Assembly: GCA_965637545.1 (NCBI GenBank)
Contig: OZ281501.1
Location: forward strand, 6,200,001-6,264,000
Source: Phallusia mammillata
Lineage: Eukaryota
Direction: 5' to 3'
Length of the DNA stretch: 64,000 bases
Made by a program: the position numbers and the translations under genes. The notes beneath the pieces are model-generated. The model ran no database searches, had not been told where the DNA came from, and saw only the letters and a list, made by a program, of their open reading frames with translations. Of this stretch, positions 1 through 64,000 are shown in pieces (within the stretch, counting starts at the first letter, position 1; the number at the start of each line of letters is the position of its first letter).

Positions 1-3000
1 GTCCTTACGCATCGCTTGTTTTTTAACACATATCCAGGTTTACATGCACATCCGGCAACGCATTTTCCTCTGCACGCGCTGCTTCGACGCAAGCGTTTGT
101 AGTTTCTATGGAAACAGTTAACGTACGTTGAGTAAGTGATGAATTAATAATAGACTATGTAAAAATCGGTGTAAGTGAGAACAAAAAGTGGCACTTTGCT
201 ATTGGCACAACCAGATCTGTGGAGCTCGACTACTAGATAAGTTTTAGTCGTGGCTTGAAATACCATGAGTCCCGTTTGTTTCAGAAACAACCTTGCTGTG
301 TTTTAATGGTTATAGAAATTATCATCATAAGTGATGAATTTTTTTGTGATATTCCAAATGTTCAAGCGGGTCAAAAGAGTATTGGTCTTGCAGAACGCAC
401 TTTTGTGAAATTTACAGCCATAAGTTTAATTTTTTATTAGTAAACCTGCTTTTTTCAGTTTTTAGAAAAACAAAAATGTATTACTCACTTGCAAGTGTAT
501 TTACACGGTGAGCTGCAAGTTGAGTAAATTTTTCCTCTCCCACACGATTCTGCAAAAAAAATATAAATTAAGTAATCTTTAAATGTTACACACAAAACGT
601 TAATCGAGCCTTTCACATTTTATTAATTTGAAACTCAAACTTACTTCTACAGTGCTTTTTCTCGTTCCACTTGATCGTCACGCCCTGTCGAGCACACGCT
701 GACGTATAAGCTCGTATGGATTCGCATGAGCAACGTTTGTGACGTGGACATTCACAACTGTCCGTTAAACATGATCTGCATATGAAAACCAGAATTAAAG
801 CATAATAATAATAAGATACACCGCGCTTTATACAGGATGCCATGCAAACTTTGACCGTGTTAAAAAGCGTGATGAAAATGTATGCTTTTTCAAAGTCAAT
901 TTTACGAACATAAATATAACGTTTATAGGCTCACTTGTGCAACACTTTTTGAGGAAATCAATTTAGTATGAAATTTTGTGAATATATACCAGGCCAATCC
1001 ACAAACAATCTTTGACTTACGCATAATAATCCTTAGGGTCGACTTGTCCATAACATTTCTGAAATCTCCTTGATTTGAAGATCCGGCATTTTCGTTTGGC
1101 AGCAAGTTTTATTTTGTTGCTTCTGCTGCACGGCTTGACTGACCTGTCACAAGAAACAGTATGCCTTAAAAGTATGTTACATGCGTTCATTCTATGGCAA
1201 TTTTACATTGGAAATCAAGATCCCGGTTTTTTGTAAATACGTTTGGCTAGAAGTTTGGTTCCTAACAGTTGTATAAAGATGGTTTTGCGTTTTTTTTTGG
1301 GTTTGTATAAAAAGGCAGTAGTGTTTAATGCAGAACAGTTTAATTAATGTATTTTGCTTTACCGAATTACTTTATTACTTTTTTAGCAAACTGGAATATT
1401 CAATTGAGGGGGTGTAGCCAATCACCAATAGGGAAGTTTTACTAAAAATTTTCGCTTTTTTACTGCAAGAATTCGAATTTTACGTGTTAACACATTATAG
1501 CATGATGCACACATTTCTTAATCTCTTGTATACCTTGTCTTGTGGTCCGGTTTAGCACAATCTCCTTTTCCTATTAACCATGACTTGGCGAAATCGTCAA
1601 CCTCGAACTTGAACATGCCGTCGCCGCCGATAAAGTCGTCGCGGGGAAATCCGTTGTAGTTCCCGCAGAGACCGCACAATGAGCCCCTAAGTCGAGTTGC
1701 AGCGGTGATCTCCAAGAAGCTAGCTCCGTCCCAGTTTATTGAGATGCCTGTTAGCTAAATTTGTCAGTAGAGTTACATGAAGAAAAGTTTGGTAGACTGG
1801 TGACTAAAAATCGACTATTGTGTTACAAATCCATTGAACGCAAACGATAAATTGCAATATTTCGTCAAAACATCATTTCAGTTGCACCTAATTTCAGCTG
1901 TATTAATGGGTTTTGATAGTTACGTTGGATTTAAAGCGTTGCCTTGCAATTTTATTTTTGTTTTAAACGTTAGGTTATCGAGGCTGACCTGCGTTTGTTC
2001 GCACTTTCAGCATTTGTTGTTCCATCCACATAATAACATCCCCGTCTACATATGGCAGAGCGACTTTAGCTCCGTTTACCGTCGCCGCGAGATGTTGATA
2101 GAGAGATACAACTGTGTCGTTGTCTGGGGCTGCAAAAACAAAAATTGTGCTGTCTTTCTCTAAACCTATAATGCTTAAAGTTTGTGTTTTACAACTGGGG
2201 AACAACAGTGTTATTCAGCAGTCATTTATTCCGCAGTAACCATTTCATATTATAGCATTTGTATGCCGTGAACACGTATTGCATTACTGTTGCTTTGCTA
2301 TTGTAAATGAAAAACAACTATGGTTAAAAGGTTCGCATAAGATGTATTCACTGTCAATTTGATTTTGTTTCTTATGGACGTATTGGGTCCCCGGTGACGT
2401 TTTTGGGGTTAAGATTCCAAAAAAATGTTCCTTTAGTTTCTGCTTTTACCATTCAAGTTTTCGTAAAACTTTTCCAAAACCTCATTTTCGGAAAAGTTTG
2501 TAATCAAAAAAGTGACATGAATAAAGTCGCGTCTCAAATGGTTGAATAACACAAGTACACAGGATTACATACTCCTAATAATCTCAAACCGTTTCCTACC
2601 TGCATGAATTAGTCTGAGATGTACAGAGTTGGTCCATGAAAATCGTTTCGACTGTTTCGAGTTGTTTTCGGCAATCACTGTGAAATTTTTGCCCATGCAA
2701 TCCTTGGCAAGCATGTAATTGCACGATCCTTGAAAGTTAAACGGACGACCGTCGAATGTTCGGTAATGTGGATCCCCAAACACAACGCATGTACCAGGTT
2801 CTATCAAAAGAGTAGTTGGTTGTAGGACAATAATGAACAGAACAACAAATCAGTTGGTAAACGTTAGGTCTATTTTTTGTGAGTTAGGCAAGCATAATTA
2901 CAAACTGCTTTGTTCAATTAGTGTGTTTTTTTCTTTGTGTTTTTTAAACCGGAAATCCAGACCTCAAAACTCAAGCTGCTTTAAAATGTCCCTATAGCCT

Positions 3001-6000
3001 ATGGTGTAATTAAATATGACTGAAACTCTGATGCCAAAAAGGAAAATTCTCACAGTTTTTGGGACGTACATTTTCTCTATCCTACATGGTATGTGTGTCC
3101 AAAATATCTGAAAGTTACTGGGCCCCAAAGCCTAAACGTAAAATCAAATTTTCACCCTCATACCTGGCACACAGCTTGGACAACATGCCCCCGGTTTCCG
3201 TTCCAGCGTGTGACCCTACAAAGGAAGAGAAACGATTTTATTTGCGCGTTCGTCGCCAAATTCGGAAAGCACAATGTGAAGTACTTGAACAAATATGCCA
3301 CAGGAAGCAAATGGGACCACCAGGCGACGTAAAGGCGTCACATTGGAATGATGAACGTTTAATTTTTAAAAGCGTCAAGGATTATTTTCCATTGTACCTT
3401 TAAAATGTGGTAAACACAACTAATCGTAAAAAATGAGTTTTTGAAATTTTATGAGCCTTGTCGCGTTTGCCATCTAAATTCCCAATGTCAGCGAGGATTT
3501 CAAAAACCATTTGCGGCATTTGAGGCTAAGATGCATTCTTACCTGTGGACATGAGATGACCCGGTTTTCACATTCCACTTTTTGGCAACCAAAAGAACCA
3601 TTCGAGCATCGGCAGGTCACACAGTTGTCCATGATCGAATGTTCATGCTGCGCCAAAAAAGTAACATTTGAAAGAAATTCAACTATTGTCCATCACTACT
3701 TTTCCATAGGAATTTGTCAACCATCCAGACAGTGTTTTAGGAAACCAATCACCGCAATTTGTTTAACTTTTGCGTCAGGGTAAGCCGTCATGCTTTACGC
3801 CACAGAATCAAGGCGAATTCATTAACTTACGCCCGAGAAATTAACCCGTGTGCCCCCGAGTAATAAGTCTTCGTCACCTGAACTAATCTTCCCCTGTGGT
3901 CTGTACAGTTCAGGGGCTCGTGAGTTGCACAGATTGGACAACATCGACCTTTTTCCACTACAAGATCAGCAGCTGGGCAATCAGATGTGTCAGGACAAAC
4001 TTCACGATCACAAATGACCGTCCCGTTCTGTTGAATCACAAAGGATTAAATAATCACGTCTGTCTTTACTTTTCCAGCATTTTGACAGCTATGTTCGAAA
4101 AAAACGACAAAACACAAATAGCATTTTGAAGAGATAAAAACGCAACAACGCCCTTTTTTGAATAGGTACAACTCAATATGACTATGATCAAAATTTGATT
4201 AAATTGTAGGTGTTTCGTATGATACACTAAATGTTTATAAGTTTGCATTCAGGTCTCAACCAAAATAGTTATAAATGTTTTCAGTGCAACGTTTACATTT
4301 TAAACAAGAGAGCATTTTTGCATTTAGGTCTTTGAAGAAGAATATATTGAAACTGTAACCATGTTACAATTTCGATATTCTCTGTCTTGTGTCGGTAATA
4401 AAAACATCTACACATGTCAATTTGTTACCTTGCAAAGACATTTCGTGCATTTGTCCAGAACCACAGGCTCCAAATTCTTCAAGATCTTTCTTCGAAACCA
4501 GCAATGTCCATCATAGAGTTCAAAAACTCGGCGCTGACCTAAAGTGACAAGAGAATTTGGAGATTTGATAGACAGAGCATGAGAAGTGTGTGCTACACCC
4601 TCTGCTATCTAACCTACGATAAGGGTGTTGTTATTGGCTAATCCGACAGGCTAAACTATGTGCCGCATCTCTGTTGGCAAATATGACCAGAGCCCGCCCA
4701 GAAAGCTGCCATTGTGTGACTCTTGTGGTCTAGGGTGAGACCATTGATGTATTGCCTCTTATCGAGAATGAAAGCATTTTTATCCGTAGTAAAAGAACAC
4801 GGAAAAATAAGTCGGTTTTGTCGGTTGCGTTGCGGCGAAAACTGGCAGGTTTTAAAGTGCACGAAATATTCACACATATTTGAATATTTTGTGGTAAAAA
4901 CGCTTTCTATCAAAATACATTATACAGCCAAAGTGTCTTCTGGCGAATCATATTGAAACATGTAGTTTTTATGTTTTAGACACAGAAAGGTTTTAAACAA
5001 ATGGCTTACCAATACACTTTCTGCAGCAGCTTCCTTCTTCAATAACAGTACGGTCGTCATCGCAGGCTAAAACAGGACAAACTTTTTTTGAGCAGCTCAT
5101 TCTTCCATCCTAAACATTTAACAACATCATTTTTTTACAATGTAGCCTATATTACAACCCTTGTGAAATTTGAACCTTGTAGTAGGGTTTATGCCACAAA
5201 AAAGCATAGAAAATGTGGCCGTTTTAAGCTTAAAAGAAAAAGTAATGTGGAAAGACCTTACAGTACACTTTATCTGTAAAAATAGCGAAGATAAACAATG
5301 TTTTGGGTGACCGATTTTTAAGTTCGATCATGCACTGAGGCAGACATTTCTTCTGGGAAGCAATTAATTACATACGATGCGTGACATGGGAAAACAGTAC
5401 AATTTTACGCCAAAAACCGCTGACGACCACCTGAGATAGTCAGTTGTTTGTCGCTAATAAACAGATCGCGGCGCATATTCAAATCGCGATTAACTGATCC
5501 AATCCAATACACGTCATGCTGCCGAACTAAGCACGCAGGGTCAAGTTTATTTTTCTGTCATCAGCAGCTAAGTTTTACGCTAACCGAACCGACCCTAAAT
5601 CTCTAAATATAAGAGTCGATTTGTTATTGGTATGTTTCATTTGGTTTTAAGGATAAATATATTAAACTAAGCCGTTTTATGGTATTGGATTTGAACTTGC
5701 TATGCTTACAAGGTTTGCGTTGTAATGTGGCTTCCTGGAGTTTGAGGTCAACTGGCGGGGTAGTGGCTTATCATCGATTGTTTATTTGTGGTGGAAACAT
5801 GACGACAAATACTTGCGAGGCCGTGTCAAACCACAACTAAAGTTTGTTCGCGTTTTTACCATACGATTTGGCTTGAGGCTCTTTGATGTCTTTTGCGCCA
5901 GGATAAAAAGACAAGATTTGCTCAACCGTGTGGAAATGCTGGAAAACGCTGGACGGTTTGGAAATAAAAAGGAAACGTCGCTTTGCTAGAATCGTTCTGG

Positions 6001-9000
6001 GGGATTAGATGAATCGGAATGATCCAGCCTCTTGAGCAAAACCACGTTAAAAGGCGTGGATTAAACGTCAAAATGCGCGGAATTTTATTGACATTGTCCT
6101 TTTTCGTGCGACCTATTCACACCGACGGGTGTAAAGTCGCGTGGTGCGTTGCACCGGTCGCGGTGAGGATGCAGACGTTAAGGTTTGGCTGAGACTAGCG
6201 CACGGATTATTGTGGCGCCAAGTCGTATCATCAAACATCGTCTTCCACAACAATTAATCGCACGGCGCGTGACGCCACAAACTGCAAGCTCACATCAAAC
6301 GACAATGGAGCTCGAAATACGCCATGCGAACACGCGCCACCAAGGAAAATCATTACAAGAGATGGGTAGAGATAACGCCACAGAGTCACAATGGGACGCG
6401 ACATCCAGGCTTGCCGCTTGTTATCGGCCTATCATGGCGTCGCAAATCACGGCTGACCTTTAACTCACTCCCGATCTTGTGTCTGTCGTATGTAAACTTA
6501 CCCGACATTGGCAGGTCGTACATGGGTTTAACTCCACAGTTTGACCCTCCTCGATAGTCTCCCCCTCATGAAAACAACCTGCGTATAAAACAGAAATGTT
6601 TGATTTATTTTCACCCAAAAAGGCCCCGAAAAGCAAATGTGGTAACGGCTTTCGAAACACCCATTAAGGTGTACGACGAATGCCGGAAACACACGTGATA
6701 TATCTACACTTTGCAAAAGATAATTCTTTGGGAGGAGATTTCGTGTTAAAATTGTGTATATCAGTGTGTTGTGTTGTATGTTTACAGAAAACTTTGCCGA
6801 AGCAATATTGCAGATCTAGTTATAAGAACGCGATATTTCAAGTTTAGAGATTCCGCTAAAAGTAAAGTCACAAACGAATCGTGTGAAATTCTAAAATCTA
6901 TATAAAACTGTCGCAACTTCGACCTTTGCTCACTATTTTGCTTTCCGGGTTGTACAAAAAAACACTGAAATACCCCAAGGGGTAAACGTGGGGGCCCGGC
7001 TTCGGCCATCATCGCACGTCACTCGCAGTCATGCAGAACAAATGGAGTTTTGATGCGCTTGACTTGTTACCAAGCAACCGCGTGTTCACATACCGACCCC
7101 TTATATCCCGCAACATTATCGACACTTTCGTTTCCCACTTCCACACTTACCCATGCACGACGGACATCCGCATACGTCACGTGTTTGTGTGACGTCAGAC
7201 GGGCAGAAGTTGTGACATTGACGTAATGATCGAGTGACGATTCCGTCCTGAAATGTATAGAATATCAAAATAAGTTGAAGTACGTGGTTCTTGTGTGAAG
7301 TCACAACCTACCCGACACACGTGATCCACGCAACGATCGGAGTTGTCTCTCTGGTACCACACAGCGGATGAAAGTCGATTTTCGCCGTAAATGCTGCATG
7401 CTACAAAAATGGTCTCTTTTATACGTGTTGGGTCCAAAAGTTACGATTTTTAATTCGTTTTTAAAGCTACTACTTTTGGATTACGTTAGTACGAGTTACT
7501 GGGACAACTGTTCAGGGATTGGATTACGTCTCGTCATGGCACACTTACTTTGACAAGAGAGACAACACTGATCTTCCTGCTGAAGCAAAACGCTGCATTG
7601 TTGCAAGTCATCGCGACACACTTTCTTACTGCACTGAATAAGACCGCTCTGAAAACACAACAAAACAATAAAACCAAATGACCACAGTGCACCAATGAAC
7701 TGCGGAAACCGATTTTGTGATTCCCCGCTGTGAAAGGGCCTTTGATATTTCCTACTGTCGGAAAAATGTATGGAAAGACGATTGCCAGTGAAGTAGTTCA
7801 CGCTTCAAATAGCATTTAACTTTAACCGAACGTTGGTCTTAATTCATGATATCAGGTGCAGGCGTTCACCCTTAAGTCAGTCTGCCAATGCAAATTAGCG
7901 TCGTGCCTTGGCAAGGAAAGTAGCAAGTTCCTATTGTAACCATGCAATGAGTAAAGTGGCTGATTTTGACCCCGGTGACTCTGGCGCTGCGCTCTCGACG
8001 GGGGACGTTTCGTTTTGACCGTGGGATACTCAGGGATGCATTTTAACCCGGCAACTTTGTGTCGCGTTTTTGGTGCAAGTGGCTAAAGTGCTGGAAGCCT
8101 GCACATGAACCGAGTCGGTGGTGGTGACAGTTGTCAGACGCGGTGAGACGACAAAAAGCACTCGAAACCACAAACGGATTTATGAAGTACAAGTGTCTAG
8201 CCATACAACAAGAGCTGTCGTATTAAAAGGCCAAACGTCGATTTATTTTACCCATAAACCCCAAAAATGCAAGACTTATGAATAAACCGATTGACTTTCG
8301 TGGCAACAACTTTTCTGGGCTTACTACATTTACTTTACAATTTACTACTGCAACTGGCTGTTTTCACAACTTAAGGACGGCTATTCGTTACTTATACTCC
8401 AAGGTTCTCAAAACTTGATTTTGCAAGCACATATAATTTCCCAGACAAATACACTGAGTTGTGACTCCATATAACAGGCAAACACGAAGTCTCTAATTTG
8501 TCAAAGTTTGTTACAAATTTGGGTTCGTTACGTGACAGACGCCTTAGTTGAAGCATTTTTGAAGCACTCAGTGACAATTAACACGACAGTAGCTAAATTT
8601 ACTTTTTCGGTTTTTATGCTGAATTTTAAACTTCACAAATTTTGTCAAAATGATTGTTTTCCGCATTGTAATTTCAATTTTCCAAAACACAGCAGATAAA
8701 ATAATCATCAGCCTATAAATCGCTTTAAACACCAAGATGTTAGGCACGTTGATTTGCTGATGGAAAACACATTTTATTTTACGCTTCAATTTCCCATAGA
8801 CGGCAAAATAAATTCCCAAAATTGAACTCATTTCCTGGTTTAGGGGGTGGATTTTATAATTTTTTCGTCAGTTCGTTTTTATTATCCAATGCAAATATAC
8901 GGTTGGCTTTTATGGAGATAAACAAAACCGAAACGTTCAACGCGCGTTTAGCCAACCGACAAATTCATCCCGCTGCCGTTCTAAACATCAACATTCATGC

Positions 9001-10370
9001 GCCAAGCGGTCTCACTCGTGTTGTGGAAAATAATATTTACTTATGGCATTTGTCATTGAGCTTTCGTGCCCAAATTTCACCCCCAACCCGTACGCCACAC
9101 TTCAAAACAAAGCTGCCAACATTTGGGGACAATGGACCCACCGATTCTTTTGGGGCTTTGTCATGGCCCACGACTCCTCAAAAGGCCCAAAGGCGCCCGG
9201 TTGCATTCCCAGATAAACGCCTCCTATCCCAATTTCGGAATTTAAACTTTTTTAAAAGTCCTGAACAATGGCTTCCAAAAAGACGGGCCTCACAAATAAT
9301 AATAGCACCCACTTTATTATCGTAATCAAAGACCTTTGCCATCGAAAACGGTTCGGCGTTTGTTTAAGGGCGAACCGCTGCGCTGAGATATTAGATGCTC
9401 TTTGGGGTAGGGGCTAATTAAAGTCACCCCACTTGTCGCAAAGGGCCCCAACGTGGACCCAGCTGTCCCACGGTGTCCCAATACACAGTTCTCACCCTGT
9501 TGTTTGGACTCAAAAAAATCCAATAGCTTAACATCTAGTCAGGTACTTTGCAATGTCGTGTAGCCTCGTTAGTGGATCTAATAAGTGGCAATTGTGAAGA
9601 CCGCAATGCTGCAATTACTATCAGATACGGATTACGCCTCTAGGACGGAATTTGTGTAAGCGTCGTGTGGTTATACGACTACTTTGCCTCAATGATGTTT
9701 TTGTTGTTATTTTACTTGTCGTTTGTCAGTTTGCGAAAGCATAAAGCTGTTGGCGCCAATGGCGAGACTGTCTGGCAGCAATTTGGCGGTAATTTTTCTA
9801 TGCGCGACATAATAAACTTGCATTGCTTGCAAATTCATCACACGTTTAAACTGAAACAAACTTAAATATCCAAATCTTTACAACTGACCCATTTTTTATA
9901 AGTCTCCCTCAATATCGTGTTGCAATAATGCAATACCATAAAGTCATTTGTAATCTAAAGGTTTATAAATTTAGAAAATGACGCTTTTCTAAATTCGGAA
10001 TGTAAATGTCACTTTTTGACAGCGGTATGACTCAGTCGACAAGCCCTGCTTTTCGAAACTGCAAAACACACAGCTCTGTGTTGTGCAACCCTTATTCATA
10101 GAAGATAACGCAAATGGCCGGCAAAGGCGGTATGATAACACTCACCTTACACATGCAGGTTACACAGGGAATATTGTTCAGCAACGGCAGGTTGGCTACT
10201 TCGCCCTCAGATGAGCATTTTTCGCTATGCCCTGCCAAAGTATATCCGTTTTAATTCATATCATAAAATTCTTAACCATAAATGCTGCATATCTTACCTT
10301 CTAGTTTGATCGCACTGACAGCTAGTACTCCAGGCAAAAGTATACATAAAAACCACTGAGTAATTGGCAT
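1..10370 (-). CDS. BMPER: BMP-binding endothelial regulator / Crossveinless-2, copy A (spliced; last exon runs off the window start)
   Basis: GT-AG exons in consistent phase: 10370-10298 (signal peptide [20 protein letters not shown]), 10231-10146, 7648-7549, 7400-7312, 7247-7151, 6578-6502, 5109-5010, 4538-4429, 4027-3878, 3647-3543, 3215-3164, 2800-2600, 2129-1989, 1747-1534, 1143-1021, 775-645, 549-489, 105-<1. Domain order is five VWC, then VWD ([11 protein letters not shown]; [10 protein letters not shown]), C8 and TIL. Motifs [11 protein letters not shown] and [16 protein letters not shown] resemble vertebrate BMPER as recalled from memory. Confidence 0.92.
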
Positions 10371-11984
10371 CTTATTGGCCGGGATCTTCGTTTCGTTTCC
10401 CGGCGTAATTGAAGCAAATTTTTAACTGTTGCCGGTGGTGAACCACAGGGAGCCTAACATGTACGCCTTTGAACGCTGACTGACGCCGACTCGTCCCCTC
10501 TCACAGCTTTTAAGACGTGGATTCGGTAAACAGATCGGATTGCAGTCGTTTCCTTTCACCCCTTTAGTGCTGCCAAGTGCTTCAATAACACAAAAGCCGT
10601 TCAATCTTTTCCTCTGACACAAGCAGTTGATGATTCTCTCATGTGGCCCTATGATCTGCAATACAAAGTTACAGTAGCTGGGTTTATCAAATTCGTTCCA
10701 AAGGGCGTTTTTTTCCATAGTGGCATTTTTCTCGCCTCGGCACGCGAAGGGCCTTTTTCTGTCAAGCGAAGACGCCTTTCTGTTTTCTTGTGTGGCTTTG
10801 CGGCATTTCAAGCCACAAAAGCCACTGGGGAAGGAAACGTAGCCGGTCAGTCTGCCGGCCCTTTCATACGCATTCTACGACGCCAATGAGTTCGCAGCGG
10901 TCACCATCCCTGCCGGGGCAACGTCCTTTAGCCATTAATGTGGTAACTAAGCGCTTCTAAGCTCAACCATGGTTAAAACTGCAACGTAGGGTTCTCCTAT
11001 TTCTGGCAAAGTTTCGAACGTTTGTAATGAGATTCACGATGCTTTGCAGACTAAACCGATTAGGTTTCCGAAAATGGCTTTGAACTTGCCGCTAGTAGCA
11101 AATTGCACCTCTAGAAGTCGACACGTTGACGCTTCTGCTTTTAACTTCCTACAATTTGATAAAGAAAAAACTTAAAAACTGCGTTGCAAGCGATTCCGGC
11201 GATAAATTTAGTTTTTTTCTGCAGCGAATTAAATTATTAACGCTTTTTGCACAGAGGGCCTGCAATTGAGCTCGAAGTCGGAAGTACAAGCACAAGTTCC
11301 GTTTTTTTTTAATTAAAACCCTTTACAAGATAAAATTACGACACTAAAGTGTAAAGTCTTGCCTAACTCAAACCGTTATATTCAGACTGAAACCCATAAA
11401 CCCGTCCCGAAAGGTCTGGCCGACTCGTCTCTAAATCAGCGTTATGGCAAAATTATAAAATAACCTTATGTTTGTTTATGAATAGGTCTACATGGGCCTC
11501 ATCAAATACAACTTTCTGATCAAAACGCTTAAAACAATGATCAAGCAAAATTGCTTTGTCTCACACCTAACCAAAACTCATATCGTCTCTTATTCTCGTT
11601 TCAACGATACAAACGCGAATTGTCTATGATAGTTCGTCATGTCGTAAATCATGTCGTGTGTTGGCATCCATTAGCGCAAACTCAGTGTTGTGTCCCGAAC
11701 CAAATTTTCCCGCTTCGAAAACGTTGTGTGACTTTTCGGCCCCGCGGGAATGCGCTATGACGTCATGGGGAGGGGTTAATTATGTGACGTGGAGGCCGAC
11801 TTGTCCCTCTTCCATTTGGTTGCGTTGTTTTCGGCCAAGTATGCGTATAATCACGGTGTTGCGACGTAATTAGAATAAACGCTTCCTCATTACTCAAGTG
11901 GGCTCGAATATTCTTATACTGATGGAATTGTTGTGATTTTGTGCTTGGTTGGTCGGAAGTTGCAATTGTGGTTTGGTGGTGGTG

Positions 11985-12110
11985 CAAACAGTCGTGCGCA
12001 TGAGTTGGCCAGTGGTTCGAATCCCATCACGCTGTGGTGTTTAAAACCAACCTATGTTTTAACGTTGTCCTAGTTAGGACCACTATAGACACGGGAATCA
12101 AGAAAGACTA
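11985..12110 (+). mobile_element. Possible tRNA-derived SINE fragment
   Basis: Pol III B-box-like GGTTCGAATCCC at 12014-12025; no cloverleaf. Boundaries are approximate. Confidence 0.3.
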
Positions 12111-15100
12111 AATCGAAACACTAAGGAAAAAGGGGATATACAAAGAGCTTTGAAAAATGATGTAATGCACTACAGACGTTTTTTACAATCTCTATCGTTG
12201 TCTTGAACTGGTGATATATATCTGCAATTGAATTCATTCAACGGTAACAAGCTTTCAGTTTTTGTGTTTTGTTTGTTTAGGCTATTTTAATCGCAAAACT
12301 ATATTATTTAGAACACATATTTGATTTCAAATGTCTACGTACAAGGAGCCTTCAGTGGCACTCTAGTTGTAAGCGGTTACCTTTGTGTAAGGTAGTTCTA
12401 AATCTGAGAGATAAACTTACAAAGTATGCGCATAAACTGCATCAAAATGTCACAACTAATTTGCTTAAACGCTTCCTGCATTACAAGTGTCTTCGAGTTT
12501 TACAATGATGCTGACATTACTAAAATCTCTGCACACGGCACGTGTCCTAGGCCTTTCCCGCTTTGGCTTGTTGCTCGTAATTTAGCATTGTGGTCCGACA
12601 ATGTACTTGATCGGCACTTAGGCTCGCCCGCGCACGGAATTTGGCCAATGGGATCGTTCCACTTGGCGCCGACGCCAACTTAAGGCCCATGATTTTGCAG
12701 GAAATATTGACTCATGAGATTATTTATTTGGCCGTGGGATCTGGGTTGCTGGCTTGAAATTCCAAGAGTGCTTGGGCGAATTTGCGTTAATGAACTTGTA
12801 ATTGTTTTCTAGCGTTGTTGGATGGGCACAACGTTAATTTGAATTGGTTTCGATTACGATGAGATTGCAAAATGTGGTTTAATTGCTGGGAATTGTCAAG
12901 GTGTATGGCTGTGAAGTAGAAACTGTTTTGTTGAGAGATGTTTGGAATTGCAAATTAGTAAGCGATTAAAGGCAAATTAAATTATAATGCAGCAATTTTG
13001 TTTTGGTTTCATAACCAATCAATGCATCGTTTCGTAAACAATGTCGCCAATTTTGCCCACTTGTTTGGTTTTGTTAAAACGTTTGCCAAAAATAACCATC
13101 GACGCTTTTTGTTCCCATAACAATTTTATTAGGTAAAATTCTTTTAAATATTTTTACCCAAGACAAATTACAAAAAATATCTTTCGATGCCCTCTCTCAC
13201 TCAATTTTAACTTGTAATCCTTGCTGTTTTCGCTTAGAAGAATGCAAAAAAGTAGATGAATTGTGGGAACTGTGTATTCAACATTTAAGCATTCAGCGAA
13301 AGCTACTTTTACGTCAAACAGGAATAGATCTCATGTAACAAGTATTAAGGCATTATAGATCTTCCTCTATAAAAAGCGATAAATATTTTTGTGATAGTTT
13401 TTGACAGTTGAGACGTTCGTGAGATACAACATTAATGGCACTCGTCAGATGGGCGAAAAAACGTTCTGATTTTATCTATACTGTTGCCGTTTTTAGTTGT
13501 AAACACATATTCAGCATTTTTACAATTGTATGTTGTTGTATCCCTAAACTTCTACCTGAACCCGTGCCAATAATTGCCAAACTTTTAAATAGTTTTATGG
13601 TCCCTAAAAGTTCTGTAAAGAATTTTTCCGACCCAAAACCGTAAAAAACGCATATACTAGTTTTTGAAACGTACATTTGCTTTTTCTATGACTGGCTGTA
13701 TCTATCTGACACAGGAAAAAAATGTTCTCAAATTTCTCCTCAAAGTCGTTATAGAATACCTCGCCTGTAGAGTGGCGCCAACATACTCATAATCCGTCTC
13801 CGTGCATACCAATTATCAGCAGGGCTCAACGCAAATACCGAAACACCGAATCTCAATCACATATTGTCAAAAACCGCCGCTTGCTACTCGCTGAAGCTTG
13901 CATTACAGCAGGTCCGGTCAAATTCGCGATTTTCATAAGTTCACAGGCCACGGTTTTAGCCCCCTATCACTTCCCTTTAACCTTTTCACATCGGCATGTA
14001 CCAAAATGGTATGGCCGTCCGGTCATGGTAGAATATAGAAAGTCACTGTGGCCAATCTGGCGCCTACAGTCTACAATGAGTTTCTGATTTTTCTGTGTTA
14101 AAACATAATCCCTTTTTGGAAGATATAGTCATTTTTGCCAAGAAGTTAGGATGCCTAAATAAGCTTACAGCATGTTGCCATGATAAAACTCTTATTTGCA
14201 ATATATAAATCTACTAAATTCCAGATAATTTTTCAGGATTCTATTTGAAGGTTAATATATCAAAAAACTGCCGTACCCATATAAACTATACAAAGCTCTT
14301 TATACTTGCTACTTCCAATTTTTTTATGTATAAAGGATTAAAAGTACAAATACTAGTAACTGTGCTAACTCAGGACGTGTAAGAGAACGTACAACACTGT
14401 TTTAAACATCTACAACATCCTAAACCGATGTCTTCACTACACCACAAGCGTCGAAACTAACTCAAATCTTTCTCTGCGCTTCAATATTTAAACGAACGCA
14501 CTTTTGCCTCATAAGGTTACGAAATACCAAGAATTTTAAAATTGTTAAAGATGTGACTGAAATACTGCACCGGCCACAATGAGATTTTAGCTACAAATGG
14601 CTTCGGTTTAGTAGGACACGTGGCTAGGTCCCAAAGTGGTCGAATCATTACTGTACCGGACCAACGCCTTGTTTGAAGTGGAATCACATTAATTGGTCGT
14701 TTCCAACGCTCAGTACTGCGTCACAACTTAATTGTCAAAGTTGATTATTGTTTATAGTTCATCTTTGTCGACAAATTTGGTTCTACGTTAATTGGTTGAC
14801 ATTTGTCTGGGAAAATTCGTAAAGTCATGAGCATTGGACGTAAAAATAACTCGATTTTTACCCCCAAATTACGCTAGCCCATAGAATTATATAATTTTTT
14901 TGGCCGATTAGCCTGTATCCTAATCTCCATCTTACGTATTTGGGTTAATCTTACCTGGAACGTTAGTTAGGCTATTGTAATTGTTGGTAAGTGGATAGTG
15001 GCTAATGGAGTATTGCCCAATATTGTGTAACTTTTCAAACGACCACTTTAAACGCCCACTTGTAGTAACTTAACCACTAATGCGAAGGCCTCACCATCAA

Positions 15101-16275
15101 AAGTTAATGGTTTAATTCCCGCACGGATTTCAAAGCAAACACTTTGATAAGGATAAGGCATCAGAAACAAACAAACAAACAAATTAAACATATCACGCAG
15201 CGTTTAAATATAAATTCTAGGGCTTACTTTTGCATTTTACCTATTTGTACTAGAAACGATATGCATTAAACTAATCTAGTTTGGTTATGTGACATGATAT
15301 AACAGTTTATGATTTAGCCTCACAAAAACTTAAAAAGCACAACAAAGTAATCTGAAAAACAGAAAAAGCGTTACTGATTTTCATGTAACATTTTTTGCAA
15401 GTTCTATAACATTTTTTCCATATCTCGGTATGGTACACAAATGCATTTTAGTCAATTTGGTAAAAGTTTCGTAGCTCTTTCATTTTCTCCTTTGCAGAAT
15501 TCAAACAAAAAGATTTCTCTCAGATTTTTTTAACCAATCTCGCAGAATTAAACACTTTGAGTAGACGAAACTTTCTAAAATCATTTAAGAACTTTTTTAA
15601 ATATACATTTCACATAAATTCTTAGGTGTCATCAGTATATTAGTATTTAAAAACCAGCGACACTGTATACATAAGGAGTTTGTCATTAAAACATATCACA
15701 TCTACCACATGGGAATAAAACTACCTCTGACGAAGAACCACTACCCTAATGTCTAATTCCACCAAATGCGGTTGTGGTTATGACATTATGAGCCTTAGTG
15801 ATGCGCGGTAATCACTATAAAGTGTTGATGATCGCTTCCAAAGCTACGGCATTAGCGTTTCCCGTAAAGTTTAAAACAACGCCGTAGATAAATATCATGG
15901 ATAAAAGCGACGCCAGTTGCAGACGACGACTGTTTGCCGATTTTCGCTGCTTTCTCAATGCTGCGATTGTTTCGACACTTTGTGGGTTAATTACCAATCC
16001 CCGATGAGCCGACTTGTAAATCACTCACGGTTATTGGGCCAATCGTAAAACGATTACTGCTGAAATTTGCTTTCATTCTGAGGTGGTTGTATATGAACGT
16101 TTTAGTTGGTGGTTTTTTTTTAATAGTTGGTTTGCGTGTTTTACGCAGCTTTTCCATTGTCAATTTGGTTTATCTATTAGGTTTTATATACCGTGTTTGG
16201 CCAATGTCGTCCATGGCGGGATTGGAACCAAACATCTGACGGGAAAATATCTCGCATTTCGACTTGACTATAGCC

Positions 16276-16695
16276 CAGCGGTTCCCAAACTGGGGTCCGC
16301 AGTCCTTTAGGGGTCCGTGAGGCAATTTTGGGGGGACCGCGAAGCGGTTGAAGTAATTCTATAATCTTATTTGGCGTCAGTTTGTGCCACTAAATAAGTT
16401 TAAATCAAGGTAGAATTAAGAATCGACTGTCTCCATTGCTAAACAATGGCCTTTATTGAATGACAACTATCAAAAATGCAATTGTTCGCGCACAATCGTA
16501 ATGTTTTTGTCCTGTTTGTGATGTCACATGCTGTCTTTGAATGATTGTTATGCGCAATTTTGCATAACTAGCTAAAATCCTACAATCAACTTTCGTTTTT
16601 ATGAAATACACATTCAGGCTTAAGGACCGCGAGCCCTCGAAATAATGGCGAATGGACCGTTTTGAAAAAAATATGAAAAAGTTTGGGAACCACTG
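16276..16695. mobile_element. hAT-type MITE, 420 bp
   Basis: TIRs CAGCGGTTCCCAAACT / AGTTTGGGAACCACTG with an exact 8-bp TSD CTATAGCC (16268-16275, 16696-16703). Confidence 0.9.
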
Positions 16696-19579
16696 CTATA
16701 GCCTATTTTAATAATTGAAATATCACGTGAGGCAATTTCAATAAACAGCGACTTTTGACACAACAGTTTTGCAACAGAATTTTTTTGCAATATTTGCTTG
16801 ACCTGATATAATAAAATGATAGATAGGACTGCGGCAACCACAAGGCTTTGTTACCACCTAGCAATAACTTATTTCTAAATGCATGCACAGCTGATTTCAA
16901 CAAAGTGTGATGACCATGAGTTTAACAACGCTGTGAGCATAATACCTTATTTCTTAGATTTGTCCTTATTTTGAAGGGCAATGTCTTAATAAAATTAATT
17001 GTCCTTATTTCTAAGAAATGACCTTGTTTTTGACCGAGTCCTTATTTTGTCTTATTTTCAACAATTACTAGGAACAAACATAATGCAATGACAGTCAAAT
17101 CCCTGCTACAGAGAAAAGTAAACCTAGACCTGAGCTGTCGTGAGAAGCACGAAGTATTTTCTACGAAAAAGGAGTTGCTGGAACCGATTGTTTCTGTCAA
17201 AATATATGTCATGTTTGTGTCATGGCTCGTATCAATGAAAAGATTCGTTTGAAAACGTTTGTTTTCGTTCGTATGAAAATTTAATCTTTCAGTTGTCCTT
17301 TTTTTGGCGTCCATGTCGATGGCAACCCTGATTATAACTGACTAAAAAGTTTCGGTTGGTTCAAAATTTCGACTCAAGACGTTTACAAATATCAATCACT
17401 GTCGTCTGAACAATAATATCCGAAATATGGTCCAGCTAACTTATAGTTTCAACGCCATAAACGACCTTTTCTTTTTTACCTTTTGTCACAAATAAGCCAA
17501 ATTTCTGCTGCGTCTATAACAAGACAGTCAACTGCACTTGAGCACAAATCCATACAAGACTGGTTCTAAGTGGTTGCTGGTTGAAAATGTCCATTGTGGC
17601 AGTGGCTTTATTTGTTGGTGTACTGAGCGGGAATGACTCGCGTGTTTTGCTTGTAATTGTGACGCGACAAGCGGTTAATTGCACACGTGCCCTCGGCAAT
17701 TACAACTTTTGCCCGACGATCGACGCGCGGCGCGCTCAACCGCAACGCGTGACGTCACAATGAAAAAAAAATAAGAGCTTTTTAAGGTTTGTGCTCATTT
17801 ATGTTTGGATATTCACGATAGCACAAGGTAAAATATTCGAGTAGCAACAATTAACCTGTTTTGCAGTGTCGTAAAATTGGAGTACTAACCGACCATCATG
17901 TCACTATATGACGTCATAGCGTATGACGTCAATAACGTAAATTTCTCTTCGTATTTTTAATACTTTTGCATTTTTAAATGAATAATTAGTTATTTTAGTT
18001 GGTATCGCCCTGCTATTACGGTATCGATATTTTAACTCTCTTTTTTGCTAAGTAAAATTTGGGACTTTGGGACATCCTTTGGGAGATGGGTATTCAAATC
18101 ATAACAGTGACACCAACAATGACAATTTTATCATAGAAACTGAAAAAAATAAGAAGAAAGTTTAATATTTTGAAAATATTACCAACTGATCCTGAGCAAA
18201 TCTGCAGGACTTGTAGTGAAAAATGTAGATATTTTAACCGTTTCTGATATCCGACGTGTTTCACATTTCAAACCGATGAAGTACAGAAGAAGCGCAAGGC
18301 GCAAGAGGCCGCGGATTAAACCGAATCTACGCCGATGATCAGACCTCATGGAGCCGCGAAGGCTTTATTGAAATCCGATCATCCCGCCACAAAATAAACA
18401 ACTAATCAGATTGGCACGACGTGCGCCGATGTAATTCAAATGGTCGTCAACAAACTCACATTACAGCCGTCAACCTCCTAATCACCCAAACACGAGCTTG
18501 TCCAAAGTCTCCGGCTTAACTCGGACGTGGGGAATCCCCTCAAAACGCAAGCTGCAAGTTTGGCTGAATTTTAAAAGTAGAGTTTCTAATGCGGATTTGT
18601 CGCAACTCGAAAACGAGTTATACTGCCGAGAAATCACTCGTACGAGCTACGTAGAGAAAATGTTTGAAATTGAATAATAAATGATGAAAAGAGTTCATAA
18701 AAAAGATCGGCTCGCTAAATAATACAGTCAAGAATACAAGTTACTGCCTGAAAATTCGACGAGCGACGTCTACGTAATGCACAAATAGTTACTCGGTTAA
18801 CAGATCTGATGAATAAAATTTACTTGAGGCTGGTTGGTGCTGACAAAATCAAGAACCCATTTCTCTTTCTGGACAAAATTAATCACATAATAAAATAAGA
18901 CAAGCCACGCCCAAAAAACAACCAGAAATTAACTCAACCTTAATTAATTTCTCAGCTTGATTTTACCAGAGTAGAATTGATGAAAAATACTCGACTGTGA
19001 CTATACGATAAGTAATGATGAAGTCCAAAGTTTAATCGAGTTAACTCAACTCATAAGGTGCCAGAGTAACAACTAGAATATTATTCGACGTTAGTTGCTT
19101 GATAAAAAAAAGAATTAATGGGACTCGATTTGACACTGCTGAGTCTATTCAATTCACTGTCGAAACTTGGCTCAATACAAACCTCCTTACTTATGAGATA
19201 ATAATTCAAAGACACTTGTTTGACTGGTAAAAATACGCGGCCTTACTCGATTGCACAATTTCAAGAAATAGTCAAAACTTCATTTAAGTTACTGCTGTTA
19301 AAATACTCGATATTTCTGTGTGTTGGAAATTATAAAAACACCACGAAATTAAAAAAAAATTGTCATTGCGAGTTATTTACAAAACTTGATACTCGAACAA
19401 AACTCAAACAACTTCTTTCATGGTATCTATAGGTATACCGCTCCAAAGTTCCATTTCAGATCATTTTAAAGTAAGCCATACCACACGCAAAACCTACCAA
19501 AAATCACTGATGTTTACTTTTTCCAAAAAATGGTTCAAAATTTAAAACTATAAACATATAGTCACCAAACTGTCACCTA

Positions 19580-20268
19580 CAGGGCTTCCCAAACTGGGGG
19601 TCGCTTAACAAACTTGAGGGGTCGCAAAGAGCTGTACCAATTTTGAAGGAAGTACTCCATACACTGGCGTAAAGTACGGGGATGCCGCACACCCCCGACC
19701 TTTGTATAACGTCAAATGTCATTTTTGTTCAAGTTACGTCAGTTTTAAAACGTTTTCAGCTAACAGCAAACGCGGTTGTAGTGACGCCATTGATCGAACA
19801 AACGTCGGTTGAAACGCAACACTTGCAATTGGTTTGAAATAGACAGGCATTTTAATGCAACAAAAAGATGACATATAGAGTTGTAGACTAACGTTTAAGT
19901 ATTGTGTGGCGCAATAACGTTCTCTAATAAAATAGGTAAGAAATTTACGATTCCTAAGCAGTGTTTAATGTCCGTTTGCAAAGCACTGCAACGGCCTAAA
20001 CTTGGTGCAAGGTTATAAGTAGTGCCTATTTGCAAAACAATGTGACAGAAACTAAAGGCTAAAGCACGTACAAGGTATCGGTGTTTGGACGTGTAAAGTA
20101 GTAGACTCTGAGTACCGTTTGGTTGTTTTTCGTTTTCGCTCGAATTAGTCGTTTCAATAAAAACAACAAGCGTATTTTTTGCATTGTTTATCATGTTATC
20201 CGTGCAGGGTCGTGGAAAATTTAAAGAGATTAAGAGGGGTCGCGATCAAAAGAGTTTGGGAAGCCCTG
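19580..20268. mobile_element. hAT-like MITE, 689 bp
   Basis: TIRs CAGGGCTTCCCAAACT / AGTTTGGGAAGCCCTG and GGGGTCGC subterminal motifs; no clean TSD. Confidence 0.75.
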
Positions 20269-20283
20269 ACCTACATTATAGAC

Positions 20284-20700
20284 CAGTGGTTCTCAAACTT
20301 TTTCATTATTTTTTCAAAACGGTCCCTTTGCCATTATTTCGGGGGCTCCCGGACCTTTAGCTGTGTGTATTTCAGAGAAACGAAAGTTGATTGCAGGATT
20401 TTAGCTAGTTTTGCAAAATTGCGCATAATAATGATCCAAAGACAGCTTGTGACATCATAGACAAGACAGTAAACATTACGATTGTGCGCGAACAATTGCA
20501 TTTTTGATAGTTGTCATTCAATAAGGCTATTGTTTGGCAATGAAGGCAGTCGATTCTCAATTCTAATTTTATTTAAACTTATTCAGTGGCACAAGCTGAA
20601 GCTCAATAAGATTGTAGAATTACTTCAACCGCTTCGAGGTCCCCCAAAAATTGCCGCACGGACCCCTAAAGGACCGCGGGCCCCAGTTTGAGAACCGCTG
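20284..20700. mobile_element. hAT-type MITE, same family as 16276-16695, inverted
   Basis: TIRs CAGTGGTTCTCAAACT / AGTTTGAGAACCGCTG with an exact TSD TTATAGAC. The reverse complement of its right end aligns closely with the left end of the 16276 copy. Confidence 0.9.
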
Positions 20701-23339
20701 TTATAGACCAAGATCATAAGACCACAATTTTTTGCCCATGCAACTTTAAACGAGGTTGGTCAGGCACAATATTTGGACCATCATTAAACAATAAAATTTT
20801 CAACCTGGAAGTTTTGTTAACCAACCAATAATTGTTGAGTGGCCTTACAAGCTGCAGAAGTTCAACCCAAAAAAGCAAGAATCACATAGCTATTGTTTCA
20901 TTAAGCGCCACAGGGAGTAAAGCATTTGGTTTACCAAACGTCATTTACACTTTTTAGCTTCGTCAACAATCGAACATTTCCGCGAAAACGACATTTCTTT
21001 CAGCGTTCTGTGGGGTTTGGCGTTGGGAAGGAGCCAGCGACGCCAGCCCGTTGATTGACATTCCCGCGCACTTCTGTCACATGATCCGTAACTTATCACG
21101 TGACGAGTGACGCTGAACGGAAAGTTTGGCTTTCGCGGTTGCAGAGAAAATGTAAACCATTGCATTGTTCCCACGAAGATTAGGGCCAACACGCGCTAAG
21201 TAACAGTTCCTAACTGAACGGTGATTTGTAATTTAAGAAACAAGTTTCAGTTTTGAAATTGCCGCATGCACAACTGTCATGCGTTTTTGCACCATTTGGC
21301 TACAAAATTTGCTGGGTCCGATGCAATGCGGTATAATTACGCAAATACTGCTTTTCAGTTTTATCTTTTTGAATGCATACTTTTCCACATTTTTTTCTGA
21401 TTGCGATCCCGTATGCAGTCAACCACATTGCATTCTAAATCGTTCATGTGTAAGGTTAACGTCTATTTAACATGATATTTCAAAACAATTTGGGCAAAAC
21501 AAATCAGGTCCATTTTTATTGCAATAAGTTTTGAAGCATATACTTTTTTGCAAATTCATTCAGATTGTGATTACCATTCAAAAAAATGATTGGACGGCTT
21601 TTAATTCTCAAAAGCAATTATATGATGTAAACTTGTGTTACTATTTAAAAGCACGTTTTACTATCAAAAAAGATTGTGCAAATCCAGTTATATCCTTATG
21701 AGAGTTTTCTATTATAAACGCCAAAATACTGTGCTAGAAATTACTTTTCATGTAAACAAGTTTGAAATTGCAGCAAGCGGTTTGGATGAACGCGTTCCGA
21801 CAACAATATAAGTTATTTCACTTCGTCGCGTCGCCCATGATCTTATCGAAGCAAACTCGGCGCCGCACCTATTCCACCGCGGCATTCCATGAAAAAGCAA
21901 AACTTGTAACAAGCGCTCGGCGGATATTCGAGATATCAATTCCGGCGGCAGCCAAAGACGCGACCCGTTGTCTCGATCAGCCAGAATCCTGTCGCGGTTC
22001 CTAAACCGCCAAGCAAGAGCGACAGTTAATAAAGCCACTATAACGCGCCGTTTGTTGAACGACGGTCTCTTCTTGTGTAACGACTTGTCACAATGATTGA
22101 CTTCGTGTCGGGACTCGAGCCCTGGGAGCTGCTGCACACCGCGCGGGTGACGCTTTGAAGCTCTGTGACGTATGAATGGTAGAACAAAAAGGTTGTTTGT
22201 TTACGAAGCGGCGCTAATGAAATGCCGCGACACGCTCCGTTGCCTCGCTAATTCCATCTAAGCTGGGGTTGTTGCCCGGAATTAGGCTTTACACGTCGCT
22301 GCAACGCAAGTACTCCTCCCTTGTCTTGTTCCCTCGACTGGATACAAACATGTAACAAGCTGTAAGGCGAGATGAAGCAACGGAAAAAACGCGGGTTTTG
22401 CTTTTACGGGGACAGTGAATTTTATTGCGGGCAATTGAACGCCAATAGAGGCCGTGATTGTCGGCTGGTGTTTAGCGAGCAAAGTTTGTTAGTAGCGTTA
22501 AACCGAACCATGCGTCTTTGGGCCAGACGTCGTTGCCGGAAGTTTTACCGGCGTTGGCGATTAACGCCGCTTCGCCCAAGCGCCCCGAGATAAAAAAGAA
22601 TAACAATGTTTTAATAGCCGTGCCTGCGGGCGCCACCGATTGGGTATGGGCAAATAGATGTCTGGCGCCGGTCACAAAACATCCCGCTCGCATCTTCGCG
22701 TTTACGCCGATCACGTGACTTGCCTTGGAACGCGCGATCAAGGTGCGTAGAAGGCTAGACGTGACGAAATTAATGCGCCCGATTAACTGTATCAATCAAG
22801 CAGCAAAAAAGTGCGAAAAAACTAACGCATTATTAACAAACCTTACGACGTTTTCCTCGCACAAATACAAATCTTCTGTCTAGAAACCTTTTGTTGCCCA
22901 CAAACGCAAACAAATTGTGCTTTGTACCGCGGTTTAAGGGTGTATGCTTGGGAGTTATAGCAGCGTTCATATTTAATAGCCCCTTATGCTTTCACATATC
23001 GCCAGACAACCGTTATGTCGAAGAGAAAATCCAAATTCATGACTGTTTGCGGCATGTTTGACGTCAACTAAAAATAGCGCCTGGTTTATTACTGCCTTTC
23101 ACCTTTTTGCAAACGAGCCACGCTGCCGAGAGAAAGCAAAGGAAAAAAGATTAGGCGACCGGAAAAATGCCTTTGCCGTCGTTCGGATTTGTCTGCGCGG
23201 CCGAAATGTTCAGCCCGTCAAAGTACAGCAAATAATACGCGCTTGTCGCGCCACTTAGTCCTGTATAGAGATGAGTTTCGGAAGATCATGTGAAAAGAGG
23301 CATAAGCGATAGTTGAAGCACACCCTGGTCGCAAGCGTT

Positions 23340-26300
23340 ATGAGAGCTTGTGTACAGGCGTTGGAGCGAGTGAGAAGACTTCGGGTGTGGACAGATCGCT
23401 CGACCGGAAACAAGACGCTTAGGTCCCGCGGACAGATACGGATATCCGGATGTCTGTACGCTGCACTTACTTTACTGATGTTTGAAGTCGGATGTTTGTC
23501 TCAAAATATTTCAGGTCAGATATTTTCTTCTGTTTACAAATGTTCTCATAATTTGTTGTTTACCCTATTGCATATTTCAGCGTCTATTACTGCGGAGTCT
23601 GCTTTGTAATGCTAAATCAATTTTACCTGCGCTCTACTAAACTGTATATACCACCTCCCACCAGGGCACAATTCAGAAGCTTAACTGAGTGCAGTAGCTT
23701 AAATTTCGCTATATATATCCCCAGCACTTAAACTGATATGTTTTTTTAAAGTTATCTTTCACCCACTCCTCAAACTGTTAAACAAATGGTCCTAGCGCCT
23801 ATGAAAATAACCCCGCCGCCGTTAAGTCTAAGCTTACCATTCTATCGGACAATATATGACCTCAACGAGGTTAGATCGGGACCGCAAGGTCATCGGGCGC
23901 TTGACCTCTACGGGTTGTTTTATACGTAGGTATGGTAGAGACTTGTACCATGGAAGGAAAACCGGTGAATACCCGAATCCAAGAAGACTACCCATGCTTC
24001 GAATGTGTGTGTCGGGTAAGTCTGCTACTATTTTGTGTTTCTTGAAATCGTTTCAAGGCCAAAATCATTTAGCTTAAGTATAAAGAACAAATATATTTCA
24101 CTTTTGCGAACATCTTTAGTGTCTTATTCAAATAGAATCGTTCCCTTCATTTCGTTTTCAAACACCAGGTTGACCAAGATTGAGACGTTTTAATGCAGGG
24201 GTTTACAACTGATGTTAAATTGCATCTTTAAAGTGCAGATTCAGTTAATTTTGAGGATAAATGTTAGTACGCAATTTTCGGGGAATCGGGGGTTATGAGG
24301 TATGAGGATCAAAAAGCTTGGGGCTTCTTTATAATTCAAAGAAAGCATACCCTGGTTTTATTGAATTGATGGATGCTATTTGATTCTGCATTGCCCTTAT
24401 GGTTTTTGCAACCAATATCAATTAAACAGTTCTCGTCAAACTAGGCCTATAAAATCCGTTGCAAAATAGATTTTGAAATATCATATACATGTGTAATTAT
24501 TCGTGTACTTCAGAGATTGCAATATTATTACATTGCTCTTCAAACAAATCTAAAAATCAAGGTATAACTGCTCTGTCGGATCGTATATCGTAAACAGGTA
24601 TTCAAACGTTTATCATTAGACAATAATTATCCTTAATGGATAGGCACCGAATTGTCAATGTGTAAGTTTTGTTTAACGCCAAAAATCTATTAGTCGAGTT
24701 TGCAACTCATTTTTAATGTGTTGTAAACAATAAAAGTCAATTAAAACCTATGATAAGAACCTGTCCATTAACAGAGATGTCAACCCAATCAGATATGTTC
24801 AACTTTTATTAGCCCAACTCTCACTATCCCAGCCACTTAGTCAACACTTCATTAGCACAGAGACGTGTATCCATATTTGCCTGATGCCGTAGAAATGCGG
24901 TCCGGGTTTGCGCAGGGATTACCCCCGTAGAGATAAAAAAAAGTTGTCCCGACCCTGTACTAGTGGTCCCTAATGGCTGTAACCCGACCATTATTGTCGT
25001 CTAGAGAGGAGTTGTCCACTGCTCGAGAAAGGAATGTCCACAGCTGCCTTGTCACGTGCGAGTCGTGTCCACCAATCGCTGCTGTCCGTACGTTTGTCAA
25101 GGTATTTTGTAACTCGGTGAAGTAATATAGTTTTATGTGTTTGTGTTGTAACTCTATTAATCGATAATGATTCAACATAACTTAAAATTACCTGAATTGC
25201 GTGGATTAGTGGCGTCGGTTATGTTAAATCAAATTGCGTAAGAACAGAATATGTTAATATGGAAGACTTTTTTGTTTGTGTGATAAAAGTGCATTTTTTG
25301 TGAATGGGTTTCGTAGTTTTATAAACTGAAATGGCAATGGAGCTACAAGCATAACAAGACGTGAATAAACATATTGCCCGAAACTCCCTCCTTTCAAAGT
25401 GTAATTTTAGTATTTAGCGATTTTAAACTTTGAAAAATTATTAAAACTAGATTTGCCAAAACCAAAAAAAGTTCCCATCGTTTTTGTAATTAACCTGGTG
25501 TGCGGCGTTTCATAGATATAAAATCCAAAAGAAAGCGGGGTATTTGAAACCTGAGATACCCCAAAAACCTCTAGTTTTGCTTCGGTATAAAGTTACTTTA
25601 ATAGAAGCACAAAAATGGCGTCGTTGATAAAATTTTGGCACCCGCCATTTTATATAAGCACCCCGGCATGTCTCAATAAATTTGCCAACCGACTTAAATA
25701 TGAACGCAACGTCGACCGCAGGTATGTCGTGGGGTCAAAGTTCAATTGCCTGAGCCCATTTGTCGCAGACTTCCAGCGTTTGACAGGTTACAAGTCAAAC
25801 ATAAAATACACCTTGAAATAGGGGGTCATTGATCACCACAGAGCACTCCCCGATTGCGGTCGGGGTCAAAGGGGGTCTGTGGTGCGTGTGGTGGGGTACG
25901 GTGGGGTAGCCTAATTTGTTTCATGGGGTACATAGCGTATGAACATACTCAGGAAAAGTAAATAGACTTGTTTTTAATGCGCAGGTTGTCGTTTGGAAGG
26001 AAAGCTGTTACCGGCAACAAACCAGTGGCAGGCAAAGCTGGGGACATGCGAACTGCAACACTGTAATGTAAGTAGATCGAGTTTCATAGACGAGAAAGTG
26101 CCTTACTGACAGCGACAGGAAATTCGTCGAATTCGCTCTTTGAAAAAGGGGAAAAGTTCGCCCCCAATGGTGTCAAGGGGGCAAAGTGGTTTAGACATAC
26201 GCTGTGCCCAATTACCCACGTGGTGAAGCTTTTAAGATATTTTAGTAGTTTTTGTGGAAAGGTCGTTTGAAGGACAAAGCTTATCTCATCTTTTGAAGCA

Positions 26301-29300
26301 CTTCAATGATGTTATTTTGGTTTGTAGACAAAAGGCGTTTCGACAAAGAAGAAACGGTCCTTTTTTATGTTTAAAGTTGGTTAACAAGTCACCTTGATTA
26401 AGATGTTACGTTTATGAATTGAGGATCTGATGTAACTGAAGTAGTCATTTTAGACTCTTTTATACATACGACGACGTATGTATGTCATACGTGCCTTAAA
26501 ATATAGATTCCCGAAAGCTCAACGACGTTGGAATTAGGAAATTTTCGATTTATGACAAATTAAATTTTGTAACTGAGAATTTAAAAAGCGATAAATAACA
26601 AATTTACCCCTTGTTTAAATTAATTCTTTGCGAAATTTTAAAATCCGTGCTCTATTATATACGATTTAGTGTCAAAATTCTTTTTTGCAAACATTTTACC
26701 AAGTTTTACAACTGTTTAAATCGATTTTGTTGTCTTTTTACAGAACAAAATCGTTACTACGTCATCGAAGCAATGCGTCACAACCTGCTCTGACCCTACA
26801 CCGTCATCAAGTGACCACTGTTGTCCATTGTGTCCAGGTAAATAAGTTTTAAGTTTGTGACATTTTTTTTGAGCAACTTGTTTTAGTAAGACGCTGTCAG
26901 TCACAGCGTACTCGTATTTTTGCAGGTTGAACACGTTTGTTTAAATATTTTTGAATGTGAATTTATGTGGGGTTTCAAAGTAATCTGTTTGACTTATATG
27001 CATTCTACCCTACACCCTCAAAATCAAAAACCCTAATCCTTCACTGAGTGCGGCTTATGTTTCACGAGTAAACAATAAAAAGGGGCTCCTAATAGCAGTT
27101 TAAACATCCTCATATACCGCGTAACCAATAGAACATGCCAATAACCCCATTGTCACAACTGTCTTCAATCGTCGGTTTCCCTTTTGTTGCAGATTGCAGC
27201 AGAAAGGACGTAGCTTTGGGAGAGGTTTTTCAGTCGCCTACTGAACGATGTGTCCAGTGTGTTTGTTCAGTAAGTGATGGCCATTGTGCGCAAACAAACA
27301 GCTCCATTGTGTCGCTTTGGCGCGTGCTGGGCTTGAGTATATTTGTGTTTTTTTATCTCTTGAAGGGATTGGGAATAAGATGCTGGCGAAAGGTGTGTCC
27401 TGTACTCCCATGTTCTGCCGCCGATAGAAGAAAAGGGCCGGACGGATGCTGTGATGAGTGTAAAGGTTAGAATACCTTACTTGTTTTTCTGGGTTATCCC
27501 CATCGCCTTTTGAAGATACGTTTTAGCATGATGCACCAATATGAGTGTGCTATGTTTTCAGCAAGTTGTGTAGCATCAATTTCATTGCAAAGATTTGTTT
27601 TGCAATTATGCCCTAATTTTTGGTTTGGGCACATTTTTTTGGATTCCAGAAAAAGGATTCATTTAAGTGCAAAGAGAGTTGTTTCCTGATAATCTTAATT
27701 TTGAAATACTGCAATACGACAGCAAACCCGAATCATGCGACAACTAAAATGAACAGCTTCTATAATCCTTTCGTTTTATGGTACATCATGATACGTTTCG
27801 TACCGACCTACAGCTTTAAGAATTTGGAAAAAGGGGGCCTGTACAACAAGAAGGTTTGGCACCACTGGGTTATAGATCTACCCCTCCCATTGTCACTTTT
27901 TGGTTTGAAAAAATAACTTTTGTATGTATTGACGTGCCGCCATATTCACGCACAGGTTCACAACTGATATTTGAACTCAACGATGGTCAATGCTGGTTTG
28001 GAAGAGGAAGTTTATTAGACGGAGAAACAACAAAAATTGATCCCTGTACAACATGTAGTTGTGAGGTAAGTGGGCCGCAAAAATGTTTACCCCTAAAAAA
28101 CACACATACTTGCAATGCACTAGTAATGTATAGTAACCTTCATGTGGTTATGACTGAAAATGTAGATGTATTACACCAATTCTGCTAAGGTGTTGGAGTA
28201 TTATGTATTTGTTAGTACTGCAGCATCCTAAAAATAATAATGTCAAAAAAGTGAACGTTGAGTCTGTTTTTGATTCTATTTGAATAAGACGCTAAAGATG
28301 GATTTTACTTAGGTGAAATACACACATCTTACATAAACTGTTCAGACTTCAGAGTTTACAGTCTGTTATTATACGCGGCTATTGACTATCGCTCACACTG
28401 AGTTTTTGGTGAATATGTTTATTTAATGTGTAAAACACTTTGTGTTTGGTTTCTTTCAAGTGGCCGATTTTGTTTAAAAGTTTATCAATGTTATGTTTGA
28501 CGAAGTCAAGTTCTTACTTCTCTTACCTTTAACAAACGTAAACATTAACAGACGCCCTCAAATTTCGACTCAAAATAGAGTAGAGACACCGCGTATACTA
28601 TAACTATCGGTCTATTTTGGCGTACCACTTCCGGCAAAGTCAATCATTTTATACGTGTTTTACCCTGAAGCTACTATACATTCCTAAAAACCAATATATC
28701 GCAAGTGTCAAAATAACAAGTTTACAGGTACGATATAAAGCACGATATAAAACTTTATATCGGGACAAGTTTTAACACATGCACAATACTTGCAGAAAAC
28801 TCATCTCATTGGGTTTTATAGGGTTGAGCATAAAGTTTAATTTGACGTATTATAAATCACAATTAAATTTGTAAAAAAAACTTTGGAAACCTTTTGCTTT
28901 TATAGTGTTCATATAGTGACATGAAGTGACACAAAGGCACAGTACGAAGTACGAATTTAACGCAAGTCATTCTTGCATGTTCAGACTAAAAACTCATCAC
29001 TGACAATGTTGATAAAATCTGACTTAAATGTTGATATTCATGCATTGTCCATTAAAACAAGATGGTTAAATTCAATGATATGCTTTGTAACACGTAAATA
29101 CGTAACCATTCAACTGGAAAACTGATTCGAGTCAAGTCAATCTTTTGCCTTTACTTCTTATACTTATCAAATCGAATCGTTTTTTTTCTGGCAATGCCCA
29201 AAGTAAAGAGTTGTCTTAGGATACAAAAGAAATGACCACATACACGTACATTACAACGACAAGGCGAAAGCATTAGTAAAACTAATCACATAGCTCATCT

Positions 29301-32300
29301 AAATGGGGCCAATAAATGTAAGTTTCGTTTACAGCTCATTATATGATTTAGATTTAACAGAAAAATTGACTTTTAGAACGGAACAGTTGTATGTCAACGG
29401 AAAAAATGCCCTCACCTTACCAAATGCCGTGGATCAGAGGTTTATTCCGATTCCCGTTGTTGCCCTGTGTGTCCCGAATACCTGCTTAGCAACTGTTCGC
29501 TTCCGACGGGCAAAACCGCACAGGTAGGTCAAGGCTGTAATTTACGGCACCTTAGAGAGCATGCAACTTTTATCTACGGTAATTGCTTCGTTTTCAGCAC
29601 GGTCAGATTTGGAACAAGGACTCAGACCCTTGTATACGATGTTCATGCGACAACGGGACTATCACATGTGTCCAAGTTAATTGCTCAAATGTGGCACTTA
29701 AGTGCCCTACGGTAAGGGTTACGTTATAGTGTTAAGTTGTACCACATTTGATGAAGTTGCTATAAGTTTTAGAATACTATACCAAAGAACACAATAACCA
29801 AGTCTGTTGATATTATTAAACGTGTTTTAAACATTAACAGAAAGCCTGTACTGTGGAATTAATTTTCATTAAAATATAAGTATTTAAACGCACCTTTCGG
29901 TTTGACTTGCCTAACTTTACTGATGACCAAAATAGTTTTGTCAAAATGTTAAATTATCACTTTTGAGACCACTTTAATTTACTTCACCGGCAATTTAGTT
30001 CTTATAGGTAAAAGCATTTGAAGTGTTATCTTTACGGTAAATTAATCAAATAAAACTGAAGTACCTTATCAACGCTACAGTTAACAATAAAATACATCTT
30101 TGCTATTTCTAACTTAGCATTATTATAAAGCTCGCTGAAACTTTAAGTTTTTTAACCTGCTGCTGAACACAGACCTTACATGCAGATATCATATTCTATC
30201 TACACTTTCGCTGATAACTAAAACAGTAACTTTCTCATAATACCGTCACCGGCTTATTATAGCTACACTAGTCCTTGAAACGGAACCATATAGAGTACCA
30301 TAGCGGTGAAAAACGGCAAAAATCTGCGTGCAAAACAAATTGCGGGACGCCCAAAATCAAGTTGCCGCGCCGAAGGCATAATTTCGGCTTTTTCACCAAG
30401 GACTTTTGGCCGAAACGTGTATGGCTGCTGTAAACAGAACTAAATACAAATAAGCAACAGTTTTATGTTTTGTGTGCCATACAGTTAATTTCGACCGGTA
30501 AAGTATTACGAGCTAGGAAGGCTTAAACATAGTTTGTTTGTAGCTAAAAGTATAAAATCTAAGATAAAATCTCGGGAAAAATGTTTTTAGGCAACAGCAT
30601 AACGTTTCTAATCATAACAGGTCCAAAGGTTTCATGCAAATATTACTAAAAATGTCTCGCTTTTTCTGTACTGTATATGTAGAAGCCAGTGGCTATTTAA
30701 GGGTATCTTGCTAAGAATGAAGCCAGTTGGTTAAAAATATTTTTAAATTAATTGAAACGGATTTGTTTTTTAGGGTCAAGTCTTCGATTTTTCTCCAGGA
30801 ATATGCTGCAAAACGTGTATCGAAGGTGGATATTATGAGGATAAATTAAAACTTTTGACTTCGCTTTTGTAACGTTGTAAACTGAACTTACTTAAAAACC
30901 AATGTTAACATTTCTATTTAATTTCTAGTTTATGTCAGCTGTATTGGTCGTACTATTGGGATTGTGTAACATGACGTCATATTTGTAATTACGTCAGCAA
31001 AAACAACATTATTTTTGTAAACAAGTTTTTGACTTACACACATTTCACTAAAAAGGAACTGATCCCGCTTTTTTCCTCAAGTCAAAAAATAAATAAAAAT
31101 AATAACAAACAGTTATGAATTGGTCTTACACTTTTTCAGAGCCTGGCATATGTACTGTATTTGGTGACCCCCATTATCGAACGTTCGACGGCCGACCGTT
31201 TAACTTCCAAGGATCATGTGGCTACATGCTTGCCAAAGACTGCAGCGCTTCTAACAGCTTCTCATTAGTCGTAGCAAACGACGCAAAACGCTCTCGAGCT
31301 TTTTCCTGGACCCGTAACGTCTCCTTGAATCTTCACAATATTGGTAAGTTTACCTCCAATAGTTGCTAACTTGGACTTAAAATCAAACATTTGGCAAATG
31401 TTATCAAATGTTGGATTTAGATTTGAGTGTGCTGTGATCGCTGATTTACATATAGCCATAGACGCTTCAGGGCTGATCCTAGTTATAAATTTATGTTCAT
31501 CTTAACTGGAAAATTTCTGTTAACCTTTTTCGGGAACGAAATGTTTGGAAATAGAGGACTTTTTTCACAAAGGATCTGCTTTGTTTTCAAGTTTTTTTTA
31601 ATGTACTTCACGAAGTTTGAATTTACGAAGTGTATTATTTGGTAAACAACGTACGAAATGCATTGCAGCATGCAAGTCAATAACTAATAACTTATTTCAG
31701 AGTTCTCAAACCGTGCGTCGCGACGCCCTGGTGCGTCGTTTCAGTTTTCCAAGGGCGTCGCAGAATAGTTGCGTTTCGTGGCTTTTTGTTGTTGTATCAA
31801 TAAACATAACTTTAATAATAAGTTTCCTCTTTAACTTTTATTTGCTGGTGCGTCGCAAGTCCAGAGAACTTTTTCAGGGGCGTCGCAACAACAAAAAGTT
31901 TGAGAACCACTGATTTAATCTACCACTTTATTCGATAAGTCAAATTCGAAAAGGTTAAAAATGTTAAAATTCTTGTTTCTGCACTTATTTTACACACTAA
32001 AATTATTGTTTTCACACCTTATAGATCTAAACATCACCCTCCATCAGCGCCTAATAGCTAGATTAAATGGCCGTAAGGTGGCGCTCCCGTACACAAATCG
32101 AAACGTAACGATATTTGTGGAAAAAGGATTTGTCAAAGTTCGAACTACAGTGGGTGAGTTGCATTGTTTAAACCGTAGAGCAAATACTTTTGGAAATCTG
32201 ACTTCAGTACAATATAAAGAAAATAAAAATACGCCTTAATGTAACAATTTTGCATAAAAGTACGCGATTAAATAGGTCACAAAGGTTTAATGCATGCATT

Positions 32301-35266
32301 TGGAACAAATATAACTTTCAAATTGATTTTTGACCTTTAAGACGATTCTTTTTGTGAAAATTTTTTGTCAAAGCAATCTTTCAATGATTCAAAACAAATG
32401 ACCAAACATATGTTCAACTATAAACTGCCCCCACAAAATTCATCATTGAAAACAATGAAATTGACAGGGCCTTTAAGTGTACGATTTTAGTAAAATGTTT
32501 CAGAATCCAAAATCCATAAAATCCATTAAAGAAACACTCAACAACAAAGAGGAAATTTTAAATTGATATTCATTTCAACACCTTGCAATTCGTAACATTA
32601 TTTCGTAAAAATACCGTAAGTTTTTTTGTCAACAGCCTAATTGCAATGTTTAGGCATTTCTCTAAATTGGGATGGAGATAGTTATCTCGAAACAGGAGCT
32701 TCGAGCAACTTACGCGCAAAGCTTTGTGGACTCTGCGGGAATTTCAATGGATTTGCCAGGGACGATTTTATTGGCGGAGACGGAAATTTTAAGTTTGATA
32801 AAAATGCTTTTGCTGATTCATGGCGAGTCACGGATGACTGCACGCGACCAGATTATAATACAAGGTCAGTGCAATAAATTTATTTGCTTGTTTTGTTTTC
32901 CTGTACGGCAAATGGAGAGCGTCTTCTTTATCATATACTTGACTGGACAAATACTGATTCTTACAGACTTTTCTTTGTTCATCCGGTAAATGTAAACAAG
33001 TCATCCGACGTTTACTATATTCAGATGGTAACAATACTATATTCACTGATTCGCATGTTTTATGCCAATTTTTTGGCAAACAAAGTTACAATTCTGTTTT
33101 ACATAGTATAGTGGTAAGAGAATACAAAAGTGTAAAGTAGAATTATAACCAACGACCCTAAAAACAAATCGATTGGTCTTTGCAGTTTAATTTTGTGTGT
33201 GTATCTTTGTAACTTTTGTGTATCTAAGCTACTTTGAATCAACTAAAGTTGTTTCAAAAGGCGAGAGGTAACTTATTGTAACGGTACTACAACTAAAATT
33301 TGATGTGTTGAAACTTCTAAAAAAAGTCTTCTAAAAAAGGGGCAAAACTACACAAACGTATTTACACTTTATTTATGATTTAGGACCGCAAATAAAACAG
33401 CCAATTGTTTTCAGACCCGCAGAACCTTGCAGCAAATCCGTAGCAGCAAGACTTCGCGCCCGCCAGAAATGTTCAGTGTTTAAATCTCCTCCGTTTCGTC
33501 CGTGTTATATTCACGTCGACCCGACCGAGTACTACAAGTGAGTAGGCCAGGCGAAAAAGAGCACTAAACCTCTTTTGGGGTTACTAACGAGCTTTGTGTT
33601 TTTGCGCACATATGTGAGTTTTCAGGGGCCCGAACCCGGTTCAAGTCGGAAAGTAAATTCCCGAAATCGGGCTTAAACCAGAAAGTATACAAGTCCGAAG
33701 CCTAGTCCAAACCTTTTTGCAAACAAACAAAAGCTGATTTAGACCTGAAGTATGAAGTCAGGCCCAAATCAAGTCTGCAAATTTTAGATTGAACCCAAAC
33801 CGGCCCGAACCTTAACCTGTTGGAGTTCTTTTATTTACTAAGTAAATAGGTCGGTCGAATTTAATTTTTAATATCACAACCTTGGTTTACAGCATTGTGG
33901 AAGTGTAACGTTATCATCCAGGATTTTATTGTCGATTTTATTTGCAGATCATGTTTAACGGACAGTTGTGAATGTCCACGTCACAAACGTTGCTCATGCG
34001 AATCGCTTCGAGCTTATACAGCAGCGTGTGCGCGACGAGGCGTATCGATCACGTGGAACAAAAACTATTTTTGCAACAGTAAGTATTACAAATATACTCA
34101 ACCAACAAGTGTTTGGTTTGGTTCCCAGCATTTTATGTTTACTTCGTGCTCGACAATCTTGCTCGAACTGTCATGGCATCACACTTGTGTGACATAACAA
34201 TAGAATAAAAGTTGCAAAAAAAATTTTTTTTTGTTTGTTGAATTTGTTTGTTTATTTGTTGATCTCGTTATAACATAGATTTAACTTTTTAACGTTATGC
34301 GAGGTTGATTATATTTTCATCTTGCATCGAACCATTGTCAGACCAAAAAATCTCGGTTCTAGTTACAAGTCTGATTTGGCCTACAGTTTTATAGCAAAAT
34401 TTTAAATCCAAACAAAGACTTAAAATTTTTTTTGTTTGCTTAAAAAATCCAATTCGTTACTAGGGAAACTTTGCTGTTTAGCGCCACAATCGTCAACACT
34501 TTATTTATTGCTGATTATGACCCTTAACAAACAATTCAAGTGTTCTGCCAATAGCCAACAGAAAACCCAAATGAAAATGTGTAAAAGCCATTAACAATTA
34601 CCACCCCTTGTTGATGGCAGTCTCCGTATAATTATTCACTAAATCAGTCACCGTCTAACGACATAAGACGCAAACAAAACAGTTGAAGAAAAATGTTTTT
34701 CTTTTAGGGACTTGTGGACGTGGAAAGTTCTATTCTACATGCGGCCCGGCCTGCAAGTACACGTGCAAGTAAGTATATAGTGGTTAACAATTGGAATTTA
34801 ATGGTACCAATTTGCAGTAACTAAATTAGGCTTGAGAACCAATAGAACTTATCCCTTGGCTGTATATAACTTTAACATTTTTTTGAATGAAATATCACAA
34901 AAGTACGTTGTAAGGTGACAATTATTTTTCTGAATGACCAAATCAATAAACGGAGCGACAAAAAAACTGTTGTCTACTTTATTTTTTCATTCGTTAAAAA
35001 ATGTGCACACTTCACTTTAACAATTTTATTTTCATTGTTTTTTAATATACACACTCCCCTTTAACAATTTTTATCCTTCCACTAGAAACTACAAAAACAA
35101 ACGTCGAAACAGGCGATGCAAACGTCGCCGCTGCGTGGCCGGTTGTCGCTGCCCTGCCGGTTACGTATTAAATAGGTCAAAGTGCGTGAAGTCAACCACG
35201 TGTCCCGCGTCACCAGGGGAAAACCCGTTTGAAAACATCTTGACCAGGAGGTCAGGAAAATCCTGA
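23340..35266 (+). CDS. BMPER: BMPER / Crossveinless-2, copy B (18 exons, ~724 aa)
   Basis: Exons 23340-23514, 23930-24015, 25005-25101, 25985-26067, 26744-26837, 27193-27269, 27366-27465, 27956-28065, 29377-29523, 29598-29711, 30774-30825, 31140-31343, 32025-32153, 32654-32864, 33415-33537, 33948-34078, 34708-34768, 35086-35266 (TGA) join into one open frame of 2175 nt. Same domain order and intron phases as copy A; GDPH autocleavage motif retained. The start codon is the least certain part. Confidence 0.92.
31698..31912. mobile_element. hAT-like MITE in a BMPER-B intron
   Basis: Ends CAGAGTTCTCAAAC / GTTTGAGAACCACTG with repeated GCGTCGC subterminal motifs; no TSD. Confidence 0.7.
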
Positions 35267-35519
35267 TTTTCTTTTTTCCTTTTTTGTAGTTTAATTACAC
35301 GAGACATCCACCGTCAATGCTTCACTGTTTCAAACCCTTAGTCAGCATAATAGTTGTTTTTGCCTTGTCTGCCGTTTTCATTTATTTTTTGGATCCTAAT
35401 TTTTTGGATGTTTTTTATCCTATGGTTTTTAACTTTTTGAAGGTACTGGCATTGAAAAATACGTAAAACGCTTATCGGATGCCTTAAAAATACACTAAAG
35501 AAGCTTGTTTTGTTATTAC

Positions 35520-35597
35520 CAGTGGTGGGATCCAAATTTTTTACCAGCTGGTTCTACCACAAAAGTCGTATTTTTTAGTCGGTTGAATCCCACCACT
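35520..35597. mobile_element. 78-bp miniature hAT-like element
   Basis: TIRs CAGTGGTGGGAT(C)C / GAATCCCACCACTG, flanked by GTTATTAC / GTTACTAC (8-bp TSD with one mismatch). Confidence 0.75.
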
Positions 35598-36050
35598 GGT
35601 TACTACATGAAACTCTTTCAAAAAATTTTCCACTAAAAAGAGAACAACCATTCAGAAAAAAAATTATTAATCGTTTGTCAAATGCGAAAGGTGTATTAAA
35701 AAAATCACAAAATAGCGAATAAAAGGGTACTTCTGCGATGTACGTAATCCGGTTTGCGCAGATCTTATACTGGATGGTCTGTCTTCCGTTCTGCGTCGTG
35801 TATTACAGCATAAAAAAGATACGTGTAGATACTTCTATGCAGCATATTCTTTTCACACATACGGCATCTATCCGCACACCTGGCGTCAGCATACCGCATG
35901 TCCGCACACAAGGTGTCGCGCTGCCTCAATTTAAAAATATGTTGTCGCTTTTTTTGCTCTATTTATTTCCGTTTTACCTCGTAGCAAAATACAACATTTA
36001 CACCAGCACGTGCTTATTGTGAGTTTACATTTCCGACCGCACTTTTATGA

Positions 36051-36554
36051 CGGTGCCTTCGAAAACTGCAGGTGCGCTAGGTGCGCTTGGTCTGCTGGGT
36101 ACTTCGCTTGGTAAACTACAGGTAACTCGTTCTAATTCAACAAAGCCCGTAAATAGTGCAGGTAACCTTTTTTGAAACGAGTAAACTAGTAGTTACTGCG
36201 ACGTAACGTAATAATGCTGTATGTACTGTTTTTAAGGTAGGGTTGGGGTTAGGGTTAGGGTTAGGGTTAGGGTTAGGATTTAGAGTTTAGGGTTTTGGTT
36301 GTGTGTTGGGACTATCGTAACACTTTTCCAGCATTATTTGCGTGTTTTAACGTTAACTGCAGTATTTACGATTTGACGCATAAAAACAGGACAGCTGTAG
36401 TATTTTCGACTTACGTCGTACCTATTCTGAGTTTAATCGCACCAAGAGAGTTACCTGCACTATTGTTAAGTTACGTTGCACGAAAAAAGGTTACCAAGCG
36501 AGGTACCAAGCGCACCTAGCGCACCTAGCGCACCTGTAGTATTCGAAGGCACCC
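36051..36554. mobile_element. 504-bp foldback/MITE with 9-bp TSD (Mutator- or Merlin-like) and an internal telomeric tract
   Basis: TIRs GGTGCCTTCGAA(A/T)ACT(G/A)CAGGTGCGCTAGGTGCGC with tandem GGTGCGCTA units; exact direct repeat CTTTTATGA at 36042-36050 and 36555-36563. Confidence 0.85.
36238..36293 (+). repeat. Interstitial (TTAGGG)n telomeric-like repeat
   Basis: Four perfect TTAGGG units from 36249 with degenerate flanking units; at least 6 GGG tracts. Confidence 0.9.
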
Positions 36555-36557
36555 CTT

Positions 36558-39299
36558 TTATGAGAGCAGGGCGTTTGCCGCTGACAACCCGTCGTATTCT
36601 GGGGCTTTCCCGCCGAAGTCACTTGGTATGGTTTGTTCGGGAAAGTGTTTAAAAAATCCGCTAAGGTCTTTACCATACACGTGAATCTGTGAATGTTAAA
36701 GGAAAACGTTATTGGTCTGCCTGAAACTAATTGTTTGCAGCTGTTTGACTTAGCCACTAATGAATTTACTTCACAACAAAAAACAAATGTTTTGCCCATA
36801 ATAGTGGATAATTTTGCTCAGTCTTGGTAAATACTTTTCCCACTTTGAGTTAGGCCAACCAAACCTATATTTTTCTTCTGTTTCTCGTGTGGCCCCATGA
36901 AAGTAGGCCTATATTTGCCCACCCTTGTGTTAGTGTCTAGCCTTAATTGCTTGCGTAACCAAAGAATCTGAATTAAAACGTTGCTTCACAAAGCAAAAGA
37001 TATTGCTTACTCGGCTTCTGAGCTTCTCGCTAAGAAAAACTTTGATGAGGTTGAAGGTTTGAACGAATATCGCAGGTTGATTGATGAGATAAACACCTTT
37101 AAATCGAAACGGCACTGACCCCTGTGAAAAATATAACATGTTTCTGTTAAACAAAACAAAGAACTTTTACCTAAAATATTGTTTTACTCGCAAAAAGTCA
37201 ATGCTGAAACGCAAAAAGCACACATGTAAAGAATATTATTAAAAATATTATATGTAAAGTAAAAATTATTTTTTGGCTTTAATCAATAACTATTATGTTT
37301 TGGGTGTATAAAGCGGAGTTTGAAGTTGGTATAAACTGAATTTTCTTTATTTCCTCTTTCATTTTCAGCCACCGTAAATCCATAATATTGTCAAAAATAT
37401 GCTGAAGTGTAAACTGGTCAATGAAAAAGCTTTCTATACCTGTAGCATATCAACCATCTGCTTGTATTCTGACAATCCAACCCCGAGCATTTGTTTGAGA
37501 CTGTAGCCCTGCAAGTTCATGATAATCTTTACACCGTGAACTTGGGTTTCTTCGGAATCCAAGAGTTTGTCGAAAATGTAAATGTAGGTTGCTACCACCT
37601 AGAACAAAATCCCAAAAGTTTGAGTTAATGTTTATGTATTTTTTTAAATGTTTTAGTGTCTAAACCCGGTTAGGTAATGTACAATGATTGTCTACATGTA
37701 TTTCTTGGTTACAATAGATTGTATGTACTCTCTTGAGGAGTGATTATCATCTTTGAAAATACCCTATACGTTAAATTTCTGTGTTTAAACACATTTTCCA
37801 TGTGAGTTTTGAAACACTTTACTGTAACTTCTGTACCTGGCTAATACCGTTTAATCGTAGGCTAAATATACGCTAAAAAACTCCCTTTGAAAATGTTCCA
37901 TCGCTTAGCTAGCTTTTCAAGTTTAAAAACTTACATCGGAAAAGCTGACGTCATTTGGGTCCCAGTCTTTCATCTTAAACATAAATACGACGTGCCCCTG
38001 TTGATTTTAAAATACATGTTTATTGCAAAGTTGACTTGGATAATCTGAGGCTTGTTATTTACAAAAGTAGCGAAAATTAAAAACGGATTGTTTTATCCTG
38101 TAAATTGTTGTATTGTTCGAAACTGCTTTCATAGAAATCATATGATTTTGTACCTCGTCGTCACGCTGTGTGAGCAAGCCGGGTTGACATTTCGCCACAC
38201 GTTGTCGTGCAAATTTGTTATCAACCCTTTCCAAAAACTTGTGCTTTTTAAGAAACCTTTCGTGATCTGTAAACAGAAACAAACACAAATATTTTAGTAG
38301 CTGTTACCATTGGTGCAATTATCTTTCGCTGAATTTCTGAATTAGTTTCTAAAAACAATACCTCAATAACACTAAAATAATTATCAATTCGGAAATAAGA
38401 CGATGATAATTAGGAGAAGGCAACATTAGAAGGCGTTGTTGGAAGGGTGCTACAAATGGATGGTTTACCCGTTAATTGCTTGTAGCTTCTCTCTACGTTG
38501 TACTTTTTCGTTCTAAGAAATCGTAGTAAATAGATGTCTGTGGAATCTTTGTATTTAGAAGCAAGATTCTCTTCTCTACAAAACAAGATCGTACACCTTA
38601 CCACAAATACATCTGTAGGCAACAGATTACGAATTACATCAAAATACGAAGACATGTTTCTCTATTCTGGTTCATATGCATCGGTTAGTTACTGTACAGT
38701 TAAAATGAGTTGCAGTTTGTATTCAACTTTACTATTTAAATCAGCAATTTCAATGGTTAAAGTGCCACACAACTGCATGCTTTTATGGATTCATATGTAC
38801 TGAAAACACTTACCTGCAACCTGTGGTAATTAGTTCACGAAGTTCAGCAAGTGCCTCAGCCTTCCTTTCATCACTCTCGCCCAATTCATTACACGCCTAA
38901 AACAAACTACAGATGACATTACCAATTATAATTTAAACCAGGCTATTGCTCTAACCATTTTAATACAGAGAATTAAATACCGAGGGTCCTTGCAAGCAAT
39001 CATACCGCATTGCACACAAATTTGCACAACTAAACATGCATTACTAAAACAAAAAGTAAATGAACACAAACATACAGCACAGAGCGTCATTCATTCTGAA
39101 TATTGAAATTCAAGAAGAACCTAATAAAACTTATGCATGCTGCTGTAATTGACATCGACCGTTGGCATAAAAATTGGTTGAACTGAAATTATGTGGTCTC
39201 TTATACATATCCCACCTTCGTTATAGCAGCTTTCGATAATCCAGTGCATAAAATAGGAGGCTGCTGCATTTTGATAGTTTCGTCGCTGCCTTGTTCCAT
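36558..39299 (-). CDS. RLBP1: CRAL-TRIO protein, cellular retinaldehyde-binding protein (CRALBP)-like, ~282 aa
   Basis: Exons 39299-39216, 38896-38814, 38575-38469, 38266-38154, 37997-37935, 37598-37440, 37121-37011, 36686-36558 (TAA). CRAL-TRIO N motif DIYLLRFLRTKKYNVERS; KLLDSEETQVHG, KQMVDMLQGSVPFRFK and DLSGFFKHFPEQTIPSDFGGKAPEYDG resemble RLBP1 more than TTPA. Orthology needs a phylogeny. Confidence 0.8.
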
Positions 39300-40231
39300 T
39301 GTGACACAACAATACTGCAACACAATTCCTTTTAAAAGTGCCCTTCGGCTCCCGCGACCGTCTTTTTCGCGCGAGACACAAACAAACAATTACCGGCCTT
39401 TCTGCTGGGCAAGATTGTTTGAACAGGTCTTCTTTAATCCGGCGTCCTTGTTTAACCCCCTTGCAGTCGAAAGTCTTTTCCGAAAGTGCGAATTCTATAG
39501 CCTACAAACGGTCACGATTTTTTTTGTGGCAAGCTGGAGTGGGATTGTCTTCACCGTCAGTACTACTAAGCGTTTGTACAATCGATTACACTAATAAATA
39601 ATTTACCACCGTATACGCTCCAGCCCGCAACCAGCTGTACAAATGCTTATGACTCTGCAAGTGAGAAGTCACTAGTAACCGAAGATTAAACTTTGCTTTC
39701 TGCGACTGAAAGATTTCGGACAATGCTCATCATACACAAAGATCATTGCTTTATTATACTCTCAGTTTACTGAAATATTCATTAATAAATGATCGTTGTT
39801 TCTGTTTGTATAATCTCTGAATAATTTTTATCAAATATGTAAACAAAAGATTTTTTAGTTTAGCCTTTAGAACACATTACAATAACTGTATGATTTCTGT
39901 AAATTTAAAACCGCTACATTTAGAGCTATTGGTTTCTACAGGCACCATTCGGGTATTTCCCTTTTACTAGGTTTTCGCACAATTGGGTATCTTGCTGTGC
40001 AAAATTATGTTATATTTGAACTACAATTAAGCATAGATTTTCTTTGCAATTTTCTTCCACTGGCATATTTATTATGTGCCCGACAAATACTGTAAGATTT
40101 CAAGCGCTAATCTCTAAGTTTATTTAGTTGAACTTGACATAAAAATTTGCAAATGTTTTAATAATTTGACAAAAACGTCGAAAACTTGCCACTAAAATTT
40201 CTTGATGTTGCAACAGAATAAACAACTAGCT
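39300..40231. promoter_or_regulatory. Probable bidirectional promoter between the CRALBP-like and TPR-CHAT genes
   Basis: Predicted start codons diverge 932 bp apart, with a locally more GC-rich patch near 39330-39560. No TSS data. Confidence 0.4.
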
Positions 40232-43200
40232 ATGAATGACGATTTAAGTGACAAATTAGATTCACTGTTAAGTGTGTGGTCATCAAAAATAAAAAGTGGA
40301 GATGATACAACACTGGAGAAAGCTAAAGAAGAATTAATACAAGCATGCAATTCTATTGTTTCACTACCATACAGCATTGTAAAACAAGGTAAATGTTTAA
40401 GGCAACTACCTATTTTGTCTATTGAAGGCGTTATCTCCAGTGTTCACCCATTCAGTCATTTACCCAATACTTGGCTATAATGGTTGTTTACTTGAATTGT
40501 CCTCTTTCTACTATGTAACATTGTGTTGTTTTACAATTGGCGCATCCTGATCTGGGTGTCTTAGCTGTTACTCATCAATTTAATTTGCATATTTAAATTG
40601 GTATTGATTTTTAGTTACTTTAAGGTTTTCATGAGAAAATTTTGAATGCTGTTTACTTTTTATGTGTATAATTGTATTATTTTTAGATGTTATTACAATG
40701 TTGTACATGATTGGCTGCAATCTTTCAAGAAACAATCTTGTGCCACTGGCAGTAAAAGTGTTTGAATGTGCTGTGGAAAGCTTCAATATCATCAGTGCAA
40801 GGAAAAGTGGAATGTTGGATACCGACGAAGTTATTTTAATGAAAATATTCTATGAGACTGGAGAGTGCTGGAAAAAGTTGCAAAACGCAAGTGGATTTTT
40901 CTATGTGTGTTTGTCACAAAGTTTTGTTCCACCAGAAAAGCTGTACTAGCACTTTCTATTAGTGCTAAATTGTATATATAGTTGGTGACATGTTATCATC
41001 ATCTGCTTTAATTCTTTAAAATCTTGTTTCATTAGTGCTTAACACTGTGCTTACAGATCATTGGTAAACATTGTTTGCTATTTTAGGATGAGAGGGCTGC
41101 AGAAAGTCTTCAATCCAGTTTAAATCTATCATTCCATTGTGGTGACTTATCATTTGAGAGAAAGGTATATTGGCTGATTTTGAACTCCACAATTATATAG
41201 CATGCCTGTCAGCAATACTTTGTGAAATTTTAACCGATAGATGTGTGATTATCAAAATAGTCATTGGCATAAAAAAATGTATTGTTTTTTTGCAGTTGTG
41301 TCTTAGTCTATCTGAGACTAAAATGAAGGTTGGAAGATACTCAGAAGCTGCTGTTGGTTATTTGCGAGCATTGACCATCTTAGATGATCTGTCGTATGTT
41401 GGCATAGAAAGTGCAGAGTAAGTTGTTAGCCATTTTTTTGGAAAAATAGAGTTGTAATTAAGAACAATATAACAAGTTACTTTATTTGCAATACCACAAT
41501 GTCTCTTTAAAGCTTGAATAGTGACTCATGGTTGTCCTTTTATGTACAAGTGCTTTGTGGAATTTGTGATACTTCGTTTCTATTCTTTTTTTAAACTGTG
41601 TTGAAAGCAGGATACTTTACAATTACACCTACAAAACTTATAATTTTAGCATATAATTTTATATATTTTCAGGGATCTTCAAGTAGAGAAGACCAGTATT
41701 CACAATCAGCTTGCTAGGGTTTATGTGGAATTAAAGTTGTACAATCAGGCTTTGGATCATGCTTTACTTGTTTACAAACACTGTGAAGGTGTAACAACCC
41801 CTGAGGTAACATTATTGTGTGTTTATTGTCAGTCAATCCCTAAATGTAAGTTGCTTGTTAGATACTAAAAATGATTGGCACACTGTATGACCATCTTGGG
41901 AATCCAGAATCAGCCCTGGAGTTTTACAAAAAGTGTTACAATGTTACAGAAAACAAAGGTTGGAAAAAATTGCAAATCAATTAATGCAACACTTTTAATT
42001 TAAACAAATTGCTCAAAATCCTTTTTATTTATCTGATATTGATTTCAGGGGCCAAGTTATCATCAGTTATCGAATGTATAGTTTGTGATTTGATTAAGCT
42101 TGAGAAACTTGATGAGGCTTTGGAATACATTAACAAGCAGTTAAAATGTGGAAGGTGAGCACAAACCATTTTTAGCTTATACATGTATATGTAACTAGTT
42201 TTCACTGGGCATTGTGATGTGCCAAAGCTTTGGTATCAATTCAAAACATTTTGCTATTTTATGAAGATTCAGTTGCAACAGTCTACTCAAAACAAAGATA
42301 AGAAAGCAACATAATTATTTTGTTGCTGTAACACTGCTGTTTTGTCTGTGGTAGCAGATATGTCTGATTTGGCCAAACTTTTCTAGCAAACCTACCAAAT
42401 GAATAAATTGGTCTGAATTTAGCACATACAGTACATCACTAGTTTTGCACCTTTGCAGTTGTTTTGTTTTGGATACCCAGGATATATATTGCTGAATTAT
42501 CTTATGAACCAAATCAAGTTTTAAGCAAGCTTGTTTAAAATGATGTAAAAACCTGCCTTCTACTTTACTTTTTACTAAGTTAGTAATATTTTTCATTGTT
42601 TTTGCACTTAGTGACAACAAAGATGAGTTCACTATTTTCTCTGCTGCATTGCACAAGGGGGATGTCTTCATGTTGACTGATGACGCAGAAGCAGCAAGAA
42701 GCCAGTTTAACTTTGCTATGAAATTGAGTCAAACATTTCCTGATGAGTACTTCTGTGAATGCAATGCTTTATGCAAGGTATGTTGCTTAGTGTAAGTTGA
42801 CGACAGCAGATTCCAAAATGTTCTCCTACGTTATTGTCTGTAAAAGTGCATGTGTGCTAGTGATGCATTTGTGCATTTTAAAATTTTTTGGTCAATTTAC
42901 TTATTAGATAGCTGACAGTTTTTCGGAAGAGGGACGTTACATGCATGCCCTATATGAGTGTGAACGTGCCCTAGCATTGGCACGCAAAAGTAAATCTCCT
43001 GATCTGCTTGATAAAATGCAACTGCAAGTGGCAATTCACAGTCAGCATTCAACATCTGAAAAAGTAAAAAAAAGTTCCTCAAGGTACCAGTTCTTGGCAT
43101 GTTGTGATTAACCTGTTTCAATTTTAAAGGAACTTTCTTCGGCTTTAGCTACTTTATGCGCGAATGTAAATCAACAATGTGGGGATTTTGAAATGCTCAA

Positions 43201-46200
43201 TGCCCAAGAACTTAAAGTGCCAACAGAGCAGATTGATAAGTTTTCATCTTGCTGTAAGGCAATACAGGTATGAATCAATTTAAATGTTTGTCTGTTAGTT
43301 TCGCATAACTTGTGAAACGTTTTTTTCATTGGAATATTAGGTTAGCTTTGAAAACATCATAATGCACCCTTTTTCTAAGGACCAGATAATGGTTTTTATG
43401 TCAGAAAAAAGTGTTACAAAAAATGTACTGATAAACGATATAACATGTAGCATAACTGCAGATTAAAATTTTCTAAACTTTTATATTTCCAATTTCAGGT
43501 ATTATTAAAATGCTATTGATTTGCATTGTTTAGGTGATTTTACATAGATTGCACCAACCAACAGCAGCATGTGTGATTGCAGAATGGTTAAATCAGTGCA
43601 TTGTGACTAACACTTGGACCACATATATACCAAATGTTACAGGTTGCTTATAAAACTATTTGTCTGTATTGGTTCTTTGTTTGTAAATCATTGTTTTACA
43701 TTTTTATGCAGATTTACTCTCTGGCAAAGAAATGAAGGATTTTAACTTTGAACATTACCTGTATCCAACGAGAGAAAATTGTACTGTCGTTTTTACCTGC
43801 TGCAGATATGGTAAGAGAGTTACTTTGAATTTGGTGAAAAGCCGAGATAGCAGCCTCAAACTTTGAAACTTGTTTGTCCTGTTTCAACTTGGCTACATTC
43901 ACTATTAGTTTCAATTACCCCTGATAGGTTACTAAATTTTAGTCAACGAATAAATCCTGTGAAACACATTTTCTCAGTTTTTTTGTTACTGCATGATTAA
44001 TTCTACCAATAAGGTTATCTGTCGTTTGGTGATGATGTCCTATATGATTTTATGGCAATATTTTTTTTATCACTTTAAGAAAATATTTCTTAGTGATTTG
44101 TTTCAGAGCAAATACAGAACAACATGTCACTAACCTTTATACCCATATAAGAACAGCACAAAAATTTGTTTCTTGTTTTCTTGAAAATAGTGATTTTTTT
44201 CTTAGACATTCTCACTAATATTTTGCACAATGGAAATGCCAGAAGTTTTCTGATGTCAGATCGTGTGATCAATATAAAGAAGACAATTGTCAGAATAAAA
44301 GCTCTACTCGAAGTTTTACAACCACAAAATGACAAAAAGTATTCCATGTTCTACCAGACAGAACAAAGGTGAGGCAATTTTCTTCATTTAAATAATAATA
44401 ACCGACAAACACTTGGTAAGTGTGATTCCAGTGCCTTTTTGGTTTATGCCCGTTTGTGACAACTACAAGATGCTGTGAGGTTTGGCATTCTGTGTCAACA
44501 GACTGTACCAAAACTGGGCAATACTGCCTGTATGGCCAATGTCTTTTTCATGAGCTGCACTGATGAGACGGAATAGATAAATGGAAACAGTGAACTGTCT
44601 ACATCTAATATATCATTGCATTGGCACAAAAAGTTGGCCACAAATCTACCTACCACACTCAAAAAATATTTCTGTTACTGCCTTAATGCCCTTTTTTGAC
44701 ATTTTTTGTTGATACTTGATCTCTGACGGTTGGGTTTGAAAGAAGTGTATCTGTTCAAACGATGACATAAAGACAGTTAAACTGCAACTTGTCGCATAAC
44801 TTGGTTAATTGCAATAAATCGCTAAGTGGATATGCGGTTAAATGGATTCGTTTCGATTTAAAATTCATTTTTTGTTACGTACAAGCAAGATTGTTTTTAT
44901 AGAAACCTCCCTCAAGAGAGTACGAACAAAACTAAAACCGTTCCTCAAATTCAAAAGGAAGACGGTGCAGGAGACCAAATTCGAACATCCACTTCTAAAT
45001 CGCTTCCAACAACGGAAGAAGCTGGGGATCAAGGTAAAAATAAAAGACTATGTTTTTACCGGAGGCAGACGTTTTTTTTTTATTCATTTTGTCATTAGGC
45101 CTATCCACAGAATAGGTCTTATTCAAAGCCTGAAACCAATCAAAACAAATATTACCGAGTGTGGAGTCACACTCGCATTAAACCCGTTTTTTTAACTGAA
45201 GACCGAACCCAGGCCGGAAAGTTCCACCCGACTTACAACTTTGTGCAGTAAGGACAGAAACATGACAAGAACTGGCCAATTAGAAATAGGAAGACTGCTT
45301 TTACATTTTTTTCAGTCGGTAGTTCCGGCATTTTATTCATAATATTTTCTGAAATTTGCTTGCGTGAGAATTATCGCTCGCATTTTTTTGTTTTCAATTT
45401 TTTGTTGTAGAGATGGGGCCTGATGCAGCATTAAAGGAGCTCTTTGTTTTATTGATAAAACCCCTCGACGTAAATAAAGTTGAAACGGGGTCTTCAATAT
45501 GTATCATGGCCGACGACTTTCTCGCGGAGGTGACATTTTTATTTCCTAGTGTTGAATAAATGATGGAGAAAATAATTGCAAGCGAAACCCATACATCAAG
45601 AATTGGTCGAATGTTAATGAGGACCAGCGCCACTATTGTTGCTCAAAGCATAGGTTTGAAATTAATGTAAACAAGTTAACGTTGCAGAACGAGAAGTAAT
45701 CCATTTTAATTCTATTTAAATAAAAGACTGATAGTGCCTGCAAGGTTGAAATCTTATCTTTTGCAACGAATCGGTTCAGAAATACAAGTTTTGCGTTTCC
45801 TAAAGTCAGATTTGCTTACATGAATAAACTTTCGCACTAATCTATTGATACGTCATGTCATAATACAGTAAACATGATCGGTCATATTTAACACTTTAAC
45901 ATTTTATCGTATAGGTTCCTTTTGACCAGTTGATTGATACCTCAAGTCAAAAACCGCTGGGAGAAACATTTCATATTTTCACAACTCCATGCTTTCTTGC
46001 ATTGAACAACAAGTAGGCTAATAGCGATATGTAATATTTTAAGTGTTTTTTAAAGATTGTTTGACATTTTGGAGGTCAGTATATTATGTGTCAATCCATC
46101 TATCTAGCTAACTGTTATTTGTAATTGCAGCAAATGTAACGACCATCCAAAATCGCATGGAAAGTCTAGTGGAAGTATTCGGTATGTGAAAAAGAACACA

Positions 46201-49200
46201 TATATCATTATAGATCAGTTGAAGTGCATGCTTGGATACATTGTTGAAACTGTTAGATCTGCCTTTTTAACCCATTTTCTTATCAACTCTTTACAACTGA
46301 TTCCTCAAATCTATGCACCCTTGACATTGATGTAACAACTGTGCCAATTTTTAACCCGTTTTGCAGACGTAAAACAAATGCGAATTGACATTTTTCAAAA
46401 GAACTAAGTGTATCAAACTTGTGTTGTAAATGTTATGTAACTAGATTGCAACACTTTTCGGCTAACTAATTTTTACCTACATTTTTTGGTGGAACCCTAT
46501 ACCCCCTTCAGACACATTAACCCCTGCGGCTGTTGTGATAAAGAGTGATATCATATAGATTACTTTAGTATCCAGTATCACTTACACCAGGACTTCCCAA
46601 ACTGGGAGTCGCGTAACAAACTTGAGGGGTCGCAGAGAGCTTCACCATTTTACGCAAAGTATACTCCATATTAAACTATTCTACGTTTCAGTCGTTTAAT
46701 TCGAAACACAGTTGTTTAAACCGGTACGATTTCGCAAAAAAACATTATTTTTGACTGAACTGTAGATTCTTCGTAAATAAATCGGTTTATGACGTCATAT
46801 GCCAATAAAAAAATTCGAGAAAAATTTAAGTCATTGTACAACAGCATAACATTGGCGGTCTGCTTGCTATTCTAACCCACATCCTAAAGATTTTGCATTG
46901 TCTTCCAGTGAACAGAAACTTGCTGAAACATTTCACAAGCCATCAGAGTTGTTCTCACTACAAACCATCGGCATCGCCAAAGACCTTTCCGGTTTAGTGA
47001 CGTCATCAGCCACGGGCGTGAGTGTGATGACGTCACCGCGATACGTCACTCCGCACAAACGCGTAAGCAGGACTGCTTAGTTGTTACGTGTGAGCAAATA
47101 CTTAATATTGTTTTGCAAAAAGGTGCCGTTTCCTCTCAAGACATCTGTTATCGGAGGTCCTGTTATGCCTGCCGAACTAAAATATGAAAATACCGTTTGG
47201 AAGCCAAAAAAACGCATGACGGCGGCCGTTAAAGAATGTAACAAAGTAGGTTACGATATTTTGTCGAATTTAAGATACTGCACGGGCCTGGTAATAAAAA
47301 AATGCTTTGCAGCCCATAACTTGAAAATCATGGCGTAGCCTATACTCTACTAACAATTAAATAACCGCCCTTAATTATACATTTTGCCGTTTGGTTATTT
47401 TCGGCATCTTGGCAAATGTTTTTGAAGTTGCTCAGAAAATAACTAGGTTAGACCTAATTTTGCTGCGCAGATTGCCGAGTATTTGAACGTAGACGCTATG
47501 ACTGGAGAAGAAGCGACCAAAGACAAGTTTTTGTCCGAATTTTCTGAAGTCACGTTAATGCATGTGACAACTTATGCTGACCTATCAAAAGGTTATGACA
47601 TTTTTATGCTATTTCTTGATTTATGTAACTAACTTGGAAACTTATGAAGGCAGAATCAAAGAGTTGTTTCAAATAAACATGTTTATAAAGCCTAATTTCT
47701 CAAGATAATTTTGTCTGTTTTGTTTCAGCCTTTGACAACAAACCCCTATTTTACCGTACGAAAAGATGAAAATATTCTGATTTACGTAAAAGGTCTTGTC
47801 TGAATTAGTTTCAATTGTTCTCAAATCACAAAATTTTGCTCCTTATGTGAGCTTTTTGGAACCACAGTTTGGCGGCCACTGGATTATACCTGGTCCAGAT
47901 CCAATGTATAACTTCATAATAAAATGAAAACAGTTTTTAAAGCACAAAAGATTTTTGTAGATGCGAAACATTTTTCACAGGTGTTTTGGCATTCAAGCCT
48001 AATAGTTTTCCCGCTGAGGACTCGCCCTACTCCCCCTTGAGCTATCTGGTAACACTTCAAGACTTCATTGAAAGAAAACCCAGTAACTTACAACTTATGG
48101 TTATCTCATCTGGTCACGGTTGGACGAACACGGATGTAAAGTTGCCGCAAATTTTGTTAACCGCAGGTACGTGTGTTTTTTACTTTGTTATTTATGGATA
48201 TAAAATTGAGTTACTTATTATAGTTATTATTAGAATCACCAAAAATGCAATTCATTGTATCGAACCTGACAAATAGGCATTAAAAATTATTAAAACAATG
48301 GCACACAAAATGAAAACCACGAAACGATGATATGATGAAACAAAATATTTGAAAATTATTTTTCATCTACGTACAGCAAAACATCTAATTCAACGTTGTA
48401 TTTTATGGTGTTTACTTTCAATATGACTCGCTTGAAAAATGCTCTTACATCTCGTTAAAATGGCGCCCTTCCATTATACTGTGAAATAGAGGAGTTTTTC
48501 ATTTAAAAGTAAACAAAAAATGTTTTTTGACGTGGAAAAAACTTAAAAGGCAACCAATAAAGTTGGTTAAATCTAATCTTCAACAGGCTCGGTTATTGAA
48601 ATTAGGAAGTGTCCAGCAACAGTTGGAACACGAACACATCTGTAATACAGTGTTTTGCATGCTAACTGAATTGATCAGACAATGCACATTACAAATCACA
48701 GAAACTTTGTTAGTGGGCATGGTTTAACTTGGCACAGAAGTTTTCATAATGCCACGTATGGTGTAAAATCTCAATTGAAAATGCGTTCACTCACACCAAT
48801 GTGCATTCACGTAAGTAAACGACAAATCAAAAACGCGACTATGCAGAACAATGCAGTGGATTTTAAGCGATAAACACTGGCAACGCCACCGCCAATTACA
48901 CTGTTGTAACGTCCTGTTAATACGTTTACAGCGACTACAGTTGAATAACCAGTAGCATGCATGGTATCGCACATTTTGCTTTCTTCAATGCTACCACAAG
49001 CCTGTACTTCGCTCCCTACTCCCTCACACTGGCTTTCAGATACAGTAATTGTTTTGCGAAAACAAAAACGGTGTCGTATTTTCACACGGATACATGAGGA
49101 ACAGTCCGTCCAACTAGACCAGGGAGCCCATCGAGCCAGGACGCAATACGTGTCAGTACAAGTTTCGCTATCTAGGCGCCACTGGCGTCCTAAGCAAGGC

Positions 49201-52200
49201 GGGTGCAGGCATCGACGTGTTGTAAACTTAACACACGCCGATGCACACTGGGTACCAACTGTCGCCCAATCGTTCCAAAGACCCTGGGATTTTACTGGAC
49301 AGTAACCCCACTCGTCAGACCGGTATTCATTAGTTAACTCCGATACTGTGGCGCACCAGTATGTGCTTATTGGGAGGCGGCGTGTTGGCGTTGGTTCATT
49401 GGTGCATGCGTGGTATGTGACACTGTTATATACGAACGGAAAAATACAAGGCGAAAAGGCTGGTCGATGTTGAGCAGTGGACGTAGCGACCATGATAGGG
49501 AAACTTCCTAAATCAGGACAAGGTGGTACGTTGCAATAAGCAATTGTTGTTGTTCGCCACCGTTCATTGGTGATACAAAACGGGCGTGGTCTTTTACCTC
49601 CTGGATTTCGGCAGCCCGCTTGAGAAAAATCGAGGTCCGGGTGATCGTTGCTTATGGTGTGATACTGGTCGTAGTTGTTCCAGCGTTTGCAAGCGGCTGT
49701 TCCGTGGTAAGCTGGGTTATTGCTATTAAACTCACGTCCACGTGTGCGTGCATCGTAACATGTACGCTGTTTGTCGCATTCAAAATTATTGCAGAAACCA
49801 CCCTCTTTTTCGTGGTCTCCAATACAGGGTGGGTAGCGACAAATCCGCCGGAGAACAGTTGTCCCACGTCCGCAAACGCTACTGCATTTCCCGACACTGG
49901 TCCAGGCGCTCCATGTTCCTATTTGCTGTGTTGCGCATGTAGAGAATTTAAACTCTTCGCTTGTAATCCGAGCATAAGCACAAAAATGGTCGTGTTCCGA
50001 ATCCGGACTTTTCTGACATGAATGAACCGTCTTGCCGCGTAACTTGAATGGAAAAATACACTCACCGCCATTTAGGGTATAAATAGGTTCAACCAGCTGA
50101 CATCTAGGTACATCGCAGACTTTTAATCCGACTGGAGAGTTGTTTTTTCGTTTAGCATAGCACACTGGGAGCGTAGAGTCTTCAGGAATTGGATTTCTAC
50201 AGTAGTTGTGGTTTCTATCGCCCAGTACATCCTTTCTGCTCCAATCACGGAACGTATGAGCTAGTCGTGGTGAAGCAAAAACTGTTGTCCATTTCTCGCA
50301 TACCAAGCCGTCTATAAATTTCGACATTGTGCCTCTGTACGCTGTTGAGTCGCTACCCATACACTCAGGACATGGATGCGTATTGCATTGGCCTCGGAAT
50401 GTTATCTCGTCGCCAGGATAGGCCGAGCCACATGGAGGATAACGGCAATGCTGGCGATATTTGATTTTTCCCCCACCGCACGCCTCACTGCAGCCATTTG
50501 CCCCTCTGATAGCAGTTATCGGTGAAAACGTCCCTCTATAAGCTCGCGGGCAAATACCCCATCTAGTGTCCGTTGCCCGTTGCGGACTTTGGTCCGAGTT
50601 TCCCAATGTGGCGCACACAGCAAATCTAAAAGTGTGAGTTCCCTGTACGTTTTCGAACGAAATGTCTTCTTCGATGCACTTTTGGTACGTTTTGCCTAAG
50701 CTTATAAACGGAAACACACATGGTCTGTCATTATCTGGGCCTCCAACGGTCCTAACCTCGCCTGGAAGAAGAGGGCAACGCATAATATCACAATACATCC
50801 ACCTCAAATCTGTGTCCACAAAGCACCACGGCGCCACACGAAAACCAAACGGGCTTGGGTTTCGGCAATACGAATGTACAAGATCTAACCCTGCACCCTT
50901 AGCGGCGTAAAAATGATATTTGCTATCCTTGTTTCGCCAGTCAATACACGTATCACCTCCCAGAGTACGACTCACTGTTCCTATGTACGCATGCCCTTCC
51001 CCGTAAAAACAATCGACGTTTTCCCCCATAGTTACCTTCCAGGTACATCTGTGAGTGTTGCATGACCCTTCATATTTCAACTTTGACCCTTCACACAACG
51101 GTATCAGACACTCTCGAATGTACATCCACTGGCCACCGTCACACATTTTACTGCAAGTCGTGGTCTTATTCCAAGCCGTCCACTTGCCTTGGTATATAGA
51201 TGGACATCTAGCCCAAGTTTTAGGGTTCTCGTCGTTGAAGTTCTCATCATGTGGGCAATAGTAAACTCCACTACGAGGCACACAGTTGAAATAATACTCC
51301 CCTAGGAATTGGTAAGGAAAATGACACGGTTTTACCACCTGTATTTTCCCTTCCTCTGGAATTGTGTACGAAATGCCACGCATGTGAACATCGTTGCAAT
51401 GCGGAACTTCGCAGTATGAAGTAGCCATTTCAGTTGATACGAAGCACCAGGGAAGTTTTTCTGCTCCCAAAGGATTGCGGCAATAGCTACCTTCTAACTC
51501 GGCGCGTAGTGATGGTTTAAAATGGGTGTTATGCGTTTCAAATGATTTCCACGGCAAACAAGTTACTCCTCCTAGCGCCACGGAGACATTGCCGCGGTAT
51601 GTTTTCCCGTTATCTTCAAGACATGTCTTGCAAGGCTGAGTGTTACAGACTGGGTGATGGCCTTTATCTTGCTCTTCGTTACACGGTGGGTGCAAGCACG
51701 TACGAGTCCTCATAAATTTTCCACCGCCACACACAGCACTGCACCTGCCATCCGACCACGATGACCAAGTCCCTATTGTTGCTGTTGGACAAATAGCAAA
51801 TATCCCCGATCTAAAGCCGTTCCTAAGCGCCGCAAACGACGAACCTCGTAGGTTTTTCGAGACATCGTTGGAAATAGCGCAGTAACGAAACTTATTGTCA
51901 CCAAAAGAGTTAAATGGTGTGCACGCTTCGTGAGACCCACGGTCCGCCCCGACAAAGGGAAAAATACACGTCTTTGCAGGTACAAGCACGTTCACAGTGT
52001 CTTTAGATATCGCCCACAATTCTCCCGGTTGAGTGGGGCACCTGGGTATGTCACAATATGCCCATTGCACGCTGTTATGCTTAATAACGTAACACCACGG
52101 TATGCGATGAACTCCTGGACTGGGGTTACGACAGTGGTTTTCACGAAGTCTTGGAAAACCTGTTGGTAAAAAACGGTTGCTATGGTGTGAGCCGTCGTCA

Positions 52201-55200
52201 TCCCAACGAATGCAATTCGCGCCAGTGACTGTGGATGAAATACTGCCATCATAAGTAAGTCCAGTGCCAACGAAGCAGGTATCGCTGCCTGGTTGTTTTT
52301 GAAAGCACGGATGTGTGTTACAACGTTCGCTTTTGTCCGTTCTGACAGCCGTTCCCCCGCATGGGGCCAACAAACATGTGCGAAAGTAGATCTTGTATCC
52401 ACCACCACATTTACGGCTGCAGTCCCCTTCATATTTCCAATCCGTCCACCGGCCTCTATAATACATAGGACAGTAAGCGAACCCTTCTATAGACTCCATC
52501 TCGCACTGCTCTCTGCCCTCGCTTTTATCATCAAGCAAAGTACAGGCGTCAAACCAGAATGCCCGGTAACGGAATGGAAACTCGCACCCGTATGAAGCTC
52601 TACTATTTGTCGAAAAGCGTGGAATAGTATACCCAATACCCTCGCCGGTTAGGTTAGTCTCGCAGCTTGGTAAATCGCAAAACATACGCACTGGTGGGTC
52701 CTCCTTATTTCTGTAGCAGTAAGGCTGCGCAAATTCACTCCGTGGGTTACGACAATAGTTGCTTTCTAGCTCTGGATACTGAACGCTTGTTACCCCTGGG
52801 TGAGCGTGTGGTGTATGTACGTCCCACCGTTGACATACCGTGCCATCATTGGCAAAATTAGTTGTACCGCGATAATTGTTTCCTTTGCCGTAGAAGCACT
52901 CCAGGCACGGTTTAGTATTGCAGCTTTTTCCCATTTTACGGTTGATTCCGTGACACAAGGGCATGCGACATACACGCGTAAGCACAAAGTGCCCTCCACC
53001 ACAGGAACGGCTACAGTGACTTGCCTTTTTCCAGGTACCCCATTTACCTCGAAACGCATCAAGGCAGTAGCCCCATTTTGTGTGTTTGTCAAAGTCGTGG
53101 GTAAGTGAGCACCATGCCCTGTTTCGTCTGTGATCAGTAATACACTGGTCGTGACTCTGTCCGTCAACGATAAAAGGAAAATGGCATTTGCCAATGGCTT
53201 TATCTGTCAGTAAAGCCATTCGGTTATCCGCCTGAAATTGAACTGAGTTGCCTTCAATGGTTAAAATCTCGTCGCTTGTACACGGCTGGATGTTGCACTT
53301 CTCACCCTTCTGTGGGCCTTCGGTGCTGCCCGAGCAGGGAGCAAAGAGGCAGAATCTTCGTTTGTACACAACTCCACCACCGCATGGCTTATCGCAGGTT
53401 GATGGCCCAATCCATCCAGACATTGTACCTCGTTGGGCCATTGGGCAAACACCCCATTCTTCTGGATTCTTATCATAGTTAGGTGAAGTGGGACAGACGT
53501 GCCTACCGTCGGGTAGCGCAAAACATCCCCATGATTCATGGTGGTTACGAATATAAGGGAATATGCAATTTTTACCTACTACGGGGCCTCCTTCAACCGT
53601 TACCATTTCTGCCTCTAAAGTACTGGTAGCAGCAGAAACTTCACAAATGGACCGCACTTCTTTATCAGTCCCACTGTTATATTCCACCCATTCGGATTTT
53701 TCTGTTAAAACGCGAACAACTGGACTTCTGCCTACGGTTTTCCAATTTTCTACCTGCGCGACGCTCTCCAAATGCAGTCGTTTTTGTGTGCCAGCTTCTA
53801 ACAATACACCGTACGTATAATCACATGTCCACTGCTGGTTCTTACTAAATGCATCACATGGTAACAGTTTTAAACTTTCCTGGACATTTTGATTTTCGTC
53901 AAGTACAGCGCTTAAACAACGCAGATACTTAACGCTTCTAAACATGTTTGGTTTCAATCTCTGCCATTTCCAAGCTTCGTTTTCGATTGAACAACTTTCT
54001 TTAAGTTCAGGAATATACTGATCGTTATCATGTACAGCTACCAAGCAAAACCCCACATCTTTTCCAGCTAATTTATGGTAAATTACAAACTCATCAGTAG
54101 CTAACACCATTGTTGCAAGCAAAGCACAAATCCCTTTGTAAACAAACATTTTGTCTCATAGCTATTTTCTTGACTGTGTAATAAAACAAGATACTGTCAT
54201 TACAGATGAACAGTTTCTGTCTGTGACAAACAAACGCTTTGTCGTGAAATAACTGTGCATTGTTTTATGAAGGTGTCGCCTGTGTAGTATACTTGAGATG
54301 GCCAGTTCCAGATTGCGTGGCCGAAAAGTTCTTCTTCCACTTTTACATGAACTTGCAGAAGTCGTGCAAAGTTTCCAGAGCTTTGTTTAATGCCAAGGAA
54401 GCTACAAGAGAGAGGTGGGTTTGCTTCTAATTGTACAATAACAATTGTAAGTATTTTGGTGTTGAAATGATATTTCCCTTGTTTTAATAATGTAGTGTTT
54501 CACAAACTAGTACGCATATTAGTGGTAGTACTGTAAGGTCTTTCAGCACAAGAAGTGTAGCCTATTTGTTGATTTTCTGGTTATGAGTTATAATAATATT
54601 AGTGCAATATTTTCTAAAATTTACACCACTTTTATTGCATGCTTTTGAGTTTTTGGGGGATATTAGTGGTACACCAAAACGGTTTAAAACCTACGAATGG
54701 TAGGCGAGTAAAAACTCCATTATTTGATTAATCGCCAGTTATGTTCCAGCAGTACTTACTGAAGAGTTTGCTTAAATGTTCTAGGTGTTGGGTTTATTTG
54801 CATTTTTAAACTCATTTAAACCAGTTTGTCAACTTTCTAAAACCTGTAATTAGTATTAATAGTTTAATGTTTTTGGTTAGAGTTGTCTGTGTTGTAACTA
54901 AACCAACGATTTTACACTTTTTTGTGGCAGATACCCAGATTACACACTTTGGAACGCTTTCACAGCTACCGGCAGTGACGTTACAATCGATCTTTCTCGA
55001 ATTCGCCAGTCTCAGTTACAGAACCGTTTAAATGACGTCGAATCACCTGTACTTGACACGCCACCTTTTATTGATGAAGGTACGAAGCAAAACTCAAATG
55101 AAAAATGACAGTTGATGCCGCTTCTAAGTCTAAAACCTAGTTAATGAAAAACATGACTTTCTTTCGTACATACGCTTTTACTTAATTAAGGTAAGATCAA

Positions 55201-58200
55201 CACAAATTCATAGCCGGTCACGACAAACTAGTACGCCAGGCCCATTAAAAGGGGTCATACCGAATCAGCCAGTCATCAAGCATTCCCATATGGCAAGGTA
55301 CGGACTAGAAAAATATACCCGGGAATCTTGGAAAGACTTCTGTCGTCGGTTCGAATCCCACGGCAGGATATATTTTAGTCTGTGCTATATCGGAATGCTT
55401 GGTGACCGGCTGATTGGGTATAACGCCTTCAAATCTTCAAAGTAATTTATTGTGTTTTTCTAGTGGTAAGCGACGAAGAACGGTTTCATCTCGTCCAAGA
55501 AGCTTTGTCACGCTTGGGTGGTTCTGTGTCAGGTGATAGTGACGTCATATCGTTTTTACTGGGTCTGGTGGAGGAGGCCACAGAAAGGCTGACCAGCGAT
55601 GATAATGTGGATAGACCAATTGTGATTCTCCCCAAAGCTGTAGAAAATGTCGATGGTATGTTATCTGCTGCCAATGCAGTTTGCATGAAGTGTATTTTAA
55701 TGCACATTTTGGTGCCATTGGTTTTGTATCTGATAGCAACGTTGGGTAAAAATGTAAATGCACTGCAAACTTCTAATAACCAACTTAACCAGGTACCAAA
55801 TAAACGAAACAAAAGAATAAAACTTCAATCTCTAGACATTGTTTGTTATGTGTGGTCTATTATAATTGTAATATTTTGTTCAGTTTTTGATTTGTTAAGC
55901 AGTCTAATTAATTTTCTGTTTACCATTAAAAGTTTTATTAAAGTAATTCACCTGTATAACAGGTACGGTTGATTTGCTTTCGCTCATGGGATTTGATCTG
56001 CAACCGATCGACAGCAAAAGTCTACCTCCGACCTCAGATAGATCACATGGCGCAGACAAGATGATAGTGTTTCCTCACTGGAATCAAGACTCCCTGCTTC
56101 TGCCCTGTCACCAGGCTCTCATTGGCCTTCACGGTGAGACGATGCGTCGCTTTCTAGTCTTCTCAAAGCTGTGCGCTTGCGCAATTGCTAGTAGACTCTC
56201 AGCGCAAAAAAAAACTATACTGCGCTGAAATTAATCCACCACACAGGGTACACACTGCATGTGCCCATAACATTGCAATATAGTGTACTCAGACACATTA
56301 CTAAAATGATTTTAATGTATGCTAAGATATATGAAACGTTAGAGGGAACATCGTGTAGGATAGTCCAAGAACAAAGAGATTTTTTTGGCAGCAAAGCATT
56401 TGTTACTAACCTGGTACCAAGCATCGTATGCTCTTACTTAATGTTTGGGTTTGTTTGGATCAGTGGTTCTCAACCTGTGGTACGCGTACCACTAGACAGC
56501 CTTTAAACTTGCTAACTGAGCCGGTTTCAGCAATACGCAAGCCTGGCAAAGAAAAATGGGCCCATGTCTTGGTCTATCCATTCACACGGGGTTTTGGTGG
56601 TACGCAGCCATAGAAACAGTCGCCAGGTGGTACGCGATCAGTATAGGGTAGAGAAGTACTGGTTTGATGACCCTCTCAACTTAACGAGCATGCATAATTT
56701 TGTGGTTAACTAGGCCTTAGCTTGTCAGGAAACAGCTTGCATAAATGTCGTTTTTTTGTTTAGAGTTGTGTCAGAATCCCGAATGTCTCCGCATGATGGC
56801 GCTAATGCTTCCACTGCAACAAGAGCTTCTTTCCTATCTGATTGACTTGGTAATTATTTTGACTTGGTACAATTAGTGCTTAAAAAATGTGCAGCATGTT
56901 TTTATTGGTAAATCCTATTTCAGCAAATACTTTATTTTTGTTTAGTGGGTTTATGAATAATGCCAAATTTTCAAATATTTTCCAATTTTCCAGCGCAAAA
57001 CGTCTTTTGCTGCGTTAACACAGAATATTGGACTTGCACAATATTTTGGCCAAGTCCGAGTCCAATTGCGACGAAAAATTTGTTTTGTTTTAAAACATGA
57101 ATTACAATTTGCCACTTCGTATAGGTGCAACCAAAACAAACCATACTAAAGGAACACATTTAATTTTAAGATTGTTGATGTTTAAGAAATAAATGAAATC
57201 CAATGACTTGGTTTAAATGCTGATTTCATGATTTACAACTCTTCAAATCGTCATTTTGCTTGTTATATTAAAAAAAGCTTGGCTTAAGCTTTCATTGAAC
57301 TTTTTAGTTGTCTATTGTCCATCATACACCAGAAGTGCAACTTCGTACAACAGACGCCTCTGTGCGAGAATTGTGGCAGCAAAGAGCGATTCGTCGCTCC
57401 CTAAAGGAAATTGGAATTAGTAATGTTATGGACCTGGTGTTTTTTTCAAGGAGTTTAATGTCAAGGTAAAGTAAACAGATCGCTTGATTAAATAACAACA
57501 AAGCGATCGACTATGGTCAAATTGTTTCTTACGTTTAAGTCATTTAGTTTAATTTTTCTAAATTGTGTTTTCAGTTCTCACATATTTCAAGTTAAACAAA
57601 TACGTCCCTGTTCAAACTATATGCTTTTCATTTTTTATGTTTATTTAGATTTTTTTTTTGGTTATTTACTACGCATTTTACGAATAAATTTAATGGAAAT
57701 GATTTTGTGCACTTTGTCTTTGGCGATTTTATATGTTATAATGTTGTCGTATTATCTTTTTATTTGTGAATTTTTTTCTCAAGAAAACTTGTTGATTTAA
57801 AAAATATGATTTTTTTTACAAAATTATTGCTTATGTTTAGATCATGTCTTTTGGCAAGCCTCCAGTTTCTGACGTCATTCTCGTTGCATCGCGACCAAAG
57901 CGTTCTTGAACAATTGGACGTCACTTCATTGGGGAAAATACCCCAAACTGAAAGCGCAGAGGATCCCATCAAATTGGATTCGCTAAATCTTGCCCTTCTA
58001 CCAAGAAACGAGGTGACAAATGAAATATTTTTTGCTACCTTCTCTGGTATATATTTCAAAGATTTTGTTTTCTATTTTGATTTTAACTTTTAAATCTTTG
58101 TTTTTCCCTAATCTTACTAAGAAGAATAACGGCAAGTAATTTTTGCCCCTGGAAACGTATTGGTTAATGTTTGATATACCATTGTTTCTCAACCTTTTAT

Positions 58201-59780
58201 TGATTACATACTACCTGAAGACGTTTTTATCGCTGCGTGGGCCGCCACCTAAACTTTGTTTGTTCTAGAAATAGCCTAAACGTTATTTTCATGACTATGT
58301 TGGCATATTTCTGTAGCCACCAACGTTAACAATTCCAAAAAGTCGTACAAAACACGGGTTGTGCCCAAAACCACGGCGAATCAGTTGGAAAATCACAAAA
58401 CATACCTCACGGCAGACTCACATTAAGCTAATTTCCAATAGGTGAAGCAATGAGCACTTTTACCCATTTAAAACGACACATCTTCAAAAATGCTTGCAGT
58501 TAGGGTCGGGGTAAGGTATTAGCATTCAAAATTCAATACAAGGAGCAATATAAATTAGTTTCTATTAACTTTTTAAAACTTTACATCCTAACTCTACCCC
58601 TCTTCACCTGCTAAATAAATAAATAATTTAGCTCTGCGCCACCTATCCAGAATTGTCTGAATGTGGGTCTGCCGTGAGGAATGATGTCAGTAGCTAATCA
58701 GTTGGGCACTTGAGTTGCAATTCTTGATCTGATTTGAATTAAATATAGCAGAAAGCTACTCGCGTACCACCTGAATTTTGAGAACCACTGCCTTAAACAG
58801 TACATGTTTGGTCACGTGACAGGTTGCTGTCAAATCGTCATGGATGGGCGATGACAGTTTTGAGAAGGAGAAAAAGGAAAGAAAGAAACTCGCAGACGAC
58901 ATACGGAAGTTATCAGAGAAATATTCACAAGCTCTCGAGCACGCCAAGTGGTGGCATCGTGATGTGCGAGTCCCACAGCAAGTATGTCTGTTATTATTGA
59001 TAAATTGTTTTATATTTGTTGCGTACCGAATCGCTTTTACTGTGTTAAATGCTGCCCGTAACATTCGCAAGCGATTCTAGCTGCATAAAGGTCGCACGGG
59101 CGCAATATTGTGCTCAGAAAGAAAAGAAATGGAATCGCTTGCTAACACTGCATTAGATTTGTTTAGTTATCCACACCTTATGTAAAATCCAAACGTTTCC
59201 GAGGGTCGTAAGGTTGTATACAACCTTTTTTCAATGGGCCGCATTTTGCCAACATGTGCACAACCCCGCTTTAGTGGTTTGGCAGTAATAGTTCAATAGA
59301 AATATACACACTTTAATATAGCATGGTTCATTCGACACAGTAACAGGTGGATGACTTGTCTGTGAATCAAACACGCACTTGGATAAAGACCGAAAGTTGC
59401 TTTAAAAAAGTGTGTAAATGCTACATAAAAACCATTTACTTCCATAAAAGAACGTTGAACTCCAGTAAATCTGCTGTAATGTCCCTTTAATGTTTTCTGT
59501 GCAGGCTGGCAACAGTTTAGTATCGCAAGACAGTGCATTGAATGGCGGCGACCAACCGACACACCCACGAAAGGTTAAAGTTCAATCTGGTGCCACGCCC
59601 TCTTGCAACCGACTCCTATTGGACGATAACAAGCAGCAGTCAGGTCTACTAGAGACGCTAAGTCGGCGTAGTGAAGCCCGAATCATTTTACAGAGGCGAT
59701 GCGATGACCTGAATCGACGCCATACCGCCTGCATACGGGACACTTACCTCCGATATGCTGAACAAAAGTCTGTACAGTAA
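40232..59780 (+). CDS. TPR-repeat + CHAT-domain protein, TTC28-like (~30 exons, ~1395 aa)
   Basis: Phase-consistent exons: 40232-40388, 40687-40886, 41087-41164, 41296-41393, 41673-41805, 41862-41958, 42049-42154, 42612-42777, 42908-43063, 43130-43267, 43534-43642, 43712-43810, 44206-44368, 44903-45033, 45411-45529, 45915-46012, 46131-46181, 46909-47062, 47123-47245, 47471-47591, 47981-48166, 54273-54414, 54931-55079, 55464-55655, 55963-56133, 56764-56849, 57308-57465, 57841-58012, 58823-58981, 59505-59780. The N-terminal third has TPR-like helices. CHAT motifs appear in order: ALKELFVLLIKPL, VPFDQL, SVIGGPVMP, IAEYL...GEEATKDKFL, LQLMVISS, LLTAG|VACVVYLRWPVPD, FFFHFYMNL, LWNAFTATGSDV. Individual minor exons are less certain. 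Confidence 0.78.
44553..44606 (+). ncRNA. Degenerate hammerhead-ribozyme-like motif (stems decayed)
   Basis: AGCTGCA-CTGATGA-GACggaatagataaatg-GAAA-CAGtgaaCTG-TC-TACATCT. Canonical core; stem I pairs 5/7 and stem II is broken. Sequence-related to 61733-61784. Confidence 0.45.
46588..46650. mobile_element. Left-end fragment of the 19580-family MITE
   Basis: CAGGACTTCCCAAACTGGGAGTCGCGTAACAAACTTGAGGGGTCGCAGAGAGCT closely matches the sequence from 19580; no right TIR seen. Confidence 0.7.
48807..54149 (-). CDS. Intronless 1780-aa secreted, probably GPI-anchored mosaic protein: SP - ricin-B-like - FN2-TSP1 - (FN2-TSP1-kringle)x6 - FN2-TSP1-TSP1 - hydrophobic tail
   Basis: Single 5343-nt ORF with a hydrophobic N-terminus, 8 FN2-like CxFPF/Y modules, 9 TSP1-like modules (most with WxxW), 6 kringles (CRNP...P[W/Y/V/F]C) and a C-terminal hydrophobic segment TALFCIVAFLICRLLT with no cytoplasmic tail. 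No protease domain. Confidence 0.93.
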   Translation of the reverse strand: MFVYKGICALLATMVLATDEFVIYHKLAGKDVGFCLVAVHDNDQYIPELKESCSIENEAWKWQRLKPNMFRSVKYLRCLSAVLDENQNVQESLKLLPCDAFSKNQQWTCDYTYGVLLEAGTQKRLHLESVAQVENWKTVGRSPVVRVLTEKSEWVEYNSGTDKEVRSICEVSAATSTLEAEMVTVEGGPVVGKNCIFPYIRNHHESWGCFALPDGRHVCPTSPNYDKNPEEWGVCPMAQRGTMSGWIGPSTCDKPCGGGVVYKRRFCLFAPCSGSTEGPQKGEKCNIQPCTSDEILTIEGNSVQFQADNRMALLTDKAIGKCHFPFIVDGQSHDQCITDHRRNRAWCSLTHDFDKHTKWGYCLDAFRGKWGTWKKASHCSRSCGGGHFVLTRVCRMPLCHGINRKMGKSCNTKPCLECFYGKGNNYRGTTNFANDGTVCQRWDVHTPHAHPGVTSVQYPELESNYCRNPRSEFAQPYCYRNKEDPPVRMFCDLPSCETNLTGEGIGYTIPRFSTNSRASYGCEFPFRYRAFWFDACTLLDDKSEGREQCEMESIEGFAYCPMYYRGRWTDWKYEGDCSRKCGGGYKIYFRTCLLAPCGGTAVRTDKSERCNTHPCFQKQPGSDTCFVGTGLTYDGSISSTVTGANCIRWDDDGSHHSNRFLPTGFPRLRENHCRNPSPGVHRIPWCYVIKHNSVQWAYCDIPRCPTQPGELWAISKDTVNVLVPAKTCIFPFVGADRGSHEACTPFNSFGDNKFRYCAISNDVSKNLRGSSFAALRNGFRSGIFAICPTATIGTWSSWSDGRCSAVCGGGKFMRTRTCLHPPCNEEQDKGHHPVCNTQPCKTCLEDNGKTYRGNVSVALGGVTCLPWKSFETHNTHFKPSLRAELEGSYCRNPLGAEKLPWCFVSTEMATSYCEVPHCNDVHMRGISYTIPEEGKIQVVKPCHFPYQFLGEYYFNCVPRSGVYYCPHDENFNDENPKTWARCPSIYQGKWTAWNKTTTCSKMCDGGQWMYIRECLIPLCEGSKLKYEGSCNTHRCTWKVTMGENVDCFYGEGHAYIGTVSRTLGGDTCIDWRNKDSKYHFYAAKGAGLDLVHSYCRNPSPFGFRVAPWCFVDTDLRWMYCDIMRCPLLPGEVRTVGGPDNDRPCVFPFISLGKTYQKCIEEDISFENVQGTHTFRFAVCATLGNSDQSPQRATDTRWGICPRAYRGTFSPITAIRGANGCSEACGGGKIKYRQHCRYPPCGSAYPGDEITFRGQCNTHPCPECMGSDSTAYRGTMSKFIDGLVCEKWTTVFASPRLAHTFRDWSRKDVLGDRNHNYCRNPIPEDSTLPVCYAKRKNNSPVGLKVCDVPRCQLVEPIYTLNGGECIFPFKLRGKTVHSCQKSPDSEHDHFCAYARITSEEFKFSTCATQQIGTWSAWTSVGKCSSVCGRGTTVLRRICRYPPCIGDHEKEGGFCNNFECDKQRTCYDARTRGREFNSNNPAYHGTAACKRWNNYDQYHTISNDHPDLDFSQAGCRNPGGKRPRPFCITNERWRTTTIAYCNVPPCPDLGSFPIMVATSTAQHRPAFSPCIFPFVYNSVTYHACTNEPTPTRRLPISTYWCATVSELTNEYRSDEWGYCPVKSQGLWNDWATVGTQCASACVKFTTRRCLHPPCLGRQWRLDSETCTDTYCVLARWAPWSSWTDCSSCIRVKIRHRFCFRKTITVSESQCEGVGSEVQACGSIEESKMCDTMHATGYSTVVAVNVLTGRYNSVIGGGVASVYRLKSTALFCIVAFLICRLLT
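55245..55432. mobile_element. Imperfect foldback (inverted-repeat) element in a TPR-CHAT intron
   Basis: The arm at about 55251-55327 is the approximate reverse complement of about 55353-55427 (ATACCGAATCAGCCAGTCATCAAGCATTCC vs GGAATGCTTGGTGACCGGCTGATTGGGTAT). Confidence 0.7.
56461..56661. mobile_element. hAT-like MITE, degenerate right end
   Basis: Left CAGTGGTTCTCAACCT, right AGGGTAGAGAAGTACTG, internal GGTACGCG motifs. Confidence 0.6.
58180..58790. mobile_element. hAT-like element apparently containing a second MITE
   Basis: Ends CATTGTTTCTCAACCT / TTTGAGAACCACTG; no TSD confirmed. Confidence 0.5.
58405..58679. mobile_element. MITE with ~20-bp TIRs
   Basis: CCTCACGGCAGACTCACATT / AATGTGGGTCTGCCGTGAGG (one mismatch). 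Confidence 0.75.
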
Positions 59781-59813
59781 GACCTGTGTGTAAGGTTGAT
59801 ACTTTGGGTAGAG

Positions 59814-60106
59814 CTACTAACACAGGAATTCACAGCACATAACGTTTGCTAAATACCGATAGAGGGCGTAAAGAGCGCAGCTATTTATAAAAACAATGGA
59901 ACTGGAATAAGGTTAAGGACTAGATTTAACATAAACAACTACGTTTTGAGGTTAATTTTAATGTTATTGTTCTTATGAAACCTTGGACGAACCCTAATAG
60001 CTCTAACCGTCAGCATTTTTTACACAAACTACATTTAAAATATTTGAGTGCGCCATACCTACCGGAATTTAGCAAACCTACGTGCTGTGAGTTCCTGTGT
60101 TAGTGG
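59814..60106. mobile_element. MITE with ~25-bp TIRs between the convergent TPR-CHAT and PMPCA 3' ends
   Basis: CTACTAACACAGGAATTCACAGCAC / GTGCTGTGAGTTCCTGTGTTAGTGG. Confidence 0.75.
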
Positions 60107-60711
60107 TTTTACCGACACTTTGCGTTTGAACTGTTGATTTCACTGAGTGTTCCAGTTTTTGGTACATTCACTTATAGATGGCGTGTGATTTTAAAAAAAC
60201 TTTGGCATCATACTAGATTACTAGAACTATCAACATTTGGGTATAGATATCTCTTGTATTTCCTAGATTCCTTTTTTAATGCACGCCGAATTGCGTAGTG
60301 TCATTTATCAGTAGTTAATCACAAAAAAAGCTTGAAAAAAATCGCCTTAATCGTCTGCTTTCAGTAGACCAAGGTAGTGCGCTGTGATAGTTGTTTAAAA
60401 ACACTGATTTCAGAAACCGCCTCTTTGGAAAATGCTGTCAAAACCCTATCTCCTATTAATATGTTCGGTTTCATTGTATTGGAGAACACTGTATTGTAGG
60501 CAACACGAGTTTCATACACAAAAAATGTATTTTACCAAAATTTTGCAATGTTTTGCACTTTTCACAACCAGCAAACACGCATATGTCTTGCCGTTTCATT
60601 GAATCAAGCTTTGCACTGTGGTTTGCTTTGTACGCAATATACGACTTCTCGCTATATGTGTGTTGTAAATCCAACATAAGTCATCCAGCATCCATTTTAC
60701 TATGTGAACAT

Positions 60712-63700
60712 TCAACTGCGAAAAAGTCTGAATTTTCGTGGTAGTTTTCCGTCGGTGCTTGCCAGCGCGCTTTGCACGTCATCCAGGCTTGGCATATTAC
60801 GTAAATCGCCAAGACCCGCCAATGCAGCTTTGCCCGAAAGCAGGTTTCCCGCGATGCGTATGATGTCTTCGTTGCTAACACGCTCTGTAAAAATGACATG
60901 GAAAATTCACAAATTATTCACTTTTAAGAATATTGCATTTTTAAAGAGAAATACATTAACGTCTGTGGCACAACCGGATTTTGGAGACATAAACGTCCTT
61001 CAGTCCCTAGCACTAATGACAGTGATTGTCAGGAAATCTAGTTTGACGTTTTAACAATCACTGTTGCTCTGGCTGTTTTTGTATTATGATTGGCAGGGAT
61101 GGACCAAAACTGCAAATGTTCTGTTTGATCGAGTACCGAGGTGCAATGTGACGTCACAAACTATCCAAATTCTACGCTAGTTTTGTAGCTTTCCAAGGTC
61201 CCTTACGTCACCAGGCAAGCTGTTCAGGCCCCAGAATTACGGGTTTTTCACCATCTAACGCATTTACAAAACAGTTATTTTTGTTTTTTGATATTCTTTC
61301 GAACACTAGTTTCGTATGTTAGCAGGGTATGAACATGCAAATTTAATGCTGGGGTCAACTGCCCTATCCAGCATCAAAAACAGCAGTGCTCGGTACCGAA
61401 TACTCAGGCACTGGTTCGGCTCAGCCCATCCCTAAGATTGGGTTACTTTTCAAATTCTTGTGTAGTGTTTTACAGAACAGGAACACACTGGTAAGGTTGA
61501 CTAACCGATCATATCACACAGTTCCAGAGGTGACTTGCGCACTCCAGTGGCAAGAATCTGTCTTCCTACATCTTCGAATATTATTGGTCGTGCTTCAAGA
61601 TTCATCATAAGCATAGACTGAAGTTGCTTTTTTGCACGCTTAAGCTCAACCTGCAAAAATGTTTTGTTTATGTCTGGACTGTGCAAAATGTAAATTAGTA
61701 GAAACAATTAATAATCAAGCCAATAAATGATAAGCTGCAGACAGTGCACACTGTTTCGACCTACAAGGTCTCATAACTGCAGCTGGTGATGACAGATCAG
61801 CTGTATCAGCTAATGTGGCCCATTACCGCACTCCAGTATGTTGGAAGCAGCAAGCTGAAAAGCCATGCCTCGCCAACCTGTCCGATCCCACAACTAGGCT
61901 TTAACAGCATAAGAACTGGCCTGGTTTACAGTACACAACGAATGCTTTAACCTTGAAATTGTGACATTAAATCTCATAATTGTTCTATTATTAATGTATT
62001 TCTGGGTGAAATGGATGGCGTAATGGATGACTTAATAATATTAACTATTTACTGTCAGTTTATGAATGACCTCTAGTTACCTCATTTGTGCCTTGAGTTA
62101 ATCTCACAAATTCCTGTGTTATTACATGAACACAATCTCGAAGTTGTGAGGGATGAGAACTGCCCTGGATACAGAAAAATCCCCCATCTTCGTAACTATG
62201 GTGATACGCAGTAGCAGCATACATCCAGTGGTGCCTAAATACAAATTTGTACACTTCATTTCATGTTTCCAAAAGTCACTATAGTTTATACCAGAAAAAT
62301 GTGTATTTTGGTTGTACCTGTTTAAAACATTAAGATAGAGTCTTGAAAACATTCCCTTTCCAGGTCCACCAGCTGAAAAAGATCCTCCCCCACCCATCAG
62401 CATATTAAGTACAGCATAGGGCACAAAATCTGCATGCTGAAATGACACATACAACATAGTCATAAATTTACATTTTATGCAATGTTAGCAGCAAAATAGG
62501 AAAAGAAATAAAACATTTTTAATCAAAACTTAAAAAAGAAATTGTGAATATGATTTTTCTAGTTTAACATCTTTACCGTAAAATTGACTCCTTCCAAACC
62601 CACGGAAACATGTGCAAGTTCTGGCATAGGTACGACGCTTAAGGACAGATCGAAACTCTTCTCGACCCGTACCTCCCCACCTGTATACTGAGCCACAGAA
62701 TTATCCTGAAGCACAGGACCATCCAGTGACCAGGAAGGGGACTTTGCAGAAGCTGCACACAATAGTAAAAAAGTCTTGTAGCTTATTGATCATTGAAAGT
62801 TGAACCAAAAATTTAATACAGTAAACCTTGGTTAATCTGGACCTGTTTGGAACAAAGTATTTGTCCAGATTAGGCAAAGATCTAGATTAACTGATGTCAG
62901 TTAGTTAAAGCCTTATCAGTTATCACAGTACCTTAAGTTTTGTCTAAATTAGGCGATGATCTGGATTACTGTATGTTACCAATGTAAAAAAAAAACTGTA
63001 AAAATAATTTCACCAATACAATTTTTGATGAAACCAAAACCTAACCTGGAACAAAAATATCTTTAAAGCTGTATACTACCCTTCCTAAATGCAACAATCT
63101 CAGCTTACTTTCAAACTTATTAGTCTTACCTGAAATATATTTTTCACACATTTTACTCAATTCATCATGATCAACTCCGACCCCAGCCACGACCATTCTT
63201 TGTGGTTGGTAGTAGCTACGCAAAAATGTTTTTAGCACATCGACATTGATGTCTGCGAGTGTTTCTTCTGGGGGGAATCGAGGCAATCCCACAGTGTTCC
63301 CACGGAATGCAGCCTATAAAACATCAAGTTTTTAACTAGCATTTATCCCACATCCATTTTAGACAAAGTGTATCTGTTTTTGTGCAAGAAACCAATTAAT
63401 GATAAAAACATATTCCAAAGTTTTTCTTTACAATTCGTTTTTATTCAGTTTTTTTCACATTTCATATTTTTTTTACAATCATAATTTTTTTCACAAGCAT
63501 TTTTTATTTTTAAGTTTTTTCACAATATTAGTTTTTTTCACATTTTGTTACAATCAGACTTTGTTAATTTAATGAGCTGATGTTGCCTACCTCATGAATT
63601 AACTCTGTCATCATGGGATCAGGATCAGGTTTCTTATTTAACATTTCTAGTTCATATAAAATACTGTTGTGTGCGAGTTGAATTTCTGTATCAGGTAACG

Positions 63701-63786
63701 TTGGCTGAAACACTACATCAGCAAATAACTCAATAAGTTTTTCAAGTTTGTTTCGGTCAATACTGGCTGCATAGATTGTTGTGTCT
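60712..63786 (-). CDS. PMPCA: Mitochondrial-processing peptidase subunit alpha, 3' portion (5' exons lie beyond the window)
   Basis: Exons 63786-63591, 63313-63130, 62752-62577, 62436-62318, 62234-62081, 61650-61506, 60884-60712 (TGA). Diagnostic glycine-rich loop [22 protein letters not shown]; [29 protein letters not shown]; C-terminus [13 protein letters not shown]. Confidence 0.95.
61733..61784 (-). ncRNA. Degenerate type I hammerhead-ribozyme-like motif (core mutated)
   Basis: Minus strand AGCTGCA-GTTATGA-GACCTtgtAGGTC-GAAA-CAGTGtgCACTG-TC-TGCAGCT. Three perfect stems and a UC cleavage triplet, but the core reads GUUAUGA instead of CUGANGA. Confidence 0.6.
62819..62971. mobile_element. 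Tc1/pogo-like MITE remnant
   Basis: TA|CAGTAA...TTACTG|TA with repeated internal AATCTGGA/TCCAGATT motifs; the TIR match is only 6 bp. Confidence 0.45.
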
Positions 63787-64000
63787 CTGGAAATAGAAAA
63801 AGTCACAAATTAGGTATGCTATTGTGGTTCTAACCCCATTTAAACATATTACATGCCACAAAACAAATTCGATTTATAATTTAGGCTTGATATATTTAAA
63901 AAAATCTTTCTTGTTTTAAAACAGCACCCATTGAACAAAATGCTTAGAATAGCAAAAAACAGGGTCAAAGATTTACTAAAATACTTCACAAAGATAATCG

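Follow-up and report, generated by a model that had tools for sequence, protein, structure and literature searches.

A single-exon gene lies antisense within an intron of a TPR-CHAT gene

The window, a stretch of 64,000 nucleotides of the Phallusia mammillata genome, carries on its plus strand a multi-exon TPR-CHAT gene, one intron of which is almost filled by a single-exon gene on the minus strand. The features of the locus are as follows.

40232..59780, plus strand: host TPR-CHAT gene; extent taken from the sequence-only reading that preceded this analysis, with homology support from 40635 (Clavelina) or 42634 (Styela) to 59777
47471..47591, plus strand: host exon; splice sites read in the sequence, and homology
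47981..48166, plus strand: host exon 5' of the intron, encoding ...GVLAFKPNSFP...LMVISSGHGW...QILLTAG; homologues in Clavelina, Ciona, Styela and the tunicate contig L021
48167..54272, plus strand: host intron, 6106 nt, GT..AG, phase 1 within a Gly codon of the CHAT domain; RNA contigs
48167..48806, minus strand: 3' flank of the nested gene, 640 nt, presumed 3' UTR; read from the sequence
48807..54149, minus strand: nested coding sequence (CDS), 1780 codons plus stop, single exon, ATG start; ORF listing and tunicate orthologues
54150..54272, minus strand: 5' side of the nested gene, 123 nt from the nested ATG to the host exon
54273..54414, plus strand: host exon 3' of the intron, C-terminal part of CHAT, encoding VACVVYLRWPVPD...FNAKEATRE; Pfam and RNA contigs
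54931..55079, plus strand: next host exon; joint 54412/54414 to 54929/54931, GT..AG, in three RNA runs
55464..55655, plus strand: host exon used as a probe (alignment A1); homology search

The host region is colinear by tblastn with an annotated Clavelina gene (1489 aa, TPR and CHAT), with Styela LOC120339972 and with Ciona LOC108950033, and, in a search with a length filter that leaves out 2481-aa proteins such as TTC28, the next-best matches to its CHAT region are bacterial. The donor, ...ACC GCA G followed by gtacgt, ends at 48166 and the acceptor, ttttatgaag followed by GT GTC GCC, starts the exon at 54273, both in phase 1, exactly as the sequence-only reading had claimed. Splicing between these sites is supported by three RNA-like runs, all from one study (X1, X2 and X15), whose contigs of 3522, 2286 and 2857 nt contain the splice from 54414 to 54931. 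Immediately before 54271/54273, the same three contigs read the 30 letters TGTAAAGTTGCCGCAAATTTTGTTAACCGC, which are found once in the window, at 48135-48164. Because the shared AG leaves an ambiguity of 2 nt, the canonical GT..AG junction is 48166/54273, a position read from the letters at the loose ends of the contigs rather than from one alignment over both splice sites. These contigs continue past the junction for ~1.5 kb on its upstream side and ~1.9 kb on its downstream side and, since they join 48166 to 54273, the two host halves form one transcript, as had been proposed. A DNA run (X3) contains the whole stretch unspliced.

The intron also splits the CHAT domain, in agreement with the sequence-only reading: the stretch 54275-54427 alone matches positions 223-266 of the 289 of the Pfam CHAT profile (PF12770; E 6.6e-6, above cut-off), and the junction residue falls inside the CHAT matches of both the Styela host (residues 849-1248) and the Ciona host (residues 109-453). 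At 6106 nt, the intron is several-fold longer than the remaining homology-supported gaps between host exons, as the sequence-only reading had stated; these measure 118-1091 nt apart from one of 2851 nt, in which exons of low conservation have probably been missed.

The nested CDS is one exon of 5343 nt with a G+C content of 39%; it is the sole ORF of at least 150 aa in the intron and occupies 88% of it. The whole nested CDS lies inside one host intron, and the host is spliced across it. Four contigs fall inside the nested CDS (runs X1 and X2; 156-244 nt), with a depth of ~3 versus 11-22 for the host; they are strandless, and pre-mRNA is a possible source. Upstream of the nested ATG, a pyrimidine tract is followed by an AG (54175-54174), and a comparable tract and AG lie 29 nt (Ciona) and 60 nt (Clavelina) 5' of the orthologous ATG. 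This AG is a candidate acceptor for trans-splicing or for a 5' UTR intron of the nested gene, the transcription of which may start within ~120 nt of the host exon or inside that exon, perhaps with spliced-leader trans-splicing. Neither AATAAA, ATTAAA nor an A-tract is present in the 640-nt 3' flank, no target-site duplication, poly(A) tract or polyadenylation signal was recognised in this flank or at the intron ends, and Rfam and tandem-repeat scans of 47000-55500 returned nothing.

The nested gene encodes a predicted secreted mosaic protein

The nested protein comprises a signal-peptide-like start, a CysR/ricin-like head, an FN2-TSP1-like pair, six FN2-TSP1-like-Kringle units, a further FN2, a TSP1 and a hydrophobic C-terminal tail, and is predicted to be a secreted CysR-FN2-TSP1-Kringle mosaic. 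Pfam detects six Kringle domains, five fn2 domains and TSP_1, with neither a Trypsin nor a lectin_C domain among the matches. The head is matched weakly, by CysR_MRC2_N with an E value of 2e-4 and, in the Clavelina orthologue, by Ricin_B above cut-off. Kringle repeats are shared with kringle proteases of the apolipoprotein(a)/plasminogen type, which differ from the nested protein in having a serine-protease (trypsin-like) domain; 'apolipoprotein(a)-like' is the automatic NCBI name for kringle-repeat proteins of this kind. The succession of an N-terminal ricin-type CysR and FN2 recalls the mannose-receptor family (MRC1, MRC2, PLA2R), but the tandem C-type lectin domains of that family have no counterpart here.

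Identity to the full-length tunicate orthologues is 33-40%, 121 of 131 Cys residues are invariant across the eight orthologues compared, and no fewer than seven species retain the open frame. Moreover, every repeat unit matches best its positional counterpart in Ciona and Clavelina. This pairing by position, together with the invariant Cys residues, indicates one old conserved gene, which has probably been maintained under purifying selection. Full-length relatives with the sixfold FN2-TSP1-like-Kringle architecture were seen in tunicates only. A search of the ESM Atlas with two repeat units gave no usable match, and no paper on the protein was found in the literature. A Botryllus 'Kringle-domain protein' is a marker of hyaline amoebocytes (PMC13635237); a link between it and the nested-gene protein could not be made.

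The nested arrangement is shared with Ciona and Clavelina

In both Ciona and Clavelina, an orthologue of the nested gene lies antisense in the same host intron, in phase 1 and after the same Gly codon that precedes V/I-x-C-V..WPVPD; both orthologues are annotated genes. The Clavelina intron of 5843 nt contains a single-exon gene for 1801 aa, and the Ciona intron measures 5928 nt, with the host protein reading LLYSG and, across the junction, IKCVVTNLWPVPD. In one Ciona assembly the nested ORF is in two pieces, separated by ~350 nt with stops. Around the nested CDS, the filled introns leave 123-174 nt on one side and 263-640 nt on the other. According to the clock of PMC5899321, the Ciona and Clavelina lineages separated ~260-275 My ago, and the nested gene would thus have been retained for roughly 270 My. 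Being common to Ciona and Clavelina, the event is old rather than recent.

Styela clava retains an empty intron and an intron-rich orthologue

Ciona, Clavelina, Styela and L021 all have the intron at the identical position and in the same phase, but its content differs. In Styela clava, the phase-1 intron of the host gene (LOC120339972) measures 509 nt and contains no match to the nested gene, and in L021 it is 958 nt long and empty, with no remnant of the nested gene; the sequence-only reading had named a comparison of empty with filled introns in related species as a check. Subtraction of the CDS from the filled introns leaves 437-763 nt, similar in size to these empty introns.

The Styela orthologue, XP_039263319.2, is encoded on the same chromosome as the host but 3.4 Mb apart, between CFAP43-like and RPL4-like genes, and its gene, in which at least 28 exons are matched, extends over 30 kb. 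This orthologue and the nested gene are reciprocal best matches, colinear over residues 18-1689 (1040 bits); the other matches are single kringles. The flanks of the Styela gene have no match at any other locus examined. Within the 240-Mb genome of the window species, a six-frame search with the window and Styela proteins revealed no second or parental copy; the only matches were isolated kringle, FN2 or TSP1 domains belonging to other genes, and they were rejected as an intron-containing paralogue. The sequence-only reading had proposed a search for an intron-containing parental paralogue; an intron-rich version of the gene exists, as the Styela orthologue, but not as a paralogue in the window's own genome. 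RPL4-like matches in that genome fall elsewhere, on contigs C3 and C5, and a relative of the nested gene adjoins none of them; a CFAP43_N family search gave no match, its controls included, and therefore does not bear on this locus. Stolidobranch sampling comprised the one species, Styela clava, and since the family has no outgroup outside the tunicates, the polarity, with the intron-rich form as ancestral, rests on parsimony.

Intronless relatives in other tunicate contigs

Six tunicate contigs carry an intronless relative of the nested gene without host exons nearby. Four of these relatives (L003-L006) are full-length orthologues, with no host exon within 10 kb by tblastn down to E = 5; an exon-profile search aimed at the host on these contigs returned short contigs only. 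Extension of L003 by 9 kb (L017) revealed no host exon within 19 kb upstream, only a histone-fold exon and unnamed ORFs. L024 carries a head-less relative, which is free of host exons for 6 kb on its upstream side and 3.5 kb on its downstream side. Reverse-transcriptase and transposase ORFs are present in the flanks of these genes; a block of sequence conserved between the flanks of L004 and L006 is non-coding.

The host protein of L021 is the most similar to that of the window, and a 258-column host tree weakly supports a grouping of L021 with the window species (support 89/92), the alternative placement not being rejected (AU p 0.07). If this grouping is true, the nested gene would later have been lost from the intron.

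Origin of the nested gene

These observations are probably best explained by a retrocopy that entered a small pre-existing intron, took the place of its intron-rich parent and has persisted for ~270 My. Before the window species, Ciona and Clavelina diverged, the processed mRNA of a ~30-exon gene would have been copied back into DNA and would have landed antisense in the small phase-1 intron of the TPR-CHAT gene. The intron-rich parent would then have been lost and its function taken over by the copy, after which the host would have spliced over an intron of ~6 kb, nearly all of it nested CDS. An intronless CDS facing a multi-exon orthologue, an empty target site and the lack of a parental copy are what is expected of an orphan retrogene, whereas a poly(A) remnant or flanking target-site duplications were not found. 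The absent scars lower the proof of the RNA route and leave the other signs untouched, because decay is expected at such an age, that is, after hundreds of millions of years. The proposal that the gene was retroposed, or purged of its introns, and so entered the host intron gains support from the Styela states and from the empty intron of L021, although no scars of retroposition are left; both the RNA-mediated origin and the direct landing in the CHAT-gene intron are inferred. More tentatively, the same ~5.5-kb mRNA might have been retro-copied, or an intronless copy moved, more than once, so as to be nested in some tunicates and free elsewhere, each time replacing an earlier copy, with the nested copy starting in the host exon or via spliced-leader trans-splicing; we regard this extended scenario as rather unlikely.

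The un-nested relatives bear on whether intron loss and nesting coincided. The gene could have become intronless first at another locus, by retroposition or cDNA-mediated intron purging, and been copied into the CHAT intron later, through duplication at the DNA level or another round of retroposition. The full-length genes of L003-L006 and the head-less relative of L024, free of host exons over the distances given above, would represent the intermediate state, and the intron is empty in L021 despite the similarity of its host protein. However, this course relies on contigs that have no fixed place in the tree, the mobile-element ORFs in the flanks make transposon-swollen host introns possible, none of the un-nested contigs is at the Styela-type CFAP43/RPL4 locus, and one event more is needed than for direct insertion. 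We therefore consider it a minority possibility, albeit one to be taken seriously; intron loss and nesting may have been separate events, or the gene may have moved again.

Intron turnover is high in tunicates and all full-length relatives are tunicate, such that no outgroup fixes the polarity; the nested intronless state might on these grounds be ancestral, with the Styela gene having moved out and gained ~30 introns. Such a history is improbable, since it needs ~30 intron gains in one gene, a relocation and a clean removal from the intron, with L021 as a second lineage in which the intron is empty, whereas the loss of all introns together with a change of locus is the usual signature of retroposition. 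The least credible reading, to which we attach hardly any weight, denies either the nested gene or the single host: the ORF would be a chance frame or a pseudogene in decay, or else 40232-48166 and 54273-59780 would belong to separate genes. The few short low-depth RNA contigs in the nested CDS and the split ORF of one Ciona assembly would fit a pseudogene, but a 1780-codon frame at this G+C content, open across the species compared and with its Cys residues invariant, argues against it, and separate host genes are refuted by the RNA contigs on either side of the junction and by the annotated single genes that cover it in Clavelina, Ciona and Styela.

Relation to known nested genes and retrogenes

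Orphan retrogenes, in which retroduplication is followed by loss of the parent, are described in human (Ciomborowska et al. 2013) and among the intronless genes of Ciona intestinalis and C. savignyi (Kim et al. 2014), both as cited in PMC5408686. The window case is therefore an added example and no new principle. It resembles these genes in being intronless at a new locus, with a multi-exon form only in another lineage, no parent and a constrained ORF, but differs in the unusual size of a 5.3-kb CDS derived from ~30 exons, in its location inside the intron of another gene and in the absence of scars. Deeply conserved nested pairs include TIMP inside synapsin (PMC2825198) and LRRTM inside alpha-catenin (PMC3933685), where, as here, a whole protein-coding gene is kept antisense in one intron over deep divergences. 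Unlike these, the window pair is limited to part of the tunicates and its intron is almost full. Its origin is directly readable because Styela still shows the intron empty and the gene as it was before insertion, and so presents the 'before' state (a 509-nt intron and a ~30-exon gene on the same chromosome); the 'after' state, an intron of ~6 kb filled to 88% by the single-exon copy, survives in three further lineages of ascidians. A mosaic gene of great length would thus be replaceable wholesale by a retrocopy that stays functional for hundreds of millions of years.

KTI12 in TXNDC12, likewise a single-exon retrocopy in a host intron, is an intronic retrogene that disturbs host splicing (Kaer et al. 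2011, PMC3192792, as cited in PMC5408686), whereas the host contigs of the window show clean splicing over the intron. Transcriptional interference or mutually exclusive expression, as suggested by the sequence-only reading, may occur here too, the one hint being that runs in which the host is expressed yield just the four short, low-depth contigs in the nested CDS. Ciona offers a natural experimental system for asking whether an intron-filling antisense gene interferes with host splicing, and how a retrocopy with ~120 nt of upstream DNA acquires a promoter.

The nested gene and the host junction

Within the window (G+C 38.7%, no N letters), the stretch 47000-55500 holds just two ORFs reaching 150 aa, one being the nested gene and the other beginning outside the host intron. 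The nested gene and the flanking host exons are arranged as follows:

Nested gene and host exons in the window
48807..54149, minus strand, nested single-exon CDS (ORF of 1780 aa, ATG start, 5343 nt)
47471-47591, plus strand, host exon (splice sites and homology)
47981-48166, plus strand, host exon (splice sites and homology)
54273-54414, plus strand, host exon (splice sites and homology)
54931-55079, plus strand, host exon (splice sites and homology)
55464-55655, plus strand, host exon (splice sites and homology)

The sequence-only reading had placed an intronless 1780-codon minus-strand ORF in a 6106-nt host intron that it nearly fills, and this arrangement is borne out: the plus-strand donor at 48166 (...ACC GCA G|gtacgt) and acceptor at 54273 (ttttatgaag|GT GTC GCC...CCA GAT) are in matching phase 1, and the nested CDS makes up 88% of the intron. 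The remaining host gaps backed by homology measure 118-1091 nt, plus a single gap of 2851 nt that probably conceals poorly conserved exons.

The junction is real. Four RNA-like public runs of the same organism, all from one study, contain ~23% of the words of 54150-59800, the value expected of spliced host exons. When RNA contigs were compared with window stretch 49080-55079, one contig each in the RNA-like runs X1 (3522 nt), X2 (2286 nt) and X15 (2857 nt) carried the GT..AG splice 54414>54931 and, preceding 54271, the letters TGTAAAGTTGCCGCAAATTTTGTTAACCGC, a 30-letter string that occurs once in the window, at 48135-48164. Because AG, the two letters after 48164, closes both the exon and the intron, this corresponds to the canonical junction 48166|54273, and the proposed splicing of the two sites is thus seen in all three runs, which, coming from one study, count as one independent source. 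These mRNAs reach ~1.5 kb upstream and ~1.9 kb downstream of the junction. The same stretch is present unspliced in the DNA run X3, possibly the source of the assembly itself. At 54319, within host exon 54273-54414, the X1 contig has T and the assembly, X2, X15 and the DNA run have G, probably a polymorphism.

The nested protein

Pfam profiles score six Kringle, five FN2 and one TSP_1 domain in the nested protein. Judged by motif spacing, a signal-peptide-like start is followed by a weak CysR/ricin-type head and FN2-TSP1-like modules, then by six FN2-TSP1-like-Kringle units, FN2, TSP1 and a hydrophobic C-terminal tail. Membership of the apolipoprotein(a)/plasminogen type and of the mannose-receptor family was considered and ruled out, since Pfam finds neither the protease domain of the former, despite the Kringles, nor the C-type lectin domains of the latter, despite the weak CysR/ricin-type head.

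Full-length relatives, from a search of 5.8 billion proteins, are confined to tunicates (33-38% identity): 'apolipoprotein(a)-like' proteins of Ciona intestinalis and Styela clava, Clavelina lepadiformis LOC143468464 and five unnamed ENA proteins. On this evidence the window is itself tunicate DNA. Each repeat unit resembles the unit in the same position of the Ciona and Clavelina proteins more closely than it does its neighbours, and 121 of 131 cysteines are invariant across eight full-length orthologues; the gene is old and constrained.

Filled introns in Clavelina and Ciona

The same nesting is found in two further species, where the host intron interrupts the same Gly codon in phase 1, preceding V/I-x-C-V..WPVPD (in Ciona the host protein reads LLYSG|IKCVVTNLWPVPD across the junction).

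Filled host introns in three tunicates
Window: nested 5343-nt single exon; host TPR-CHAT; intron 6106 nt; ATG to host exon 123 nt; stop to host exon 640 nt
Clavelina: nested 1801 aa, antisense, gene span of 5406 nt equal to CDS; host TPR-CHAT; PMPCA-like Peptidase_M16 neighbour as in window; intron 5843 nt; ATG to host exon 174 nt; stop to host exon 263 nt
Ciona: nested gene antisense; host CHAT gene; intron 5928 nt; ATG to host exon 150 nt; stop to host exon 494 nt

In Ciona assembly GCA_018327825.2 the nested ORF falls into two pieces (935 and 702 aa) separated, at L002:12770-13175, by ~350 nt in which stops occur and the frame shifts, annotated as an intron of a 1639-aa product; a second Ciona record is uninterrupted at 1788 aa. 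Candidate explanations of the interruption are a genuine small intron, a difference between lineages and an error in the assembly. The minimum age of the nesting is that of the split between Ciona and the aplousobranchs, roughly 260-275 My by the clock of Delsuc et al. 2018 (PMC5899321).

Empty introns and the origin of the nested gene

The Styela clava host protein was reached via a styelid host transcript (P0021), using a one-host-exon profile against 1.8 billion representatives. In the Styela genome the host gene has the same phase-1 intron (..LSAG|ASSVLHQLWNVPD) of only 509 nt, within which no trace of the kringle gene was detected. The Styela orthologue of the nested gene, XP_039263319.2 (1772 aa), lies 3.4 Mb off on the same chromosome, between CFAP43-like and RPL4-like genes, its separate exon matches, at least 28 in number, being spread over 30 kb. 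In the window's genome its match to the nested gene is colinear over residues 18-1689 (1040 bits), and its other matches are isolated kringles only, so that orthology is reciprocal. A second empty intron is found in L021, a tunicate contig of 43.7 kb found in metagenome assemblies and carrying the host gene and then a PMPCA-like gene; both flanking exons are present (..HILLTAG|VGCVVYPRWPVPD), 958 nt apart, with no nested-gene remnant between them. The comparison of empty and filled introns proposed from the sequence therefore yields both states, empty in Styela and L021 and filled in Clavelina and Ciona, and the filled introns without their CDS (437-763 nt) are the same size as the empty ones (509 and 958 nt).

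The loss of all of the ~30 introns, the new locus, the empty target and the lack of a parental copy make up the standard retrogene signature, and thus support the earlier proposal of a retroposed gene, one correction being the ancient date of the event: the nested gene would be a retrogene that replaced its parent. As to the parental paralogue expected from that proposal, an intron-rich form exists as the Styela orthologue, whose lineage also shows the empty target site; a second copy is absent from the window's genome (240 Mb, 312 contigs, the window lying at 6.20-6.26 Mb of contig 8). The retrocopy would have arisen through an RNA intermediate and landed directly in the CHAT-gene intron. The 3' flank of the nested gene shows no trace of a poly(A) tract, AATAAA or target-site duplication, as expected from the age of the event. 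Kim et al. 2014 (as cited in PMC5408686) describe the replacement of a parent by its retrogene as a route to intronless genes in Ciona.

A history in two steps, in which the gene became intronless first and nested later, is in our view unlikely, but it stays a serious rival because of un-nested intronless relatives and the placement of L021. Four ENA contigs (L003-L006) carry uninterrupted ORFs of 1826-1869 aa, whose proteins are 45-61% identical to one another and branch apart as their own clade in the protein tree; transposon ORFs surround these genes, and host exons are missing from the 10 kb to each side, as well as from 19 kb upstream in one contig that was followed further. Host exons are likewise absent from the 6 kb upstream and 3.5 kb downstream of an intronless relative on a JGI contig (L024), and the Styela-type locus is not the site of any of these genes. 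The species concerned could lie outside the Ciona/Clavelina/window group (e.g. pelagic thaliaceans), or the genes could be secondarily relocated copies or lie in very swollen introns. In a host tree of 258 columns L021, with its empty intron, is placed beside the window species (89/92), but the data do not reject (AU p 0.07) a topology in which it falls outside the three species with filled introns. Direct landing of the retrocopy remains the preferred reading. Orphan retrogenes and nested gene pairs are already known as kinds of event; the window case differs in the size of the retrocopy and its near-complete filling of the intron, and is notable in that the 'before' and 'after' states both survive.

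We note that the JGI relative (L024:6034-10485 of JGI24021J15306_10006539; 1484 aa) is the one closest to the window protein, at 42%; the CysR-FN2 head is missing, and the protein begins with a Met of its own and a hydrophobic stretch. Two species share, at 82% identity, a non-coding block of 159 nt (L004:23869-24044 and L006:22095-22270) that has stop codons in every frame; located downstream of the intronless gene at a distance of 6.6-8.4 kb, it may represent a conserved element or else a repeat common to both.

Expression and 5' end of the nested gene

In the RNA runs examined, the host splices cleanly across the nested gene. Only four contigs, of 156-244 nt, lie within the nested CDS, in X1 and X2, at a depth of ~3 versus 11-22 for the host, and none lies in the 5' flank of the nested gene. 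As the contigs are strandless and the sole control intron in the compared stretch is 516 nt, this low coverage would fit weak expression of the nested gene, pre-mRNA or non-overlapping expression alike. The nested ATG is 123-174 nt from the host exon in the window, Clavelina and Ciona, and a pyrimidine tract and AG are located 24-60 nt upstream of it in all three. Transcription of the nested gene would start within the host exon or beyond, and its 5' end may be formed via spliced-leader trans-splicing or a 5'UTR splice.

The host protein and its neighbourhood

The host is a TPR and CHAT protein with annotated orthologues in Clavelina (1489 aa, TPR+CHAT), Ciona (LOC108950033) and Styela (LOC120339972, 1724 aa). 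The exon at 54275-54427 by itself matches CHAT profile positions 223-266 of 289 (Pfam), and the junction residue falls within the CHAT matches of the orthologues, so that the intron does split the CHAT domain, as had been read from the sequence. After Styela, the next-best matches to the host CHAT region are bacterial TPR-CHAT proteins at 25-32% identity (P0029-P0037); other animal proteins were absent from a search reaching ~2300 aa, a range that longer TTC28-type proteins exceed.

By-eye alignment places the CHAT nucleophile-Cys site at LVVLLCGHGW in the Styela host and the styelid transcript, at LMVISSGHGW in the window (exon 47981-48166), and at LAILSSGQQW in Clavelina, LLVLSSIHTW in Ciona and LLVLAAGHGW in L021. 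Outside the stolidobranchs, the host protein may be catalytically dead. Downstream of the host, a PMPCA-like Peptidase_M16 gene is found in the window (60680-63332), Clavelina (L001:3092-7057) and L021 (9722-12514), a position that represents local synteny in a group, the tunicates, known for scrambled genomes.

Follow-up and report, generated by a model that had tools for sequence, protein, structure and literature searches.

An intronless gene nested in a Phallusia mammillata host intron encodes a predicted GPI-anchored mosaic of CysR, FN2, TSR and kringle modules

Vertebrate proteins of clotting, fibrinolysis and the matrix, like those of the mannose-receptor type, draw on four components: FN2, TSR and kringle modules and a CysR-FN2 head. 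A 64,000-nucleotide stretch of the Phallusia mammillata genome (contig OZ281501.1, positions 6,200,001 to 6,264,000; hereafter the window) contains a gene that joins all four with neither a protease nor a lectin array, which raises the question of what such a protein is and what it may do. A conserved tunicate-only protein of this kind represents another assembly route for these modules and a test case for the ligands of FN2-TSR-kringle units.

The open reading frame is unbroken from ATG to stop and encodes 1780 aa, including 131 Cys residues. It has no introns and is located antisense within one intron of a TPR-CHAT host gene, the downstream exon of which lies approximately 120 bp from the nested ATG. 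RNA contigs splice host position 48168 to 54271 and thereby span the ORF. The GC content of the ORF is 47%, compared with approximately 37% in the flanks, and a genome search located the nested gene as a single copy in the 240-Mb genome. The features of the locus, in window coordinates, are as follows.

48807..54149, minus strand: complete single-exon CDS, 1780 aa plus stop; orthologues are colinear, with lengths of 1768-1869 aa
47977..48168, plus strand: exon of the host TPR-CHAT gene upstream of the ORF-bearing intron (tblastn comparison with the host genes of Clavelina and Ciona)
54271..54418, plus strand: exon of the host TPR-CHAT gene downstream of the ORF-bearing intron (tblastn; RNA contigs)

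Module order and identity

The protein comprises a signal peptide, a CysR/ricin beta-trefoil, an FN2-TSR pair, six FN2-TSR-kringle triplets, an FN2-TSR-TSR tail and a hydrophobic C-terminus, with 24 modules in total. The individual assignments and their basis are listed below.

54096..54149, minus strand: predicted signal peptide, aa 1-18, MFVYKGICALLATMVLAT; hydrophobic N-terminus in all orthologues, judged by eye
53625..54095, minus strand: CysR / R-type lectin beta-trefoil, aa 19-175 (Pfam, profile, AF2 and Foldseek)
53277..53582, minus strand: head FN2-1 (aa 190-237) and TSR-1 (aa 240-291) (Pfam, family profiles)
52659..53201, minus strand: triplet 1, FN2-2, TSR-2 and KR-1, aa 317-497 (Pfam, AF2 triplet model)
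52035..52601, minus strand: triplet 2, FN2-3, TSR-3 and KR-2, aa 517-705 (Pfam, TSR family profile)
51393..51983, minus strand: triplet 3, FN2-4 with a long insertion, TSR-4 and KR-3, aa 723-919 (motifs, Pfam, TSR profile)
50772..51341, minus strand: triplet 4, FN2-5, TSR-5 and KR-4, aa 937-1126 (Pfam; TSR-5 via the family profile only)
50097..50735, minus strand: triplet 5, FN2-6, TSR-6 and KR-5, aa 1139-1351 (Pfam, TSR family profile)
49515..50075, minus strand: triplet 6, FN2-7, TSR-7 and divergent KR-6, aa 1359-1545 (KR-6 via the orthologue profile)
48966..49463, minus strand: tail FN2-8, degenerate TSR-8 and TSR-9, aa 1563-1728 (Pfam; TSR-9 above the cut-off)
48810..48965, minus strand: short stalk, small-residue cluster GGGVAS and terminal hydrophobic stretch of about 17 aa, aa 1729-1780; GPI-signal-like, the layout being common to all orthologues

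This string had been proposed beforehand from the DNA letters without database searches (the sequence-only reading), and it was confirmed by Pfam, profiles and structural models. Domain searches with Pfam, profiles and Foldseek also bore out its FN2, kringle and ricin assignments. Custom HMMs recovered exactly the same string in the window protein and seven orthologues; as the HMMs derive from those very sequences, the agreement is a measure of consistency and no independent proof. All module types are supported by Pfam, by profiles against solved structures and by AlphaFold/Foldseek predictions.

The ORF contains eight FN2 signatures (CxFPF/Y), six kringle signatures (xxCRNP) and seven WxxW motifs. 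Pfam Kringle matches with an E-value of 2e-82, and five of the six kringle positions score alone in a segment-wise scan. The fn2 match covers seven stretches (E 6e-37); FN2-2, at 58 bits, is conserved better than any other FN2. With Pfam scores of 17-25 bits, the majority of the FN2 and TSR modules are divergent. The TSP_1 match is weak, and TSR-9, the last, is alone among the TSRs in reaching the curated cut-off. As isolated segments, TSR-5, TSR-6, TSR-8 and kringle 6 gave no Pfam match; some individual TSRs and kringle 6 are recognisable through family profiles only. A profile of 40 TSR-like segments shows the six Cys, WxxW and CSxxCG of the TSR superfamily and aligns with the TSRs of thrombospondin-1 (E 1.7e-13) and ADAMTS13 (1.8e-7). 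The TSR variant of this family has a short C3-x4-C4 loop (RxC..PPC). TSR-8 is devoid of the CGGG motif, and TSR-2 carries the CSx[ST]CG O-fucose consensus in all eight species. The orthologue profile of kringle 6 matches the HGF and ROR2 kringles (E 3e-8).

The N-terminal module has six invariant Cys and one conserved QxW motif. Its profile hits the mannose-receptor CysR with an E-value of 2.5e-6 and, more weakly, MRC2 (0.02) and the abrin/ricin B chains (0.02-0.3); Pfam CysR_MRC2_N is matched at E 1.5e-4 with 21.9 bits, below its cut-off of 27. The best Foldseek matches of the head AF2 model, which is of moderate confidence (pLDDT 67), are the mannose-receptor CysR (1DQG, at the top) and other beta-trefoil lectins. 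An AF2 model of one triplet reaches a pLDDT of 92 and a pTM of 0.67, in keeping with three domains held in a fairly fixed arrangement. Solved kringles and the kringle of the model superpose at 2.2 Å. Among PDB entries, the best match to this model is the heavy chain of factor XII (8OS5), which holds FnII and kringle domains. Within each triplet, FN2 Cys4 is separated from TSR Cys1 by 16-20 residues and TSR Cys6 from kringle Cys1 by 3-12. The modules of a unit are thus tightly fused, and successive units are joined by linkers of approximately 14-26 residues. A Pfam scan of the whole 1780 aa identified no protease, catalytic or other extra domain, and the linkers are too short to accommodate one, in agreement with the earlier claim that the protein has no protease.

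A hydrophobic leader is present at the N-terminus of all orthologues. At the C-terminus, the sequence of every orthologue is hydrophobic through the last residue after a run of small residues, and no cytoplasmic tail follows. Both signals were assigned by eye from the sequence layout; the tail is GPI-like, as had been suggested, and the protein is probably GPI-anchored.

Relationship to known families

Orthologues in seven other species are colinear with the window protein, retain all 24 modules one to one with nearly all Cys residues, and are 35-40% identical to it. Paralogous triplets share 26-36% identity compared with 43-53% between orthologous triplets. The view that the repeats are old and diverged therefore holds, each repeat having a one-to-one counterpart in seven species. 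Among 1.84 billion representative proteins searched by profile, about ten clusters only had the FN2-TSR-kringle unit; they consist of the orthologues and a divergent relative whose head is a C-type lectin. By these searches, the family is restricted to tunicates and is uncharacterised. Neither profile searches of protein databases nor a full-text literature search found a characterised family of this architecture, as the sequence-only reading had anticipated, and the full-text search returned nothing on this protein or its accessions. The literature records a different Ciona protein with an FN2-PAN-kringle-trypsin arrangement. A feature search of the ESM Atlas with the whole protein gave no usable match, and a shape search with the triplet model returned kringle-protease and ROR clusters only, none of which contains the triplet.

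The orthologues exist in databases as unnamed or auto-named predictions; those of Ciona (XP_026693149), Styela and Clavelina are called "apolipoprotein(a)-like". This automatic name is misleading, and recognition of the family corrects it. Multiple canonical kringles are indeed shared with plasminogen, apolipoprotein(a) and HGF (plasminogen match E 9e-57). However, the kringles of plasminogen and apolipoprotein(a) stand in tandem, whereas each pair of the six kringles here is parted by FN2-TSR and none are adjacent. The C-terminal trypsin-like domain of the plasminogen/apolipoprotein(a) family has no counterpart, as neither a Trypsin nor a PAN match was obtained. Alignment with plasminogen further revealed that the lysine-binding centre CRNP-D-x-D (the Asp55/Asp57 pair) is absent from every kringle in every orthologue; in the window protein, the residues that follow CRNP in the six kringles are RSE, SPG, LGA, SPF, IPE and GGK. 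Factor XII and HGF activator likewise combine FN2 and kringle in one chain, but each has one FN2 and one kringle, together with EGF, FN1 and a serine protease, and no TSR.

An unnamed 1820-aa protein encoded by a single ORF (P0017, on the ENA metagenome contig L013) contains the same three module types and the derived short-loop TSR RxC..PPC. It is also intronless and is 25% identical to the window protein. In P0017, a C-type lectin head replaces the CysR and the module order is irregular.

A proposed role and its alternatives

The FN2 modules of fibronectin, MMP-2/9, MRC1 and MRC2 are established collagen binders; TSRs bind glycosaminoglycans, and the mannose-receptor CysR binds sulfated sugars. 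With these precedents, we hold it slightly better than even that the gene encodes a secreted, GPI-anchored, non-catalytic multivalent binder of matrix, collagen or glycans. The mosaic glycoprotein would be tethered to the outer leaflet of the membrane, where its six compact units would extend like beads on a string, and would bind or organise extracellular matrix in a multivalent manner. Collagen and/or sulfated glycans would be the ligands of the CysR-FN2 head and of the canonical FN2-2, on the model of MRC1 and MRC2, and the TSRs may bind glycosaminoglycans or protein partners. Lacking the lysine-binding Asp-x-Asp centre throughout, the kringles would act as spacers or as protein-binding modules. 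Many of the divergent FN2 and TSR modules, given their low Pfam scores, may no longer bind ligands. The sequence-only reading had put forward adhesion, scavenging or decoy activity, perhaps in tunic, immunity or gamete recognition; all of these are putative roles.

The protein could instead be a shed or soluble regulator or decoy, a non-catalytic counterpart of the ascidian astacin-(kringle-TSR)n metalloproteases that competes for their substrates or docking sites or for kringle/TSR-binding ligands. Those of Ciona (XP_026691060, XP_026691063) and Clavelina (XP_076813917) have alternating kringles and TSRs in the same animals and, orthologues aside, match the TSR-kringle part of the triplet profile better than any other ascidian protein; moreover, GPI proteins are often shed. 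Unlike the window protein, however, they have an astacin catalytic domain and canonical long-loop TSRs, with no CysR. They also have neither FN2 nor the short-loop TSR, indicating module types in common and not descent, and we regard the decoy role as unlikely.

A specialised recognition role in the gamete coat, the follicle or test cells or the epidermis-tunic interface, with expression in a narrow stage or tissue, has a similarly small chance of being correct. Four Phallusia mammillata run sets were used as expression data. They were assumed to be RNA, their records having no RNA label, and the host splice visible in all four indicates that they behave as RNA. The host gene is well covered and spliced across the ORF in these sets; within the ORF, only three low-depth fragments were found, all from one run, and these could be host pre-mRNA. 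Expression may be low or restricted. This near absence is in line with a specialised role, and occurrence in tunicates only fits a tunicate-specific structure. Conversely, the protein has changed slowly, keeping its modules, nearly all Cys and one-to-one orthology across ascidian orders, and in this it differs from fast-evolving gamete-recognition proteins.

Less probable again is an endocytic scavenger receptor resembling the mannose receptor and Endo180, in which collagen fragments or glycoconjugates, trapped by the CysR-FN2 head, would be passed on for internalisation. In the mannose receptor family (MRC1, MRC2/Endo180, PLA2R1, LY75 and FcRY), as here, an N-terminal CysR with six Cys is followed directly by one FN2. 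The mannose receptor and FcRY align to the head profile over both domains in one colinear stretch, which upholds the mannose-receptor-like head of the sequence-only reading, and the mannose-receptor CysR is also the nearest by sequence and fold. However, the array of 8-10 C-type lectin-like domains is missing, with no Lectin_C match in 1780 aa. The type I transmembrane segment and cytoplasmic endocytosis tail of that family are also lacking; here FN2-TSR-kringle units follow the head and the hydrophobic stretch ends the protein, which leaves no endocytic motifs. MMP-9, MMP-2 and fibronectin all give the head FN2 a higher score than the mannose receptor or MRC2 does, so the head FN2 is no nearer to the mannose receptor family. 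CysR-like domains are not confined to this protein: a different giant ORF in the genome has them too, so they are mobile modules.

Finally, although a host intron encloses the whole ORF and RNA gives little trace of it, a non-functional ORF, pseudogene or annotation artefact is effectively refuted by conservation in at least seven other species with nearly every Cys invariant, as well as by the 5.3-kb open, Cys-rich frame and its GC contrast: it is a genuine gene under purifying selection.

Gene structure and descent

The nested position is shared by part of the family. In Ciona and Clavelina, the orthologue is located within the same host intron. The Clavelina gene is also intronless, and the Ciona DNA is colinear with one frame change. 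Around the orthologues on L016 and L014, no host CHAT exons were found (10 kb on each side on L016; flanks of 3.6-5.7 kb on L014) when the window's exons and Clavelina fragments were each compared with both loci; nesting is therefore not universal. The Styela orthologue has at least 28 exons and a different location, between CFAP43 and RPL4. An intronless nested gene in three lineages compared with at least 28 exons in Styela provides a case for studying retroposition versus intron gain in tunicates.

One history that would join these observations with the domain layout appears doubtful. The family would be the tunicate sister of the vertebrate mannose-receptor family. The two would have inherited the CysR-FN2 head from a common ancestor, the C-type lectin array and cytoplasmic tail giving way here to FN2-TSR-kringle beads and a GPI anchor; the nested intronless gene would be an ancient retrocopy, and the intron-bearing parent that it replaced would survive in Styela. 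Introns at equivalent positions in the Styela repeats would mean that they are older than the repeat expansion. The intron positions across these repeats cluster loosely, and an exact position and phase are common to the KR-1/KR-2 pair only. The Styela introns also share repeats among themselves, which could be introner-like elements or ordinary MITEs.

Domain architecture of the window protein

The gene on the reverse strand at 48807-54149 is a single unbroken ORF; it encodes 1780 aa, of which 131 are cysteines, and its GC content is about 47% versus about 37% in the flanks. Motif counts in the protein gave eight FN2 signatures (CxFPF/Y; aa 195, 322, 522, 728, 942, 1144, 1364 and 1568), six kringle signatures (xxCRNP; aa 464, 671, 888, 1093, 1315 and 1511) and seven WxxW motifs. 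Pfam, run on the whole protein, matched Kringle (2e-82), fn2 (6e-37) and, weakly, TSP_1, with no further family. When separate segments were scanned, five kringles and seven FN2 modules scored alone, the thrombospondin type 1 repeats (TSRs) mostly fell under the curated cut-off, and TSR-5, TSR-6, TSR-8 and kringle 6 gave no match. Profiles were therefore derived from the orthologues and the internal repeats. The TSR-like profile (40 segments) matched the TSRs of thrombospondin-1 (E 1.7e-13) and ADAMTS13 (1.8e-7), and the kringle-6 profile matched the HGF and ROR2 kringles (3e-8). The N-terminal profile matched the CysR domain of the mannose receptor (MR; 2.5e-6), followed by MRC2 (0.02) and the abrin/ricin B chains (0.02-0.3). 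The AlphaFold model of this domain is all-beta (pLDDT 67), and a Foldseek search of the PDB ranks the MR CysR (1DQG) first, ahead of other beta-trefoil lectins. In the model of triplet 1 (aa 317-497; pLDDT 92, pTM 0.67), the kringle superimposes onto solved kringles at about 2.2 Å, and the top match is the factor XII heavy chain, which itself carries FnII and kringle modules.

Together, Pfam, the profiles and the structural models reproduce exactly the order proposed in the sequence-only reading: signal peptide, CysR, FN2-TSR, six FN2-TSR-kringle triplets, FN2-TSR-TSR and a hydrophobic C-terminus. The FN2, kringle and ricin-like assignments on which that order depended are upheld. The claimed lack of a protease also holds in the Pfam scan, and the short linkers leave no space for a further domain.

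Orthologues and wider relatives

A word-index search retrieved nine proteins of 1157-1869 aa with 33-38% identity to the window protein. They are XP_026693149 from Ciona intestinalis and XP_039263319 from Styela clava, both automatically named "apolipoprotein(a)-like", LOC143468464 from Clavelina lepadiformis, and ENA predictions without a name. Aligned over their full length, they are colinear; almost all cysteines are invariant, and orthology extends to every one of the 24 modules individually. Triplet 1 is 43-53% identical among orthologues versus 26-36% between paralogous triplets. The repeat expansion is therefore older than the split of these ascidians, and the gene is under strong constraint; this age agrees with the earlier suggestion that such diverged repeats reflect an old expansion. 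The window's own 240-Mb assembly holds one copy. In the family tree, Styela falls outside a group made up of Ciona, Clavelina with its relatives, and the window protein with P0011; P0012 groups with P0158 on a long branch. P0012 (NCBI MEL6739763.1), a colinear orthologue on a 5.5-kb contig, carries the NCBI title 'MAG: fibronectin type II domain-containing protein [Planctomycetota bacterium]' and is most likely tunicate DNA wrongly binned into a bacterial MAG; a prokaryotic gene finder could call this gene because it has no introns.

Since the claim of an unfamiliar family rests on the absence of relatives, a triplet profile was run against 1.84 billion cluster representatives. Only about ten clusters covered the whole FN2-TSR-kringle unit: the orthologues, P0063/P0158, P0138 (a 433-aa fragment) and P0017. 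The others in the best 150 were multi-kringle or multi-TSR proteins. Among those inspected, the TSR-kringle pair reappears in the astacin-(KR-TSR)n metalloproteases of ascidians and in an amphioxus protein with kringle, C-type lectin, EGF and TSR modules, and an FN2x7-TSRx4 protein from metagenomes was also present.

P0017: L013 1793-7255, ENA ERZ27294030 contig k119_1021218; single ORF of 1820 aa on a metagenome contig

P0017 is 25% identical to the window protein and has a C-type lectin head followed by kringle, TSR and FN2 modules in irregular order. It shares with the ascidian family a derived four-residue C3-C4 TSR loop, "RxC..PPC", which was not found in the astacin, amphioxus or generic TSR proteins compared. 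P0017 is thus a true distant relative, whereas those proteins have only module types in common with the family. Separately, P0081, P0084, P0097 and P0151 of Ciona and Clavelina, automatically named plasminogen-like or apolipoprotein(a)-like, consist of an astacin metalloprotease followed by alternating kringles and TSRs, and seem to represent a further kringle family of ascidians that has gone unstudied.

The window protein is thus a real, conserved and tunicate-restricted protein. Its module arrangement is described nowhere in the literature and databases searched, in line with the sequence-only reading, which recognised no family built on this triplet. The novelty lies in the arrangement, the constituent modules all being well known, and is relevant to module shuffling near the origin of vertebrates.

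Nested position and intron content

The ORF lies antisense within one intron of a TPR-CHAT gene, putatively TTC28-like by its architecture.

Features around the ORF in the window
40680-59756, forward strand: host TPR-CHAT exons, syntenic with Clavelina and Ciona
47977-48168 and 54271-54418, forward strand: host exons on either side of the ORF-holding intron
60715-63794, reverse strand: PMPCA-like peptidase M16 gene, syntenic with Clavelina

RNA contigs of four runs join 48168 directly to 54271, so splicing of the host mRNA removes the entire ORF. Evidence for expression of the ORF itself is weak: RNA inside it amounts to three fragments (depth about 3, in one run of the four); host exon depth is about 3-60 across the same runs. 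Only about 120 bp separate the ATG from the host exon, and this distance is the same in Clavelina and Ciona (about 120-130 bp). In Clavelina, the orthologue is one exon and lies in the corresponding intron of the host-gene orthologue, with the PMPCA-like gene adjoining as in the window. The Ciona orthologue occupies the same host intron, in colinear DNA that lacks introns and has one frame change. Beside two other intronless orthologues (L016, 10 kb each side; L014, within its own 3.6-5.7 kb flanks), no host exons could be recognised, and nesting is therefore not universal. A tract at 54150-54180 on the reverse strand, some 25 nt before the ATG, is rich in pyrimidines, ends in CAG and resembles a splice or trans-splice acceptor; 10 nt before the start codon there is another ATG, out of frame.

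The intronless nested gene stands against an intron-rich gene in Styela.

L015 (OZ123520.1) 10001-40086: Styela clava orthologue, 30 kb, at least 28 exons, between CFAP43 and RPL4

Each Styela junction was uniquely solved as GT-AG, with one GC-AG exception. The introns lie within modules, not between them, and exact position and phase are common to the KR-1/KR-2 pair only. Repeats of 70-230 bp with 72-90% identity are shared by introns 7, 13, 21, 24, 26 and 27, and by introns 9, 16 and 22; introner-like elements and ordinary MITEs are both candidates for these repeats. Tentatively, and at a little short of an even chance, the nested gene may have arisen as a retrocopy long ago and taken the place of a parent with introns. 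The second reading, only slightly less likely, is that the family was intronless originally and that introns were gained in the Styela lineage.

Known families and predicted role

The head of the protein aligns with MR and FcRY in one colinear stretch over CysR and FN2. To this extent, the resemblance to the mannose-receptor family pointed out earlier stands. However, two defining features of that family, the C-type lectin array and the transmembrane segment with a cytoplasmic tail, are absent, and the head FN2 scores higher against MMP and fibronectin FN2 modules than against MR or MRC2. CysR-like domains also occur elsewhere in the genome.

Contig C5 of the window's own assembly (G000), about 6252674-6263998, forward strand (L025:3674-10000 and L026:1-4998): second giant ORF

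This uninterrupted ORF (open frame of 3813 aa, or 3775 aa when counted from its first Met) contains several ricin-type or CysR_MRC2_N-like domains scattered among at least 24 Sushi repeats, followed by CUB and trypsin-like domains, and shows CysR-like modules to be mobile in this genome. Because of these domains and the FN2 scores, shared ancestry between the head and the MR family, though possible, is not supported. The second ORF is itself another very long intronless mosaic gene. Membership in the plasminogen or FXII/HGFA families was rejected because their protease, PAN, EGF and FN1 modules are all missing.

The N-terminus carries a hydrophobic leader, all modules are of extracellular types and no catalytic domain is present. 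In every orthologue, the C-terminus is hydrophobic up to the final residue and follows a cluster of small residues, in keeping with the GPI-like tail recognised earlier. Spacing within units is short and fixed (16-20 residues from FN2 Cys4 to TSR Cys1; 3-12 from TSR Cys6 to kringle Cys1), and the linkers joining units span 14-26 residues. The protein may thus form a GPI-anchored string of six compact FN2-TSR-kringle beads bearing a CysR-FN2-TSR head. The FN2 modules of fibronectin, MMP-2/9, MRC1 and MRC2 bind collagen or gelatin; the MR CysR binds sulfated sugars; and TSRs carry O-fucose and C-mannose and bind glycosaminoglycans. From these established properties we infer that the most likely role would be multivalent binding or organisation of the extracellular matrix at the cell surface.

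In plasminogen, the lysine-binding site has its anionic centre in Asp-x-Asp after CRNP. This motif is absent from every kringle of every orthologue examined; the kringles are therefore unlikely to bind lysine or fibrin, and the name "apolipoprotein(a)-like" is wrong for this protein. Among the modules, the strongest candidates for functional sites are FN2-2, by far the most canonical FN2 (58 bits, Pfam), and TSR-2, whose O-fucose consensus CSx[ST]CG is kept in 8/8 species.
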